A stretch of DNA of 64,000 bases from an uncultured Clostridia bacterium. GTDB taxonomy: Bacteria > Bacillota > Clostridia > Christensenellales > UBA1242. Within the stretch, counting starts at the first letter, position 1; each line of letters starts with the position of its first letter. Below the pieces are notes generated by a model. That model worked only from the letters and a program-made list of their open reading frames with translations. It had not been told where the DNA came from and did no database searches. Positions 1 through 64,000 of this stretch are shown here, piece by piece. The translations under genes and the position numbers were made by a program. The stretch covers positions 28,843 through 92,842 of the forward strand of contig CALVNP010000036.1 of the NCBI GenBank assembly GCA_944349805.1, read 5' to 3'.

Positions 1-31
1 TAAATATCTTAGTGAATTCTTCCCAAACCAT
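1..31 (-). CDS. 5' end (10 codons, MVWEEFTKIF...) of an unidentified gene running off the left edge
   Basis: ATG at 29-31 on the minus strand, AGGAGGG Shine-Dalgarno at 35-41, TGTTATAAT extended -10 at 52-60. Too short to name. Confidence 0.35.
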   Translation of the reverse strand, partial: MVWEEFTKIF

Positions 32-113
32 ATTCCCTCCTAACTGATTGAATTATAACATACATTTTAAAAAAAGAAAAGAGTGTTTTTAAAATAAAAT
101 AAAAAAGAGTAAG

Positions 114-1295
114 TCAATTTAACTTTACTCTTAAAATATCTCCTTCTTTTAAGGAAAATGAAGTTTTTATCATTAATTGTTCTTGAACTTTTTTTGCATC
201 TATTACATCTTCTCCAAGCACATTTTTTATTTCTTCAACAACAAAAGTCTTATTAAAGTTTTCATCTGACGACAAAATTTCAAGTTCATCACCAATTTTA
301 AACCTGTTTCGCTGTTCAACTTTAACCCAACCATCTTTTGCATCATTTAATACGATAGCAACAAATTCATAAGTTTGAACGGGACTTGAAGATTCGTAAC
401 ATTCTTTATTGTTCTCCCCGAAAAAAAAGCCCGTTGTGAATCTTCTATGACTTGTTTTTTCAAGCTCTGAAACTTCAATTTTTTGACCAAGAAGGGCTCT
501 TTTGTAAGCATTGAAAACACAAGCAACATAGTATTCAGACTTCATTCTGCCCTCAATTTTAAAAGAACATACACCAGCATTTTCTAGCTCTTTTAAATGT
601 TCAAGTAAGCATAAATCCTTACTATTAAGAATATATGTTCCCCTTCCATCTTCTTGTATAGGGAATTGTTCGCCTTGTCTAGATTTTTCTGTTATAGTAT
701 ACTCCCACCTACAAGCCTGTACACAAGCCCCACGATTACTATCTCTACCTGTAAAGTAATTTGAAAGCAAACATCTTCCAGAATAAGATATGCACATAGC
801 ACCGTGAACAAAAGCCTCCAACTCCACATTTGGAACGCCCTTCTTTATGCTTTTAATTTCTTCAATACTGAGTTCTCTTGCAAGAACAATTCTTTTAACA
901 CCCAAATCTGCATAAAATTTTGCTGAATAACTGTTTGTTACATTTGCTTGTGTACTTATATGAATGTCTAAATTTGGAGCAACTTCTCGAATTAATTTTA
1001 CTATTCCAACATCTGCGACAATAACAGCATCTACACCGACATTATATAAGTACAGTATATAATCTTTCAAACCCACAAAATCACTCTCGTGAGCTAAAAT
1101 ATTTACAGTTATGTAAACTTTTTTATTTAATGAATGGGCATATTTTACTGCTTTTTCAATTTCATCATCTTCAAAATTGCCTGCAAAAGCTCTAAGTCCA
1201 TATTTTTTTCCAGCAAAATAAACAGCATCTGCTCCAAACTTAAATGCTGTTTTTAATTTTAAATATGTTCCTGCTGGTGCCAATAATTCTACCAT
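114..1295 (-). CDS. peptidase U32 family protein (collagenase-like / YhbU-RlhA-TrhP type)
   Basis: 393-aa ORF. The U32 signature is present as 'EAFVHGAMCISYSGRCLLS'. The N-terminal 'LLAPAG...GADAVYFAG' is typical of the family. Confidence 0.85.
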   Translation of the reverse strand: MVELLAPAGTYLKLKTAFKFGADAVYFAGKKYGLRAFAGNFEDDEIEKAVKYAHSLNKKVYITVNILAHESDFVGLKDYILYLYNVGVDAVIVADVGIVKLIREVAPNLDIHISTQANVTNSYSAKFYADLGVKRIVLARELSIEEIKSIKKGVPNVELEAFVHGAMCISYSGRCLLSNYFTGRDSNRGACVQACRWEYTITEKSRQGEQFPIQEDGRGTYILNSKDLCLLEHLKELENAGVCSFKIEGRMKSEYYVACVFNAYKRALLGQKIEVSELEKTSHRRFTTGFFFGENNKECYESSSPVQTYEFVAIVLNDAKDGWVKVEQRNRFKIGDELEILSSDENFNKTFVVEEIKNVLGEDVIDAKKVQEQLMIKTSFSLKEGDILRVKLN

Positions 1296-1329
1296 ATTTT
1301 TATTATATCACATAATTTATATTTGTCAA
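1296..1329 (-). promoter_or_regulatory. sigma-A type promoter abutting the start codon (predicted leaderless mRNA for the U32 peptidase gene)
   Basis: Minus strand reads TTGACA (1324-1329), 16 nt ending in TGA, TATAAT (1302-1307), 6 nt, then ATG (1293-1295). No Shine-Dalgarno. Confidence 0.5.
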
Positions 1330-1439
1330 ATTACATTTTCTATGAAAAATAATGTTGATTAATAAAAATAAGGAAAAATATGTAAAAAAATAATTAAAAT
1401 TAATTTTTTTTAAATTAAAAGCAGATTAATAATAAATTA

Positions 1440-2039
1440 TTATAAATTTATTGAATTAATTTCATTTCTTCTATCGTAAGCTTCTTGAACAGCAGCCTGA
1501 TGACTTTCGTCAACTCTTTTTGTACCGTGAGTTTTACTATTTAAAAAATGAATACAGGTATGTCCGTCCTGCCCATTATCAATTAAGGTGTAACCGTGTG
1601 GCATACCATTGATTGACCCTGCAACAAATACACCATTAATTTCCACCCATACAGGTCTTCTGACCCAGCTCCATTCATAATTATATAAGCTATGAAAAAT
1701 ATCTACATTTTTTGCATCTATTGGTTCTACATCTGCGTGATTATATCCCCCTGTTCTTTTAACATAATATTGTTTTTTTGTATTGACATCAATAACTCTA
1801 ACAGTTACATACTTTTCAAAAAATGTATCCATAACATCAAACCAATCCAAACTTACAACTTTTACATTAGATGAACCTATTGCAGGTGTATTTTCATTTT
1901 CGTTTTTATCATTTAAGTCCTGATTTTGTCCAACAGTTAAAGTTGCAGAGCTAGAAAAAAACGGATAAGGAAAAGCACTTGCCCAAAAATTAGCAAGGAA
2001 AAATGAAACTATTAAAAAAAGTGTGAAATATTTATTCAT
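1440..2039 (-). CDS. secreted hypothetical protein
   Basis: 199-aa ORF with an N-terminal hydrophobic signal-like segment (MNKYFTLFLIVSFFLANFWASA). The C-terminal half is rich in His/Cys ('GHTCIHFLNSKTHGT'). No family recognised. Confidence 0.55.
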   Translation of the reverse strand: MNKYFTLFLIVSFFLANFWASAFPYPFFSSSATLTVGQNQDLNDKNENENTPAIGSSNVKVVSLDWFDVMDTFFEKYVTVRVIDVNTKKQYYVKRTGGYNHADVEPIDAKNVDIFHSLYNYEWSWVRRPVWVEINGVFVAGSINGMPHGYTLIDNGQDGHTCIHFLNSKTHGTKRVDESHQAAVQEAYDRRNEINSINL

Positions 2040-2090
2040 TTCACACTTATTTTGTCTAATTTATTAAAAATTAATCAAAAAAGATAAATA

Positions 2091-2756
2091 TTATTTTAAT
2101 TTATTATAAATAATCTCATGTATCTCATCAATTGTTTTTAAATCTCCAAATTCATTAATACAATCAATTTTATCCCAATTATATTTTTCACAAATCCACT
2201 TTGCAGTGTTGTAAGCGTTAATTATATGACTATCATCAGCTTCGTGAATATCTTTTTTTTCTCCATTTTTTAAAACTCCTCTTTGTTCTCTTAATTTTTT
2301 ACTAATTTCAGGTGGAACATCTAAAAAGAAAATTTTATCTGGTTTTGGAAGCTTTAATAACTCAAATTCAAATTCATTTAACCAATTTATATACTTTATT
2401 CTTTCATTTTCATCTTTAATTTTACAAGCCTGATGTATCATATTAGACTGAACATATCTATCTAAAACAATAATACCCCCATTCTTATAAAATACCTCAA
2501 AATTTTTCATAGTACAAAACCTATCTACTCCAAAAAGTACAGAAGCTTGATATGCATCTATATCGTTTGCATTTTCACCTAATGCACCAGATAAATATAG
2601 TTTAACAGGACCTGATGAGGTGCTCTCATAATTTGGGAAGCTTTGCATAACCACTTTTTTACCTTCTGCAAGCAATCTTTCATATAATTTTTTAGACTGC
2701 ATTTGTTTACCTGAACCATCAGTTCCTTCAATAACAATAATTTTACCTTTGTTCAT
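2091..2756 (-). CDS. tmk: dTMP (thymidylate) kinase
   Basis: 221 aa. P-loop 'IVIEGTDGSGK', 'DRY' motif, Tmk-like length. GGAG SD upstream of the ATG. Confidence 0.9.
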   Translation of the reverse strand: MNKGKIIVIEGTDGSGKQMQSKKLYERLLAEGKKVVMQSFPNYESTSSGPVKLYLSGALGENANDIDAYQASVLFGVDRFCTMKNFEVFYKNGGIIVLDRYVQSNMIHQACKIKDENERIKYINWLNEFEFELLKLPKPDKIFFLDVPPEISKKLREQRGVLKNGEKKDIHEADDSHIINAYNTAKWICEKYNWDKIDCINEFGDLKTIDEIHEIIYNKLK

Positions 2757-2906
2757 AAAAACTCCTCATAGTTAAGGTTATCACAATAATAAAAGATTAT
2801 CAACAAAACATTAGAACTTTTTTGTCAAAAAAAGCTATATCCTTACAAATTTCTTTTTTGTTAAATTTTTTTATTAAGATATAATTTAACTATCAAGGAG
2901 GAACAT

Positions 2907-3215
2907 ATGAAAAACAAAAATGACTTGTTAAAAATGTTAGTTTTGCAAGCAAAATGCAGGTTAAGGGGTGAAAATGCTCCACGAAAGGAAAATGTAAAAT
3001 TAATTTCTAAAACAGAAGATGATGTTTTATATGAGAAAGTTATAACAATTTTAAATGAAGATGAAGAAGTTTTAAATCCTATAGCACGACTTATGGATAT
3101 GGGAACGTATAAAAAATTAGACAACATCGGAAAAGAAAGATATTTTTTTAATCTTGTGAACAAATATAAGGATTTAAAAGAAAGATATATTAAAGAACAA
3201 AAAAAAATTTGCTAA
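2907..3215 (+). CDS. small hypothetical protein (102 aa, Lys/Glu-rich)
   Basis: Strong SD (AAGGAGG, 2895-2901) 6 nt before the ATG. TTGTTA-N16-TATAAT promoter-like element about 25 nt upstream. Preferred over the overlapping antisense ORF 2861-3163. Confidence 0.5.
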   Translation: MKNKNDLLKMLVLQAKCRLRGENAPRKENVKLISKTEDDVLYEKVITILNEDEEVLNPIARLMDMGTYKKLDNIGKERYFFNLVNKYKDLKERYIKEQKKIC

Positions 3216-3231
3216 CTGCAAATTTTTTTTA
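3201..3231. terminator. bidirectional rho-independent terminator between convergent genes
   Basis: A-run, stem AAATTTGC (3205-3212), loop TAACT, stem GCAAATTT (3218-3225), T-run. Overlaps both stop codons. Confidence 0.5.
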
Positions 3232-5022
3232 TTTGTTTTCTTCTTTTAAAATTCTGTCCCAATCTTCTAAAATTATATTAATAAATTCAAAAGCTTGGTC
3301 AAATGTATTTTTATCTTGTAAATCCACTCCTGCAATTTTTAATAATTCTAATGGTGGCAAAGAACTTCCACTAGATAAAAACTTAATATAGTTTTCTGTT
3401 GCATCAGCCTTACCTTCAAATATATTCCTTGCAATGACCATTGCACTTATTAAACCTGTGGCATATTTATAAACATAAAATGAATTGTAAAAATGTGGTA
3501 TTCTACTCCATTCAAACTTTATTTCATCAACAAGCTCAACTTTTTCTCCAAAATATCTCTTATTTAATTCATAGTAATAATTGTTTAAAATATCTTTGGA
3601 AAGTGCATTTGTTTCTTCATAAGTCTTATGTGCAAAATATTCAAATTCAGAAAACATAGTTTGACGAAATACGCTTCCTCTAAACATACTTAAAAGATAA
3701 TCATAATAATATATTTTTTCATTTACAGACTTAGCATTTTGGGATAAATATAAAAGCATTAACATTTCATTAACATTGCTTGCAACTTCAGCAACAAAAA
3801 TTGTGTAACCTGCATCTTGATATGGTTGATTTTTATTAGAATAAAAGGTATGCATACAGTGTCCAAGCTCGTGAGCTAAGGTAAATAAAGAGTTGCAATT
3901 TGAAACAAAATTAGTCAAAACAACAGGATGCACCCCGTATGCACCCCAAGAGAAAGCACCAGTATCTTTTCCTTCATTTTCATAAACATCAATCCATCTT
4001 TCTTTATATGCTTTATCAATTAAGTTTAAATAATCTTCTCCCAATGGCAAGCAAGCTTTTTTTACAAGTTGAATTGCTTCTTCGTAAGATATTTTTATAT
4101 CAAAAGTTTTAGATGTCTTAGCATATATATCATATATTGCAAACTTTTCTAATCCAAGCTGTCTTCTTTTGATATCAAAATATTTGTGGAAAACATTAAG
4201 ATTGTTTTCTACCCCATTCATTAAGGCTTTATAAACTTCTTCACTTGCTTCTTCACTATAAATTGACGCAGAAAGAGCTGATGGATAATTTCTAATCTGA
4301 GCAAAAAAACAACCCATTTTAACTTCATTTATATAATTTGTTGCAATGGTATTGTTAAAATTCCCATAAGCTTTATTCATATTAATTATCGCATTTTTTC
4401 TAAGTTCTCTGTCATTATCTTCAACAAGCAAGGAGTAGGTTGCGTGAGTAAGCTTATGTTTTACACCTTTGCTATCCAATGCGTCTTCAAATTTTATATC
4501 AGCATTATCAAACATATCAAAAACATCGGAAAAACCACCTGTAAAATCTCCCATTTTGGAAAGTAATTTTTCTTCATCTTTTGAAAGTAAATGTTTTTTA
4601 TTTCTTATAATTTCTCTAAAAACATTCTTAAATTGAGGAAAATTGTTATTATTCATTAATTTTTCAAGTTTGTCATCTGACAAAGCACTAATTTCCACAC
4701 TTATAAAACTAGTTATCACCCCAAACTTTACACAAACTGAACTAACCTTTTCATTCAACTCAACAGCTATACTATCATTTGCATTTTGTTTAACTAAGAG
4801 TGAAGAATAAACATATAATCTGGATAAAACTTGACTTATTTCACTTTCTAAAGTTAAGCAATCATAAATTTCCTTATCATATTTAAGTTTGTTTTCAAAT
4901 TTTGCAATTTTATCAAATTTTTTTGTTATTTCCAAAAGTTCTTTTTCGCAGTTTTCGACACTGCTACAATACTCAGTTAAATCCCATTTATACTTTTCTT
5001 CAATCTCTTCTCGTTTTTTCAT
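3229..5022 (-). CDS. pepF: oligoendopeptidase F (M3B family)
   Basis: 597 aa. Zinc motif 'HELGHCMH' plus a downstream 'EVAS' Glu ligand region. Length and layout are typical of PepF. AGGAG SD. Confidence 0.9.
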   Translation of the reverse strand: MKKREEIEEKYKWDLTEYCSSVENCEKELLEITKKFDKIAKFENKLKYDKEIYDCLTLESEISQVLSRLYVYSSLLVKQNANDSIAVELNEKVSSVCVKFGVITSFISVEISALSDDKLEKLMNNNNFPQFKNVFREIIRNKKHLLSKDEEKLLSKMGDFTGGFSDVFDMFDNADIKFEDALDSKGVKHKLTHATYSLLVEDNDRELRKNAIINMNKAYGNFNNTIATNYINEVKMGCFFAQIRNYPSALSASIYSEEASEEVYKALMNGVENNLNVFHKYFDIKRRQLGLEKFAIYDIYAKTSKTFDIKISYEEAIQLVKKACLPLGEDYLNLIDKAYKERWIDVYENEGKDTGAFSWGAYGVHPVVLTNFVSNCNSLFTLAHELGHCMHTFYSNKNQPYQDAGYTIFVAEVASNVNEMLMLLYLSQNAKSVNEKIYYYDYLLSMFRGSVFRQTMFSEFEYFAHKTYEETNALSKDILNNYYYELNKRYFGEKVELVDEIKFEWSRIPHFYNSFYVYKYATGLISAMVIARNIFEGKADATENYIKFLSSGSSLPPLELLKIAGVDLQDKNTFDQAFEFINIILEDWDRILKEENK

Positions 5023-5031
5023 AAAACTCCT

Positions 5032-5715
5032 TTAATTTAAGAATTTTTGGATATTAAACTCTGTCCAAGGTTTTTCTTCTGGTGGATAAACTTTAAAATG
5101 TAAAGTTTCGTCCTTCGTTGGATGCTTAAAGGTCAACTCTCCTGCCCATAATGCCAAGTGTTTTGTTGATTTTGTTTGTCTACCATATTTCCCGTCACCA
5201 AACAATGGAGCGCCAATATTTGCCATTTGAACTCTAATTTGGTGAGAACGCCCTGTCAATATACCAACTTTAACAAAGGCATAGTTTTTTTGAATTTCTA
5301 AAACATTATAAATTGTTTCAGCAAATTTAGCATTTTTTTCTGACATAGGAACAATTTTTACAATATTATCATCTTTTTTTAAATAATTTACTAAATGTCC
5401 ATCAAGTTCCTTTGGAACACCATCAGTTACACAATAATAAGTTTTTACAAAATCTCCATTTTTAATCTGGTCTGTAAGCCTTTTTGCAGATTTACTAGTT
5501 TTTGCAAAGACCATAATTCCACCTGTGGGTCTATCTAATCTGTGAACCAATCCCACATAAGCTTCCCCAGGTTTATTGTATTTTTCTTTTATATAATTTT
5601 TAACCATATTTAGCATATCTAAGTCGCCACTTTCATCAGCTTGACTAGGAACATTTTGTGGTTTAACTACAACTAATAAATGATTATCTTCATAAATAAT
5701 ATTCAAATTTTCCAT
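5032..5715 (-). CDS. RluA-family pseudouridine synthase
   Basis: Catalytic motif 'HRLDRPTGG' and 'GRSHQIRVQ'. Start moved to MENLN (ATG 5713-5715, GAGG SD) because the longer track ORF overlaps the upstream gene. Confidence 0.85.
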   Translation of the reverse strand: MENLNIIYEDNHLLVVVKPQNVPSQADESGDLDMLNMVKNYIKEKYNKPGEAYVGLVHRLDRPTGGIMVFAKTSKSAKRLTDQIKNGDFVKTYYCVTDGVPKELDGHLVNYLKKDDNIVKIVPMSEKNAKFAETIYNVLEIQKNYAFVKVGILTGRSHQIRVQMANIGAPLFGDGKYGRQTKSTKHLALWAGELTFKHPTKDETLHFKVYPPEEKPWTEFNIQKFLN

Positions 5716-5723
5716 AATTCCTC

Positions 5724-6575
5724 TTAAAAAAATGCAAAAGCACTTGCTCCACAAGGAAGAACAATACCCTCGTTTGTTGGAACACCAATTTCATCAGCTT
5801 CAATTTTTGTTGTTTTAAATGCAAGTTGCAATAAGTTTTTTAACACACTTGCTTGCAAACCTGTCGTGTAAGAATTTAAAAGCACAAATAAAGGTTTATC
5901 TGAAAGAATTTTTTTACATTCCTGCAAAAATTCAAACAGATTGTTTTCTAGTTTCCACATTTCACCGTTAGGTCCACGACCATAACTTGGTGGGTCTAAA
6001 ATAATAGCATCATATTTCTTTCCACGCCTAATTTCTCTCTGAACAAATTTAAAGCAATCATCAACTATAAATCTTACAGGTCTGTCAGAAAGTCCAGAAA
6101 GAGCAATGTTTTCCTTAGCTCTTTCAACCATACCTTTACTTGCATCAATATGAGTTACGGAAGCTCCTGCACTTGCAAGGGCAACCGTTGCACCACCTGT
6201 ATAAGCAAAAAGATTTAACGCATTAATTGGCCTTTTTGCACTACTTACTAAATCTATCATTTTGTCCCAATTTACAGCTTGTTCGGGGAATAAACCCGTA
6301 TGTTTAAAGCCCATAGGTTTTATTTTAAATTTTAAATTATTATAGGAAATTACCCAACTTTCAGGATGTTTTTTTAAGATTTCCCATTTACCACCACCCG
6401 TACTTTCTCTGATGTAATGAGCATTTAATTTAGAAAAGCTTTCCAAATTTTCATCAGATTTCCAAATCACTTGTGGGTCTGGACGAAGGAGATAAACATC
6501 TCCCCATCGTTCCAACTTCTCACCATTATTTGTGGCGATAATTTCATAATCTTTCCAATTATTTGCAACTTTCAT
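5724..6575 (-). CDS. class I SAM-dependent methyltransferase (RlmI/YccW-like catalytic domain, no PUA domain)
   Basis: 283 aa. Motif I 'LNLFAYTGGATVALA', 'ILDPPSYGRG' (DPP motif). Its start lies 1 nt after the ileS stop. Confidence 0.75.
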   Translation of the reverse strand: MKVANNWKDYEIIATNNGEKLERWGDVYLLRPDPQVIWKSDENLESFSKLNAHYIRESTGGGKWEILKKHPESWVISYNNLKFKIKPMGFKHTGLFPEQAVNWDKMIDLVSSAKRPINALNLFAYTGGATVALASAGASVTHIDASKGMVERAKENIALSGLSDRPVRFIVDDCFKFVQREIRRGKKYDAIILDPPSYGRGPNGEMWKLENNLFEFLQECKKILSDKPLFVLLNSYTTGLQASVLKNLLQLAFKTTKIEADEIGVPTNEGIVLPCGASAFAFF

Positions 6576-6576
6576 T

Positions 6577-9500
6577 TTATGCCTTTTTCATTTTTATTTC
6601 AATTTCTTCTTCACTTACAGTTAATGTTTTTTCAAAGTCAGCATTTTCAATTTGGTCTTTAATTTCTTTAATTAAAACCTCTTCTTTAATTTTATCATTA
6701 TATTTTTCAATAACTTCTAATAATGAAGCACTACTTGTTTTTAAACTTACAATAATTCTATCTTCAACTTTAAATCCTGCTTCTTTTCTTAAAATTTGTA
6801 AAGCTCTCGTCAATTCTCTAAAAAGTCCTTCAATCATAAGTTGTTCGTCTAAAGTTGTATCTAAAACAACAGTAATTTCACCATCGGACATTATTACAAA
6901 CTCTTGTTTTGGTTTTGAACATACAACAAACAAATCGCTACTTAAATTTTTAAATTCCCCAACATCAACTTGTCCATTGTCATATTGTTTAACCACCTGT
7001 GACATTTCATCATCATTTAACTCTGCAAGATTGTTTTTTAACTTTTGAACATCACCTTTTAAAACTGCACCAGCATTTTTAAAGTTTACGATTAAATATC
7101 TTTCATTAAACCTTTCAACATTTTCTTCAAATTTCAAGTCCTTAATATTCAATTCTTCTTTTATGATATCGGCAAACATTTCCACACTCTTTTTAACAGA
7201 AGAATTTGCACAAACATACATTTCTTTTAAAGGTTGTTTGATTTTAAGCTGATTTTCATTTCTAAGTCTTTGAGCAAGAGTAATAATATTTCTTACAACA
7301 TCCGTATCTCTATCCAAACCTGAATTTTCAATTTTTAGCATTTTATCAGGGAAATCTGATAAGATAATACTTATAGGAGATTCAGGTTCAAAGCTTCTAA
7401 CCATATTTTGCCAGATATGTTCTGTCATAAATGGTATGATTGGTGCCATAACTTGACATACAACTTTAAGTGCAGTGTATAAACACCAATATGCAGTTTT
7501 CTTATCATCTTCATCATCTGACTTCCAAAATCTTCTTCTATTAACTCTAATATACCAATTTGTTAAATCATCAATATATTTTTCAAAATCTCTAACCACC
7601 ATAAAGAATTGTTGGTCATCATAATATTTTTTTGAATTTGATATAAATGCGTTTGTAACTTCAACGAGCCATCTATCCGTAATATTATTCAAATTTGGTT
7701 TAAAATTTTTAAGATTAGGTTTGTCTAGAACTGCATATGTGTTAAAGAAAATATAGGCATTCCAAAGACCTAAAAGTTTTCTTCTTATTTCATCAGTAAT
7801 TGCATACCCAAATCTAGTGTCACTAAGCATATTGTTAGATGCAAACATATATCTGATAACATCGGAACCAATCTTGTTTGATGCATCAAAGAAACTTATA
7901 TTATTTTTACCAGATTTTGAAAATTTTGAGCCATCTTCTGCAACAAGAGCTGCAAAGCCAATAACCTTTTCATAAGGTGCTCTTCCTGTTAATGCAACAC
8001 TCATAAAAAGCAAAGAATAGAACCAAAGTCTAATTTGTTCCTTCATTTCAATAACACATTCTGCAGGGAAATTTTTCTCCCAAAATTTCCTATCAGTAAA
8101 ATATTTTTTTGTACTAAATGGAGTTATACCAGCATCAAGCCAGCAGTCACCAACTTCTGTAACTCTTTTCACCTTTTCACCACAATGTGGACAGGTAATT
8201 TCAATATCATCAATGTATGGTCTATGAAGATGAGGAAGCTTTTCCACTTCTTCTTTACTAGACAAATCTTTTAATTCCTGCAAGGACCCAACAACTGTTG
8301 TTTTTCCACATTTTGAGCAAACATAAAATGGAAGTGGCAAACCATAAAAACGCTTTCTTGAAATACACCAATCACCCATATTTTCTAGCCAATCGGTCAT
8401 TCTCTTTTTCATAAACTCTGGTTGCCATTTTACTGTATCAACAGCTTTTAATAGCAATGGTCTTATTTCATCAGCCTTAATGTACCACTCCTTAGTAAGC
8501 CTAAAAATTAATGGATTTTTACATCTCCAACAAATTGGATACCTATGAAGGTGTTTATGAGTATAATAAAGTTTACCCCTATTTTTTAGTTCTTCAAAAA
8601 CAAGGTCTGCAACTTCTGTTGTACTTTTATTAGATAAGAAACCAAAATTTTTATAAAATACTCCATTTTCATCAACAGGTATAACATTTGGAAGACCCAA
8701 GCTTTGACCAAGCTCAAAATCTTCTGCCCCACAACCAGGGGCAATATGCACAGCACCAGACCCTTCCTGAGCATCTACTTGCTCCCAAGCAACAATTTTA
8801 TGTTCAAAATTTTGTTCATCTAGCTCAGGGAAACAAGTCTCATACACAGAGCCAATAAGTTCTTCCCCCTTTACTGTTTTTACCACTTCTAAAACATCAT
8901 CTTTTAAAACTTTTATTGCCGTCGAGCATACAATTAAATTTCTATTTGAGCTTTTAACTTTACAAATGCTATATTCCAAATCTGGATTTACAGCTATTGC
9001 AACATTTGCTGAGAGTGTCCAAGGAGTTGTTGTCCAAACTAAGATATCGTTATTAGTATTTTTTATTGGCAACTTAAAAAACACAGCAAGATGTTCCATA
9101 TCCTTATAGCTATCAGCAAGTTCGTGCTCAGAAAGTGAAGTTCCACAATGACTACACCAAGGCATTGGGCGATATTTTTGAACTAACCAACCCTTTTTAA
9201 AACATTCCTTTAAAAAGTACCAAATAGATGTTATATTTTCATCAGAATTGGTAAAATATGAATTTTCCCAATCCATCCACTGTCCCAATCTTTTAGATTG
9301 TTCAGTAATAATTCCAGAATATTTTTTTACTCTGTTCATACAAGCAGTCGTAAATTTATCAAGTCCAAGTTTTTCAATATCTCTCTTGTCTTTAAGCCCT
9401 AATTCTTTTTCTGTTTCAACTTCAACCCAAAGTCCTTGTGAATCGAAACCATTTTGATAATGTGCAGAGTAACCATTCATAGCCTTATATTTCAACATAA

Positions 9501-9699
9501 TATCTTTCAAACTTCTATTCCAAGCGTGATGAACTCCCATTCCATTATTTGCTGTTATTGGGCCATCTAGAAAACGAAAATGTTTGTCAGAATTTTCATT
9601 CTTTTTAACCAACTTTTCAAAACATTTATTATCTTCCCAAAATTTTAAAACTTCTTCTTCATTTTTTATAAAATCTGGCATTGATTCTTCTTTTTTCAT
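6577..9699 (-). CDS. ileS: isoleucine--tRNA ligase (type 2)
   Basis: 1040 aa. 'GPITANNGMGVHHAWNR' (HIGH-region variant of type-2 IleRS), 'KFSKSGKN' (KMSKS), CP1 editing 'TTPWTL', 'DWCISRKRFYG', Cys-rich zinc knuckles. AGGAG SD. Confidence 0.85.
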   Translation of the reverse strand: MKKEESMPDFIKNEEEVLKFWEDNKCFEKLVKKNENSDKHFRFLDGPITANNGMGVHHAWNRSLKDIMLKYKAMNGYSAHYQNGFDSQGLWVEVETEKELGLKDKRDIEKLGLDKFTTACMNRVKKYSGIITEQSKRLGQWMDWENSYFTNSDENITSIWYFLKECFKKGWLVQKYRPMPWCSHCGTSLSEHELADSYKDMEHLAVFFKLPIKNTNNDILVWTTTPWTLSANVAIAVNPDLEYSICKVKSSNRNLIVCSTAIKVLKDDVLEVVKTVKGEELIGSVYETCFPELDEQNFEHKIVAWEQVDAQEGSGAVHIAPGCGAEDFELGQSLGLPNVIPVDENGVFYKNFGFLSNKSTTEVADLVFEELKNRGKLYYTHKHLHRYPICWRCKNPLIFRLTKEWYIKADEIRPLLLKAVDTVKWQPEFMKKRMTDWLENMGDWCISRKRFYGLPLPFYVCSKCGKTTVVGSLQELKDLSSKEEVEKLPHLHRPYIDDIEITCPHCGEKVKRVTEVGDCWLDAGITPFSTKKYFTDRKFWEKNFPAECVIEMKEQIRLWFYSLLFMSVALTGRAPYEKVIGFAALVAEDGSKFSKSGKNNISFFDASNKIGSDVIRYMFASNNMLSDTRFGYAITDEIRRKLLGLWNAYIFFNTYAVLDKPNLKNFKPNLNNITDRWLVEVTNAFISNSKKYYDDQQFFMVVRDFEKYIDDLTNWYIRVNRRRFWKSDDEDDKKTAYWCLYTALKVVCQVMAPIIPFMTEHIWQNMVRSFEPESPISIILSDFPDKMLKIENSGLDRDTDVVRNIITLAQRLRNENQLKIKQPLKEMYVCANSSVKKSVEMFADIIKEELNIKDLKFEENVERFNERYLIVNFKNAGAVLKGDVQKLKNNLAELNDDEMSQVVKQYDNGQVDVGEFKNLSSDLFVVCSKPKQEFVIMSDGEITVVLDTTLDEQLMIEGLFRELTRALQILRKEAGFKVEDRIIVSLKTSSASLLEVIEKYNDKIKEEVLIKEIKDQIENADFEKTLTVSEEEIEIKMKKA

Positions 9700-9707
9700 A
9701 TTTACTC

Positions 9708-10430
9708 CTAATAATTCTCTAAAATGTTATTCATATCCATAATATTCGTACTTGTAACAATTCCAAGTGGTGCTTCTTGCATACTTCCCGTTTTGGTAAT
9801 TAAAACTAATAATAATTTTCTATTTTTATCAAAAAGGTCTAAAACTTCTTCAATTGTTACATCATTAGCAACAATTTCATAATATTTAACCCCTTCTGGA
9901 AATTGTTTTAATGCTTCTTCAATTGTTGTATTTTCAATAAATTGTGTTAAATCTTGCCCTTCTTCAATTCTTTTACCAAGCAAATTTAAAATTTTTTGTC
10001 CGTTTGCCACACCAAGCAAGGTTCCTTCTTTATAAACGGGAATATTACTAAATTTTGATGAACTAATAAGTTTAATTACAGTTTTTAAATCCACATTATA
10101 GTTTACCGTTAAAACATCTTGCAAATTTAAAACTTCCAAAACTTTTGGTGGTGTACAAATAATCTTAGCTATTTTTTCCATTTGTACAACTACATCATCG
10201 TGTGGTTCTGCAATGATATACTCATCATTACTTCTGTGAATAATTGCATTTCTAAGCCTGCCAAAATCTATTAAATCATCTTCATACTTTCTAACAATAT
10301 AATTTACAGCAACAGCCCTTCTAATCATATCTGAGTAACCCATACTTCTCTTAAAATTATGTTGAACTCTTAAAGCATAATCAATTTGATTATAAGCTTC
10401 AATAAATCTTTTAGCATTAGTCTTCTGCAT
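9708..10430 (-). CDS. CBS-domain pair protein with an unassigned N-terminal domain
   Basis: 240 aa. The C-terminal two-thirds shows tandem CBS-like segments ('FSNIPVYKEGTLLGVANG', 'LLLVLITKTGSMQEAPLGIVTSTNI'). AGGAG SD. Its stop lies 8 nt before the ileS start, so it is probably co-transcribed. Confidence 0.6.
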   Translation of the reverse strand: MQKTNAKRFIEAYNQIDYALRVQHNFKRSMGYSDMIRRAVAVNYIVRKYEDDLIDFGRLRNAIIHRSNDEYIIAEPHDDVVVQMEKIAKIICTPPKVLEVLNLQDVLTVNYNVDLKTVIKLISSSKFSNIPVYKEGTLLGVANGQKILNLLGKRIEEGQDLTQFIENTTIEEALKQFPEGVKYYEIVANDVTIEEVLDLFDKNRKLLLVLITKTGSMQEAPLGIVTSTNIMDMNNILENY

Positions 10431-10586
10431 ACAAACTCCTTAATCCAAAGCTAATAGATAATACAATACAAACAAATAAAAAGCAACAAATCAAAGGCAA
10501 TTAACCCAAAAACTCCATAATACTAAAAACATAAGTTAAAATAAATAAAAAAATAAAAGTTTTAAAAACTTTTATTTAATAAAAAA

Positions 10587-10854
10587 ACTGTGCATTTTGC
10601 TTTGTCAAAAACAAATAAGCAACAATAATCCCCCTTGCTCCACCAAAGCTACCTTATGGCACATAAAAGATTTCGCTTAATGATGCTGTCTTCCGACCCT
10701 GACATATTTCACGAATTTTTATTGCATAAGACCTTGATTTCAACACAAGAAAAAATCACCATTAACTTACCTGTGTTTTGCCGAGGCAAACATTCAGTTC
10801 TGCATAAAGTGGATTGCAGATACAGGGAACCACTAACTCCCCACCTAGCACAGT
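10587..10854 (-). ncRNA. ffs: signal recognition particle RNA, long Bacillus type with Alu domain (scRNA/ffs)
   Basis: Minus strand reads ACUGUGCUAGGUGGGGAGUUAGUGGUUCCCUGUAUCUGCAAUCC, matching as I recall it the B. subtilis scRNA 5' Alu domain GUGCUAAGCGGGGAGGUAGCGGUGCCCUGUACCUGCAAUCC. Domain IV is 'GUCAGGGUCGGAAGACAGCAUCAUUAAGCGAAA' (compare GUCAGGUCCGGAAGGAAGCAGCA). The 5' ACUGUGC pairs with the 3' GCACAGU, which is followed by a U-run. About 268 nt. Confidence 0.8.
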
Positions 10855-10861
10855 CAAAGTT

Positions 10862-10889
10862 ATTATAACTAAAATTCAATAAATGTCAA
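10862..10889 (-). promoter_or_regulatory. consensus sigma-A promoter of the SRP RNA
   Basis: TTGACA (10884-10889), N16, TATAAT (10862-10867), then 7 nt to the first nucleotide of the terminal helix (10854). Confidence 0.6.
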
Positions 10890-10894
10890 TAGAT

Positions 10895-11557
10895 TTAACG
10901 CCAATCTATTGGTTTTTTACCAATTTTTTGTAAAATTTCATTAGTTTTTGAAAAATGTTTACAACCAAAAAATCCATTATAAGCAGAAAGTGGACTCGGG
11001 TGTGATGCTTTTAAAACATAATGAAAATTTGTATCAATCAAGCTTTCAAAAGCTTTCGCATTTGCTCCCCAAAGCAAAAATATAGTAGGGGTGTTTTTTT
11101 TGCTTATTAATTCAATAATTTTAGTAGTAAAATTTTCCCAACCCATATTTTTGTGAGAATTAGGACAATCTTTTCTCACAGTTAAAACAGAGTTTAAAAG
11201 CAAAACTCCTTGTTTTGCCCATCTAATTAAATTACCATCATTATAAGTTTGTACTTTCAAGTCATCTTCTATTTCTTTAAAGATGTTTTTTAATGATGGA
11301 GGAAATGCTGTTCCCTGTTCCACTGAAAAACTCAATCCGTGTGCTTGCCCGGGTTGATGATATGGGTCCTGCCCAATTATAACAACATTAACATCGTCAT
11401 ACTTACAATAATTCAAAGCATTAAAAATATTTTCAGCTTTAGGGTAAATAATATGATTATTGTATTCTTCTGTTAAAAATGCTTGTAATTTTTTAAAATA
11501 GGGCTTTTCAAATTCATCTTTTAAAAGATTATACCAATTGTTTGTAATCTTAAACAT
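10895..11557 (-). CDS. ung: uracil-DNA glycosylase (family 1)
   Basis: 220 aa. 'VVIIGQDPYHQPGQAHGLSFSV' and 'HPSPLSA' motifs. Confidence 0.92.
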   Translation of the reverse strand: MFKITNNWYNLLKDEFEKPYFKKLQAFLTEEYNNHIIYPKAENIFNALNYCKYDDVNVVIIGQDPYHQPGQAHGLSFSVEQGTAFPPSLKNIFKEIEDDLKVQTYNDGNLIRWAKQGVLLLNSVLTVRKDCPNSHKNMGWENFTTKIIELISKKNTPTIFLLWGANAKAFESLIDTNFHYVLKASHPSPLSAYNGFFGCKHFSKTNEILQKIGKKPIDWR

Positions 11558-11593
11558 ATGCTAATTATAACATATGTAATCATTTTTTTGCAA
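11558..11593 (-). promoter_or_regulatory. promoter abutting the ung start codon (predicted leaderless)
   Basis: TTGCAA (11588-11593), N18, TATAAT (11564-11569), N6, ATG (11555-11557). No SD. Confidence 0.45.
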
Positions 11594-11703
11594 TTTGTTT
11601 CCATTTATTTAAATAATTCATATAATTATTATTAATTTATAATAAAATGTTTGTATTTTTTAAAAAAACTTGATATCATATACATATCTAAAATGGAGAG
11701 ATT

Positions 11704-12087
11704 ATGAATATAAGTAATTTTGAACAAGCTTTTAAAAACTCAATTAATTTAATTCAGGTAACAGAAAACGAGTGGAAAATTAATTGTGGAGCTTCATTCA
11801 TCAATCATCAACCAATGGATATAAGGTTGATAAAAGTAAACGATAAGTGGTATTTTTCAGACAAAAAGCAAACTTTAAGATATATGAATGATTTATATGA
11901 ATTAAATTCTAATGATGTAAAATCTTGTATATCTAATGTATTAAAAATCTATGGATTTTCAATTCAATCTGGTTCTTTGATGGCAGAAATCCCATCATCA
12001 AGCGATATCTTAGACAAGTTCTTTGATTATATAATGTGCGTTGCACAACTTGCAAATATGTATGCATTTTTTGATGAACCAAAATAA
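11704..12087 (+). CDS. hypothetical protein (127 aa; possibly DUF1828-like)
   Basis: GGAG SD 6 nt upstream. No recognisable catalytic motif. The family guess is weak. Confidence 0.5.
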   Translation: MNISNFEQAFKNSINLIQVTENEWKINCGASFINHQPMDIRLIKVNDKWYFSDKKQTLRYMNDLYELNSNDVKSCISNVLKIYGFSIQSGSLMAEIPSSSDILDKFFDYIMCVAQLANMYAFFDEPK

Positions 12088-12105
12088 AAATTAAGCAGGT
12101 GCAAT

Positions 12106-12594
12106 ATGGAATATAGAAAAGATTATCTATCTTGGGATAATTATTTTATGGGCATTGCAAAATTATCTGCAATGCGAAGTAAGGACCCAAACACACAAGT
12201 GGGAGCGTGCATTGTTACACACGACAATAGAATTTTGTCAACCGGTTACAACGGCACACCAAATGGAATTGACGATAAGGAATTTAAGTGGGGACGAGAA
12301 GGTGCACCACTTGAAACGAAATACTTGTTTGTATGCCACGCAGAAATGAATGCAATTTTAAATTTCAGAGGAAATAAAAGAGAATTTGAAAATGCAAAGA
12401 TATATGTTGACCTTTTCCCCTGCAATGAATGTGCAAAGCTTATTATACAATCAGGAATAAAAGAAGTTATATATTTAAGTGATAAATATGCTGATTTAGA
12501 CTCATATAAGGCAAGCAAAATGCTTTTTGATTCTTGTGGGGTCAAGTATAGAAAGCTTGTTCCATCAGCAAAAAGTATTTTAATTAATTTATAA
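12106..12594 (+). CDS. deoxycytidylate (dCMP) deaminase, ComEB/Dcd-type
   Basis: 162 aa. Zinc motifs 'CHAEMNAI' and 'PCNECAKLIIQSGI'. Confidence 0.85.
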   Translation: MEYRKDYLSWDNYFMGIAKLSAMRSKDPNTQVGACIVTHDNRILSTGYNGTPNGIDDKEFKWGREGAPLETKYLFVCHAEMNAILNFRGNKREFENAKIYVDLFPCNECAKLIIQSGIKEVIYLSDKYADLDSYKASKMLFDSCGVKYRKLVPSAKSILINL

Positions 12595-12613
12595 AAAAAT
12601 TAACTCTAACTAT

Positions 12614-12644
12614 AAAAAAATACGGACAATGTCCGTATTTTTTA
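12614..12644. terminator. bidirectional rho-independent terminator
   Basis: A7, TACGGAC (12621-12627), AAT, GTCCGTA (12631-12637), T6. Lies between convergent genes. Confidence 0.65.
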
Positions 12645-14696
12645 AATTTTTTCTGCAACTTCCCAAGCTCTCCAAACAACAGTTCTTAAATTTCCAACCT
12701 TTAAAGCATCGCCCACAATGTGTACATTTTTACCAGCTTTTACAAGTGGTGCAGGATTGTACCCTATTGCAGATATAATCACATCTGCCTTCACCTTTGT
12801 TGTTTTGCCATCTTTACCAATAACCACAACATTTTTATCATTAATTTCTTGAACAAAGCTGTCCAAATATACAGGTGTTTTATTATGCTTAAAATAATCC
12901 CTTAAATAAGAAGAATTTGCCAAACATAGTCCTCTCACTGCCATTAAATCGTCCTTTGCTTCAACAATACTTACTTTTTTACCTTTTAAACATAGGTCAT
13001 AGGCAATTTCACAACCCGTCAATCCCCCACCTATAATTACAAAATTGTCACCTTCAATTTCTTTGTTATTCAAATAATCTATTGCATCAATTACTCTTTC
13101 AGAACCTTCCATTCTCAGTTTGCGTGGAGTTGACCCTGTTGCAATTACAATTTCATCTGCATTAAGTGTAGAAATATCTTTAATTTCTGTGTTATATTTA
13201 ACATCAATATTCAAATTTTTAATTTGTCTTTTATACCATTCAAGAAGCTTTCTATCTTGCTCTTTAAATTCCATATTTCCTGCTGGAACAAAAACACCAC
13301 CAAGTTTATCCGTCTTTTCATATATTGTTACTTTATGACCTCTAAGTGTTGCTATTCTTGCAGTCTCCATTCCACCTACGCCACCTCCAATTATAGCAAC
13401 ATTCTTTATTTTTTTAGCAGGTTTAATGTCGAATTTTCCCCCATCCATCGTCATAGGATTTAATGCACACCTAGACATATGTTTGGAATCTTCCATTGGT
13501 TGATCATTTGAAACACCTTTGTAGTGTGCCATTGTTAAGCAAGCATTATGACAATATATACAAGGTTGTATATCTTCCAACCTATCTTCCATTAATTTTG
13601 TGACCCAATGACTATCAGTTAAAAATTGTCTAGCAACACCCATAGCATCAATTTTACCATCTTTAATTGCTTTTGAGGCAACACTAGGTTCCATTTTCCC
13701 AGCACAAACAACAGGAATATCCACAAATTTTTTAATATGAGCAACATCATCTAAATTACAATTTTTAGGCATATATAGAGGTGGATGAGCCCAATACCAA
13801 GCATCGTAAGTTCCATTATCAGCATTTAACATATCATAACCAGCATCTTGAAGATACTTGACAGCCTTTTCGCTTTCTTCCATATCTCTGCCAATTTCTT
13901 TATACTTTTCTCCTGGTAATGCCCCTTCACAAAAGTCTATTGTTTTACTAACAACGGAATACCTTAAACTAACAGGATAATCATCGCCACATTCTTTTTT
14001 TATAGCCTTTACAACATCAACTGCAAATCTATATCTATTTTCAAAGCTTCCACCATATTCATCAGTTCTTTGATTTGTATATTTTAGTGTGAATTGATCC
14101 AATAAATATCCTTCGTGCACAGCGTGTATTTCCACGCCATCAACTCCAGCATCTTTGCAGAGTTTTGAAGTTTTTGCAAAAGCTTCTATCATATCTTGAA
14201 TTTCTTTTTTAGTAATTGCTCTGCATTTATAACCATCAAACCATCTTGATGGGAGCTCACTTGGTGAAGCACAAAGTCTTGAAATATCAATAACGGGTTT
14301 TAATAATGTTGATAAAAACTTGCTTTTCACAAATGGTTTTAAAGAATTTGGAATTGAAAAAGACCTTCCAAATCCTGCTGTCAGCTGAATAAAGAGTTTT
14401 GCCCCTGTTTTATGAATTTCATCCATAAATACTTTTAACTTTTTAAAAGTTCTTTTGCTTTTGTAAAGCCATTGATTTCCAATTAGATTTCTAAGTGGAG
14501 CAATACCGGGAATTATAAGTCCAACATTATTCTTAGCAAGATCAAGAAAAAAATCGCAAGCATCTTTATCTAAATGATGTGGTTCCATCCAACCAAAAAC
14601 AGATGTTCCCCCCATTGGACATAGAACAATTCTGTTTTTAATTTCGCAATTACCTATTTTCCAAGGTGTAAACAAACTTTCATATTCTTTTTTCAT
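12642..14696 (-). CDS. Old-Yellow-Enzyme-family flavin oxidoreductase fused to an FAD/NAD(P)-binding domain (2-enoate reductase / 2,4-dienoyl-CoA reductase-like)
   Basis: 684 aa. N-terminal OYE TIM barrel ('GVEIHAVHGYLLDQF'-like: 'GVDGVEIHAVHEGYLLDQF'), Cys cluster 'CIYCHNAC...C', then 'VAIIGGGVGGME' and 'FVIIGGGLTGCE' dinucleotide folds. Confidence 0.8.
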   Translation of the reverse strand: MKKEYESLFTPWKIGNCEIKNRIVLCPMGGTSVFGWMEPHHLDKDACDFFLDLAKNNVGLIIPGIAPLRNLIGNQWLYKSKRTFKKLKVFMDEIHKTGAKLFIQLTAGFGRSFSIPNSLKPFVKSKFLSTLLKPVIDISRLCASPSELPSRWFDGYKCRAITKKEIQDMIEAFAKTSKLCKDAGVDGVEIHAVHEGYLLDQFTLKYTNQRTDEYGGSFENRYRFAVDVVKAIKKECGDDYPVSLRYSVVSKTIDFCEGALPGEKYKEIGRDMEESEKAVKYLQDAGYDMLNADNGTYDAWYWAHPPLYMPKNCNLDDVAHIKKFVDIPVVCAGKMEPSVASKAIKDGKIDAMGVARQFLTDSHWVTKLMEDRLEDIQPCIYCHNACLTMAHYKGVSNDQPMEDSKHMSRCALNPMTMDGGKFDIKPAKKIKNVAIIGGGVGGMETARIATLRGHKVTIYEKTDKLGGVFVPAGNMEFKEQDRKLLEWYKRQIKNLNIDVKYNTEIKDISTLNADEIVIATGSTPRKLRMEGSERVIDAIDYLNNKEIEGDNFVIIGGGLTGCEIAYDLCLKGKKVSIVEAKDDLMAVRGLCLANSSYLRDYFKHNKTPVYLDSFVQEINDKNVVVIGKDGKTTKVKADVIISAIGYNPAPLVKAGKNVHIVGDALKVGNLRTVVWRAWEVAEKI

Positions 14697-14787
14697 AACT
14701 TCTCCTTAGATAAAATTTTATAAAAAACAATATAAAAAAGTCAAACAAATTAAATATAAATAAAGTTGTTAAAAAACTTTATTTGTT

Positions 14788-14821
14788 TTGCAACAATTTA
14801 AATATGTGATATACTAAAAAT
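14788..14821 (+). promoter_or_regulatory. promoter abutting the start codon (predicted leaderless)
   Basis: TTGCAA (14788-14793), N16 ending in TGA, TATACT (14810-14815), N6, ATG (14822). No SD. Confidence 0.45.
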
Positions 14822-15505
14822 ATGGAAAATAAAATTAATTTAAACACATTAAAAAAAGTTTTGTTAATAATATCATTGAGTGCAGTTGGAATTGCTTGTG
14901 TTATGCTTATTTTGGCAATTTTTAAAGTTAAAATTTTTGAAGGCATACCACTAAGATTATTGCTTATATTTTGCACACTAGCTTTGGGAAGTGCTGTATC
15001 AATTAACGAAATAAGCATAATTAAACAAAAAAAAGTATTAGGAAGTGTAAGTTTATCCTTTTTATTGCTTTCAGTATTGTTTGCATTAATAATATTTTGT
15101 AGTCCTATTTTTGAAGAAGAAAATTTCTTTAACAGACTAACAGGTATTTTTTCCTTGTTTAGCATATTTTTTATGATGATAATATCACTTAACACCAAAT
15201 TAGATAGAAAATATATAGTAATCCAAATTATATGTTACGTTGCATTATGTTTTGTTGATGGAATATTGTCCATATTAATTGGTGGATATGATATATTTAG
15301 TGTTACATCAATAACAGAAATATTTTGGATTTTGGTGGTTGTGTCAGTTGGATTATTAATCACATTATCTGTGTTAAGTACAAAAAGGTTAACAGAAAGC
15401 GATAGCAAAAACAAAGAGACAATAACAATAAGCAAAGTTGAATATGAAGCACTAAAAAAAGAAAACAAAGAATTAAAAGAAGAAATATCAAAATTAAAAA
15501 AATAA
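14822..15505 (+). CDS. polytopic membrane protein with a C-terminal coiled-coil tail
   Basis: 227 aa with about 6 hydrophobic helices. C-terminus 'KVEYEALKKENKELKEEISKLKK'. Followed by a clean terminator. The antisense ORFs 14779-15198 and 15235-15516 were rejected. Confidence 0.6.
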   Translation: MENKINLNTLKKVLLIISLSAVGIACVMLILAIFKVKIFEGIPLRLLLIFCTLALGSAVSINEISIIKQKKVLGSVSLSFLLLSVLFALIIFCSPIFEEENFFNRLTGIFSLFSIFFMMIISLNTKLDRKYIVIQIICYVALCFVDGILSILIGGYDIFSVTSITEIFWILVVVSVGLLITLSVLSTKRLTESDSKNKETITISKVEYEALKKENKELKEEISKLKK

Positions 15506-15537
15506 AAAGCAGACATAAAAACTGCTTTTTATTTTTT
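15505..15537 (+). terminator. rho-independent terminator
   Basis: AAAAGCAG (15505-15512), 9-nt loop, CTGCTTTT (15522-15529), T-rich tail. Confidence 0.6.
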
Positions 15538-15613
15538 GGTGCGTCCATAGGGATTCGAACCCCAGACCTTTGGTTCCGTAGACCAACGCTCTATCCAGCT
15601 GAGCTATGAACGC
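15537..15613 (-). tRNA. tRNA-Arg (anticodon ACG), CCA encoded
   Basis: Minus strand GCGTTCATAGCTCAGCTGGATAGAGCGTTGGTCTACGGAACCAAAGGTCTGGGGTTCGAATCCCTATGGACGCACCA. Shows a 7-bp acceptor stem, a D arm, anticodon loop CUACGGA, and a T arm GGGGTTCGAATCCC. Confidence 0.92.
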
Positions 15614-15830
15614 ATATTATTAAGTTGTAATTTGCCTTTCCATTCCGTTAGGAACCAAAGGTCTTATTGGGGCCCCCGAAAAACTTGTTTTTAGGGGAAG
15701 CGAGACTTTGTGTTTTTGTGCGTTCGCTTTGCTTCCAGCAAAGCAAAATTCCGTAAATATCATTGTTAAATCAATTTTATAAATGTTTATTTAATGTGTA
15801 TTTTAACCACAAAATGACAAATAACCCAAC
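15614..15830 (-). other. GC-enriched structured 5' leader of the tRNA-Arg precursor (or an unassigned small RNA)
   Basis: Lies between a consensus promoter and the tRNA. Contains several stable hairpins and an 18-nt stretch complementary to the tRNA body (see findings). Confidence 0.35.
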
Positions 15831-15836
15831 ATAAAC

Positions 15837-15865
15837 ATTTTAACACAGCTAAAAAGCTGTGTCAA
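15837..15865 (-). promoter_or_regulatory. consensus-like sigma-A promoter upstream of the tRNA-Arg leader
   Basis: TTGACA (15860-15865), N17 ending in TGT, TAAAAT (15837-15842). The spacer is itself an 8-bp palindrome ACACAGCT-TTTT-AGCTGTGT that could also terminate the upstream gene. Confidence 0.5.
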
Positions 15866-15870
15866 TAGTT

Positions 15871-16494
15871 TTATATTGTAGTTTGTTCTAATCCAATATT
15901 TATTATAATATTTTGTGGACAATTAAAGCTTTCATCATTTCTTTCTAAGGTATAATAAATATTAATTGTTTTTGTTTCCCCAAAGCCAACTAAAAATTCA
16001 GCATCTGCTCCACCCGTCTTATTTCCCATAACAAGCTCTTTTGCTCCATCTCCTATTTGAGTTTCAGCAATAAATCTTGGATTGCTATGTAACTGATCAT
16101 CTTTACTATCTGAAGCTATATCAAAAAATGAAATTGATAAAATATTATTAGGATCTTCTGAGGTGTTTGTAAACTCAAATGACATACGCACAACATTTTC
16201 TTCTGGTAAAACCTTATTAAAATTAATATCTGGTGCATTCCAAATATTAGAAGGAAAAATATTTCCATCTTTATCTATTGATATGGTTATTGATGGATCC
16301 TTCCCCCCTGTGGTATCACCCAATGCCCAACTAGCTTCACAGACAACACTGAAGTTAATATCGTTTTCTGGACGGAAAGTAATTGAATTTGTTATTCCAT
16401 ATTCAGGAGAAATTGCCACTATAACACCAAATGTAATAACTGAAATCACAATTAAAGCAACTATAATTGAAGAAATCAACTTGAATTTTTTCAT
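15871..16494 (-). CDS. membrane-anchored/secreted beta-rich hypothetical protein
   Basis: 207 aa. N-terminal anchor 'LISSIIVALIVISVITFGVIVAI'. The rest is hydrophilic and Asn/Asp/Ser-rich. AAGGAG lies upstream at an atypically long spacing of about 14 nt. Confidence 0.6.
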   Translation of the reverse strand: MKKFKLISSIIVALIVISVITFGVIVAISPEYGITNSITFRPENDINFSVVCEASWALGDTTGGKDPSITISIDKDGNIFPSNIWNAPDINFNKVLPEENVVRMSFEFTNTSEDPNNILSISFFDIASDSKDDQLHSNPRFIAETQIGDGAKELVMGNKTGGADAEFLVGFGETKTINIYYTLERNDESFNCPQNIIINIGLEQTTI

Positions 16495-16566
16495 AATTAC
16501 TACAAAGTCTCCTTTTTGATATTATATACTTTTAAAAGAAAAATACAAAACATATTTTACAAATTT

Positions 16567-17388
16567 TTATGAATTTAACAACAAAATATTTTTTAATAAC
16601 ATTGCAACTGTCATTTGCCCAACGCCACCGGGAACGGGAGTGATTAAATGCGTTTTTTTCTTCACATTTTCAAAATCCACATCTCCACATAATTTTCCAT
16701 CAACTCTATTTATTCCAACATCTATTACAACTGAATGTTTTTTCACATATTTTTTTGTAATGTATTTTGCTTTCCCAATTGCAACAACAAGGATATCTGC
16801 TTTTTTAGTTATTTTTTTTAATTTTTCCGTTTTAGAATGACAAAGCGTTACTGTGGCATTGTTCCTTGTAAGAAGCATTTGTGTTGGCAATCCAACCAAA
16901 GCGCTCCTCCCCACAACAACAACTTTTTTCCCTTGAATTGCAATATTTGATTGTTTTAAGATTTCAATAACTGCACTTGCTGTACAAGGTGCAAAATCCG
17001 AAATCCCCAATGCTAATCTGCCAAAATTTTCTTGAGTTAAGCAGTCAACATCCTTTTTTGCTGAAATAGTATCTAAAATTTCTCTTTCATTTAAGTGATT
17101 TGGAATTGGAAGTTGTACCAAAATTCCTGAAATTTCAATTTTTTTATTTAGTTCTTTAATTTTTTTTATAACATCATTTTGTTTACAATTTTCTGAAAAT
17201 CTAATCAATTCAAAATCTATTCCCACATCTTTACAAGATTTTTCTTTATTGCGCACATAAACTTCGCTTGCAGGGTTATTACCAATCAATATAACAGCAA
17301 GTGTAAGTTTTTTATTTAATTTTTTAACACTTTCAGCAACTTGACTTTTAATGTTTAATGCAAGTGCCTTTCCATCAAAAATTATCAT
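16567..17388 (-). CDS. folD: bifunctional methylene-THF dehydrogenase / methenyl-THF cyclohydrolase
   Basis: 273 aa. 'GILVQLPIP', 'VVVVGRSALVGLP', 'TPVPGGVGQMTVAML'. Confidence 0.92.
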   Translation of the reverse strand: MIIFDGKALALNIKSQVAESVKKLNKKLTLAVILIGNNPASEVYVRNKEKSCKDVGIDFELIRFSENCKQNDVIKKIKELNKKIEISGILVQLPIPNHLNEREILDTISAKKDVDCLTQENFGRLALGISDFAPCTASAVIEILKQSNIAIQGKKVVVVGRSALVGLPTQMLLTRNNATVTLCHSKTEKLKKITKKADILVVAIGKAKYITKKYVKKHSVVIDVGINRVDGKLCGDVDFENVKKKTHLITPVPGGVGQMTVAMLLKNILLLNS

Positions 17389-17423
17389 AATAATATGATA
17401 ACAAAAAACAAAAGTTTTAGCAA
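17389..17423 (-). promoter_or_regulatory. promoter abutting the folD start codon (predicted leaderless)
   Basis: TTGCTA (17418-17423), N17 ending in TGT, TATCAT (17395-17400), N6, ATG (17386-17388). No SD. Confidence 0.45.
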
Positions 17424-17486
17424 ATAAAATAATTTGCTTTGAAAAATATTTGATAAGCTTTATAATGAATGAAATGGAGGTGCATT

Positions 17487-18716
17487 ATGAACATAAACAA
17501 ACAACCTTTAAAAGATGTAGATTACGATGTATATAAATATATTGAAAAAGAAAAATGCAGACAAAATGAACAAATTGAACTTATTGCAAGTGAAAATTTT
17601 GTTTCGAATGCTGTTTTAGAAGCAATGGGAAGTTGTTTTACAAACAAATATGCCGAAGGATATCCTGGAGCAAGATATTATAACGGGTGTGAAAATATAG
17701 ATGAAGTTGAAAAGTTGGCAATTGACAGAGCAAAAAAACTTTTCGGAGCTGAACACGCAAATGTTCAACCACACTCAGGTTCAAACGCAAATCTTGCAGT
17801 CTTTCTTGCTTGTATGCAACCTGGAGACACTTTTATGGGTATGAGTTTAACAGCTGGAGGACATCTTTCACACGGTGCACCGTTCAACATTTCTGGCAAA
17901 TTTTTTCATTGTGTACCATATGGCTTAAATCCAGAAACAGAACTTTTGGACTATGATGAAATTGAAAAGCTAGCTTTAGAACACAAACCAAAATTAATTG
18001 TCGCAGGTGGAAGTGCTTATTCTAGAATTATTGACTTTAAAAAGTTTAGAGAAATTGCCAATAAAGTTGGAGCTTATTTAATGGTCGATATGGCACATAT
18101 TGCTGGTCTAGTTGCAACGGGGCTTCATCCTTCCCCCGTCCCATATGCCGATTTTGTAACCACAACAACACATAAAACATTAAGGGGTCCAAGGGGTGGA
18201 ATGATACTTTGTAAAGAAGAATATGCAAAAATGATAGACAAAGCTGTTTTCCCCTGTTTACAAGGTGGTCCACTTGAACACATAATTGCTGGAAAAGCTG
18301 TTATGCTAAAAGAAGCAGAAACTCAAGAGTTTAAAGACTATCAAAAACAAGTTGTTAAAAATGCAAGGGTCTTAGGAGAAGAACTTTTGAAATATGGTTT
18401 TAAATTGGTGTCTGGGGGAACTGATAACCACTTGCTTTTAGTTGATTTAACACCATTCAATACAAATGGTAGAGATGTTGCAAATTTGCTTCATAAAGCA
18501 AACATAACTTGTAATAAAAATGGAATCCCAAATGAGAAACAACCACTTAGTATTACAAGTGGGATTCGTCTTGGGACACCTGCCGTGACAACTCGTGGTA
18601 TGAAAGAAAATGAAATGAAAAAAATTGCAAGGTTTATATATGAGATTGTTGCAAATGGCGAAAATGCCGTAGAAAAAATTAAACAAGAAGTGATAACATT
18701 AACAAAACAATTTTAA
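17487..18716 (+). CDS. glyA: serine hydroxymethyltransferase
   Basis: 'ELIASENF', 'NKYAEGYPG', PLP-lysine motif '[13 protein letters not shown]'. Start set at MNINK (17487) because GGAGGTG sits 5 nt upstream. The track start at 17469 would place that SD inside the gene. Confidence 0.93.
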
Positions 18717-18749
18717 TTTAATTTATTTTGACAAAATGTTTAAATCAAA

Positions 18750-18792
18750 AAAAAGAGATTATCGAACTGATAATCTCTTTTTATTATTTTTT
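18750..18792. terminator. bidirectional rho-independent terminator (glyA / giant-gene operon)
   Basis: A-run, AGAGATTATC (18754-18763), loop, GATAATCTCT (18769-18778), T-rich tail. Confidence 0.65.
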
Positions 18793-21700
18793 AAGCTCCT
18801 TCTCCTCCTGACTGAGTTCCTGAACCTTCTAAAGTTAAATATGAATTTCCTGAATGATTTTTTTCATCTTTTATTTCATTTTCACAGTCTTTTTGATAAT
18901 TTTTTGTGCTATCTGGAGCCCATATATTAAAGTTGACTATACTATTTGAAGCATTTGCAAGATTTCTTTCAGCATTTCCTTCTTCCCAATAATAGAACAA
19001 TTCTATATTGTCAGTTATGTCACTAGTTGTAGTTGGTTCATATGCTGAACCAAATCCTATGATTGCTCCATAATGGAAGATAACTTCACCGTTTCCCCTG
19101 TAATTTTTAATTGTTACAGTGTAAGTACAATTTGTGCTGTAATATGCTGTTTTATCTTTATAATAATATCCTTGAATTTCAGCTTGAGCTGGCATATAGT
19201 CTGAGACATAGCCATCATTATAAATAACAATTCCACTGCTTGCAGTATTTTCTCTTGAAATACCATCATAAGAAGCTCCAACTATTCCACCCATTCCAGC
19301 TGTAAATAATCCATTATACATTGTTGAATAAATTTCAAGGTCTGCTTCTACATAACAATTAATTACTTTTCTTTCAGAGTAATCAACCTTGCTATCTGCA
19401 TCGCTTGTGCTTTTTGCAAATTGATTTATTCCAATAACACCACCAACAAAAGCAAGCAACAAGTTATCATTCGTAACCAAAATTTTTCCGTTGAGCACTT
19501 GCGAATTGCTTATAACAATGTTACTTTTTTGAACCGAACTATCGTTTGCGCAAGTATCGTTAGTTAAACCAACAATTCCACCTGCTATATGCATTGAGGT
19601 AATGTCACCCTGTTTAACAACTTGAGAGATTGTTCCACCAATCATTTCTCCAACAATACCACCAACGACTTCGATGTTAGGGAATATTAAATCCAAATTT
19701 ACATTAATATTCTGTATAGTACCACCCGACATATATCCAGCAACTGAGCCAACAGCTGATGGAACAGAGGGTACATATCTAAAGAAGTTTGTTGTAGTAC
19801 CTGAAAGTTGTAAATTATTTACAATACCACATAACTCACCTGTCAAAATTCCACCATAATACGCAGCATTAACAAATTGTCCACTTTCTACACTTATCTC
19901 TAAATTGGTGATATTTGAATCCTTTCCAACTCTACCAAAGTACAAACCAGCAACTTCTCCAAGAGCTCTTGTGATACCTGTTACTGAAACATATTTTACA
20001 TCCCCACTTCCTTCAATTATACCAGCAATTGCTCCTGCATAAGATATCATAGATATGCCACTAGCTTCATTTTTATAGAAATTGAATTTGTTACCAAAAT
20101 CAATAGACCTATATGTAGCACTTGCAGAAACGGAGCTTGTTAGGTTGTAAAGCTTGTAGGAATAATTTGCCATACCCAAAACGCCTCCAACAACATTTTT
20201 ACCTACAACAACAATTCCACTGCTATCATATTCATCGCCAATCACATTAACATTAAACAACATTCCATTTTCAAGCGATCCTGATAGTGCCCCAACACAA
20301 GATGTATTAGGCATATTAATATACTTAGGTTTGTAAATTAAATTTTTAATTGCCCCACTATAAGAGTATCCTTCTCCAATTTTTGCAAATAATCCACCAT
20401 AGTTTAAGCTTTCACGAGAATCAACCACCACACCAGAGATAGTCATTCCGTTTCCTTCTATATCTCCCACAAAAACCGTTTTAAATAACATTGAATTTAA
20501 GATATTTTCTTCAACATAATCTATATTCTTAACAAGCCTATAATATTTAGAATTTCTAACACCAACATTTGTTTCCAAAATAATTTCTTCGAAATTTTTT
20601 GCCGAAGTTATGATATATGGATTATATTTTGAACCTTTTTCTTCTCCACCTGAATAAACAAATATTTGTTCACCCGTTGCTTGATCTGTGTAAGAAGTTT
20701 CTAATTGTTGAGAACTATCTACAATGATATTTGGTGCAACAAGTTCAAGTCTACCATAAGTGAATTTCATTGGCTCATTATTATAAATAAAGTCAAAATC
20801 TTGTTCATAACTTGGATAGAACCAAACACCTTTTGTCTTTTCACCACTATCTGAAATAGCATAAGTTTTAAAATAATTTGAATTTGAAAAATCTAGCTCG
20901 GTTAATGCCGTAAGTCCACTTACATTTGACATAAATATTCCATTGTTCTTATTTCCCAATAAATAATTACAATCTTTTATTATGCCCATTTGATTACTAC
21001 CCTGATTATTATAAACAAAACCAAAATCTGTCTGAGAATTTTGTCCGATAAAAGTACTAGACGAATAAGATGTTTGAATTAATCCTGTATTATTAAATGC
21101 AAAGCCTGTTCTTATAGACTGAGAATTTAAAGCTATATTTGAATAGCAGTCTGCAATGATACCAAAATTATTATATGCAAACCCCGACACTTCAACATTC
21201 GACCATATTTTGTAATTTTCATCAGCATATATGTAAGATGATGTAGAGCCAGAGACATAGCTTGTTATAATTTTAGGTATATCTTCATTGCTTATTGTGA
21301 TGTTTTGAACATTACTTATTCCATTTGAAATAACAAATCCAGCTGTTTTATTTGTACTTGAAATTGTACTTTCATTTGTTAAGTTCGAATTTTTAACATA
21401 ACTGCTTGCTATTGAACCTTGATTTATTGCAACTAACCCTGCCAAATTTGACCTTCTAACAATAATATTCAAAACAGCCCTACAATTAGATATATACCCC
21501 TCGTTGTATCCTACCAAACCAGCAACATAGGTTGTACTACTAAAATTAGGATTCATATTTACATAAATATTATTTACGTTAGAAACAATTTCACAGTTTG
21601 TTATAATTCCCAAATTTCTGCCTGCCAATAAACCAAAATAACTGTTTGTTGAGCTATTAGAAATTGTAATATTTGTGTTTGTTGTATTATTAAAAGCAAT

Positions 21701-24700
21701 TTTTAAATTTTTTACAACAGCATTTTCTTGTATTGTTTCAAAAATACCAGAATATTGTAAATCATTGATTACAAGACTTGTTCTGTATGTAATTTTATGT
21801 CCGTTTCCATTAAAGCCTAAAATTGCAGTACTTATTGGAACAAAATCATCTTCTAATTCAATATCATTTACAAGAATATAATAACCACCAGCTTGCATTC
21901 CAATCAGTTCTTGATAATTAGAAATAGGTATTTCATTATTTTCTGTACCACTTTGGTAAGCTTCAATAAGAAAATCTGTTCCAAAGCTATTAGCATTTTC
22001 TTCTTCTGATTGTACCACTTCACCTTTACTGTATTTATAATTAAAATTATATGTTAGATAATAATTTGAAACAGAAGCAGAATTGATATAAAGTGGAATT
22101 ATGTAATAAACTCCATTTTCATTTTTTTCTATTCTGTAATACATATTGTTAGGGAGCTCAGATAAGCAATATTTATCGCCATTATTATTGGTAATGGACC
22201 ACTGACCTTCTTTTGCTAAAGATGTTTCCAAAGCTCTAACTTTTTGAACAATACCTAAATCATTTGAATTGTACTCTATTGTGATTCCGTTTACAAATTC
22301 TATACCAAGCTCTGTCCTATTTCCGATTGGTACATTAATTGTTTCTTTAACTGCATTTTTTATTACAATGCTAGCATTTTGATTATCATTTGAATAAGAA
22401 TATGGAACTATGTTGTCTTCTAAGATTACATAATCAACAATCATAAGTTTAAGCTTGTTAATGCCACTCTTATAAATTTTTCCGTCAACGGCCTTTTCAC
22501 CATAACAATCAATTTCAACAATGCATCCTTCAGACTCATTTTCATAATTGATGTTTGAACCAATCTGTAAAACATATTTGCCATTAACTTCACTTATAGA
22601 CGCAAAAGATGCAACAGAACTGTCAAAATGAATTTCATCTTTTGTAAAACCAACAATGTCAACATTTAATTCGTATGTCAATCCCCTAGCAACTAAGATA
22701 CTTTCATCTTTTAAATTGTTTTCCTTGCCAATAATAGATACATACACTCCATCTTTAATTACAACATTAATATTGCATATTGTCCCATTTGGTTGCTTAA
22801 TGTCATTTTTGTATGCATCAATATTGATTTTTACTATTTTACCATCTTGTGCTGTTGATGAAATATTGTATTTTATATACAATTTTCCATTTTCTATTTT
22901 TGAAACAGGAACTCTGATTCCATTTTCCACATTTTCTGCCCCAAAAATATCTATAATCTTGCCTGATTCTATTTTAACAAGAGAGAAAATTGCATTATTT
23001 CCATTTGCATAATTTGAACTATCATTTGTAATATAGATGTAATCATAATCAGCAAAAGAGGGATAAACCAAAATTTCAAGTAAATTATCACTACCTGGGC
23101 TTATGTTGTTTTCGCTTTGCACATTTTGATTGAATTTTTGAATGTCAACATCATAATAATTTTTAAATGTAATATTGTTAACTGTCTGTGTTTTTAAATT
23201 TACAATTACACTTTTAATATATCTATTTTCAGATATGAAATTTATGTAATAAACACCTTGGTAATCATTTTCTAATTCAGCTTGGTTGAATTTGAATGTA
23301 AAATATGAACTATCTTTACTATCTGGACTAAAATTATATACATTTTTATCATCACTTACTAAATTAGTATCAATAATATCAAAATAACTTGCAACATTAC
23401 CATCACCACCAACTTTTGTATAAGTAATGGTTAACTTATCGTTAGCATCATCAGTAACCCAACTTTCAAGTTTTATTGTAAACTCATCATTTGGTTCAAC
23501 TGCAATTTCATAAGTGTCAAGCTTAATTTCCGTAGTTCCTTTTATAACACTCACATTAGATGAATAATCATTCAATGTAAAATCTAATGCATAAACAACA
23601 TTGTTAATTGCAAATTCAAATGATGGTTCAATTTGTAATGTTAAATTTTCTTCATCATCATTCGCCGTAATATAAATTTTTTGATTTTTAACTTCAACAC
23701 TTATATTTTCACTATTTATTGTTGCATTAATATCAAAAAGTGTATTTTTAACTAATTGAACAGAAATTGGTTGTCCGTATTCATCAACAAGTATTGTTCC
23801 CCCTTCGGAAATTGTTGTAATATTACTATGCACAAACTCTGTATTTAAAATTAAAGTTTCATCTTTTTTCAAGGTGATATAAGCATCTTCATTAGCTAAA
23901 TATGTGTTATTATAAATTTTAACTTTAAAATCGTCAACGGCATTAAAGACATAGATATAAACCTTTTCTTCTATCTTTACACTTAAAATAGATGTGACTG
24001 TAATTTCAACAAGACCTGTTCCCCAAAGTTGAACATTCCCAAATTCATCAAAAGTTAAAATTTTATTATCTCCAGATGTTAGCTTAATGTTTTCAGGATT
24101 TACAAACTTTATAGGAAATTCCTGAGTATTCCAATTTTCTAACAAAGCTTGTTGATTAGAATTAACAGCTTGGTAGTAAAACAAATAACTTACAATTTTA
24201 AAATCTGTAACTGATTCATCTTCTGTAGAAGTAGAAATTAAATTTTTTGATTTTTCTTTGTTAATCGTGATAACATCTTCAATAAATTCAAAAGCACCGA
24301 CAGTGTCATCCTCTTTATCGAAATTTTCATCATAATATTTTATTGGTTTAACTGTTGAATGTTCATAATTGTAGTAGCAGTATGCCTTGTTGTTATTATC
24401 AACTAATGTTTCAGTCTTATCATCTCCAGCAAATGTATAACAATTTTCACCCGAAGTTGCAATTAACAGAGGGCATTCAACACCCGAGTATATTAATTGA
24501 ACCGTATTATTGCTAATCGTTCCTACATTTGTTTCAAACGCATTTCTCCCAGCTATACCACCAACATAATTTGAAGCTTTAACAAAAACTCTTGTTAAAC
24601 AATTTTTAACTGTTCCTTTTGAAACATTTCCACTATTATCAGCGAAATAATTTTGTCCAACAATACCACCTGCATTTTGTCCACCATTATCATTAGCTGT

Positions 24701-27700
24701 TGATTCAATATTGCCAGAAACCTTTAAATTATCAAGAATTCCTGCATTTATACCTGCTACTGCACCAATAGCATTAATATTTTTAACAGTTATATTTCCA
24801 ACAAAAGTAAAGTCTTGTTCGCCGTACACATAAGTTGTTGTGTCTAGTGATATTTTTCCCAAATTGTAGCCAACCACACCACCAACATAATGTTTTTCGC
24901 TTGCCGAATTTCCTTCAACTTTAAATTCATTTTTTACAGAAACAAGTTGTCGGCCATTATCATTTATTATTTCCCCACTAGACTTTCCTGCAACAATTCC
25001 CACATAAGCATCTGTTGTATTGCTTAGTACAAGTTTATCAGAACTTGTATTCAATAATGAAATTGATACATTTTTAATTGTACCTCTATTTTCTCCACAC
25101 AACAATCCAGCATATTTAGCCTGTGTTCCACTGTTATTTACAAGTGTTCCAGATATAATCAAGTTTTTAACACTTGCCCCTTCTTCAATATACGCAAAAA
25201 GTCCTAAATATGCATCTTCACCAATATTTCTTGTTTCACTTACTGTTAAATTAATAAGTCCTGCATTTGTATCTCCAACAATAGAACCTCTTAAAACACC
25301 AAACGTTGTTAAGTTTATTCCACTAAAATCAAGAACTGTGGAAATTTTATAATGTAAAGATAAATTTTGAGAATTTGATGCAACTTGTACAAATTCTTGA
25401 GCTGTATTTATGTAGATAGGATTTTCTTCTGTCCCATCGCTTGCGATAATATTTATATATTGCAAAGATTCAGCATTTGAACTTGTAATATTAAAATCTT
25501 CACCTGTATATCTATTTTTAGGAATGATATATAATCTTCCACTTCCTGCGCCATAGGAAATATTGTAACTCACTTTAATTTCTGTATCGCTTTTGGAATA
25601 AGTTATAATATTTGAATTTGTTGTATCATCTGGAACAAATCTTAAATCAAACTCCTTTCCGTCTGCGTCAACTGGATTTAAAAAGTAAGTTGTCGAATAT
25701 GTCAAATTTCTAGGATCTAAATACACTGTTTTCTGATAATTATTAAATCCAACAAAATTTACAGTCTTAAATTCTTTTAGAGTTAATGTAATCTTTGCAC
25801 TATATTTAACACCCATTAAAGTTAAGTTAAAAGTAAACCAATAATTTTTTATATCTGTGGAAATATTAGCATTATTACAAAACACACTTAAACTGAAACT
25901 TTTTCCATCATCAATAATATTGTATTTTCCAAAATTCGACAAAGTATATGTATAATCATTTGGGTTTTCAATATTTTCACTACCTATCGTCAAATCTTCA
26001 TCTTGAATTGAAGTTTTAAAAGATTTTGAATATGCTTCTTCAAATTTATTTAAATATTCAAAAATTTCATTATTGTTTAAATTTGTTCCACCATAAAGCT
26101 TAATAACTGGATATACTGTAATAAGAGAATATCCTTTTTCAATTCCGTAATAATATCCAATGTTTACATAATTGCTTATATCTAAATTTGTAACATTTTG
26201 AAACAAATCTTCGCTTATTTTTTGCTGAAAACCTACACTTTGAATTGGAACATAACATTTTACTTTTACAGTATAGGTTATAGAATTTCCATCTTTAAGA
26301 ATAAATCCTTCAATTTTTTTACTATTTACTGTCAAACTAAATTCAAATTCGCAAACATACGTCTTATCACTCAAATAAACTGAAAGATTTAAAACATTAG
26401 TATAGTTAGAAAACTTGCAATTGAATTTTTCAAAAGAAGAATCTATCTCGATTTTATCCCCTACTTTAGCTTCAACCGTATTTGTCACACCAACTGTATA
26501 AGAAGTCGCATTGCTTGGATATGGCAACAATTTAAAAATGTTTTCAGCATTGTCCTTTTTATCCATCAATATCATTGAATAATTATTTTCAATTTCAGTT
26601 GTTTCTTCAAAACTAACAATATTATCATTCATTTGAACTGCAAAGTCTGTTTTCTGTAAAATTGATTCAACATTAACATAAACTTCAGTTGATAATCCAT
26701 TAGGCAAATAAATTATAACCTTTCCACCACTTCCAACAGATAACGGAGTTATTTTTATTTTTGGTTTTTCTTCATTTGTCACCTGTTCAACTGTAAAGTA
26801 AGAAGCATTAACATATTTAAATGTTAAAATACCAACATATGCACCATTTGTAAAAGTAAAATTATCAAAGTCATGTGGCTCTGTATTTAAGTCTATGTAC
26901 AATATTTCTTCATTCGTTGGATAATTAGTTTTAAATTCACTAGCACCTTGAAGAATATTGATTTTATATGTCTTGTCAACTTCTTGACCTTGTTGAATTG
27001 TTGAACTTACAACAGTAAATCTAATACGTAATTCGCCATCATATATTTGTTGCCCTAATAAACTAATAGGCGAAATTAGTACATTGTTTTTAAAATCTGA
27101 ATAGAGAATTTCTATATAACCATACTCATTAGGTTTACGAACAACATTTTTATAGGATAATGAAACATAGTCAGTCCAATTTTCTATTCTCTCTTCATTC
27201 TCGTCACAAAAATCTATTTGTATTTTTTCAAAAGTTGATTCTGTTGAATAGATAATAGGTGTTAAATTAAAGTTTGCAATATTTGCATTGTAATTTTTAT
27301 CATAGAGATTTATTTCTCCATCATCTTCAAGTTCTCTAACTCCAATAAAACTTGGTGAGCTTATAACATTTATTTTATAACTTTTTACAACTTTAAAACT
27401 TGGATAATCATCATAATACAATGTTATTGTTAAGACATCTTCTCCCACATATACGGTCTGCAAATTAAAAACAACATTATTACTATCTTGATCTTCTGGT
27501 AAAAGTTGGGCAATTGTAAACTCACAACCATAATTAATGCTCAATTTTACATTTGAAGAAGTGTAGATTAATTTCACTTGAGCATTAGATCTTTTTTCAT
27601 CGTTTGAAACAAGTGTAATTTCTGATGCCTGTCCACTTTCCGCATTTTCTCCAATAGGGACAATTTGTGTTGGGTTTGCTATATCAGTTCCACCAAGATT

Positions 27701-28429
27701 AGTCAAAAGCATTTCATTAACAACTATATCTTCAATTATATCAACTGTAAAGGATTGACTTTCAATATCTGGATTTATTAAAGATGATGCTTTTAAGGTA
27801 AATTGATTGTTATCAATATCAAAAATGTTATCATTTTTACAGTAAATTCTTACTTTTGGCAATTCTTCACCATCTTCACCAACATTTTCGCATACAATTT
27901 TATCAACTTGATAATCAGTTTCATTTACAGTGTAATAGTAAACAAGATCAGTTTGCGTTGAATTTTCTGGAATAAAATTAAAGAGTGCTTTAGGAGAAAG
28001 GTCCATTTCAAACCCATCACTTCTTACAATATAAGCTTTTGTGGAATTTTTATAAAAGTTTTGTATGTTTTCTGTAACAACAACACTTATGGTTATTGAC
28101 TTGTTGCCACCTTCTGAAGTCTCAATTTTAATTTCACCCTCTCCAATTTTTAGAGCTTTAATTGTAATCCTTGTTCTTCCCCCACTTAAACTTTCATAAT
28201 TTAAAATTGATACAAACTCGCCGTCAGGACTTGCAGTAATGTTTGTACTTACTCCATTTGGAACATCGAGCACAGAAACAACAAGCTGACGCTCTTCCCC
28301 GACAACCATTTCTAAATTATAAGAATCTGCAACAATTTTCATATTTTTATAAGGGTCGCCACAGGCAGTGAGCAAAAGCCCACTGACTGCAACAATCAAC
28401 CCAAATAAAATTCCAACTAACTTTTTCAT
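18791..28429 (-). CDS. giant surface lipoprotein, 3,212 aa (Ig-like repeats plus three GLUG-motif-like beta-helix cassettes); paralogue of the upstream gene
   Basis: Uninterrupted 9.6-kb ORF in AT-rich DNA. GGAG SD. Signal peptide with lipobox 'LLLTAC|GDPYKNMKIV'. Recurrent 'GG[IL][VA]G-x-N-x-G-x-I' motifs. No LPXTG or SLH at the C-terminus. Confidence 0.85.
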   Translation of the reverse strand: MKKLVGILFGLIVAVSGLLLTACGDPYKNMKIVADSYNLEMVVGEERQLVVSVLDVPNGVSTNITASPDGEFVSILNYESLSGGRTRITIKALKIGEGEIKIETSEGGNKSITISVVVTENIQNFYKNSTKAYIVRSDGFEMDLSPKALFNFIPENSTQTDLVYYYTVNETDYQVDKIVCENVGEDGEELPKVRIYCKNDNIFDIDNNQFTLKASSLINPDIESQSFTVDIIEDIVVNEMLLTNLGGTDIANPTQIVPIGENAESGQASEITLVSNDEKRSNAQVKLIYTSSNVKLSINYGCEFTIAQLLPEDQDSNNVVFNLQTVYVGEDVLTITLYYDDYPSFKVVKSYKINVISSPSFIGVRELEDDGEINLYDKNYNANIANFNLTPIIYSTESTFEKIQIDFCDENEERIENWTDYVSLSYKNVVRKPNEYGYIEILYSDFKNNVLISPISLLGQQIYDGELRIRFTVVSSTIQQGQEVDKTYKINILQGASEFKTNYPTNEEILYIDLNTEPHDFDNFTFTNGAYVGILTFKYVNASYFTVEQVTNEEKPKIKITPLSVGSGGKVIIYLPNGLSTEVYVNVESILQKTDFAVQMNDNIVSFEETTEIENNYSMILMDKKDNAENIFKLLPYPSNATSYTVGVTNTVEAKVGDKIEIDSSFEKFNCKFSNYTNVLNLSVYLSDKTYVCEFEFSLTVNSKKIEGFILKDGNSITYTVKVKCYVPIQSVGFQQKISEDLFQNVTNLDISNYVNIGYYYGIEKGYSLITVYPVIKLYGGTNLNNNEIFEYLNKFEEAYSKSFKTSIQDEDLTIGSENIENPNDYTYTLSNFGKYNIIDDGKSFSLSVFCNNANISTDIKNYWFTFNLTLMGVKYSAKITLTLKEFKTVNFVGFNNYQKTVYLDPRNLTYSTTYFLNPVDADGKEFDLRFVPDDTTNSNIITYSKSDTEIKVSYNISYGAGSGRLYIIPKNRYTGEDFNITSSNAESLQYINIIASDGTEENPIYINTAQEFVQVASNSQNLSLHYKISTVLDFSGINLTTFGVLRGSIVGDTNAGLINLTVSETRNIGEDAYLGLFAYIEEGASVKNLIISGTLVNNSGTQAKYAGLLCGENRGTIKNVSISLLNTSSDKLVLSNTTDAYVGIVAGKSSGEIINDNGRQLVSVKNEFKVEGNSASEKHYVGGVVGYNLGKISLDTTTYVYGEQDFTFVGNITVKNINAIGAVAGINAGILDNLKVSGNIESTANDNGGQNAGGIVGQNYFADNSGNVSKGTVKNCLTRVFVKASNYVGGIAGRNAFETNVGTISNNTVQLIYSGVECPLLIATSGENCYTFAGDDKTETLVDNNNKAYCYYNYEHSTVKPIKYYDENFDKEDDTVGAFEFIEDVITINKEKSKNLISTSTEDESVTDFKIVSYLFYYQAVNSNQQALLENWNTQEFPIKFVNPENIKLTSGDNKILTFDEFGNVQLWGTGLVEITVTSILSVKIEEKVYIYVFNAVDDFKVKIYNNTYLANEDAYITLKKDETLILNTEFVHSNITTISEGGTILVDEYGQPISVQLVKNTLFDINATINSENISVEVKNQKIYITANDDEENLTLQIEPSFEFAINNVVYALDFTLNDYSSNVSVIKGTTEIKLDTYEIAVEPNDEFTIKLESWVTDDANDKLTITYTKVGGDGNVASYFDIIDTNLVSDDKNVYNFSPDSKDSSYFTFKFNQAELENDYQGVYYINFISENRYIKSVIVNLKTQTVNNITFKNYYDVDIQKFNQNVQSENNISPGSDNLLEILVYPSFADYDYIYITNDSSNYANGNNAIFSLVKIESGKIIDIFGAENVENGIRVPVSKIENGKLYIKYNISSTAQDGKIVKINIDAYKNDIKQPNGTICNINVVIKDGVYVSIIGKENNLKDESILVARGLTYELNVDIVGFTKDEIHFDSSVASFASISEVNGKYVLQIGSNINYENESEGCIVEIDCYGEKAVDGKIYKSGINKLKLMIVDYVILEDNIVPYSYSNDNQNASIVIKNAVKETINVPIGNRTELGIEFVNGITIEYNSNDLGIVQKVRALETSLAKEGQWSITNNNGDKYCLSELPNNMYYRIEKNENGVYYIIPLYINSASVSNYYLTYNFNYKYSKGEVVQSEEENANSFGTDFLIEAYQSGTENNEIPISNYQELIGMQAGGYYILVNDIELEDDFVPISTAILGFNGNGHKITYRTSLVINDLQYSGIFETIQENAVVKNLKIAFNNTTNTNITISNSSTNSYFGLLAGRNLGIITNCEIVSNVNNIYVNMNPNFSSTTYVAGLVGYNEGYISNCRAVLNIIVRRSNLAGLVAINQGSIASSYVKNSNLTNESTISSTNKTAGFVISNGISNVQNITISNEDIPKIITSYVSGSTSSYIYADENYKIWSNVEVSGFAYNNFGIIADCYSNIALNSQSIRTGFAFNNTGLIQTSYSSSTFIGQNSQTDFGFVYNNQGSNQMGIIKDCNYLLGNKNNGIFMSNVSGLTALTELDFSNSNYFKTYAISDSGEKTKGVWFYPSYEQDFDFIYNNEPMKFTYGRLELVAPNIIVDSSQQLETSYTDQATGEQIFVYSGGEEKGSKYNPYIITSAKNFEEIILETNVGVRNSKYYRLVKNIDYVEENILNSMLFKTVFVGDIEGNGMTISGVVVDSRESLNYGGLFAKIGEGYSYSGAIKNLIYKPKYINMPNTSCVGALSGSLENGMLFNVNVIGDEYDSSGIVVVGKNVVGGVLGMANYSYKLYNLTSSVSASATYRSIDFGNKFNFYKNEASGISMISYAGAIAGIIEGSGDVKYVSVTGITRALGEVAGLYFGRVGKDSNITNLEISVESGQFVNAAYYGGILTGELCGIVNNLQLSGTTTNFFRYVPSVPSAVGSVAGYMSGGTIQNINVNLDLIFPNIEVVGGIVGEMIGGTISQVVKQGDITSMHIAGGIVGLTNDTCANDSSVQKSNIVISNSQVLNGKILVTNDNLLLAFVGGVIGINQFAKSTSDADSKVDYSERKVINCYVEADLEIYSTMYNGLFTAGMGGIVGASYDGISRENTASSGIVIYNDGYVSDYMPAQAEIQGYYYKDKTAYYSTNCTYTVTIKNYRGNGEVIFHYGAIIGFGSAYEPTTTSDITDNIELFYYWEEGNAERNLANASNSIVNFNIWAPDSTKNYQKDCENEIKDEKNHSGNSYLTLEGSGTQSGGEGA

Positions 28430-28459
28430 TGTTTTCTCCGTTAATTTTTCAAAACATTT

Positions 28460-31400
28460 TTAACTAACAATATCGTAAATATGTGATAATTTTTTAAGAT
28501 AAGGTAATCCCTCATTTATGTTAGCATCTATTTCCCAAATATCTCCACCATCAAAATCCCAGAAGTTGACTGTAAATGTTTTACTGATTGTGCTATGGTT
28601 TTGAACCAACGCTTTATCAATCATTCTTGACCTATAATATCCAACTACATAAACCGTTATATCATTTTCATCTTCATCCTTATCATCATAAGATTCCAAA
28701 ACACGCATTCCTATTGTTTTAATAGTTTCTGCATTAATATTCATTTCAACCGTACCGTTCGTACCGTTTTCAAATTTATATAATGGATTTAAAATTGGTG
28801 CCTTTCCTACATTATAACCATTTTCAAATGAAATGCTAGCCCTATGTGTTTCATTAAACTCTATTGAATAAACTTTTTTATTATTTTCATCAGTTTCTGA
28901 AATTTGTCCAACAAATAGAGTTTGTTGTGTTGTACTATCTCCGTTATCCACATCAAATTTATACTGAATACCAGCTTTAACTTCTGAGAAATTAATATGG
29001 ATTATGTCCTTAAGCGTTACTTGATTTGATGGTAAAGAATTACTTAATCTAAACATTCCTGCATATGTTTCTTTATGATTTATCATATCTGCTTCCTGAT
29101 AAGCATTATCACCTGTTAAACTAATGGTGATTTCATCTGCAAGCCTTATGTGTACGGGATTAGTATAAACTTCGGGCGTTATTTCATCGTAAATAACGAT
29201 ATAAGGATTTTCAATTTTGTAACCAACCACAGTATTAGTTGTTGTTTCAGTAATTTCTTTCAAATCATCCTCATTTTTATAATACAACTTGACAAAATTT
29301 TGATCAACCTTAATCATTGTACCATCGGAACTTGTACCATCTTCGCTTGTTGTTGGCATTTTTATAATTGTATAGTCGTCAACTGAGTAACCTGCATTTT
29401 GTCCATCTAAAACCCAAACAAGTTGTCTGATATCTGACTCTTGAACACCTTCTCCTGAAACTTGATAAGTTTTTTTAGAATAAATATATTGCTCTCCATC
29501 TTCTTCATACAAAGCATAACCATTACTTAAATCATCACTTGTATAAGATATTTCATCTTCTTTTAAAGAATAATAGGCATATTTATCACCTTCATTATGT
29601 GAAAAGTTAGAATAATTAATTTCAGTACTAGAAGAATATTTAGAATAATTTTTTAAATCATCCAATGATTTTTTGTAATTTTCATTCTTTCCATCGTTAT
29701 ATGTTCCAGGTCTATGATTCTCCCCACTAACATTACTTAAAGAATAAGAACTTGTAATTTTTGAACCATAACCAATTGGGGCAATAAATGAATCACAGAA
29801 TTCAGAGTTTTGATTTGATGTATTTAAATCATCAAAGACGATAGGGTATACAGTTGAGCTATTCTCTGGTGAATAAGCCATATTTCGCCCAAACCATCGG
29901 GATTCATCAAAATAACTAGTTATTGATATGCCACCATTATTCTTCAATAAAACTAAATCAACTTTCGTATCTGGCCACAATAAATACGCTCCAACGGCAG
30001 CTATACCTATAACACCCGCAGCCACCCAGCCAGCTACAGGGACTGTTGACACTCCAGCAGCTGTTGCCAGAAGACCTCCCACAGCTGCCGAACCTGACAC
30101 ATACATACCTACACCCGCAGTAGCTACAAATGGAGTGGCTATATAAGAAACAACAGTTAATGGATCTATTGTGCTAGCCTTTTCATAAATTGACCCATCA
30201 TACAATACTCTTAAATATTCATTTTTTACTTCATCATTTTCAATTCGACCATAGGAAGTATAATCATCTCTTTTTAATGTAAAACTTGAAGAATCCTCTT
30301 GTGGTTCAGAGCCATCCCATCTGCTATGTGATCCATAAAGAATATGAATTCTTGGAGACTCTGTTTTAGATTCCACAATATTTTTAGCTTCATTTCTTAT
30401 AGTGTCTGCTATGTCCCCTTCATTTGTTGATAAATTGCCTATATTATAACAAGCATTAATAATTGAATTTGTGGCAATACCAGAAGAATATGCTTGCCTT
30501 AATAACATAAACACAACAACTTCATAAACTGAATATTTTTCTGAATATGTAACAGTTTTGCTTTCTGTATAATCTCTTCTAATCACAAAATAACTTGCCG
30601 TAGGTCTATATGCAGCATTTAAAGAAAGATTTCCATATTCATCACGCTTAATATTACCCTTTTCATCTCTCTCTTCCAAACTATAAGAGGAAAGTTTTGG
30701 GACACGAGCATTTGCAGAAATATCTCCCTTGTTGTAACAATTATTTATTATTATGTTTCTAACAACATTACCTATTGCATTTCCAGTTGACGAAAAGTCA
30801 AACCAAATTCCACCTGTTCCTAAAATTCCACCTGCATATGCATACAATGGGAGATTTTCATCGTTTGATTGATTTTCTTCTTGCCCAGCAACAATTTTAC
30901 CTGTGTTGTAACATTCTTCAATTGTAACAAAAAGCGATGTTGTTGTGGCTCCTCCTTCCGTTGCATTTGTTCCACTTTCTCCTAACAAATAGCCTAAAAT
31001 ACCACCTGCAGTTGTTAGTGTTTGTGTACCAGAACCATTGCTTAAAATTGAAGTGTTGTTATTTGAACATTGTGAAATTAATACATTACCAGCTTCCACT
31101 GCGCCCATAATTCCACCAGCATTGTTGTAAGCTGTTATACTTCCACCGATGATATGACAATTAATAATGTCTATATTCCTACCAGCCCCAACAATTCCAC
31201 CTGCTGATGTTTTTGTGTTATCTACTTTACTTGCAGTTATTGTTGGATTATATAAAATTATATTTTGAATTTTCTTATTTGTTATATTTTCCACATTCAT
31301 TCCTGCATTTCCAAAAAGTCCAGCATTCCCACCTTTTTCATTTACAGTCAAATTAGAAACAGTCAAATTAGAAATTGTTTTATTATTACCATTAAAGTTA

Positions 31401-34400
31401 CCTGTAAATGGAGCGCTTGATGAACCTATTGGTGTAAACTCATTAATTCCAGCACTTGTTAAATTAATATCATAAATTATCTCATAATCAGAATTAAAAG
31501 TATATCCATTTTCTGAACCATTTGCAGAAGCAAGTTGAGATAATTGAGATAACTTCCTAGCACTTGGAATTTGGAATGGATTGTCCTTCGTTCCATCACC
31601 TGTGTTTATGAGCATATAAGCACTTGTTCCATTATAAGCCGAACCACCAAAGAACTTGTAACCAAAGTTTATTGTTGGATCCTGTGCGTATTTGTTTTCT
31701 GCAGAAGTGGTGTTAAACACAGACATTTCTTCATTTGATGTGCCGTTTTCAGAAGTCAATTCAGTTGCATACTTATCATATTCATTGCTATCATTAGCTC
31801 CAACCCCAAACACACCAGGAGTCCCGTAGTTAGATGTTTTAGCTTTCGCAATTGTATAACTATTAGCCACACTACCACTTTCATCATAACTGAAAGCAAA
31901 TATGTTGTGTGTTCCATCGCTTGAAGTCAAGTTAGATTGAACAAATCCTGTACTATAACAAGAGTCTATAACACCATAATTTTTGCCTACAAATCCACCA
32001 AGGTAAGCATTTTCAACCCTAGATGTATCAGTTACAATATCAACCATAGAGAATGAATCTGCAATGAATCCATTATTAACTCCAACAAATCCACCAATTG
32101 TCAATGTTGTAGTTTCAGCTGTTATTCCATTTATGCTTATTCCACCTTCGATACCCTTTGTAACTTCAATTTTGGGATCGTCTGGAATAGTTCCAGAATT
32201 TACTGTATTACAAGCAAAAATTATTCCTTCGTTTGTTCCAACAATACCACCATAAATAGCTTCAGATGAAACTAAATTTCTTGTATCTTGATAAGCCCTT
32301 ATATCCACAAAAACTTTTAAGCCTGAAATGAAACTGTTTTCATCAAGGGTCTTTACAAATTGATTTGTTGTATAAGTGCTACCAAAAACACTAGGTGTGA
32401 CATTTATAGTTGAACCATTTCCAATAAATCCAACATTTTTAAATTCTTGGTTGACAATATTTGTCACATTAACATTTTCTTGAGTTGTTAGTGTGAAATA
32501 TTTTCTCTCTGATACCAAAGAACTAAATGGATTTGCACCACTTTGTCCTATATAATCATTAAGAGTATTGTCGTTTATAGAAACCTGCCAATTTCCACTA
32601 TTATGTTGTGCAACTGTTACAGAACCAGCTTTGATGTAATCTCCATTTATCTCAAAAGGATTTAACTTGCTTCCATAGTGAGCAGAAGAAATAAGGTTAC
32701 TTTGATCGGTAGCTTTAAATGCATTCAAAATTCCTGTATAGGTCATATTTGTAGGCCCAGATGTTGATGTATCAAGCATTAAAGTAAGTTGACTACAATA
32801 ATAGTTGTTTTGTAATGTTGAACTATTATTATTTCCAGCAACAACTCCAACATTTGTCTTTACAAATGGATAAATAAAAGATGCTAGAATATAGTTTGTT
32901 TTTATTTGACTTCCATTTGCCCCAATTCCAACAATTCCACCTAAATAGCCACTATCTCCTATACTACTTTTTAGTTGAAGGTCCGTGTAAATTATATTCT
33001 TTTCTATAATCGTCTTAGATATTGATGAAGTATTCTTTGAGCTACCATTTATAGAGCCCACCATTCCACCTATTATGCTATTTTTTGAATTATCTAATTT
33101 TAATGAACCACCACACACAGAATTTGAAATGTTTAATGTATGGTCTGTATTTACAAAACCAACAAATCCACCAAAGTAAATATCGCTTGAATTTGAATTT
33201 GATATATCAAAAACACATTCGCTAAGTGATGATGTAATTTCAGAACTTTCATCTTCATTTGAATTTTCTTCTATATATGCAACAATTCCACCAATGAACT
33301 TTGTCCCAGATGATTCTAAAGTATAATTAATGGTTTGCCCAACTTTTATTTTATTTACAATCGCTTTATTCACTACATAACCAAATGCACCTGAAACATA
33401 AGAAGAATCAGTTTTGGAAGATAATTCGGAATTACCTGCTATTTGGATATTTTTAACATTTAAAGAATTTGCATATCCAATTGCACCACCATAGTACAAA
33501 TCGGCATTTGTTAAAAGATTAATATTATTTTGTACTTTCAAATTAAATTCAGCATTTTCTTCAGCATTTGGAGATTTTATAGTATTGATATTAATGCCTT
33601 TGGTTGAGCCAGACACCTTACCAAAAATTCCACCCACATAAGCAGAGTTAACTTGCACTTTTGTGTTAGAACTATCCTTATTCAACAAACTATCATTAAT
33701 AACAAGAGTTGTTGCATTTTCATATTTTTGATTTACTGTCACATTTGCATAACCATTAACTTTTCCAATCAAAGAACCGTAATACAAGTTAATTGAACTC
33801 GTTTTATTGTCAAATTGTGTTGTCAGATTGTTAACTGTATTCTTTTCATTATTATATAAATCCAAATCTATTGAAGCTGAATAGCCAGAGATATAACCTA
33901 CATACATATTAGTTTTAGCATCAGTTGTAGTCGTAGTAGCTTTTGTTATACTAATATTTATGGAGCAATCATAAAATTCCACACCATCAATTATTGTTTC
34001 TATATTTGTATCATTTATATTAATTTTCCCAGATACAAAACCAACATAATTATTTGTTTGTTCCCCATCGCTATTAAAATCTATATAGCAATTGTTAAAT
34101 GAAATATTTGCGAAAGAGCATCTGCTTGCAGATGATGTTAAAAGTCCAACAGAATCATATGTACTAGGATTAATTGAACAATCTTTAAATATAATGTTGT
34201 TAAATGTTGTTCCGGTTGCGTCTTCAACTAAAATTGCATTAACATCTCCATTTCTGACTCCAAAAGATGTTTCCCCAACATTTTGTATTACAAAATTGCT
34301 AAATTGAGAACCTGTTAAAGTTGATGTAAACAATGGTGCAGTTATTGTGTTTTCAGAATTTGTCACACTAAAGTCTAAACCATAATTACCAGAATCATCT

Positions 34401-37400
34401 TTACCTCTTAATAATCCTGAGAATCCATTAACAGTGAAGCCTTTCATTGTTGTTGCTAAATAATCACCAACAGGAACTATTCCACTATTATCATTTCCTA
34501 TAATTACAAAAGTTTTGTTTTTGTACTGATTTAAAAGTTCAAGGTCAGATGCTTCTCTAATGTAAATTACAGAAGGGGCAACTTTAAACACAAGATGTGG
34601 GAAGAAATGTGGTTGATTTTCACCTGTTGAAGTTTCCCAATACTGTTCGTCCCAACCAACATTTCTAAATATCTTATTCATTTCATTTACAAATTCAACA
34701 TTGTTAGATAATCTTAAATCCTCTATAATTTGTACATTTTCCGATATTATATAGTTATTATCATTAATGTAATTACTTTTATTTAAATAATAAGCATTGT
34801 TTGAAGTAGAAATTTTTTCAATCGAGTGTACATCAAAATTTACTGTATTGACAGAAATTTCATCAACAATATAGCTTGCATCTGGTGTATAAGGTGTATA
34901 ATATATGTCATAAACATTATTCAAAATATTTTTACCGTTTACAACAGAATACTGTCCACTTTCCGTTCCTTGACTGCTAGGCACAGAGAGATAATTAATA
35001 GCATTAATTTTAGTTAATGTAATTCTTCTCCATACACCATTTTTAATATAGCCAAAAATTCCACCTGCGCCGACATTTGCAAGTAAATCCCCTGTTGCAT
35101 AAATTTCAGTAAAGGTTAAAGGCATTGTTTGAGTAAGCCCATAATCTTTAAGCGCACCAAAACTGCTGTTATCTCGTCCACTTATTCCACCAATAATACC
35201 ACCAGCATATTTTGCACTTGAAGATCTTACATTAATTTTAGAATAGCTTTTTTCTAATTTTCCTGTAACGAACTCACCTACAATACCACCAATATACTCT
35301 TGCTTGTAATTGGTTGAATCTTCATATTCAAATAAATTTAAATTTCCTCTATTTACTGATGCACTAGAATTGTTATAGTATGTTGAATATCCATTTTCAA
35401 TTTCAGTTTGATCTTCAGGCGAATGCTCAGCTCTTACCATAAACAGGTAACCATAATTTTCACCAACTATTCCACCTGCAGAAAATTTATATGCAACAAG
35501 TTTTTGTGAATAGTCATTTTGTGTTGAAGAACTTAATTCAAATAATGCGTCTTTAAGCATAGTTTGTGGCCCTAAGAAACCAACAATACCACCAACGGTT
35601 GCTCCGTAAACCTGCATATTTCCTAAGCTTTTTATATTATAAACATTAGGTGTTGACAAATTTAAGTCAAAATTATATGCGTTTATATCTACATATATAT
35701 CAATGACTCCTGCTACACCACCAGCATAAGAAATATTACTGCTATTCAAACGATTATAGAACTGTTGTGTTATGCTAGCATCTGTTTGATTACCTGCAAC
35801 AACCATTAGATTTTCAACAGATACATTACTTACATAGCTTTGTCCAACAATTCTTCCAGCCAATCCACCAACGACATTATATCCGTATATAACAGCATTA
35901 TCATTTTCAGAAGAAGATTTAACTGACACATTTATGATTTTTGAATCTTGTATAGTTCCAGCCAAAGCTCCAACATAATTTACTCTTGTTGCTGATACAC
36001 TATTAATTTGTAAGTTCAAGTTCATTACAACAGCACCATTTTCAATTTGTTTAAATAGCCCATAGCTTGTGTTTGTACCACCAAGTGTGGAAACCAACTC
36101 AATTCCTGATATTGTAAAGCTATTTCCGTCAATAAAACCTAACCCGTTTATTTCTCCCTGATTGTTATAAGTTGGAGTTAAGGACATTTCTGTAGATTTT
36201 ATTGTCAAACCCGATTCGTCAGATAATAAAGTTGAAAGGTCAATATTGTCAACAATTCTATAATTACCAAAAACTTTGTTTTCAACTAAATTATAATAGA
36301 AGGCAACGCTTGTACTTACATTTGATGTATCACCACCAAAAACTTGATTGAATTCTGTTTCGTTTCTGATGATAATAGGGTTTTTAGAACTACCATACCT
36401 ATAACCATCGTCGTATACGAAGCTATAATCAACAATTTCACCTGAAGAGTTAACTTCTTCAACTCTAAGTGTCCTTGATGAAATTGCAATATTGTTTGCT
36501 CCAACAAGTTCAGGTCCTCTTGAAGTCATATACCAAACACCATCAATTGCTATATTTTCCACCGAACTTGTAGTAAAGGCAAAACCATAAAAATTATCTT
36601 TAATATCTGGTTCGTAAACTCTATTCACAGAAGTATTGTAAAGAGACTCTAAATCAGAAGAATTATATTCATCTTCTAAAGAAGAATTTGAATTGTAATA
36701 GTAACAATTTTCAACCAGACCATAATTTTGAAGTTCAAGGTTGATGTCAACACCCAAGAAATTCATTTGAGTACTGCTTGAATTTTCAATTTTAGAAGCA
36801 GAATAGCTTCTTCTCACAATACCATCAGTTGTATTGATATAAACGAAACCAGCACTAAGCCTTCCACTTTGATTGTCAGATATAGTGGTCAGCATAATAT
36901 TAGAGTAAGAATCTTCAATTGTTCCATTGTTTTGATATATGAATCCTGCACCAACACTTGCTGTTTCAATACCTCCACCCGTTGTGTGTATTTCATAACT
37001 ATTATTATAAGCACCTTTAACATAAGATAATCTTATTTCACCTGTGTTTTGTATTGCGAAACCAGCAGTTGAAGTACTTGCCCCATTTATTGTTGCATTG
37101 TAAATTTTTCCGTTATTAAAGAAGCTTGATGCGATTGTTCCAGAATTTGAATAAACAAATCCAGCGATATCACCTTGAGCATAAATGTTAAATATAGGAA
37201 GGTTAATCTCAGGTTTATTTACGACTTCTAAGGAAGTACCACCAACTCTGCTGTTTGTTATATTACCGTTGTTTTCTATAACAAACCCTGCAACACAACT
37301 AGTTATGCTTTCAACATTAATGTTTTGTCCATAATTAACATATATTCCAGGAACAGCTGGATTAGGTCTGTCCGAATCATCGTAACTATATGCAACAACT

Positions 37401-40400
37401 TCACAGTTTGTAATAATACCATTGTTGCTAATAGCCAAGCCTGCCACATTGACACTAGAAACAATTGACATATCAATATTGATATTTCCACCATAGTAAA
37501 CATTTACCCTAAGATTTTTTAATGTGGTTATATCACTCACATTGTTAAACAACGCAATATTAATTGAAGATTGATCTGATGGAATGTTATAAGACAATAT
37601 GTGTATTGTTTTATTGTTTCCATCTAAACTCTTTATATTTGTTGTATCAAATGGAGAATAATTTAAAAGATATATATCTTCTGTTAAGATGTAATCTAAT
37701 GGAGTTGAAGTTTCGCTGTTTGTATTTTGAAGAGCTATAAACTTTTCAGCGCTATCAATGATTACAGGTTTATCTTCATTTGTCTCTAACACAACATTAA
37801 TTGTGAAATAATAATTAATATAGGTCTTAATAGGCTCATTTGTTCCATTTGGTATTTGAATTGGAATTCTTAAAAGCATATTTAAACTACCCGTTGAAGC
37901 TTGAAGTCCACGGACATATAAATTTGAGCCATCATAACTAAACCTGCATAAATTATTTGAAGCTATTTCTCCTGTGACTCTATTAAACACTTTACTTAAT
38001 TCTACTTTATCTTCGCTAAATCTGTCAGCATAGTATAAATTGTCTATAAAGTTAGCAACAATTACACTATTTGTAGAATCAAAATCAAAATCATATGGCA
38101 AATTGTCATAAAAACCATTAACTATGTAGCTTTGTCTTTGGTCATAAGAAGTATCAGGATTAGAATTAAAGAAATTATTTGCATAAAATTTGCTTAAGCT
38201 ATCATTTCCCAAGAAGAAATCAATGTCAAAATCAAATTCAAGTTTTTGTTCTGCTCCAACATAAACAGTCAAAACATCTTTATTGTAAGCATCAGTTTTT
38301 ATTTGTGTGTTTTCACCATTTATAACAAAATCTCCAACAGCAACATAAACCACATCTTCTGCCGTTTCAATTGCATTGTTGATTAATCTTGAAGTTTGAG
38401 CCGTAATTGTGAAATAGTTTCTCCCACCCTCAATCAACACATCTGTTCCAACATAAACTCTAGTGGTATAAGTTTTTAATCCACTTGTTGAATCTATAGT
38501 ATATGTTAAAGGGTCATAAGAAACATCTCCACTTTCAATGTCAGAAATTCTTAAGCTATCAATTGTTTGATCAGCATTTACAACAATCTGAACATCACCA
38601 AAACCACCTTTTGCAATGAGTGTCTGCTTTTCTCCATTAATTGTTATGTTTGGTTTTGTAACAGTTTGTACTGAAATTTGGAATACATTGGAAGAAGAAA
38701 GTAAATTTCCATCTTTATCATAAGCACTGATAACAAGTTGATAAATTGTATCCACATCAATATTATTAGGAGCAAAAGTTCTAAGATAAACCACACCAAT
38801 ACTGTTGTCATTTTGACCAGCATTGTTAAATATCTTAATTCCATTCACTAAGGACTCGTAACCTGTTGTTTTCCTAATAAATTTATTTGAGCCATCTAAT
38901 TTTTCCATCATACCAAGTCTAAGCTGATAAGACGAGCCTGAAACTGTACTTGTTGTTACAGTTATGTAGTCATAATACGAATAAGATGGATATAAATCAA
39001 TTTCTAGCAACCCTTCATTTCCAGGAGCTAAAATAGCTTTAGGAATTTCATCATAGGAGTATGTAAGTTTTTCTACATCTCCAACATTTTCCCATAAAGC
39101 CTTGTCTAATGGACTATGAATTGAATTAATGTATGATAATTTTTGTGTTTGCACATAAAGGTCAAAATCTGTTGAAACATTTGTACTTTGTGCAAAGAAC
39201 TCTAATTCATATTTTACATTATCAAAATTTAAAGCTTTAATTGCGTTATTGTCAACAATTCCAAAGCTCACTTCGTATACTTGTTTAAAATACTTAGCTG
39301 AATCATCAGTATCAGCCTTTGTTGTCATAGTTTTATCTGTGTAACCAGTAACAACAGGATTTTTAATTTTTATTTCAATAATACCATTTGTAAATATTCT
39401 GTAATCACTGTCTTCAAAGATTTTTATATAATTAATGCCTTCTAGTTGTAAAGCATCATTAATAACTTCATCATTTTCATCAACTGTTTGAGTTATACCT
39501 GCATATTTTGTAAACTCTTCCCCAATTTCATCATTGTTAATTATTTTAACAACTAAATCATCAGCTGTGTTTTGGTCTGCATAAACAGTAACTTCAACTG
39601 TTTGAGCAAAGGAATCTATTGGTTCGATTGAAAGTTCCTTGCTTTCAGTAATAACCGAATCAGCGCCATTGTATAAATTAACCTTAAAAGTTTTTACATA
39701 TCGCCCTTTTATCATTTCATTAAATGTTGTTTCATTTGTTGTTTCATTTGTTGTTTCATTTAAGTCTTTAATTTGTAAATACAATGATACATCAATAATT
39801 TGGGCTTTGGTCTCTTCCGAAGTTTGAATAATATGTGTACCAATATTTTCTCCACTAATAGTCAAACCATCATCAGCCAAACCATCATCAGCCAAACCAT
39901 CAACAGGTTTGTTTTTAACGATATTTTCAACGATAAATTCATTTTGAACAAGATTTAATTTTCTGTTAACGGCAATTTTTGAAGTGGAAATCGAAGAAGA
40001 AATATTTTCAGATTGTCCCTTTTTAATTGAAATTTCAGAGCCATTTGTCAATTCTGCGTCCCGATAATTCAATTTGAAATCTGAAATTTTATAAACTATA
40101 ACAGCATTGTATGTTTTCTTTAAACTATAGTCATATTTAGAGAAGATAGTAAAATCAAAACTTGTATAGCATATATCTTGAATTGTTATATAGTTAGGTC
40201 CATTGAATATTGGTGGTGTTTCCCCTTCTCCAAATGTAATTCTAAGAGAAGAAACATTTTGTACCCCAAACAGATCTTGGAAGCTAATTGTATTCCAGCT
40301 TTGAATAACTGCATTTTCCATATCTGTTAAAGAACTTTCACTTGCCTTATAATAATAGAAAATTACCTTATTATCTTTTCCCACTAATGTCAAATCTGTA

Positions 40401-43400
40401 TTTCTAATAACAAATTCGTCAATAGAATCCAACTCTTCATCTTGCATTATAGCATTAAAATATGGATAACCATTATTTACATTTTTGCTAAAATTCCAAA
40501 GCTTTGTTGAACCAAAAGATATTCCTGAATACTCATTACTAAGATCAGGGAAAGTTGTAGGATTAGCTATTTCAGTATCATTAGCAATAATACGGTAAGC
40601 ACCATTATTGTCATAAATATAAGCGTTTTGAACAAAATTTTGTCCATTTCCAACGAAGTTTGCATTATTTACACTTGCAAAACAACCATTAATTGTTCCA
40701 CCCGTAATACTTCCAACCAAGGAACCAACTTTTGTTCCTATGAGAACAACAGTTTCTCTAACATAAGAGTAAGCATAGCTAAACTCTATTGTTCCAGAAC
40801 TCATTGTTCCAACAAGTCCACCAACAACATTGCCTTTATAAGAAGAATATATCGCTTTTTCTTCTTTTTCTTCATATCTATAAAATTCTACTTCTGCATA
40901 GCTTATTGTTCCATTGTTTATTCCAGCAACACCACCAACTGAACCCGTTGCCGTAACTGAACCATAAAATTTAACATTTGAAATTGTTCCATTGTTAATT
41001 CCAACAATTCCACCTACATCAGTACCTGTTACAGTACTTGGAGAATAAAGTTTATCATCATTTATGTATGTATCCACCGTAATGTTCTTTATCGTACCAT
41101 TGTTTTCTTTTGAAACAAATCCACCCGTTGCCGTTCCAATCAAAATAAAATCTTCAACAATTGCACCCTCTCCAAGAGTATTAAACAGCGAAGTTCCATT
41201 TAATGTAATTGTATGACAAATGCTTTCCCCCACAAGTTTTCCAAATAGTGCACCTGTAAATTCCTTTTCAGCACCTAATTTAGCATCCAATGCAGTATTA
41301 TTAAGTGTAATATCTTTTATTAACGTATAATAAAGATCAGGATTATTTGTTATGGCATCTATTAAACCGTCAGCTGTACTTATTTGATAAGAAGTTTCTC
41401 TTGTTCTACCATCGGCAATTACAATTGGAATGTATCTTGCAACATCATCTTCTCCTGCTTCATATCTTCCAGCAATATAGCAATCTTCTGGTGCAATTCT
41501 AATAATTCCAGCACCACCTATTATTGTTTCTTTTGAAAGAGTAATCTCTCCTGTTAATCTATTAAGTGAAATAATATTTTGTTGTGTACCTTCATTTGGC
41601 AAAAATTCATATATTAAATTTGTGTTTAAAGGATTGTTTGCTGTATCTGCGTGAGCAAGAATTTTAAACATTTGATCTTGATTGTCTTCAGGATCTAAAT
41701 TTCTTTCAATTTCAAAATATATTCCATTTTCTTCCGTAACATTGTCTAAAATTATATTTTCAACTTTGTTTGCTCTTCTAATTGTAAGATTAAATGACCT
41801 TGCAATTTTCTTTCCAAACTCCTCAGCTTGTATTAAAATGTTATCAAAAACTACGGAAGCTTGTACATATTCAGTTCCACTTAATTGATATGTTGATAGA
41901 GCATTAATTGTGGCAGTTGAATCAGAAATTGTAATTGTGTAAATAACTTTACTGTATTCACCTTCATCAGTTTTAATTACATTTAAACCATCTTCTTTTT
42001 CATCATCTTGAACATACCAAGAAATCTCGTTGTAAGTTGGTTGGTTGGTTGACACTCCATTGTTAAAGGTGACACTAAAAGTTGTTTTAGTATAATCAAT
42101 GTTTGCGTCTCCCACACTATCTTTTGAATACACAGTTGCACTATACTTAGAAAGTTCTATTGTATTGATTGGTACATATCCTTCAACAACAAAATATTTA
42201 TCAATTGTATCTTCTATTTTGTTTCCTGTATAATCATCAAGCACATAGCCTTTTAATGTTACTTTAACAAGGACTTTTCCTTCTCTCAAAACACTTATTT
42301 GATTATAATTGTTCAAAAAGAGTGAACTTACAATTTGGGAGGTTGTTGAAAAATCATACCCCTTGACATTATCAAAAAATGCATTTTGATATTTTTTGTC
42401 ATATACACTTTCATAAACATCTTTGTTTAAATCACTAAATCCATAACTAATTGAGTAAGAATAATTTGCACTGATTGTAAGTGGAACAATCTCCCCACGC
42501 TTTATAGAAACAACAAATTCATTACTTCCAATATCTTCATCTTTTGTAACCAAATTACCAATTGAAGATGTTTGATTTGGAGATGGAACACTTAAAACAG
42601 CACTTTCATCCATTGCAACAAAAACTTCCACTTTAGCTTTTAATAAGTACCCATTTGCAAATCTTATTCTTATTTCGCCAATGCCTTCTACGCCTTCAAT
42701 TGAAGCAATTGTTATTTTGTAAACTTCTTTATCTTCGTCTTTAACATCTATAAGAATTGGTTTATCATCTATCACATAAAAAGCATTACCTGATGTTGTT
42801 ACAACCACATCACCCAATGTTACATTTTTAGGAGATACAGCAAACTCGACATCTATTAAAGTTTGTTTATTGCTAGTTATATAATATGAATAAGAGCCGT
42901 CTTCTTCTTGAATAGCATTATTAAATTGAATATCTTTTGCACCTCTAACAGGTTTCAATGTATAAGAAACAGAAACGCTATCATTTACATCAGACTTAAC
43001 TTCAATTGAACCATCAATATTATTGTTTTCATTTCTAGATTTTACATATATGCTTTTTCCATTCCTTAAAGGAAAAACATAATTACCACCTATTGATTCA
43101 GGTGGTTCGGGTTGTATTTCTTTTCCATTTGAATCATAGAATATAAAATTTGCATATGTAGAAGCATTAATGTAGGCTGTCATATTACTGTCTTCAATAG
43201 GTACAGTAGTAGGTCCCACAACAAAAGTAAGTTCAAGTCCTTTCACATTTACATAAAAATCATAAACATCAAAAGAGGTTTCATCTTGTACTTTTTGACC
43301 ATCTTTATAAGTTGTAATGCTAGCAACGGTATCGTAAGAAGATACAACAACCTTTTCTGTTAGTATTGTTTCATCATAATTTTTTCTTTTAATTTCAAAA

Positions 43401-44332
43401 TATAGTTCATCTTTACCAACTTCACCATTTGGAATGATATAATATCTGAATATATTCCCATTAATTTCAGATTTAGAGATTTGTGCAATATCGTTGTAAA
43501 CAAATCGTGGAGTGATTTCATACTCATCTGAATCCATCGTGATTTCAATAAGTATACAATTTTTGTTTTTAAGGTTATTTGCAAGCCTTAACTCGTTAGT
43601 TTCTTCTCCAACTACACCGTCCTTTAAATAAAAGTATTTGTATTCATAGTTGATAGGTTCCAAAACATCCAAAGAAACTCTCGTCGTCTTTTGAGAGTCA
43701 AACTTAGATGTTGCAATTAATTCGATTGTATTATCAACAAATTGATCAGTAACAGTGAGTACATTATTGACAATTGTTGCTCCAACTGTATCTTCTGGTA
43801 AAGTAAAAATAACATCTTTTTGAGTGGTATCTTCAGGGAAATAAGTCAGCAATTTTTCCCCAATTAATATTTTTTCAGAATTTACTGTAACGAATCTTGA
43901 GGAGGTTTCTGGATTTTCTCTAATTTCTGACAAAGGTATGATAGAGGACACATAAAAACTTTGGCTTTTTCTTCCATCACAAGCTGTAACTTTTATTTCT
44001 ATATTATTAACCACACCATTAACAGAAACGGTGAGTTCGCTATAGTCCCCTTGAATATATTTTGGTGTAACAACAACCTTGTCACTCGAAGAGCTAGCAT
44101 CTAAAATTTTACTTATATCATTTGATGCTCCTTCAAGCTTAACAGAAATGGTTTCTGTTGCTTTGTTGTTTTCATCTAATTCAAGCACTAAACCATTTTG
44201 AACTTTTTCAGGTAAAACAATTTTCACATTTTTATAAGGGTCCCCACAAGCAGAAAGAAAAATTGTTGCCCCAAAAGAAAGCACCATTAAAATCATTGCT
44301 GGAATCAAATAAAGCTTTTTAAAGTATCTCAT
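28460..44332 (-). CDS. giant surface lipoprotein, 5,290 aa (Ig-like repeats, six GLUG-motif-like beta-helix cassettes, internal hydrophobic hairpin)
   Basis: Uninterrupted 15.9-kb ORF. GAGGAGG SD. Lipobox 'IFLSAC|GDPYKNVKIV'. Cassette hallmarks such as 'GTKDNPFQIPSARKL...FTGNFNGNNKTISNL...AGGIVG...AGGIMG...TAGGILG'. Gly/Ala-rich hydrophobic stretch at about aa 4726-4787. Confidence 0.85.
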   Translation of the reverse strand: MRYFKKLYLIPAMILMVLSFGATIFLSACGDPYKNVKIVLPEKVQNGLVLELDENNKATETISVKLEGASNDISKILDASSSSDKVVVTPKYIQGDYSELTVSVNGVVNNIEIKVTACDGRKSQSFYVSSIIPLSEIRENPETSSRFVTVNSEKILIGEKLLTYFPEDTTQKDVIFTLPEDTVGATIVNNVLTVTDQFVDNTIELIATSKFDSQKTTRVSLDVLEPINYEYKYFYLKDGVVGEETNELRLANNLKNKNCILIEITMDSDEYEITPRFVYNDIAQISKSEINGNIFRYYIIPNGEVGKDELYFEIKRKNYDETILTEKVVVSSYDTVASITTYKDGQKVQDETSFDVYDFYVNVKGLELTFVVGPTTVPIEDSNMTAYINASTYANFIFYDSNGKEIQPEPPESIGGNYVFPLRNGKSIYVKSRNENNNIDGSIEVKSDVNDSVSVSYTLKPVRGAKDIQFNNAIQEEDGSYSYYITSNKQTLIDVEFAVSPKNVTLGDVVVTTSGNAFYVIDDKPILIDVKDEDKEVYKITIASIEGVEGIGEIRIRFANGYLLKAKVEVFVAMDESAVLSVPSPNQTSSIGNLVTKDEDIGSNEFVVSIKRGEIVPLTISANYSYSISYGFSDLNKDVYESVYDKKYQNAFFDNVKGYDFSTTSQIVSSLFLNNYNQISVLREGKVLVKVTLKGYVLDDYTGNKIEDTIDKYFVVEGYVPINTIELSKYSATVYSKDSVGDANIDYTKTTFSVTFNNGVSTNQPTYNEISWYVQDDEKEDGLNVIKTDEGEYSKVIYTITISDSTATINALSTYQLSGTEYVQASVVFDNILIQAEEFGKKIARSFNLTIRRANKVENIILDNVTEENGIYFEIERNLDPEDNQDQMFKILAHADTANNPLNTNLIYEFLPNEGTQQNIISLNRLTGEITLSKETIIGGAGIIRIAPEDCYIAGRYEAGEDDVARYIPIVIADGRTRETSYQISTADGLIDAITNNPDLYYTLIKDITLNNTALDAKLGAEKEFTGALFGKLVGESICHTITLNGTSLFNTLGEGAIVEDFILIGTATGGFVSKENNGTIKNITVDTYINDDKLYSPSTVTGTDVGGIVGINNGTISNVKFYGSVTATGSVGGVAGINNGTISYAEVEFYRYEEKEEKAIYSSYKGNVVGGLVGTMSSGTIEFSYAYSYVRETVVLIGTKVGSLVGSITGGTINGCFASVNNANFVGNGQNFVQNAYIYDNNGAYRIIANDTEIANPTTFPDLSNEYSGISFGSTKLWNFSKNVNNGYPYFNAIMQDEELDSIDEFVIRNTDLTLVGKDNKVIFYYYKASESSLTDMENAVIQSWNTISFQDLFGVQNVSSLRITFGEGETPPIFNGPNYITIQDICYTSFDFTIFSKYDYSLKKTYNAVIVYKISDFKLNYRDAELTNGSEISIKKGQSENISSSISTSKIAVNRKLNLVQNEFIVENIVKNKPVDGLADDGLADDGLTISGENIGTHIIQTSEETKAQIIDVSLYLQIKDLNETTNETTNETTFNEMIKGRYVKTFKVNLYNGADSVITESKELSIEPIDSFAQTVEVTVYADQNTADDLVVKIINNDEIGEEFTKYAGITQTVDENDEVINDALQLEGINYIKIFEDSDYRIFTNGIIEIKIKNPVVTGYTDKTMTTKADTDDSAKYFKQVYEVSFGIVDNNAIKALNFDNVKYELEFFAQSTNVSTDFDLYVQTQKLSYINSIHSPLDKALWENVGDVEKLTYSYDEIPKAILAPGNEGLLEIDLYPSYSYYDYITVTTSTVSGSSYQLRLGMMEKLDGSNKFIRKTTGYESLVNGIKIFNNAGQNDNSIGVVYLRTFAPNNIDVDTIYQLVISAYDKDGNLLSSSNVFQISVQTVTKPNITINGEKQTLIAKGGFGDVQIVVNADQTIDSLRISDIESGDVSYDPLTYTIDSTSGLKTYTTRVYVGTDVLIEGGRNYFTITAQTSRLINNAIETAEDVVYVAVGDFVINGENTQIKTDAYNKDVLTVYVGAEQKLEFDFDIDFFLGNDSLSKFYANNFFNSNPDTSYDQRQSYIVNGFYDNLPYDFDFDSTNSVIVANFIDNLYYADRFSEDKVELSKVFNRVTGEIASNNLCRFSYDGSNLYVRGLQASTGSLNMLLRIPIQIPNGTNEPIKTYINYYFTINVVLETNEDKPVIIDSAEKFIALQNTNSETSTPLDYILTEDIYLLNYSPFDTTNIKSLDGNNKTIHILSYNIPSDQSSINIALFNNVSDITTLKNLRVNVYYGGNINIDMSIVSSVNVAGLAISNNGIITNCEVVAYSYDDSDRPNPAVPGIYVNYGQNINVESITSCVAGFVIENNGNITNSRVGGTSLEVVNKPEINLPIFNIYAQGDIAGFVYSNSGTIASSFFNNGKIYNATINGASTSTAGFAIQNTGEIRLSYVKGAYNNSYEIHTTGGGIETASVGAGFIYQNNGTIEDSYSNIMLTTISDNQSGRLSAGFVYINTTDGIVRRSYSASKIENSSSTQMNFLGVDINLELQNYGLVENCYYYNSNSSLEDEYNSSDLESLYNTSVNRVYEPDIKDNFYGFAFTTSSVENIAIDGVWYMTSRGPELVGANNIAISSRTLRVEEVNSSGEIVDYSFVYDDGYRYGSSKNPIIIRNETEFNQVFGGDTSNVSTSVAFYYNLVENKVFGNYRIVDNIDLSTLLSDESGLTIKSTEMSLTPTYNNQGEINGLGFIDGNSFTISGIELVSTLGGTNTSYGLFKQIENGAVVMNLNLQINSVSATRVNYVGALAGTIQDSKIINVSVKSSSENDNAVIYGYNVVGGLAGRIVGQSYVSNVSVENLMVVAGNQTDASITQQFYNRLNSSNISYAGGVAGVIDIYVDINAYNFDLNLSTPNVYNIKSLGNMQVYGATVGGIVGFLGPQTMLKDALFELSSSTQNDYSQKLVAYKFSAGGIVGENYGYLFMVRAEHSPEDQTEIENGYSTYYNNSSASVNRGNLNLFEYEDSTNYKQEYIGGIVGEFVTGKLEKSYSKINVRSSSAKYAGGIIGGISGRDNSSFGALKDYGLTQTMPLTFTEIYATGDLLANVGAGGIFGYIKNGVWRRITLTKINAINYLSVPSSQGTESGQYSVVNGKNILNNVYDIYYTPYTPDASYIVDEISVNTVNFDVHSIEKISTSNNAYYLNKSNYINDNNYIISENVQIIEDLRLSNNVEFVNEMNKIFRNVGWDEQYWETSTGENQPHFFPHLVFKVAPSVIYIREASDLELLNQYKNKTFVIIGNDNSGIVPVGDYLATTMKGFTVNGFSGLLRGKDDSGNYGLDFSVTNSENTITAPLFTSTLTGSQFSNFVIQNVGETSFGVRNGDVNAILVEDATGTTFNNIIFKDCSINPSTYDSVGLLTSSASRCSFANISFNNCYIDFNSDGEQTNNYVGFVSGKININDTNIETIIDGVEFYDCSINISITKATTTTTDAKTNMYVGYISGYSASIDLDLYNNEKNTVNNLTTQFDNKTSSINLYYGSLIGKVNGYANVTVNQKYENATTLVINDSLLNKDSSNTKVQVNSAYVGGIFGKVSGSTKGININTIKSPNAEENAEFNLKVQNNINLLTNADLYYGGAIGYANSLNVKNIQIAGNSELSSKTDSSYVSGAFGYVVNKAIVNKIKVGQTINYTLESSGTKFIGGIVAYIEENSNEDESSEITSSLSECVFDISNSNSSDIYFGGFVGFVNTDHTLNISNSVCGGSLKLDNSKNSIIGGMVGSINGSSKNTSSISKTIIEKNIIYTDLQLKSSIGDSGYLGGIVGIGANGSQIKTNYILASFIYPFVKTNVGVVAGNNNSSTLQNNYYCSQLTLMLDTSTSGPTNMTYTGILNAFKATDQSNLISSAHYGSKLNPFEINGDYIKAGSVTVAQHNSGNWQVSINDNTLNDYIGQSGANPFSSLVSERKYFTLTTQENVNVTNIVNQEFKNVGFIGNGSTINVTPSVFGSTYTTNQFVKTLDENSFISGLKVFVDIRAYQDTRNLVSSEAIYGGIVGTNEGIIFACNTVNSGTIPDDPKIEVTKGIEGGISINGITAETTTLTIGGFVGVNNGFIADSFSMVDIVTDTSRVENAYLGGFVGKNYGVIDSCYSTGFVQSNLTSSDGTHNIFAFSYDESGSVANSYTIAKAKTSNYGTPGVFGVGANDSNEYDKYATELTSENGTSNEEMSVFNTTSAENKYAQDPTINFGYKFFGGSAYNGTSAYMLINTGDGTKDNPFQIPSARKLSQLSQLASANGSENGYTFNSDYEIIYDINLTSAGINEFTPIGSSSAPFTGNFNGNNKTISNLTVSNLTVNEKGGNAGLFGNAGMNVENITNKKIQNIILYNPTITASKVDNTKTSAGGIVGAGRNIDIINCHIIGGSITAYNNAGGIMGAVEAGNVLISQCSNNNTSILSNGSGTQTLTTAGGILGYLLGESGTNATEGGATTTSLFVTIEECYNTGKIVAGQEENQSNDENLPLYAYAGGILGTGGIWFDFSSTGNAIGNVVRNIIINNCYNKGDISANARVPKLSSYSLEERDEKGNIKRDEYGNLSLNAAYRPTASYFVIRRDYTESKTVTYSEKYSVYEVVVFMLLRQAYSSGIATNSIINACYNIGNLSTNEGDIADTIRNEAKNIVESKTESPRIHILYGSHSRWDGSEPQEDSSSFTLKRDDYTSYGRIENDEVKNEYLRVLYDGSIYEKASTIDPLTVVSYIATPFVATAGVGMYVSGSAAVGGLLATAAGVSTVPVAGWVAAGVIGIAAVGAYLLWPDTKVDLVLLKNNGGISITSYFDESRWFGRNMAYSPENSSTVYPIVFDDLNTSNQNSEFCDSFIAPIGYGSKITSSYSLSNVSGENHRPGTYNDGKNENYKKSLDDLKNYSKYSSSTEINYSNFSHNEGDKYAYYSLKEDEISYTSDDLSNGYALYEEDGEQYIYSKKTYQVSGEGVQESDIRQLVWVLDGQNAGYSVDDYTIIKMPTTSEDGTSSDGTMIKVDQNFVKLYYKNEDDLKEITETTTNTVVGYKIENPYIVIYDEITPEVYTNPVHIRLADEITISLTGDNAYQEADMINHKETYAGMFRLSNSLPSNQVTLKDIIHINFSEVKAGIQYKFDVDNGDSTTQQTLFVGQISETDENNKKVYSIEFNETHRASISFENGYNVGKAPILNPLYKFENGTNGTVEMNINAETIKTIGMRVLESYDDKDEDENDITVYVVGYYRSRMIDKALVQNHSTISKTFTVNFWDFDGGDIWEIDANINEGLPYLKKLSHIYDIVS
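39726..39761 (-). repeat. perfect 12-nt x 3 in-frame tandem repeat inside the 5,290-aa gene (encodes NETT NETT NETT)
   Basis: Plus strand GTTGTTTCATTT at 39726-39737, 39738-39749 and 39750-39761. Confidence 0.9.
39866..39902 (-). repeat. 15-nt x about 2.5 in-frame tandem repeat inside the 5,290-aa gene (encodes DGLAD DGLAD DGL)
   Basis: Plus strand ACCATCATCAGCCAA at 39866-39880 and 39881-39895, with a partial third copy to 39902. Confidence 0.9.
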
Positions 44333-44408
44333 TTTTCCTCCTCTTTATTTTGCTTAATAAAATTAATATTAAACCAAAATACGCCAACAAAATACACTTT
44401 TTTGTTAT

Positions 44409-44437
44409 ATTATATAAAAACATAGTTTTTATGTCAA
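44409..44437 (-). promoter_or_regulatory. perfect-consensus sigma-A promoter of the giant-gene operon
   Basis: TTGACA (44432-44437), N17, TATAAT (44409-44414). The predicted 5' UTR is about 70 nt and ends in GAGGAGG. The spacer contains the palindrome ATAAAAAC-TAT-GTTTTTAT. Confidence 0.6.
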
Positions 44438-44476
44438 ATTTATTTAATAAAATATAGAGAAAATATGAGATAAATA

Positions 44477-44511
44477 TTGCATTCAAATATTTTTTTTTGT
44501 AAAATATCAAT
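44477..44511 (+). promoter_or_regulatory. promoter abutting the ttcA start codon (predicted leaderless)
   Basis: TTGCAT (44477-44482), N17, TAAAAT (44500-44505), N6, ATG (44512). No SD. Confidence 0.45.
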
Positions 44512-45222
44512 ATGGAATTAAAAAAAGCAATTAATACAGTTCACAGAGCAATAAAAAATTTTGATATGATTCAAAATGGCGACAAAATCGCCGTTGGTTT
44601 ATCTGGTGGAAAGGACAGTCTTTTACTCACTGCCTGTTTAGGTTTGTATCAAAAATACTCAAAAGTAAAATTTTCCCTAACGGCAATATGTATCGATAGT
44701 TTTAAAAATGCAGATATAAAAAGTCTAACGGAATTTTGCAAGTCCTATGATGTAGAATTAAAGGTGGTAAAATCAGATATCGGAGAAATAATTTTTGATA
44801 TAAGAAAAGAAAAAAATCCTTGTAGTTTATGCGCAAAAATGCGAAGAGGAATGTTGTGTAGTACTTGCCAAAACATAGGATTTAACAAGCTCGCATTAGG
44901 ACATAATGCTGATGATTTTATAGAAACATTTCTCCTTAGCATTATGCACGAAAACAGACTAAATTCTATGAAACCCGTTTCATTTATGAGCAACACAAAA
45001 ATCACAATCATAAGGCCATTATTATATCTTTGGGAAAATCAAATAAAGGACTATACAAAAGATTTTCCAATTTTAAAAAGCGCTTGTCCTGTGGACAAAA
45101 AAACCGAACGAGAAAATATTAAAAACAGCATTAAAGAAATAGAAAAAATATTGCCAAATTTCAAAAAAAATCTGTTTAATTCAATTTTTAATTATGAAAA
45201 ATATAATTTGATAAATTTATAA
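44512..45222 (+). CDS. ttcA: tRNA 2-thiocytidine biosynthesis protein TtcA-like PP-loop ATPase
   Basis: 236 aa. PP-loop 'SGGKDS', 'NPCSLCAKMRRG' and a second Cys pair, 'LGHNADD'. Confidence 0.8.
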   Translation: MELKKAINTVHRAIKNFDMIQNGDKIAVGLSGGKDSLLLTACLGLYQKYSKVKFSLTAICIDSFKNADIKSLTEFCKSYDVELKVVKSDIGEIIFDIRKEKNPCSLCAKMRRGMLCSTCQNIGFNKLALGHNADDFIETFLLSIMHENRLNSMKPVSFMSNTKITIIRPLLYLWENQIKDYTKDFPILKSACPVDKKTERENIKNSIKEIEKILPNFKKNLFNSIFNYEKYNLINL

Positions 45223-45237
45223 AAATTTAATAAAAAA

Positions 45238-45272
45238 ATAGGCAAAAATGTTAAAAAATTGCCTATTTTTTT
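45238..45272. terminator. bidirectional rho-independent terminator (ttcA / spoIIID)
   Basis: ATAGGCAA (45238-45245), 13-nt loop, TTGCCTAT (45259-45266), T6. An A-run precedes it. Confidence 0.55.
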
Positions 45273-45291
45273 AATTTTTTTATGATTTTTG

Positions 45292-45549
45292 CTAATTTTT
45301 TATATTTTTTAAGTATTTATTTTTTGTTGAAATTCCCCCTCTAATATGCTTTTCTTGAAAATTTTTTTCAAGAATTTTTTTAACTTTTTCATACAGATTT
45401 TTATCTATTTTTTTCAGCCTATAACTCACATCATTATGCACAGTACTTTTACTCACCCCAAAAACAAATGCAGTTTGTCTTACAGTATTTTCTGAATTGA
45501 GAATATGCTTACCTATAGTTATTGCTCGTTCCCTTATATCTTGTTTCAC
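45292..45549 (-). CDS. spoIIID: sporulation transcriptional regulator SpoIIID
   Basis: 85 aa. Collinear with B. subtilis SpoIIID as I recall it ('IKERTIKIGKYI...TVR..A..FGVSKSTVHKD' versus 'IRERAITIGKHI...TVRQTAFVFGVSKSTVHND', and 'HIRGGISTKNKY' versus 'HLRGGEATKLKY'). GTG start with a GGGGGTG SD. Confidence 0.85.
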   Translation of the reverse strand: MKQDIRERAITIGKHILNSENTVRQTAFVFGVSKSTVHNDVSYRLKKIDKNLYEKVKKILEKNFQEKHIRGGISTKNKYLKNIKN

Positions 45550-45569
45550 TATACACCCCCATTTTTAAC

Positions 45570-45599
45570 ATAATATGAGAGCTTTTGACAAAATATGAC
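45570..45599 (-). promoter_or_regulatory. possible sigma-E-type promoter upstream of spoIIID
   Basis: GTCATATT (45592-45599), 14 nt, CATATTAT (45570-45577), resembling the kmATAtt / CATAcA-T consensus. A weak sigma-A reading (TTGTCA-N17-TTAAAA) is also possible. Confidence 0.3.
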
Positions 45600-45611
45600 A
45601 TAATGAAACAA

Positions 45612-45641
45612 ATAAAAAAATCTTAGCTTTATGCTAAGATT
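45612..45641 (-). terminator. rho-independent terminator after acpP
   Basis: TCTTAGC (45621-45627) / GCTAAGA (45633-45639) hairpin followed on the minus strand by U7. Confidence 0.6.
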
Positions 45642-45656
45642 TTAATTTAAAATATT

Positions 45657-45884
45657 TTACTTTTTACTTTCAATAACTTTTACAATTTCACCCACGGTTT
45701 TCATATTAGCCGTTTCTTCATCTGGAATACTAATTCCAAATTCTTCTTCTAAAGTCATTAACATTTCAACAATATCTAAAGAATCTGCACCTAAATCTTC
45801 AACAAGCTTAGATTCGTCATTAACCTTTTCAACAGGAATATTTAGTTGTGATGCTATAAGAGACTTTACCTTTTCTTCAACCAT
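45657..45884 (-). CDS. acpP: acyl carrier protein
   Basis: 75 aa. Phosphopantetheine site 'LGADSLDIVEMLM'. AGGAGG SD. Confidence 0.92.
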   Translation of the reverse strand: MVEEKVKSLIASQLNIPVEKVNDESKLVEDLGADSLDIVEMLMTLEEEFGISIPDEETANMKTVGEIVKVIESKK

Positions 45885-45952
45885 TTTATCCTCCTTACAA
45901 CTGTTATATTATATCACAACTATTATATGAAATCAACTATATTTTAATACAT

Positions 45953-45978
45953 ATAAAAAAATGCGATTAAAGTCGCAT
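45953..45978 (-). terminator. rho-independent terminator after the M23 gene
   Basis: ATGCGA (45961-45966) / TCGCAT (45973-45978) hairpin followed on the minus strand by U6. Confidence 0.45.
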
Positions 45979-45979
45979 T

Positions 45980-46567
45980 TTATTTTGGTTGTAATTCTAA
46001 ATAATTATTTGGATCAATTTTATTACCATCTTCTATCAGTTCCAAATGCAAGTGACTCCCCGTCAAGCTTTCAGAACCTGCACTATCAGAGGCATTACCA
46101 ATTTGATCACCCTTCTTCACTTTATCCCCAACTTTAATTTTCAACTCATTACTTAGTGAACTGTAAACACTTTCAAGCCCGTTTGAATGCTTAATTACAA
46201 CTTTTGTACCATCTAAACTATCTTCTGTTATAGACATAACTTCGCCATCAGCAATAGCAAAAACTAGTGAGCTGTCAGATGTCAAATCCATACCCTCGTG
46301 AGCTTCCCACCACGCAAGAGTTGAATTCCACATTAATTCAGAGCCAGAATAATCCTTTACAATAGTTGGATTTTCCATTGGCAAACAAAAACTTAACACC
46401 TCTGGATTGGCAACACTGATAACTGGATTGTTAGCTGACGAGTCTAGATTAATTTCAGTATTTTCTGTTCCCGCAGCAACACCAATTGTAATACCCAAAG
46501 CAACAACCATCAACCCAATCATACAGTAATAGCCATATTTTTTAAAAAAAAGTTTTAATTTATTCAT
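45980..46567 (-). CDS. membrane-anchored M23 (LytM) peptidase-family protein, SpoIIQ-like
   Basis: Start set at MNKLKL (GGGAGG SD). N-terminal TM. 'LMWNSTLAWWEAHEGMDL' (a SpoIIQ-style context for HxxxD) and 'GSHLHLE' (HxH). In the C. difficile gene order as I recall it, spoIIQ lies next to spoIIID. Confidence 0.65.
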   Translation of the reverse strand: MNKLKLFFKKYGYYCMIGLMVVALGITIGVAAGTENTEINLDSSANNPVISVANPEVLSFCLPMENPTIVKDYSGSELMWNSTLAWWEAHEGMDLTSDSSLVFAIADGEVMSITEDSLDGTKVVIKHSNGLESVYSSLSNELKIKVGDKVKKGDQIGNASDSAGSESLTGSHLHLELIEDGNKIDPNNYLELQPK

Positions 46568-46619
46568 ATTTCCTCCCGTGGAAATTATTGACAATAAAAT
46601 AAAACTTTAAACATTACAA

Positions 46620-47078
46620 TTAATAAGAACCTAAAATTATTGGAAAACCAATAATTAAATAATGATTGGATTTATTATACGAAACCTGAATATTGACTTT
46701 TAATCCATCAATATAGCAAAATAAATTTTCACCCTCAATAAATCCATAAAATGTTGTAATGTCTTCTAATTCTTGCATTTTTAAAATTTTAACATTTTCC
46801 CTTATTGAATTAAATTCATACAAATTGGATTTTTTATGTAAACTCAATCCATAAATACCATTAACATTTTTTATCGTTTCATTATACAACTTGTCGTTTG
46901 TATAGACAATATAACCTTCACCGTTTTTATCATAGTTGCCATCAAAACAAGTAGAAAGTTCACTTGCATAAATTTGAATGTCATAATTAAACCAGAATTG
47001 GAATATGTTTTTATCAACTCCAAATGAACATATTGCAATAAAAATCAACAAAATTATAAACACGATTAATTTTTTCAC
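46620..47078 (-). CDS. small secreted/anchored protein, possibly YwmB-like (DUF1779)
   Basis: 152 aa, GTG start, N-terminal hydrophobic anchor. The C-terminal 'YLIIGFPIILGSY' resembles the YwmB family end. Its position upstream of the spoIIQ-like gene matches ywmB...spoIIQ-spoIIID synteny. Weak call. Confidence 0.35.
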   Translation of the reverse strand: MKKLIVFIILLIFIAICSFGVDKNIFQFWFNYDIQIYASELSTCFDGNYDKNGEGYIVYTNDKLYNETIKNVNGIYGLSLHKKSNLYEFNSIRENVKILKMQELEDITTFYGFIEGENLFCYIDGLKVNIQVSYNKSNHYLIIGFPIILGSY

Positions 47079-47111
47079 ATAATAATAATTGACAAAATTT
47101 TTATTTTTAAA

Positions 47112-48248
47112 CTATTCAATAATTCCAACACAGGACAAAAGATTAATAAGTGTATTTTTATTATCAAATATTGGTACTACACTTATTGCATTAAAACACA
47201 CATCAATATCAGGAATTTCTGGAGATATGTTTATTATTTTTTTTATATTACTTTTAATTTTGCTTTTATAAATTTCTGCCAGATAATAACATCTATGTTT
47301 AATAACATTGATTTTTAAAAAAAATTCTTTATTCTCAATAATTTCATCAAAAAATGCAAAATTTTTTAATTTTTTATCTAAAATATTAAAATTTTTTAAT
47401 TTTTTATCTAATTTTTGAATGCTTGGTAATAATTTAGGTTCTATTTTTTTTAATGAAAACATTTCTTTAAAACAACATATAAGTAAATCAGATGCAATTA
47501 AATAATTTAAATTCAAATTTTTATTAGAATTTGAAATCTTCTTATATTTCCTTATAACGATATTTTCATCAGCAAAATTATCAGAGATTTCTAACAATTG
47601 TGAAAGCGTAAATATTGCAGAAAAATCTAATTTTAACTTTGCAATTTCAATCATAAAGTCCATAACCTCAAGTCTGCTTTCTCTTTCTCCCGATGCCAAT
47701 TTCTCTGCACAATTTTCAAGATTAATTAAAAGATATCTTAAATCTTCCATTGTTTCATCAGCCTTATATAACAATGAATAAATTTCTTTTTCGTACAAAA
47801 TTTCATTGTAAGAAAGTCCAAGCAAAAAGCCTCTTTTTGCAAGATACAATGGTGCGTTTTGTATAATTTTTTCATCTACTAAAACATAATTTGGTTCTTT
47901 ACCTTTATGTAATTCAAAATTTGATTGATCAAAACAAATATCGTTAAAGAATATAGGAGATGTTGGAGATGTTGGAATAACAATCAAATCTATATTTTTA
48001 ACTAACGCATATATTTTGGCCTCATTGCAAATTTTTCCTCCTCCAACAGAGACTACTAAATCATATTCCCCCCTTTTTTCGTTTATATTAAACGGATTTC
48101 CAGCTAAATTAATCTCATTTATAAAGATAGACATTGACTTTTCCTTGATTGCATTAGACATTAAAATTAGTATTTTTTTTGCAAAATAATTTTTCTTTAA
48201 TATTTTTGATAATTCTTGCAACGCATCTTGTTTATAAATTATTTCCAT
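47112..48248 (-). CDS. divergent glycerol-dehydrogenase / DHQS-like fold protein (function unclear)
   Basis: Start set at MEIIYK (GAGG SD). 'DLVVSVGGGKICNEAKIYA...DLIVIPTSPTS' resembles the Gly-rich nucleotide loop of Fe-ADH / G1P-dehydrogenase families. I could not find the metal-binding His residues. Confidence 0.45.
   Translation of the reverse strand: MEIIYKQDALQELSKILKKNYFAKKILILMSNAIKEKSMSIFINEINLAGNPFNINEKRGEYDLVVSVGGGKICNEAKIYALVKNIDLIVIPTSPTSPIFFNDICFDQSNFELHKGKEPNYVLVDEKIIQNAPLYLAKRGFLLGLSYNEILYEKEIYSLLYKADETMEDLRYLLINLENCAEKLASGERESRLEVMDFMIEIAKLKLDFSAIFTLSQLLEISDNFADENIVIRKYKKISNSNKNLNLNYLIASDLLICCFKEMFSLKKIEPKLLPSIQKLDKKLKNFNILDKKLKNFAFFDEIIENKEFFLKINVIKHRCYYLAEIYKSKIKSNIKKIINISPEIPDIDVCFNAISVVPIFDNKNTLINLLSCVGIIE
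47358..47417 (-). repeat. 30-nt x 2 in-frame tandem duplication within the CDS (LDKKLKNFNI / LDKKLKNFAF)
   Basis: The 24-nt perfect match at 47358-47381 repeats at 47388-47411 (period 30). Confidence 0.85.
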
Positions 48249-48391
48249 AATTACCTCAATAATGATATTATACATTACCTGTAAGTTTGTGATAATTAAT
48301 AAAATGCCATAATATTAGTTTTTTTATACTTTTTTTTAGAATTATTAAACAAATTTGTAATAATTTTATTTTTAAAACAAAAAATAACAAT

Positions 48392-49456
48392 ATGAAAAAA
48401 TTATTTGTTTTTTTATTGATTTGTTTTACAGTGATACAACCAACACATCAATATGTAAAAGCTGAAAATGACTTTTACTATACTAAAGATATTGAGCACT
48501 TATTCACCCACTGTCTTTTAGCTTACCCAGAAATTGCTTTTTCCAAAAATAATGAAATGCGAGAGCATTATAATACGGATTGCATTACTCACAACGAATT
48601 TAAATTTATTTTAGAAGAATTATATAAAAATAATTATGTATTAGTAGATATCAATGATTGTTATTCCGTTGAAAATGGAGTTGCAAAAATTTCTGCTATA
48701 AAAGTCCCCAAAAATAAAAAACCTATTATATTTTCATTTGATGACGTAAATTACGACCACAAAAAATTACATTTGGGTATGATTGACAAATTAATTTTAT
48801 CTGACAATAAAATTAAGGAATACACTTTAATAAACGGAAAAGAAAACATAACTGAAGATAGGGAGTTTGTCTGCATTTTGGAGAATTTTATTAAAAAACA
48901 TCCTGATTTTTCACTTAATGGAGCAAAAGGAACAATCAATTTGACAGGATATGATGGTATATTAGGATACAGAACACAAAAAGATAATAACATAAACAGA
49001 ACAGAAGAAATAAAAAAAGCACAAGAAGTGGTCAATTATTTAAAAAATAATGGTTGGAATTTTGCTTCTCACTCCTATGGGCATTATCATATGAAAAAAA
49101 TTTCAATCGAAAAATTTAAAAAAGAATTAGATAATTGGAAAAATGAAGTTGAAACAATTGTTGGACATACAAACATATATGTATATCCTTATGGAGAATG
49201 GGAAATAACAGACGATTTTGGAAATATCTCTCAAAAACATAAACTTTTAAAAGATTACGGATTTAAACTGTTTTGTGGAGTAGGAATGAAACAGTTTTAT
49301 AGCTATCTTCCTTTTGATAAAAATATAAAAGAAAAATCTTTGTTTATGGATAGAAAAGTTATAGATGGATTTACATTAAAAAATCGAACAAATTTTTTAA
49401 ACCCTTTGTTCGATTCTAACTTAGTATATGATTACAATTACAGAAACTTAATTTAA
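48392..49456 (+). CDS. secreted polysaccharide deacetylase (NodB-homology) family protein
   Basis: 354 aa with a signal peptide. 'IIFSFDDVNYD' (DD motif) and 'HSYGHYHM' (H-x4-H) motifs. Confidence 0.65.
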   Translation: MKKLFVFLLICFTVIQPTHQYVKAENDFYYTKDIEHLFTHCLLAYPEIAFSKNNEMREHYNTDCITHNEFKFILEELYKNNYVLVDINDCYSVENGVAKISAIKVPKNKKPIIFSFDDVNYDHKKLHLGMIDKLILSDNKIKEYTLINGKENITEDREFVCILENFIKKHPDFSLNGAKGTINLTGYDGILGYRTQKDNNINRTEEIKKAQEVVNYLKNNGWNFASHSYGHYHMKKISIEKFKKELDNWKNEVETIVGHTNIYVYPYGEWEITDDFGNISQKHKLLKDYGFKLFCGVGMKQFYSYLPFDKNIKEKSLFMDRKVIDGFTLKNRTNFLNPLFDSNLVYDYNYRNLI

Positions 49457-49810
49457 TTAAAATATATTTGTTGGAGGTGTGTTCAAAAGAACAATTAAAA
49501 CTATTAATAAAATTAAAAAAATTCCAGAAAGACCAAGTGTAATAAAAAACAACACCTTCCAAATTTTAGGATCAATATCTTTTTTGGGTTCTTTTATTAT
49601 TTTCTCATTTGGTTCTTCAACAACCTTTTCTTCATTGCTTATTTTTACATAATCATTGTTTTCAATTATTGCCTTAGTCTCTTCATTTGTTTTAATATTT
49701 TTTTCTTGATTATTGTTGGAAATGCTTTTTTTGACAGAGTTTTCCTTTGTTTTGTTTTGTTTCGATTTTACTGTAGTTTTTTTCTTTTTATCTAAGTTTT
49801 CTTTTTCCAT
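49457..49810 (-). CDS. Lys/Glu-rich tail-anchored membrane protein
   Basis: 117 aa. Low-complexity K/E/N N-terminus with a single C-terminal TM 'VLFFITLGLSGIFLILLIVLIVLL'. Confidence 0.5.
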   Translation of the reverse strand: MEKENLDKKKKTTVKSKQNKTKENSVKKSISNNNQEKNIKTNEETKAIIENNDYVKISNEEKVVEEPNEKIIKEPKKDIDPKIWKVLFFITLGLSGIFLILLIVLIVLLNTPPTNIF

Positions 49811-49845
49811 AACTATATATTATCTCATTTAATTAAAAATGTCTA
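49811..49845 (-). promoter_or_regulatory. promoter abutting the start codon (predicted leaderless)
   Basis: TAGACA (49840-49845), N17, TAATAT (49817-49822), N6, ATG (49808-49810). Confidence 0.4.
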
Positions 49846-49850
49846 CTAAT

Positions 49851-50456
49851 TTAAACATTTGCAAGCCAATTTTCAGGAACATCATTCCATATATTTAAAT
49901 AATTATAGTTTTCATTTTGATATTGCAATGTCTCAAATGTTATTATTATTTCATAAAAATTATCAGATTTGATAAAATTTTCTTGAGTTGGTAAATATAT
50001 AGATTGACAAAAATTTGTTATAACTCCTGAATCTAATATGTCATTATAGTAATAATATCCCCCGTACTCTAACCATATTTCATCTACAACTGTCAGCTTT
50101 ACATCAACTGTATTTCCGTTTTTATCACAAACATAGGATTTTGCACGGACTACTGCATTTGCACTTCCTAAAGGTAGAGAAATTTTTATAATTTGATTTA
50201 TTTTTGCTCCTGGGATATTTGAGCCATCATAACCTATGCAAGTGGAATATGCTCCTTGTGAATCCAAATTGACATTTACCGTTTCACCTAATTGGATATT
50301 ACCAACAAAAAAATTTTTTTGTTTAAAAACATCTGTAAATAAAAGAATGGACTCAACAATTAACAAAACACCCAATAATATGATTATAAAAATGAACCAT
50401 TTTGATATATTATTAAGAGTTTTATGCTTTTTAGGAAACGCTTTTATTTCTTCCAT
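49851..50456 (-). CDS. TasA/camelysin-like secreted protein with a SipW-type signal peptide
   Basis: After the N-terminal K-rich region and hydrophobic helix comes 'LFTDVFKQKNFFVGNIQLGETVNVNLD'. This parallels TasA 'AFNDIKSKDATFASGTLDLSAKEN' (F-[NT]-D-x7-F-x2-G-x-[LI]-x-L). Beta-rich body. Start uncertain (ATG 50456 or TTG 50492). Confidence 0.5.
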   Translation of the reverse strand: MEEIKAFPKKHKTLNNISKWFIFIIILLGVLLIVESILLFTDVFKQKNFFVGNIQLGETVNVNLDSQGAYSTCIGYDGSNIPGAKINQIIKISLPLGSANAVVRAKSYVCDKNGNTVDVKLTVVDEIWLEYGGYYYYNDILDSGVITNFCQSIYLPTQENFIKSDNFYEIIITFETLQYQNENYNYLNIWNDVPENWLANV

Positions 50457-50501
50457 AATAAAATTTTTAACAAAATTAAGAAAAATAAACAAAAAAATAG
50501 A

Positions 50502-51824
50502 TTAATATTTAATTAATCTACTTTTACTCTTTTTAAAATTTTTCAATTTTTGCTCTCTAAACTCTTCGCTTTCAGCTTCAAGTTCCCACTTTCTTTTTAA
50601 CCAGCTGTATTTTTTATTACCAATAAAGTAATCATACATTATAATAGACACACCTTGCAACATAAAAATATAGTAGCTCATAAATCTCCAAATAATTAAT
50701 GCCCAAAATAATGTTCCATCTTTAAAAAATTGACTAAACAGCGCTGTAAATGAAAGTTCGCTTACTCCTGTTCCTCCTGGTAATGGAATAAATCCTGCAG
50801 CAACATCAATAATAACAGCCATAATAAAAATTTCTAAATATAAATCTGGCCTCCACCCCAAAAAAGCACAGGCAATCGTAAATGGTATTGTATAAGTTGC
50901 TATATATTGCAATATTGACACAAACATTAAAATAACAAAAGTAAATTTTGATTTTGCATAATCTTGCATCGTTGTTTGGTAATCATTAACAACTTTTAAT
51001 ACTTTATTATATTGCTTATCATAATTTTTTACTATTTTAATTTTTCTTAAAAACTTTAATATTCCAACCACCAATTTTGTACCAATTTTTTTACTTACAG
51101 ATAAAAAAATTGTAATTAATGAAACAAGCATATTTAATGCATAACCAATATAAAAAGCGACAGATACAACAGTGATATCTCCTCCTAGATTTGTTGTAGT
51201 TGCAAGAATTAAAACAATTGTTGACATCAACATTATTGCAATCTGTACAAGCACATATCTTCCCATTGGAACAGAAATTGCAGAAGAAGCACTAAGACCT
51301 CTATTTTTTAAATACATTATTTGAAATGGTTGACCACCTGTTGCCATTGGCGTTATAACATCATAATGTCTACATAACCCAACAGATTTATAGCTCAAAA
51401 ACGGTCTAGAACGACCTGATGTTCTTTTTATTAAAATATTTACCCTGATTGTTTCCAATAACATACTTATTGCAAAAACAACTAATGTTAATAGCAAATA
51501 CCAAAAATTAAGCCCAGAAGTAAACAAGGTACTTATTGGCATAACCTCTTGTGCAGAAAGTTGATAAACCAAAATACCTATCACAACACCAATGTTTATT
51601 AAGAAAAAAATTAAATTTAAAATTTTCTTCTTTTTACTTTTTTGTTTGGCAACTTGTTGCTCTGCTTCATCTAATTGAGATTGATTGATTTCTTGCCTTT
51701 CTATAATTTCTTTAACTTGTTCTTCAGTTAACTGCTGTTCCTTGTTTTCAGATGGCAAAAAAACCTCCTCACTTTTATAAGGAGTTCTGATTTTTATTGG
51801 TTTTTTACCATCTCTCTTTCTCAC
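50502..51824 (-). CDS. flippase-like (lysyl-PG synthase TM region / UPF0104) membrane protein
   Basis: 440 aa, GTG start. K/E-rich cytoplasmic N-terminus, then about 8 TM helices. 'VITPMATGGQPFQIMYLKNRG' matches the family core motif. Confidence 0.7.
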   Translation of the reverse strand: MRKRDGKKPIKIRTPYKSEEVFLPSENKEQQLTEEQVKEIIERQEINQSQLDEAEQQVAKQKSKKKKILNLIFFLINIGVVIGILVYQLSAQEVMPISTLFTSGLNFWYLLLTLVVFAISMLLETIRVNILIKRTSGRSRPFLSYKSVGLCRHYDVITPMATGGQPFQIMYLKNRGLSASSAISVPMGRYVLVQIAIMLMSTIVLILATTTNLGGDITVVSVAFYIGYALNMLVSLITIFLSVSKKIGTKLVVGILKFLRKIKIVKNYDKQYNKVLKVVNDYQTTMQDYAKSKFTFVILMFVSILQYIATYTIPFTIACAFLGWRPDLYLEIFIMAVIIDVAAGFIPLPGGTGVSELSFTALFSQFFKDGTLFWALIIWRFMSYYIFMLQGVSIIMYDYFIGNKKYSWLKRKWELEAESEEFREQKLKNFKKSKSRLIKY

Positions 51825-51861
51825 TGACTTTTATAATATCAAATTAATTTATAATTGTCAA
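51825..51861 (-). promoter_or_regulatory. sigma-A promoter giving a near-leaderless transcript
   Basis: TTGACA (51856-51861), N17 ending in TGA, TATTAT (51833-51838), N8, GTG (51822-51824). Confidence 0.4.
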
Positions 51862-51881
51862 AACTTTTCTTTATTACATAA

Positions 51882-51911
51882 ATAAAAAGTCGCAAATTAT
51901 TTGCGACTTAT
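51882..51911 (-). terminator. rho-independent terminator after the PrsA-like gene
   Basis: 9-bp stem AGTCGCAAA (51888-51896) / TTTGCGACT (51900-51908), followed by a U-run on the minus strand. Confidence 0.55.
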
Positions 51912-51912
51912 C

Positions 51913-53577
51913 TTATCCTAACAAATCTTTATAATTTGATGAATGAATCACAAGGTTTTTAATGTCTTTCTTCAAAACATCAAGATTCATATTTTCAAAA
52001 ATTGAATAATTATCTGTTTCCAATTCTTCATAAATTTTATCAAACAATGTTTTATTATTGAAGTTGTTTAATAGTGTTGTTTTTATAATATTAATCGTTT
52101 CTCTTAGTTGATCTTGATTGTCAGTTTCCAAATTGAAATTATTAGGATCAGAAATAGTAAAAGGATTTGTTACAACACCAGCATAGAATATTACGTGTAC
52201 ACCATATTCTGAAACACAATAATCTATTGCCCCATACTCTCCGTTACCATTGTCCCAAAGTTTTCTTGAAGTTTCAGTAAAAGAATCAACCATTTTACTG
52301 TCGTCTTTTCCTATAACATAACAGTAATCTGCATTCATATTTCCTGTGTCTTCATTATATTTGTATATATAATCTTTGAAAATTTCTGTCTTACTTTCAT
52401 CGGAAACACCTGTCATTTCCCTTGTTAATTGATTATAAATATCAAAAGGATTATAATTCGTACTTTTTCCTGTTTGAATATTTTTAACTACAATTTTTTC
52501 TGCTTCTACTTTTAATGCATCTTTATATGCCTTAACTGATATTGTTCCATTTTTATAAGCAGTTTCATAATTTTCAATCGTTGTTGTAGAACTTTCATCA
52601 TACTTTAATAAAATGTGATTAACATAAAAGTAGTTATCGTTAATTACATAATTTACATTTGCCCTATTTTCTAGCATATCTGTATTAAATTGTGTTGTAT
52701 TTAAAGAATATTTGGTGTAACTAGCGAGCATATCATTTGTAAGTTTCCTTAAAACCTGACTAACTGAAATATTTGAAATGTCGTTATCTCCACGAATGTT
52801 ATCTTCATATATTTCTATATATTTATTTTCAACAACAGCATCATAAATTCTCTGAACTTCTCTTTCAAAAACTTCGTCTGCATTTGTAGAAAGACCTTGT
52901 CCCTTTTCAGCTGATTTCAATGCTTCTACATATTGTCTCTTTGCTTCTGTTAAAACATCTTTGTTAGATGCAGATGCAATTTTATTGTTTACACTCGTTA
53001 TTAATGATGATATTTCCTCACCGTCTTTATAATATAATTCTACATTCTGATCAACTTGCGTATTGGTATCTTTTAATCTTATTATATATTTTCCATTTTC
53101 ATAAACAATTTCAGCTTTTGGCGTGTATGGTTGATAGGAATTATCTTCTTCCTCCTCTTCAAGTGAAGATGGTATATCCAATTTCCACTCCTTAATTACA
53201 TTACTTTCATAAGAAGCTAAATTTGATATGATTGTATCATAGGCGTCCTGCCAAATATCATTAAGATCACCATTACCAAAAGTAACATTGTGTTTTGCTG
53301 CATCCAACATTACTTCCCTATTGATTAGAACATCAATGGTAGCATCTATCGCCTTTTGCACTGAACCATAGCTTTCAACCAATTGCGAGCCATACGAATT
53401 AAAAGCAGTAATTAAATCCTGCTTTGTAATGGTTATGGTTTCATCATCTGCTGTTTGAAATGTTACAATGGGTGCGTTTAAATATTTTGCTTGATTTTGT
53501 GGGAATAAATTACACCCTGTCAAAACAAAGGAAAAACATATTAAACATACGAATGCTAATGTAAAAAATCTTTTCAT
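51913..53577 (-). CDS. PrsA/SurA-like foldase lipoprotein (parvulin-type PPIase-related)
   Basis: 554 aa. Lipobox 'FVLTGC|N'. SurA-N-like helical N-terminus. 'YCVSEYGVHVIFYAG' resembles the parvulin core. Its position directly downstream of mfd is as in many Clostridia. Confidence 0.55.
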   Translation of the reverse strand: MKRFFTLAFVCLICFSFVLTGCNLFPQNQAKYLNAPIVTFQTADDETITITKQDLITAFNSYGSQLVESYGSVQKAIDATIDVLINREVMLDAAKHNVTFGNGDLNDIWQDAYDTIISNLASYESNVIKEWKLDIPSSLEEEEEDNSYQPYTPKAEIVYENGKYIIRLKDTNTQVDQNVELYYKDGEEISSLITSVNNKIASASNKDVLTEAKRQYVEALKSAEKGQGLSTNADEVFEREVQRIYDAVVENKYIEIYEDNIRGDNDISNISVSQVLRKLTNDMLASYTKYSLNTTQFNTDMLENRANVNYVINDNYFYVNHILLKYDESSTTTIENYETAYKNGTISVKAYKDALKVEAEKIVVKNIQTGKSTNYNPFDIYNQLTREMTGVSDESKTEIFKDYIYKYNEDTGNMNADYCYVIGKDDSKMVDSFTETSRKLWDNGNGEYGAIDYCVSEYGVHVIFYAGVVTNPFTISDPNNFNLETDNQDQLRETINIIKTTLLNNFNNKTLFDKIYEELETDNYSIFENMNLDVLKKDIKNLVIHSSNYKDLLG

Positions 53578-53652
53578 AATTCTCCTTGCTTTATTATTAC
53601 CAAAACATTATATCTATAAAACACAAAAAAATCAACAAATTTTATTTAAAAA

Positions 53653-56600
53653 TTATTTTTTTAGCATAGATATCAATGTTTTAACCTTATCTATTACAGA
53701 CATTTGCAAATTTATTTCAATTATTGGCACATCTTCAAATTTTAAAACTGCTCTATCTTTGTTGTTTTCAATAAGTCCAGCCAATCTCTCACTTAAAATT
53801 TCATCTTTTTTATAAAGGTATAGCCTGCATATATAATTGTTTATAAATATTCTTTTCACATCTTCCTGTTGAGCTAAATTTTTCAACAATGCTATATAAA
53901 TTATGTTGCTAACTTCTTGTGGTAAATCACCATAACTATCTTTAAGTTCTTGGACAATTTCTTCCAAACCCTTCTCGTCACTAATTTCGCTTATTTCTCC
54001 ATATCTTTTAATCCTTTCAGTTTCACTTGCTATGTATTCTTCTGGAATATAGGCACTCAACGAAATGTCCACCTTTATTTCTTTTCTTTCCTTTACTTTT
54101 TCTCCTTTAAGTTCCTTTACAGCATCTTGAAGGAGCTTACAATACATATCATATCCAACTTTTTCCAAATGACCGTGTTGTTCTTTTCCCAGCACATTTC
54201 CAGCCCCTCGTATCTCCAAATCTCGCATAGCAATTTTAAATCCACTTCCTAAATCAGTAAACTCCATAATCGCTTCCAATCTCTTGTAAGCTTGCTCTGT
54301 TAATACTTTATTTCCGTCAAAAGTAAAATAAGCATAAGCAAGCCTATCACTACGCCCAATCCTTCCCCGTAATTGATACAACTGAGAAAGTCCAAGTTTG
54401 TCTGAATCTATAACTATTAAAGTGTTGGCAAGTGGCAAATCCACCCCATTTTCTATAAGAGTTGTTGCAATTAAAATTTGGAAGTCCCCGTTATATAGTT
54501 TTAATATAGTATCTTCAAGTAAGTTTTGTGGCAATTGTCCGTGTGCAACACCAATCTTTACATTTGGTAAAAGTTCTTTTATTTTATTAGCAAAATCATA
54601 AATTGTGTCAACCCTATTGTAAACAATTAAAACTTGTCCACCCCTTGACAATTCTTTTTTACAAGCATCAACAATAAGTTCATCAGACTCTTCAACAACA
54701 AATGTTTTTATAGGTAATCTTTGTTTTGGTGGAGTTTCTATAATGCTAATATCTCTTATTCCAGATAATGACATATGCAAGGTTCTAGGAATTGGTGTTG
54801 CACTTAATGTTAAAACATCAATATCTTTTTTAAGAGCTTTAATTTTTTCTTTATCACCAACACCAAATCTTTGTTCCTCGTCCAATACCAAAAGTCCTAA
54901 ATTTTTAAAAACAATATCTTTTCCCAAAAGTTTATGCGTTCCAATGACTAAATCTACTTCACCAGAAGCAATGGATTTTTTTATTTCTTTTACTTGATTT
55001 TCTTGTACAAGCCTATTTAATTTGGCAATTTTTACCATAAAACCATCAAATCTGGATTTTGCAGTGGCAAAATGTTGTTCAGATAAGATTGTTGTTGGAC
55101 ATAAAAAAGCAACCTGTTTTCCATTTATAATTGCTTTATATATTGCTCTAAGCGCTACTTCCGTTTTCCCAAATCCCACATCGCCACAAACAAGCCTATC
55201 CATAACTTTACCTTTTTCCATATCAGAAATAACATCGTTAATAGCATTTATTTGGTCTTCTGTTTCTTCAAATTGAAAAGCTTGCTCAAACATATCGTAA
55301 AGATATCCACCTTCTGTATACTTAAACCCCTTTTGCTTTTCTCGTTCTGAATATAATTGCAACAAATTAATTGCAAGTTCTTTAACATTCTTGTAAACTT
55401 TTTGTTTAATTCTTTCAAATTCTGCCCCACCAAGTTTATTTAATTTAGGGGCATTATCACTCCCCATAAAAGCAGAAATATTCCCTGCCTGTTCACTAGG
55501 TAAATAAAACTTATCTCCACCAGCATATTCAATGACGAAATAATCTTTTTCAACATCTGCAAGTTTCATTCTTGTCAAGGCAACACATTTACCAACTCCG
55601 TGAAGTTCGTGTACAACATAATCACCAACTTTAGGAGAATAAAAAACTTTATGTTTTTTATCTTTTTTTACAGTACTCTTCTTGTATAAATCATCTGTAC
55701 CAATAATAATTGAATCCAAACTCAGAAAAAATGCTGAATATGGCAAATAATCTGAAAATATTTTCACACCTGAATCTAAATAGTTTGCATTGACAGTTGT
55801 TATAGAATTTTGAAGTAAAAACTTTTCTAAATTATTTTTATTTTTTTCATTACCACAAAATAAACTTATCTTATAACCACCTTTAAGGTAGATATTGATA
55901 TCTTTTATAAGTTCCCTAAAGTCAAACAAATATTTTTTTGAACTACCAACTTTAAAACTGATAACTTGTTCAGGTTTAAAAAATGTTGTCTGAGAAATGA
56001 TATTGCTAAATATTATTTGAGAATTATTTTTACTTAAAAAAATTTTGTTAAAGTCTACAAACAAATCTTTTTCTTCTAAGATTGTATTCTTAAAAATTTC
56101 TGCTTCATCAATGATTTTTTTTGGCTCAGAAAAAAATATATTTGAATTAAAATTTAAAATATTGTTTTGTGTTAAATTTTTTAAAACTGCCGGGTAAATG
56201 TCAATCGCATCAAACTCTTCTATGAGTGAAAAATCTTCCGAACTAACCTTTTGAATCTTCTCAATTTCATCACCAAAGAAAATAATTCTAGTATAATCAT
56301 CTACCTTGATGTCCCAGATATCAATTATGTCCCCCTTTACAGAAAATTGCCCTTTTTTTGTTGGTTGGTCCACTCTTGAATATCCACTTTCAATTAAACT
56401 TTCAATAAGATTGTTAAATGATGTACTAGAATCAACCTTGATTATACTTTTTATTATATCATCTTCATTTGGCATTTTTTCAAATAATACTTCTGGCAAT
56501 AGAATTAAATGTGTGGTTTTATTTGTAATAAAATCACAAACCGATGCAATAGTATCATAAAAAATGGTATTATCTTTAATTCCAAACGAATTTGAATAGG

Positions 56601-56823
56601 AAGAAGACAAAATCTTACAATTTTTTCCCAAAGCATTTGTTTGTGTTGCAATTTTTTCTGCTGTAACCAAATCTCCAACGACCATAATACCCTTTGGAGC
56701 AATAGAAAAAAATATGCCTTCACAAGGTTCATTTAAACCAAAAAGGCATTGTTTTTTTCCTTCTTTTAAACCATTTATGTATGTTTTTAACTCGTTGGAT
56801 TGTAATATTACATCAAAATTCAT
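53653..56823 (-). CDS. mfd: transcription-repair coupling factor
   Basis: 1056 aa. CarD-like 'GDYVVHELHGVG', Walker A 'GDVGFGKTEVA', 'LVLDEEQRFGV', helicase motif VI 'QLRGRIGRS'. Confidence 0.93.
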   Translation of the reverse strand: MNFDVILQSNELKTYINGLKEGKKQCLFGLNEPCEGIFFSIAPKGIMVVGDLVTAEKIATQTNALGKNCKILSSSYSNSFGIKDNTIFYDTIASVCDFITNKTTHLILLPEVLFEKMPNEDDIIKSIIKVDSSTSFNNLIESLIESGYSRVDQPTKKGQFSVKGDIIDIWDIKVDDYTRIIFFGDEIEKIQKVSSEDFSLIEEFDAIDIYPAVLKNLTQNNILNFNSNIFFSEPKKIIDEAEIFKNTILEEKDLFVDFNKIFLSKNNSQIIFSNIISQTTFFKPEQVISFKVGSSKKYLFDFRELIKDINIYLKGGYKISLFCGNEKNKNNLEKFLLQNSITTVNANYLDSGVKIFSDYLPYSAFFLSLDSIIIGTDDLYKKSTVKKDKKHKVFYSPKVGDYVVHELHGVGKCVALTRMKLADVEKDYFVIEYAGGDKFYLPSEQAGNISAFMGSDNAPKLNKLGGAEFERIKQKVYKNVKELAINLLQLYSEREKQKGFKYTEGGYLYDMFEQAFQFEETEDQINAINDVISDMEKGKVMDRLVCGDVGFGKTEVALRAIYKAIINGKQVAFLCPTTILSEQHFATAKSRFDGFMVKIAKLNRLVQENQVKEIKKSIASGEVDLVIGTHKLLGKDIVFKNLGLLVLDEEQRFGVGDKEKIKALKKDIDVLTLSATPIPRTLHMSLSGIRDISIIETPPKQRLPIKTFVVEESDELIVDACKKELSRGGQVLIVYNRVDTIYDFANKIKELLPNVKIGVAHGQLPQNLLEDTILKLYNGDFQILIATTLIENGVDLPLANTLIVIDSDKLGLSQLYQLRGRIGRSDRLAYAYFTFDGNKVLTEQAYKRLEAIMEFTDLGSGFKIAMRDLEIRGAGNVLGKEQHGHLEKVGYDMYCKLLQDAVKELKGEKVKERKEIKVDISLSAYIPEEYIASETERIKRYGEISEISDEKGLEEIVQELKDSYGDLPQEVSNIIYIALLKNLAQQEDVKRIFINNYICRLYLYKKDEILSERLAGLIENNKDRAVLKFEDVPIIEINLQMSVIDKVKTLISMLKK

Positions 56824-57351
56824 CTATTCTTTCCCAATTAAACTAATAATAAAATCTGAGGCATCATCTATAACCTCGTTTAAAACACTCATTTGTTCTT
56901 CATCAATTTCTGACAATACAAAATCTGCGAGATTAAATGGTTTTACATCTGGTTTTATTCCAATTCTAACCCTTTTAAAATCAGATCCAACATTTTGTAC
57001 AATGCTTCTCATTCCATTATGTGTACCAGCACTGCCTGACTCCCTATACCTATATGTTCCAAAGGGCAAATCTACATCATCAACAATTACTAAAATCTCA
57101 GAATTTTTTAAATTAAACTTTTTTTTGAAAGCCTTAACACTTTCCCCTGACAAGTTCATATAAGTTTTAGGTTTTGCAATTAAAATCTTTTCATTTAAAA
57201 TTTTTATCTCAGCAACTTCTGCATTGCAATAAGATTTTGTAAATTTTGCATTGAGTTTACTCGCGATTTTATCAACAGTTAAAAAACCTATGTTGTGATA
57301 AGTTTTAAAATATCTTTTTTCTGGATTTCCTAGTCCAACAATTAAAAACAT
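56824..57351 (-). CDS. pth: peptidyl-tRNA hydrolase
   Basis: 175 aa. 'LIVGLGNPEKRYFKTYHNIGF', 'GTHNGMRS'. AAGGAG SD. Confidence 0.93.
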   Translation of the reverse strand: MFLIVGLGNPEKRYFKTYHNIGFLTVDKIASKLNAKFTKSYCNAEVAEIKILNEKILIAKPKTYMNLSGESVKAFKKKFNLKNSEILVIVDDVDLPFGTYRYRESGSAGTHNGMRSIVQNVGSDFKRVRIGIKPDVKPFNLADFVLSEIDEEQMSVLNEVIDDASDFIISLIGKE

Positions 57352-57360
57352 AAAAGCTCC

Positions 57361-58143
57361 TTAACTTGACTTTGCGACAACACTTTCAAATGGTCCAACC
57401 ACAGTTTTTTCAGAAATACGACTCTCACTAATATATGAACATTTGATAATACATTCATCTGATATAATACTATTCTCTATTGTACTACCAAACTCAATTC
57501 TACAATTTTTCCCAACATAGCTAGAACCTTTAATGTAAACATTTGGCTCAAGCACTGTTCCTTTTTCAATCATAACATCAGCATCTATGTAAGTTGTATT
57601 CATATCACAAATTTGAATACCATTTGACAAATGAAAATTTAATATTCTGTTTTTTAAAATTTTTGTAATTTTTGCCAAATCTGAATAATTTTCCACCACA
57701 GTAAAATCATCAGTTCCAAAATCTTCTTGCACTAATGCCCTTATATTTTCAGCATTTTTAATATAATTTGTATTAAAAACATAGCCTCTTTTAAGGGGTA
57801 AAACATTCAAATCTCTTTGACGAACATAAACCATAATTTCATTTAATGTTTGTCTTTTAAAAAGTGGAGTATCTGAATATAGCACAACTGTATATTTGCT
57901 ATTTGTCAAAAGTGGTTTTACCAAAGTTAAAACATCGGATTCACTTGTACAAGGAATAGTTTTCACAACATAACCGTCACAAGCTAATGCTACCCATTCC
58001 CACATTTTTTTACCCCAAATTTTCAAATCATAGGATTTCATAAATTCGCCGAATTTTTTTTCAAGCAGAATTATCACTGAAATTTCATTATCTACAATTT
58101 TTTCTTCTTTCTCTAAAAGAGTTAATGTTTCAAGCATTTCCAT
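57361..58143 (-). CDS. GlmU-derived protein: degenerate nucleotidyltransferase domain plus a truncated left-handed beta-helix
   Basis: 260 aa, collinear with GlmU residues about 1-330. 'SVIILLEKKFGEFMKS' replaces 'LAAGxGTRMKS'. 'VLYSDTPLF' corresponds to 'GDTPLL'. LbH hexapeptides 'IDADVMIEKGTVLEPNVYIKGSSYVGKNCRI...'. It ends before the acetyltransferase active site. Confidence 0.6.
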   Translation of the reverse strand: MEMLETLTLLEKEEKIVDNEISVIILLEKKFGEFMKSYDLKIWGKKMWEWVALACDGYVVKTIPCTSESDVLTLVKPLLTNSKYTVVLYSDTPLFKRQTLNEIMVYVRQRDLNVLPLKRGYVFNTNYIKNAENIRALVQEDFGTDDFTVVENYSDLAKITKILKNRILNFHLSNGIQICDMNTTYIDADVMIEKGTVLEPNVYIKGSSYVGKNCRIEFGSTIENSIISDECIIKCSYISESRISEKTVVGPFESVVAKSS

Positions 58144-58153
58144 ATCAAACCTC

Positions 58154-59401
58154 TTATATATTGTATCTCTTTATATCTTGTTTTGCAAGTTTTATTGCAT
58201 CTTCATATTTTCTTCCACCTTTGTAATATAATGAAGCAAAATATAAAATTTTAATTTTTTTCAAAATTCTTTTTTTCTTATAATATTTTTTCCAGAAATC
58301 CCAATATTCCTTTGACCCTGTCTCATAGTATGTGTTAATTGCTTTATCTACAACTTTTAAATGTTTATTCAATCGTCTTGAAATTCTCACATTTTCTGGA
58401 TATACCCACAAGAAATCCTTAAGCTCATTTTTATTTTCTTGAATCGCATCAAAGAAATAAATTTTGTCAAACTCTCTCATTTCATAACCAACATTTGCAT
58501 TAATGGATTCTTTGTCGTTAAACTTAATATAACCAGCAATAACCTTTCTTTCTATCATAAGAGCGCTTATTTGTTCAAGCAAGCTTAGCATTTGCATAAA
58601 GATTAAAACAGTAAGTGGTAAAACCACAAGTATAATCATTCCTGGTCCACTTGCACAAAATTTGAATATCGACCTTACCCAAGTTGGAGTGTTAACATAC
58701 TTACCTGCAACAAAATCTTCTCTGATATAGTAAGCGTCAGCACTACCATTGCTATCACCTTTGGTTTTAAAAAATCTTGTACCTGTATCATCTACATAAA
58801 CGCCAACAACTCTATGAAAATAAATTTTTGTTGTTTCTTTTATAACCTCATCTTTTTCTTTTCTGTTTGGAATACTATCTTTTGTAGGTTCTGGAATATT
58901 GTCAAAGTCAGTTATTAATGTCTTTCTAATGTTGCTGTCTGCACTATCTTCAACATAGTAAAATGCGATAATATCTCCTGCATAATCTGTACTTTTTGGC
59001 CTTAAATCATCAGTATTTACTGAATTTATTATTACAATATCTCTTATGTTAAATCCACCTGCCGTCATACTTCCACTTTGAATTGCAACAAAAGACACCC
59101 CAAAAACGCTCTTTATTTCATTTTTTCTTTGATTTGAATACAGTACAAAGCTAGAAAACAATGCAATTATTATAACAGGTATAATTATACAATCGGATAT
59201 TAATCCTAATATAGAATAAAAAGTTCTTTTCTTTCTTTTAGGAGCAGAAACATTCGAATCATTTTTTGTCTTTTTTATCTGGTCGTTTTGGCAATTTTTC
59301 AATTCGTTTTTGTTCTTGTTGTCCTTTACTGTCTGACTGTTTGTTAATGTTTGAGATTGATTCTTCTCTTGCAATTGTTTTTTCTCCTGCATTTTTAACA
59401 T
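58154..59401 (-). CDS. SipW-type (S26B) signal peptidase I paralogue 2 with an extra C-terminal domain of about 170 aa
   Basis: 415 aa. TM1, 'QSGSMTAGGF' (Ser motif), 'FHRVVG' (His), 'TKGDSNGSAD', TM2, then a conserved extension. AAGGAG SD at 59405-59410. Confidence 0.7.
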   Translation of the reverse strand: MLKMQEKKQLQEKNQSQTLTNSQTVKDNKNKNELKNCQNDQIKKTKNDSNVSAPKRKKRTFYSILGLISDCIIIPVIIIALFSSFVLYSNQRKNEIKSVFGVSFVAIQSGSMTAGGFNIRDIVIINSVNTDDLRPKSTDYAGDIIAFYYVEDSADSNIRKTLITDFDNIPEPTKDSIPNRKEKDEVIKETTKIYFHRVVGVYVDDTGTRFFKTKGDSNGSADAYYIREDFVAGKYVNTPTWVRSIFKFCASGPGMIILVVLPLTVLIFMQMLSLLEQISALMIERKVIAGYIKFNDKESINANVGYEMREFDKIYFFDAIQENKNELKDFLWVYPENVRISRRLNKHLKVVDKAINTYYETGSKEYWDFWKKYYKKKRILKKIKILYFASLYYKGGRKYEDAIKLAKQDIKRYNI

Positions 59402-60494
59402 CTTCTCCTTTTCCTTCCATTTTAACCAAAATATTATTAGATTCTTGAATTGTACTTTTAAGTCTCCACTCTTCTCTATAAATTGCTAATTTGTCTTTGT
59501 TTCGTTTTCCTTTTAACCTTTCAGTCCAAGCGTCAAAATACTTATCAGGATTCAACTTAAAATATTCAATTGTTTTCTTGACAAAAGAATATTCCTCTTT
59601 TTCTTTATCCTTTCCATCTTTTAAATAACCCCACAAAAACTCTTCGACTTCATTTTTTTCCTTGTCACTAGCAAGAGCATAAAATCTAACCTTTTCAACA
59701 TCATTCATTTCAATTCCCACATTTGCCTTTATTGATTCAGGGGAATTAAATTTAATCTTACCTTTTATAACAGCTTTTTCAATAATCATATTGTTCGTTT
59801 GTTCAATCAAGCTAAAACATTGAAATAGTATTAAAATTCCAAGTGGAACGACAACCAAACAAATCATACCAACCTGAGAAGCACAAAACCTAAATGTTGC
59901 TCTCAGCCAAGTTGGAGTGTAAGAATATTTACCCAAAACATAGTCTGCCCTAACCTTTATATTATCCTTACTTCCATTTCCTGTTCCTTTTGTTTCAAAA
60001 AACAGCGTTCCATCTTTATCAACATATCTTCCAACGACTTCGTGAAAGACAATTTTTGTTTTTTCTGGTATGTCACCAACACTTATCCTACCTTCAACAG
60101 TCGTTGTTAAAGGTTTTGATACATCAACATCATTTTCAATTTTTGTAAGGGTAATTGTTTTATCAACATCATCTTGATAAGAATAAAAAGCTATAATGTC
60201 CCCTAACTCATCATCACTTGCAACAGTCCCTACCTTTAAAGAATAAGGGTCTGTTTTAACCAAAAACAGCACATCGCCCTTCATAAACCCACTTGGTTCC
60301 ATACTTTCAGAAGCAACAAAAACAAGTGATAACCCGAAAATACTTGGCAAAGTATTTTGCGTTCTAGATACAAACATTGCAGCACTAGAAATTAAGGATA
60401 TTAAAATAACAGGGATTAAAATTATATCCCCGATTATACCTAAAATGTTATATAAAGTTCTATATTTTTTAGATTTTTCTGCTGATTTACTCAC
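59259..60494 (-). CDS. SipW-type (S26B) signal peptidase I paralogue 1 with an extra C-terminal domain of about 190 aa
   Basis: 411 aa, GTG start. TM1, 'ASESMEPSGF', 'FHEVVG', 'TKGTGNGSKD', TM2, then an extension homologous to that of paralogue 2. Confidence 0.7.
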   Translation of the reverse strand: MSKSAEKSKKYRTLYNILGIIGDIILIPVILISLISSAAMFVSRTQNTLPSIFGLSLVFVASESMEPSGFMKGDVLFLVKTDPYSLKVGTVASDDELGDIIAFYSYQDDVDKTITLTKIENDVDVSKPLTTTVEGRISVGDIPEKTKIVFHEVVGRYVDKDGTLFFETKGTGNGSKDNIKVRADYVLGKYSYTPTWLRATFRFCASQVGMICLVVVPLGILILFQCFSLIEQTNNMIIEKAVIKGKIKFNSPESIKANVGIEMNDVEKVRFYALASDKEKNEVEEFLWGYLKDGKDKEKEEYSFVKKTIEYFKLNPDKYFDAWTERLKGKRNKDKLAIYREEWRLKSTIQESNNILVKMEGKGEDVKNAGEKTIAREESISNINKQSDSKGQQEQKRIEKLPKRPDKKDKK

Positions 60495-60560
60495 GATGGT
60501 AGTTTATCACAAAAAAATAAAAAAACAAACAAAATTAAAAAAAAGATATTAAACTATATA

Positions 60561-61235
60561 TTATTTAGTTGAATTTTTCAAGTATACATAGTAAGCATAA
60601 TTGCTATTTTCACTTATAGCGTTCTTCATCAAACACTCAACTCTGCTTTTTAAGTCTATAATTTGACTCTTTTCATCTAATTCCTTATTTGCATATTGCG
60701 GAGTACATATAACAATTTTTAATTCTGGTTGACTATGGAAAATTCTTTTTAATTTATTGGTTTTTTTAAAAAGTATTACAAATGGAATTATTGGGACATT
60801 GTTTTTCACAGCAAAATAAAAGGCCCCTTTTTTAAAAGGTCTAATTTCATTATAATATGGCCACATACTTGATTCAGAGAAAATGCGTACTATTCCATTT
60901 TCATTTAAAACAGATTTTATATAAGAAAAAAATTTTAAATTGTCAGAATAGCTATCTGCTAAAGGTATACAATTAAAAATATCACACAAAAATCTAACAT
61001 AAGGAATTTTAAAGTTGTCTTTTAAGGCAATAGTAAATACTTTTCTTTTTTTAAATAAAAAAACAGGACTTATACTCCAATCTAAATAATGGCAATGATT
61101 ACAAACACTTATTGCCCCACACTTGATATTTTTTAAATTTTCTTTTCCAAAAATTTTAATATTTAAAAAAAATTTACCATAAATTTTTAAAATTGAATGA
61201 AAACAAATTCTTTTTATAAGAAATCTTACACTTTT
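60561..61235 (-). CDS. PlsC-family lysophospholipid acyltransferase; N-terminus unresolved (no canonical start in frame, probable homopolymer frameshift)
   Basis: The frame is open from 61235 and encodes 'IKIFGKENL...VCNHCHYLDW' (HX4D) and 'RIFSESSMW...KKGAFYFAVKNNVPIIPF'. The first ATG/GTG/TTG in this frame is the TTG at 60989, downstream of HX4D. Confidence 0.55.
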   Translation of the reverse strand, partial: KSVRFLIKRICFHSILKIYGKFFLNIKIFGKENLKNIKCGAISVCNHCHYLDWSISPVFLFKKRKVFTIALKDNFKIPYVRFLCDIFNCIPLADSYSDNLKFFSYIKSVLNENGIVRIFSESSMWPYYNEIRPFKKGAFYFAVKNNVPIIPFVILFKKTNKLKRIFHSQPELKIVICTPQYANKELDEKSQIIDLKSRVECLMKNAISENSNYAYYVYLKNSTK

Positions 61236-61511
61236 TTAAAAAATTTTGCTTTTTATAATAAGTTAAAACATCAATATTTATATTTAGCTTTTTGTCCACT
61301 ATTATATCTTCGTCTAAATTTATCGGCTTGATAATGGTTTTATTTTTTTGTCAAAATTTTGTATCTTCACACCATAATTTTTGACAAAACTTTAAAAAAA
61401 TATAATATTAAATTATTTGCTAAAAATAATGTTTAAATCTCGTCAAAATCTTTACAATTTGAATTTAATTTATTATACTACTTAGGTTAGAATCAATTAA
61501 AAGGAAAAATT

Positions 61512-63293
61512 ATGTATACAGTTAAACAGATAAAGGACACTTTTTTAAATTATTTTAAAGATAATGGTCACAAGATTATAGATGGAGCATCAATAGTACC
61601 CGAAAACGACCCCACACTACTATTCATAAATGCAGGAATGGCACCAATGAAAAAGGTTTTTACAGGAGAAGTTCCCCCACAAGCAAAAAGAATGTGCAAT
61701 GTGCAAAACTGCATAAGAACAATAGATATTGATAGCATTGGAGACAGACATCATCTTTCCAGCTTTTATATGTTAGGCTCTTGGAGTATAGGAGATTATT
61801 TTAAAGAAGGTGCTATTAAATATGCTTTTGAACTTTTAACCACAGGGTTTAAAATACCAAAAGAAAAATTATATGTTACAGTTTTTAATGGCGATGAAAA
61901 AAGAAACATTCCAGCTGATACAGAAAGTATTGAATTTTGGAAAAAAGTTGGAGTAAGCGAAAGTCACATAATAAAATGTGGATTTGAAGACAACTTTTGG
62001 AGAATTGGAGGAGACCACGATGCAGGTCCTTGTGGACCTTGTACCGAGATGTTTTATGACACAGGAAATTCACACGGAAAAAGCTATGAAGAAACGGGCT
62101 ACTTTGACGATAAAAACAGGTACATTGAAATTTGGAATGCTGGCGTTTTTATGGAATATTACCAAGATGAAAATGGAAATTATTCAAAACTTTCTATGAA
62201 AAGTGTAGATACAGGTTCTGGACTTGAAAGAATGATAATGACATTAAATGGAATGGAAAGTGCTTACGATACCGAAGTTTTTTCACCAATAATAGACTAT
62301 TTAAAAAATAATGCAAAAATTCAAAATATGGAAAGTTTTAGAATTATTGCAGACCACATAAGAACTTCAATTTTTATTTTAAATGCTGGTGTAGAACCAA
62401 GCAATGTAAAAAGAGGCTATGTTCTTAGAAGATTGATTAGAAGAGCAATAAGACACATAAAAAGAATTGGTTTGGACGAAGAAAAAATTTCTGAAATATT
62501 AAATCTTACAATTGCGAATATGCACACAATTGACTTAGAACCAAAGTGGAATTTTACAAAAAATCAAATAATTGAAAAATTTATGGTTGAATACCAAAAA
62601 TTTTCAAAGAGTTTAGAACAAGGATTAAAAGAATTTAATGAATATGTACAAGATAGCAAAAATATCATTAATGGAAAACTAGATAGCAAAATTGTCTTCA
62701 AACTTTTTGACACATTTGGTTTCCCATTTGAAATCACAAAAGAATTAGCAAAGGAAATCAATATAGAAGTTGATGAAAAGGAGTTTAACGAGCTTTTTGA
62801 ACAACACAGACAAATTTCAAAAACAGAAGGGACATTTAAAAGTGGCCTTCAAGATACTAGCGAACAGACAATAAAACTTCACACAGCAACTCACTTACTA
62901 CAAGCAGGATTAAGAAAAGTACTAGGAAATTATGTTTGTCAGAAAGGAAGCAATATAACTCCTGAGCGTTTAAGATTTGATTTCAATTTTGAGAGAAAAA
63001 TGACACCAGAAGAATTAAAACAAGTTGAAGATTTTGTAAATGAAGCAATAAAAGATGAAATTCCTGTAATTCGTGAAGAAATGAATCTTGAAGATGCAAA
63101 GAAAACAGGTGCAATTGGACTTTTCGCAGATAAATATGGTGATGTTGTTTCTGTTTATACAATTGGGAACATAAGTAAAGAACTTTGTAGTGGACCTCAC
63201 GTACAAAACACAAAAGAACTAGGTCATTTTAAAATTTTAAAAGAAGAAAGTTCTTCAAGTGGAATAAGAAGAATAAAAGCAATTGTTGAATAA
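61512..63293 (+). CDS. alaS: alanine--tRNA ligase, minimal 593-aa form (no C-Ala domain)
   Basis: 'NDPTLLFINAGM', 'CIRT.DIDSIGD', 'IADHIRT', 'GYVLRRLIRRA', editing-core 'HTATHLL' and 'CSGPHV'. AAGGA SD. Confidence 0.85.
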   Translation: MYTVKQIKDTFLNYFKDNGHKIIDGASIVPENDPTLLFINAGMAPMKKVFTGEVPPQAKRMCNVQNCIRTIDIDSIGDRHHLSSFYMLGSWSIGDYFKEGAIKYAFELLTTGFKIPKEKLYVTVFNGDEKRNIPADTESIEFWKKVGVSESHIIKCGFEDNFWRIGGDHDAGPCGPCTEMFYDTGNSHGKSYEETGYFDDKNRYIEIWNAGVFMEYYQDENGNYSKLSMKSVDTGSGLERMIMTLNGMESAYDTEVFSPIIDYLKNNAKIQNMESFRIIADHIRTSIFILNAGVEPSNVKRGYVLRRLIRRAIRHIKRIGLDEEKISEILNLTIANMHTIDLEPKWNFTKNQIIEKFMVEYQKFSKSLEQGLKEFNEYVQDSKNIINGKLDSKIVFKLFDTFGFPFEITKELAKEINIEVDEKEFNELFEQHRQISKTEGTFKSGLQDTSEQTIKLHTATHLLQAGLRKVLGNYVCQKGSNITPERLRFDFNFERKMTPEELKQVEDFVNEAIKDEIPVIREEMNLEDAKKTGAIGLFADKYGDVVSVYTIGNISKELCSGPHVQNTKELGHFKILKEESSSSGIRRIKAIVE

Positions 63294-63331
63294 GTGAATT
63301 AATGAACAAAAGTAAATATTAAGGAGAAATT

Positions 63332-64000
63332 ATGGACTTTAAATCAGTTGAAAAAAAATGGCAAAAAATTTGGGAAGATGAACATAGATATCACGCTGAG
63401 GATTTTAGCAAGAAACCAAAATATTACATTTTAGTTGAGTTCCCCTACCCAAGTGGTGCAGGTTTACATGTTGGACACACACCAAATCAAATCGCTATGG
63501 ATATTTTAGCAAGAAAAAAAAGAGCAGAGGGTTATAATGTTTTATATCCAATTGGCTGGGACGCATTTGGACTTCCAACAGAAAATTACGCTATAAAAAC
63601 AGGAATTCATCCAAAAGAAGTCACAAAAAAAAATGTGGAGCATTTTAAACAACAAATCAAAAGCTTAGGAATATCTTTTGATTGGGATAGAGAAATAAAC
63701 ACCACAGATGAAAATTATTATAAGTGGACCCAATGGATATTTTTACAGTTTTTTAAAAAGGGACTAGCATATAAAGCAGAAGCTAATATAAATTGGTGCC
63801 CAAACTGTAAAATAGGTCTTTCCAATGAAGAAAGTGAAGGTGGCGTATGTGAAAGATGTGGTGCAACTGTGGTACAAAAGCCAAAAAGTCAGTGGATGCT
63901 TAAAATGTCTGAATATGCAGAAAAACTTTTACAAGGCTTAAACGAAACAAACTATTGGGAAAACATCAAAGCAATGCAACGAAAATGGATAGGCAAAAGT
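63332..64000 (+). CDS. leuS: leucine--tRNA ligase, 5' part (runs off the right edge)
   Basis: AAGGAG SD then ATG at 63332. 'KWQKIWEDE', HIGH region '[13 protein letters not shown]', '[17 protein letters not shown]', Zn knuckle '[13 protein letters not shown]...CERCG'. The frame is open to position 64000. Confidence 0.92.

Follow-up and report, generated by a model that had tools for sequence, protein, structure and literature searches.

Two giant genes for predicted lipoproteins at the locus

The window, that is, the whole 64-kb stretch of DNA that was analysed, comes from an uncultured Clostridia bacterium and carries two paralogous giant genes on its minus strand. Gene A (28460..44332, minus strand; from the ORF list and its translation) encodes a giant predicted lipoprotein of 5,290 aa, which contains a long uncharged hydrophobic segment near its C-terminus. 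Gene B (18791..28429, minus strand) lies 30 nt downstream and encodes a paralogous lipoprotein of 3,212 aa, which does not have the hairpin-like segment, as the first-pass annotation of this DNA had stated. The A-B gene pair is syntenic in L001 and L036. The neighbours of gene A are housekeeping genes, and no toxin, immunity or secretion-system genes were found near it.

Lipoproteins were recognised by a positively charged n-region, a hydrophobic h-region and a lipobox of the form [LVI][ASTVI][GAS]C. All three occur in the signal peptide of gene A (44246..44332, minus strand; read from the sequence), whose N-terminus is MRYFKK...FLSAC (MRYFKKLYLIPAMILMVLSFGATIFLSAC) with the lipobox L-S-A-C at residues 26-29 and Cys29 as the cysteine. 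The N-terminal lipoprotein signal that had been noted before is therefore present, and gene A is a predicted lipoprotein of the Lgt/Lsp substrate class. Neither lgt nor lsp was found among the genes scanned in the 64-kb window. The same signal design is found in gene B, in the full-length orthologue P0001 (5,600 aa) and in gene B orthologues, and the mature N-terminus CGDPYKN is common to gene A, gene B and the orthologues.

The gene A family is very rare, with two matches in 1.84 billion representative proteins. No matches came from a word-index homology search in which the C-terminal 760 aa of the gene A protein were the query, the same search with a profile returned beta-helix cassette relatives only, and the first genome scan with a single-protein query returned no matches. 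The whole gene A protein gave nothing useful against Pfam, NCBIfam and PDB sequences; a HalA match (E 0.013) and a pilin match (E 0.09) in the family and PDB sequence searches were regarded as noise. Three orthologues, P0001, L001 and L035, cover the region of the segment.

GLUG-type cassettes and the C-terminal region

Start and cap motifs alternate five times in the gene A protein. The fifth GLUG-type beta-helix cassette (aa 4245-4640; 30413..31600, minus strand) opens with the start motif GDGTKDNPFQIPSARKL and continues through a series of rungs, the last of which is INACYNIGNLSTNEGD. It aligns to cassettes of P0003-P0007, two of which carry PF07581 (GLUG), and of 33 other loci. The PF07581-annotated proteins P0003 and P0005 gave profile matches with E 6e-11 and 1.5e-8, while the Pfam GLUG model itself found one stretch of the window protein with 17.9 bits (E 0.004), below the cut-off of 20.5. 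The protein shares with known GLUG-motif cassette proteins the start G-D-G-T-x-x-N-P-[FY]-x-I, the motif F-x-G-x-F-[DN]-G-N-x-x-T-I, the GG[IL]xG rungs and the W..F...W......P[YF]P[IL]L cap. Among the proteins compared, P0003 and P0005 have a T9SS tail, and P0007 is an InlB-B-repeat protein. Unlike gene A, neither the 33 other cassette loci nor the five protein matches show any long hydrophobic stretch free of charged residues within a cassette. It was in the Zmp/IgA1 protease family that the GLUG motif was originally noticed.

The C-terminal end of the protein is formed by the cap motif WDFDGGDIWEIDANINEGLPYL (aa 5258-5279; 28496..28561, minus strand), a canonical GLUG-type cassette end located by regular expression, alignment and hhalign. 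It aligns with canonical caps (hhalign probability 72%, E 3.3e-5), and it has invariant columns in all four aligned proteins (gene A, P0001, L001 and P0002). The first-pass annotation had described the tail W..D....W.......GLPYL as common to the cassettes; in this exact form it occurs only once in the protein, and degenerate forms of it (LWNFSKNVNNGYPYF, WDEQYWETSTGENQPHFFPHL and INFGYKFF) close the other cassettes. Starts and caps stand in a ratio of 1:1 only if the terminal cap belongs to cassette 5, which would place the putative hairpin inside one extracellular module.

A poorly conserved linker of about 220 residues, with the segment inside it, leads from the last beta-helix rung to a conserved C-terminal domain. 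Its upstream part (aa 4641-4723; 30164..30412, minus strand) is polar and charged and poorly conserved in the orthologues in a four-way alignment; its downstream part (aa 4788-4846; 29795..29971, minus strand) starts with P-D-T and is acidic and likewise poorly conserved in the alignment. The conserved orphan C-terminal domain (aa 4847-5257; 28562..29794, minus strand) starts at DSFIAPIGYGS, as delimited by alignments, and is mostly beta according to a weak prediction. This domain had no match in Pfam, NCBIfam or PDB and does not resemble any toxin family. Its composition ratio of exported versus cytoplasmic sequence is +17 nats; cytoplasmic proteins gave no control window above +5, and the exported part of the protein gave none below +17.6. 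Its composition resembles that of the exported part of the protein and is unlike that of the cytoplasmic proteins of the window.

An uncharged segment and its GC peak

A run of 64 aa rich in Gly, Ala and Val (aa 4724-4787; 29972..30163, minus strand; from the sequence and a GC scan) contains no D, E, K or R. It had been described before as about 56 uncharged residues lying about 500 aa from the C-terminus; the peptide quoted then corresponds to aa 4730-4786, and 504 aa follow it. The run is the longest of its kind in the gene A protein, the runner-up being 39 aa, and given the size of the protein and its share of charged residues, chance would produce about 0.008 runs of such length. It is also the only Kyte-Doolittle peak of the protein besides the signal peptide. 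In each orthologue, too, this segment is the sole strongly hydrophobic stretch besides the signal peptide. In a search of the three hairpin regions against Pfam with hmmscan, no match was obtained at E up to 10, and the hairpin had no useful match among NCBIfam families and PDB sequences either.

The segment coincides with a peak of GC content (0.516, compared with 0.313 for gene A and 0.297 for the window). It ranks first among all 186-nt windows of the 64 kb, in agreement with the GC-rich stretch of about 185 nt reported earlier, and has a z of 5.6 within gene A. The excess falls on codon positions 1 and 2, and for aa 4730-4786 the codon usage of gene A itself predicts a GC content of 0.488 (0.526 observed). 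The peak is therefore attributed to the Gly/Ala/Val content, and since the amino-acid composition accounts for it, foreign DNA as its source was ruled out. An RNA element in the GC-rich stretch was ruled out as well, because Rfam gave no match there. The GC-rich codons also give rise to an antisense ORF on the plus strand (29928..30146; 72 aa, Pro/Ala/Thr-rich; from the ORF list). This ORF had been called spurious in the first-pass annotation, and we concur: a real plus-strand gene was rejected because the ORF is antisense to a reading frame conserved in four orthologues.

Conservation and allelic variation of the segment

Retention of the segment in homologues that keep the C-terminal domain had been set beforehand as a check, and both are retained in all three orthologues that cover the region. 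In all four proteins (gene A, P0001, L001 and L035) the segment stands at the same place and shows the same order: first a Gly/Ala helix of weak hydrophobicity, then a Pro/Gly turn, next a strongly hydrophobic helix and last an acidic flank. Its length is 50-64 aa, its G+A content 32-47% and its number of charges 0-2, with low sequence identity. Composition is thus kept while sequence is not, a pattern typical of a lipid-facing anchor.

The glycine-zipper-like spacing that had been reported earlier could not be found. The segment of the window protein has no GxxxG but only small-xxx-small pairs, and the counts in P0001, L001 and L035 are 1, 0 and 4. A glycine zipper (GxxxGxxxG, of the Gly-zipper or Rick_17kDa_Anti type) was therefore rejected, GxxxG being absent or not conserved and a Pfam match being lacking. 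The alternative of an oligomerisation or pore-forming element, proposed in the first-pass annotation, is not supported on the same grounds, composition alone being conserved.

P0001 and L001 are otherwise 99-100% identical alleles, and the most divergent block between them comprises the hairpin and its linkers, with the upstream linker least conserved. The variable block is about 400 aa and contains indels, while the C-terminal domain shows mosaic allele sharing. A diversity-generating retroelement behind this block was considered and rejected, as about 400 aa with indels is unlike a DGR variable region. The allelic hypervariability around the segment hints at a module under selection. It counts against a buried anchor, because divergence of this kind is seen more often in surfaces that are exposed and selected.

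Membrane scoring of the two putative helices

The segment can be divided into three parts. Helix 1 (aa 4735-4759, FVATAGVGMYVSGSAAVGGLLATAA; 30056..30130, minus strand) is marginally hydrophobic, with a predicted insertion free energy (dG_app) of +1.82 and a low-confidence AlphaFold2 helix at 4739-4758. A short turn, GVSTVP (aa 4760-4765; 30038..30055, minus strand; from the alignment), contains Pro and Gly and is uncharged. Helix 2 (aa 4766-4786, VAGWVAAGVIGIAAVGAYLLW; 29975..30037, minus strand) has a dG_app of -0.93 and a low-confidence AlphaFold2 helix at 4767-4783. The free-energy scale is our own re-implementation, checked only on two transmembrane helices and three artificial sequences. 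On this scale the signal peptide of gene A (aa 6-29) scores -1.87, and helix 2 is the most transmembrane-like internal stretch anywhere in the gene A protein.

The window protein, P0001, L001 and L035 all have the layout of a hairpin, in which a short turn rich in Pro/Gly stands between a pair of hydrophobic segments, each 17-25 aa long. In the insertion free-energy scan, helix 2 scored -0.93 kcal/mol in the window protein and -1.98, -0.76 and +0.56 kcal/mol in the orthologues, so it lies below zero in three of the four proteins, while in L035 neither helix does. Helix 1 ranges from +1.3 to +1.9 across the four proteins, and an exported beta-helix rung of the gene A protein, at +1.62, scores equal to it, which makes the hairpin less certain. 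Of the membrane hairpin put forward in the first-pass annotation, the scan thus rates helix 2 as an autonomous transmembrane helix in three of four proteins and helix 1 as marginal.

These scores could also be read as a single-span anchor, in which helix 2 alone would cross the membrane (N-out, C-in), leaving helix 1 on the outer side or in the interface and the final 504 aa in the cytoplasm. In favour of this, dG_app is negative for helix 2 alone, helix 1 behaves like an exported rung, and helix 1 of P0001 and L001 holds Lys and/or Glu. However, the 20 aa past helix 2 contain 0-2 K+R compared with 2-5 D+E in all four proteins, and this flank opens with P-[DE]-[DET] in three of them and with S-D-P in L035. 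A neutral-to-acidic flank is the opposite of a cytoplasmic one and favours the outside. Besides, a cytoplasmic C-terminal domain is at odds with its exported-like composition and with a C-terminus formed by the cap motif that closes extracellular cassettes. The central turn would also be pointless in a single span, yet Pro plus Gly stand at the segment centre in all four proteins, and the form AAG-x(2-3)-P-x2-GW occurs in three of them. We therefore hold a single span to be decidedly unlikely.

The turn also bears on the orientation of a hairpin. It has no Lys or Arg and hence lacks a classical positive-inside signal, which counts against the hairpin. P0001 and L001 have a single Lys in the turn-proximal half and a single Glu toward the outer ends, a placement which fits a turn on the cytoplasmic side.

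Another reading keeps the segment out of any membrane, as a buried hydrophobic core, as a degenerate series of beta-helix rungs or as an oligomerisation interface. MAFFT set the cassette rung motif GGI(A/V)G against GW(V/I)A.G of helix 2, and the rungs are themselves Gly-rich and moderately hydrophobic. But real rungs alternate with polar residues, while the segment has 50-64 residues with 0-2 charges, lies between two variable linkers outside the rung array and is very poorly conserved in sequence next to highly conserved flanking rungs. The weak AlphaFold model drew two helices and no strands in it. Taken together, this makes a non-membrane role highly improbable. The AlphaFold2 models of aa 4245-5290 (3-sequence alignment; mean pLDDT 33) and of aa 4850-5290 (pLDDT 29) were too low in confidence for use, and an alignment with canonical cassettes added, whose rungs were smeared over the C-terminal domain, was left out of folding.

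Comparison with known membrane elements

VacA of Helicobacter pylori combines a beta-helix and a Gly-rich hydrophobic segment that forms a channel; like the colicin hairpins and the diphtheria toxin T domain, it acts on target membranes. VacA relies on conserved GxxxG repeats for this, and colicins and diphtheria toxin on a surrounding helical bundle. Gene A resembles these systems, in which Gly/Ala-rich apolar segments of similar hydrophobicity are joined to a secreted beta-helix or toxin scaffold and insert into a membrane. It departs from them in that GxxxG is either lacking or varies between the orthologues and in that linkers of variable sequence flank the segment; the searches found no homology.

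The likeness raises the question of whether the segment could be a latent insertion hairpin for another membrane (of a host, prey or competitor). Variable linkers would hold it out at the tip of a fibre whose N-terminus is lipid-anchored, and it would act in the manner of a fusion peptide or of a toxin's insertion hairpin instead of anchoring the protein in the producer. On our dG scale the VacA N-terminal segment scores +0.7 and the HIV fusion peptide +1.1, which is the range of helix 1 and of helix 2 in L035. A hypervariable hairpin and linker block next to a mosaic C-terminal domain is what an exposed, interacting tip would be expected to show, and VacA likewise joins a beta-helix to a segment of this kind. 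Against this, helix 2 scores -0.8 to -2.0 in three of four proteins, and one would ordinarily expect Sec export to halt at such a helix and the chain to pass into the membrane of the producer. Moreover, the segment has no conserved GxxxG or other motif except the turn, no toxin, immunity or secretion-system gene is nearby, and the C-terminal domain is not similar to any toxin family. We consider insertion into another membrane unlikely. Its more specific form is quite unlikely in our view: the hairpin would be the active tip of a contact-dependent device, in which a giant fibre held by its N-terminal lipid presents a hypervariable module that enters a host or competitor membrane in a fusion-peptide-like or pore-initiating manner, and replacement of the block among near-identical strains would be the mark of an arms race.

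The published recipe for helical hairpins asks for a hydrophobic stretch of at least 40 residues with turn-promoting residues mid-way (PMC8657811). The segment is like the hairpins of von Heijne and Mingarro (PMC8657811) in having at least 40 apolar residues, central Pro/Gly, a very short loop and an occasional Lys or Glu. Unlike those model hairpins, that of gene A would be inserted 4,700 aa into an exported lipoprotein, with an exported domain of about 500 aa after it, and one of its helices is marginal.

Pneumococcal Zmp/IgA1 proteases provide a case of a two-TM element within a large Gram-positive surface protein (PMC3518915). They share with gene A the large surface protein and the exported anchor element followed by two predicted transmembrane segments, after which export would resume. 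In Zmp, the pair stands near the N-terminus after LPXTG and the protein has an HExxH protease domain, while in gene A the pair stands about 500 aa from the C-terminus and the anchor is a lipobox. We found no LPXTG-like motif near the hairpin, no HExxH in the window protein or the orthologues, no Pfam M26 match and no Zmp sequence similarity, and so membership of the Zmp/IgA1 protease (M26) family was rejected.

In the Zmp/IgA1 protease model, the second transmembrane segment acts as a second signal peptide (PMC3518915). By analogy, helix 2 of the hairpin might be an internal signal peptide, with a cut by signal peptidase or another protease after it that frees the C-terminal domain of about 500 aa. 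Small residues do occur close to where helix 2 stops, namely AVGA for the window protein, GCA for L001 and VGS for L035. But there is no consistent -3/-1 motif, P0001 having FLA-I, and three of the four proteins have Pro as the residue right after helix 2, which disfavours cleavage there by signal peptidase I. The C-terminal cap motif also suggests that the domain stays in cassette 5, and without LPXTG or HExxH the protein is not a Zmp relative. Release of the domain in this way seems very unlikely to us.

A candidate second membrane anchor

On balance we lean, by a modest degree, towards reading the segment as a predicted two-helix membrane hairpin with both flanks outside, which would serve as a second anchor in the producer's own cytoplasmic membrane. 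Its membrane insertion, its topology and its role as a second anchor are inferred here from the features of the four proteins, and the giant surface loop of the first-pass annotation depends on the hairpin reading in turn. One point disfavours a hairpin anchor on general grounds, since surface fibrils made of a long multi-domain chain are not usually tied to one membrane by both of their ends.

A possible course of events would be as follows. The lipoprotein signal peptide would route the chain via Sec, Cys29 would be lipidated, and about 4,700 aa of Ig-like and beta-helix cassettes would be threaded outward. When the apolar stretch of 50-64 aa reaches the translocon, it may exit sideways into the bilayer as a hairpin, the weaker helix 1 being drawn in by the strongly hydrophobic helix 2. 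Helix 2 would then act as a reverse signal-anchor and restart export of the last 500 or so residues, so that the C-terminal domain could fold outside and the terminal cap motif complete the fifth beta-helix cassette. The two poorly conserved linkers, of about 85 and 60 aa, may give the hairpin enough length to get from the folded domains to the membrane.

For annotation, the lesson of this locus is that its GC spike is compositional and its antisense ORF spurious. If a membrane-attack device were true, gene A would represent a new kind of Gram-positive adhesin without detectable homology to known toxins. If the hairpin anchor is true, this would be a rare gut-type Clostridia surface protein tethered at residue 29 by a lipid and at residue 4,730 by a hairpin, whose export would have to restart for a further 500 residues. 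It would be an unusual way of holding a protein of about 600 kDa on a Gram-positive surface, and a test case for how Sec handles a marginal-plus-strong helix pair deep in an exported chain.

A long uncharged segment in lipoprotein A

Two giant ORFs lie on the minus strand, A (28460..44332; 5,290 aa), which carries the segment studied here, and its paralogue B (18791..28429; 3,212 aa), 30 nt downstream of A. The full run of A without D, E, K or R spans 64 aa (4724-4787; nt 29972-30163) and is the longest in the protein, with about 0.008 runs of 64 uncharged residues expected by chance. The peptide quoted in the first-pass annotation is aa 4730-4786, leaving 504 aa C-terminal to it, which bears out a long uncharged hydrophobic segment about 500 aa from the C-terminus. 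As had also been claimed, B has no comparable segment.

The GC content of the interval is 0.516 versus 0.313 for gene A, and it turned out to be the GC-richest of all 186-nt windows in the 64 kb (z = 5.6 within the gene), confirming the GC-rich stretch noticed at first. First and second codon positions carry the excess. When the segment residues were written in the codon usage of gene A, the predicted GC was 0.488, near the 0.526 observed; the peak is thus a side effect of Gly, Ala and Val codons, and foreign DNA as its source is ruled out. The plus-strand ORF 29928..30146, suspected to be spurious, is present and is an antisense artefact. The glycine-zipper-like spacing was not recovered: the segment contains no GxxxG motif, and its membership of the glycine zippers fails.

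Genomic setting

The window is a chromosomal stretch of a Firmicutes-type bacterium (GC 29.7%), with genes for a large-type SRP RNA and tRNA-Arg and the protein genes glyA, folD, ttcA, ileS, mfd, alaS and pepF. Both A (FLSAC) and B (LLTAC) have an N-terminal lipoprotein signal peptide, after which comes GDPYKN; the mature N-terminus CGDPY[KQ]N[VM]KIV is common to them, and their identity is only about 25%. The lowest GC of the profiled region (15%) is found in the intergenic stretch 45200-45400, between ttcA (44512-45222, plus strand) and an M23 peptidase gene (45980-46594, minus strand). Besides, two minus-strand ORFs of about 410 aa each (58154-59401 and 59259-60494), one with a GTG start, overlap by 143 nt, which may reflect a mis-called start or a frameshift; neither these nor the 554-aa ORF 51913-53577 (minus strand) matched a Pfam family at E <= 1e-5.

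Orthologues of A

A word-indexed search with the last 760 aa of A gave no match, and exhaustive phmmer with the same C-terminal 760 aa gave only 2 matches among 1.84 billion representative proteins, both singletons: P0001, of 5,600 aa (38% identity across the whole query), and P0002, a 134-aa fragment matching the tail only. The protein family of A is almost unsampled. A genome scan with an alignment added L001, from an uncultured Clostridia MAG, where a B orthologue directly follows the A orthologue. In a metagenome scan two more came up: L035, an orthologue at a greater distance (35% identity), and L036, where only the C-terminal domain is present, with a B orthologue after it. At least three genomes show the A-B tandem in synteny (window 18791-44332; L001:155-23051; L036:1-7143), the start of B lying at most about 30 nt from the stop of A.

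In a four-way alignment, a hydrophobic element occupies the equivalent place in all four proteins covering the region, namely YIATPFVATAGVGMYVSGSAAVGGLLATAAGVSTVPVAGWVAAGVIGIAAVGAYLLW-PDT in A, SAAAFTTGVALGAELAAGFALKAMAAGASMAGPIGWIAVAAAAIILTFVFLAI-PEDE in P0001, SAAIQGIIYSIGSALLLKAGIAAAGTVPVVGWIVVGVAILVEIGCALFL-PDD in L001 and VAAGTGIGVGAAAVGGFAYVLGVTIAGTSVIPGIGLPIAAAAAVIGGLIGYFVGS-DPGE in L035. The segment is kept in 3 of 3 orthologues, which answers the homologue check proposed for it. Sequence identity is low, length is kept at 50-64 aa, and composition is kept as well (G+A 32-47%, 0-2 charges). The central Pro/Gly turn is conserved, in the form AAG..P..GW in three of the four, and the sequence after the element starts acidic in all of them. 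Since the segment has no polar alternation and its sequence conservation is very low, a non-membrane core or degenerate rungs is the least probable reading that we considered. Past the GLPYLK cap, the orthologues continue for about 110 aa more in a beta-rich extension (P0001 aa 5490-5600; P0002; L035 C-terminus); A does not have it and stops 11 aa past the cap.

Location of the putative hairpin in a GLUG-type cassette

A contains five GLUG-type cassettes, between about 310 and about 1,030 aa long, opening with '..NP[FI].I....L' and closing with the cap 'W...W......[GP].P..[LF]'. Starts and caps alternate (979/1286, 2186/2597, 2649/3241, 3253/4221 and 4249/5273), as they do in P0001, and the fifth pair therefore places the hairpin inside the fifth cassette. 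The tail reported as shared with other cassettes occurs in its exact pattern only once in A; degenerate versions end the other cassettes. The relationship to the GLUG type is drawn from profile matches of the A region to PF07581-annotated proteins, from alignment with canonical cassettes (start, FxGxF[DN]GN and cap motifs in common) and from a cap-to-cap profile comparison (hhalign probability 72%, E 3.3e-5); the Pfam GLUG model run directly against A gave a sub-threshold match only. Judged by cassette homology, A is a member of the broad group of GLUG-type beta-helix surface proteins. Such an uncharged run is absent from all 33 other GLUG-type cassette loci.

The start motif G-D-G-T-x-x-N-P-[FY]-x-I (window 31550-31600) and the cap motif W-[DN]-F-x3-W-x-[MI]-[DN]-x5-P-[YF]-P-I-L (window 28496-28561), considered with the four other start/cap pairs, are recognisable marks of GLUG-type cassettes, common to Bacteroidota T9SS proteins and these Clostridia lipoproteins.

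The surroundings of the hairpin are a poorly conserved stretch of about 220 aa, bounded by a conserved last rung (INACYN.G...NE.D) and by the start (DS[FY][VI]AP[IL]GY.S) of the C-terminal domain, a conserved orphan domain. Variable linkers of about 85 aa and about 60 aa lie upstream and downstream of the hairpin.

Membrane topology

The putative hairpin of A consists of helix 1 (aa 4735-4759), the turn GVSTVP (aa 4760-4765) and helix 2 (aa 4766-4786). Insertion was scored with our own re-implementation of the position-dependent Hessa/von Heijne scale (sanity checks: glycophorin A -1.65, LepB H1 -1.62, soluble control +14). On this scale helix 2 came out at -0.93 (A), -1.98 (P0001), -0.76 (L001) and +0.56 (L035), and is the most TM-like internal segment in each protein. 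Helix 1 is marginal (+1.3 to +1.9), comparable to an ordinary exported rung of A (LPLYAYAGGILGTGGIWFDF, +1.62), so hydrophobicity alone cannot separate one span from two. AlphaFold2 gave low-confidence helices at 4739-4758 and 4767-4783 (mean pLDDT 33) and no usable model of the C-terminal domain (pLDDT 29).

Four observations, treated as independent, speak for two membrane crossings that leave both flanks outside. Within the 20 aa past helix 2, all four proteins have 0-2 Lys/Arg and 2-5 Asp/Glu, the reverse of what a cytoplasmic flank would show. The C-terminal domain has an exported-like composition, with an exported-versus-cytoplasmic likelihood ratio of +17 nats (at most +5 for cytoplasmic proteins of the window, at least +17.6 for the exported part). 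A ends with an extracellular-cassette cap, whose rungs precede the hairpin. Helical hairpins are known to form from a long apolar stretch that has turn-formers in its middle (PMC8657811), and P0001 and L001 place a lone Lys near the turn and a lone Glu toward the outer ends. One span only, with the C-terminal domain in the cytoplasm, is contradicted by the flank charge, the domain composition and the cap, and we regard it as unlikely. Cleavage after the second TM segment was proposed for pneumococcal Zmp proteases (PMC3518915); a hairpin cleaved after helix 2 is somewhat less probable still here, with no consistent cleavage motif and Pro directly after helix 2 in three of the four proteins.

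On balance, we lean slightly towards a helical hairpin in the producer's own membrane, acting as a second anchor. This part of the first-pass interpretation is favoured by flank charge, C-terminal composition, cap and turn, and its glycine zipper falls away. Sec would export the chain, and Cys29 would be lipidated. From membrane insertion onward we infer the steps: once about 4,700 aa had passed, the apolar stretch would partition sideways into the bilayer, helix 2 taking helix 1 along; helix 2 would re-initiate export of the last ~500 aa, whose cap would complete cassette 5 outside, and the variable linkers would give the hairpin slack to reach the membrane.

Allelic variability of the putative hairpin module

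P0001 and the L001 protein share 99-100% identity over more than 3,500 aa. At P0001 aa 4824-4973 (upstream linker and hairpin) identity falls to 8-38%, and beyond aa 4973 it is 62-84% out to about aa 5070. The divergent block lies in P0001 aa 4675-5070 versus L001:~10400-11800 (window counterpart ~29800-30500). Centred on the hairpin module, it looks like a block of allelic replacement by recombination, or of diversifying selection. It could come from recombination combined with relaxed constraint on spacers, or from selection acting on a module that is exposed. In a second mosaic patch (P0001 aa 5272-5321), L036 agrees with P0001 and differs from L001.

It is mainly this block that keeps alive an element aimed at the membrane of another cell, the foremost of the alternatives and still improbable. 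The hairpin module is hypervariable and its composition is like that of VacA or fusion peptides, but the producer's translocon should retain helix 2, the proteins share no conserved motif and the neighbouring genes are housekeeping ones.

Comparison with known systems

As a second anchor, the segment would work like a classical TM helical hairpin. Among natural proteins the nearest parallel is offered by streptococcal Zmp/IgA1 proteases, with their two TM segments; membership of that family was rejected, since A has neither LPXTG nor HExxH and shows no sequence similarity to it. With GLUG-type beta-helix surface proteins A shares cassette homology, but sampled members have no hydrophobic insertion. 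In conclusion, the putative hairpin insertion inside a GLUG-type cassette would be a new variation on the known TM-hairpin design, in an almost unsampled family.
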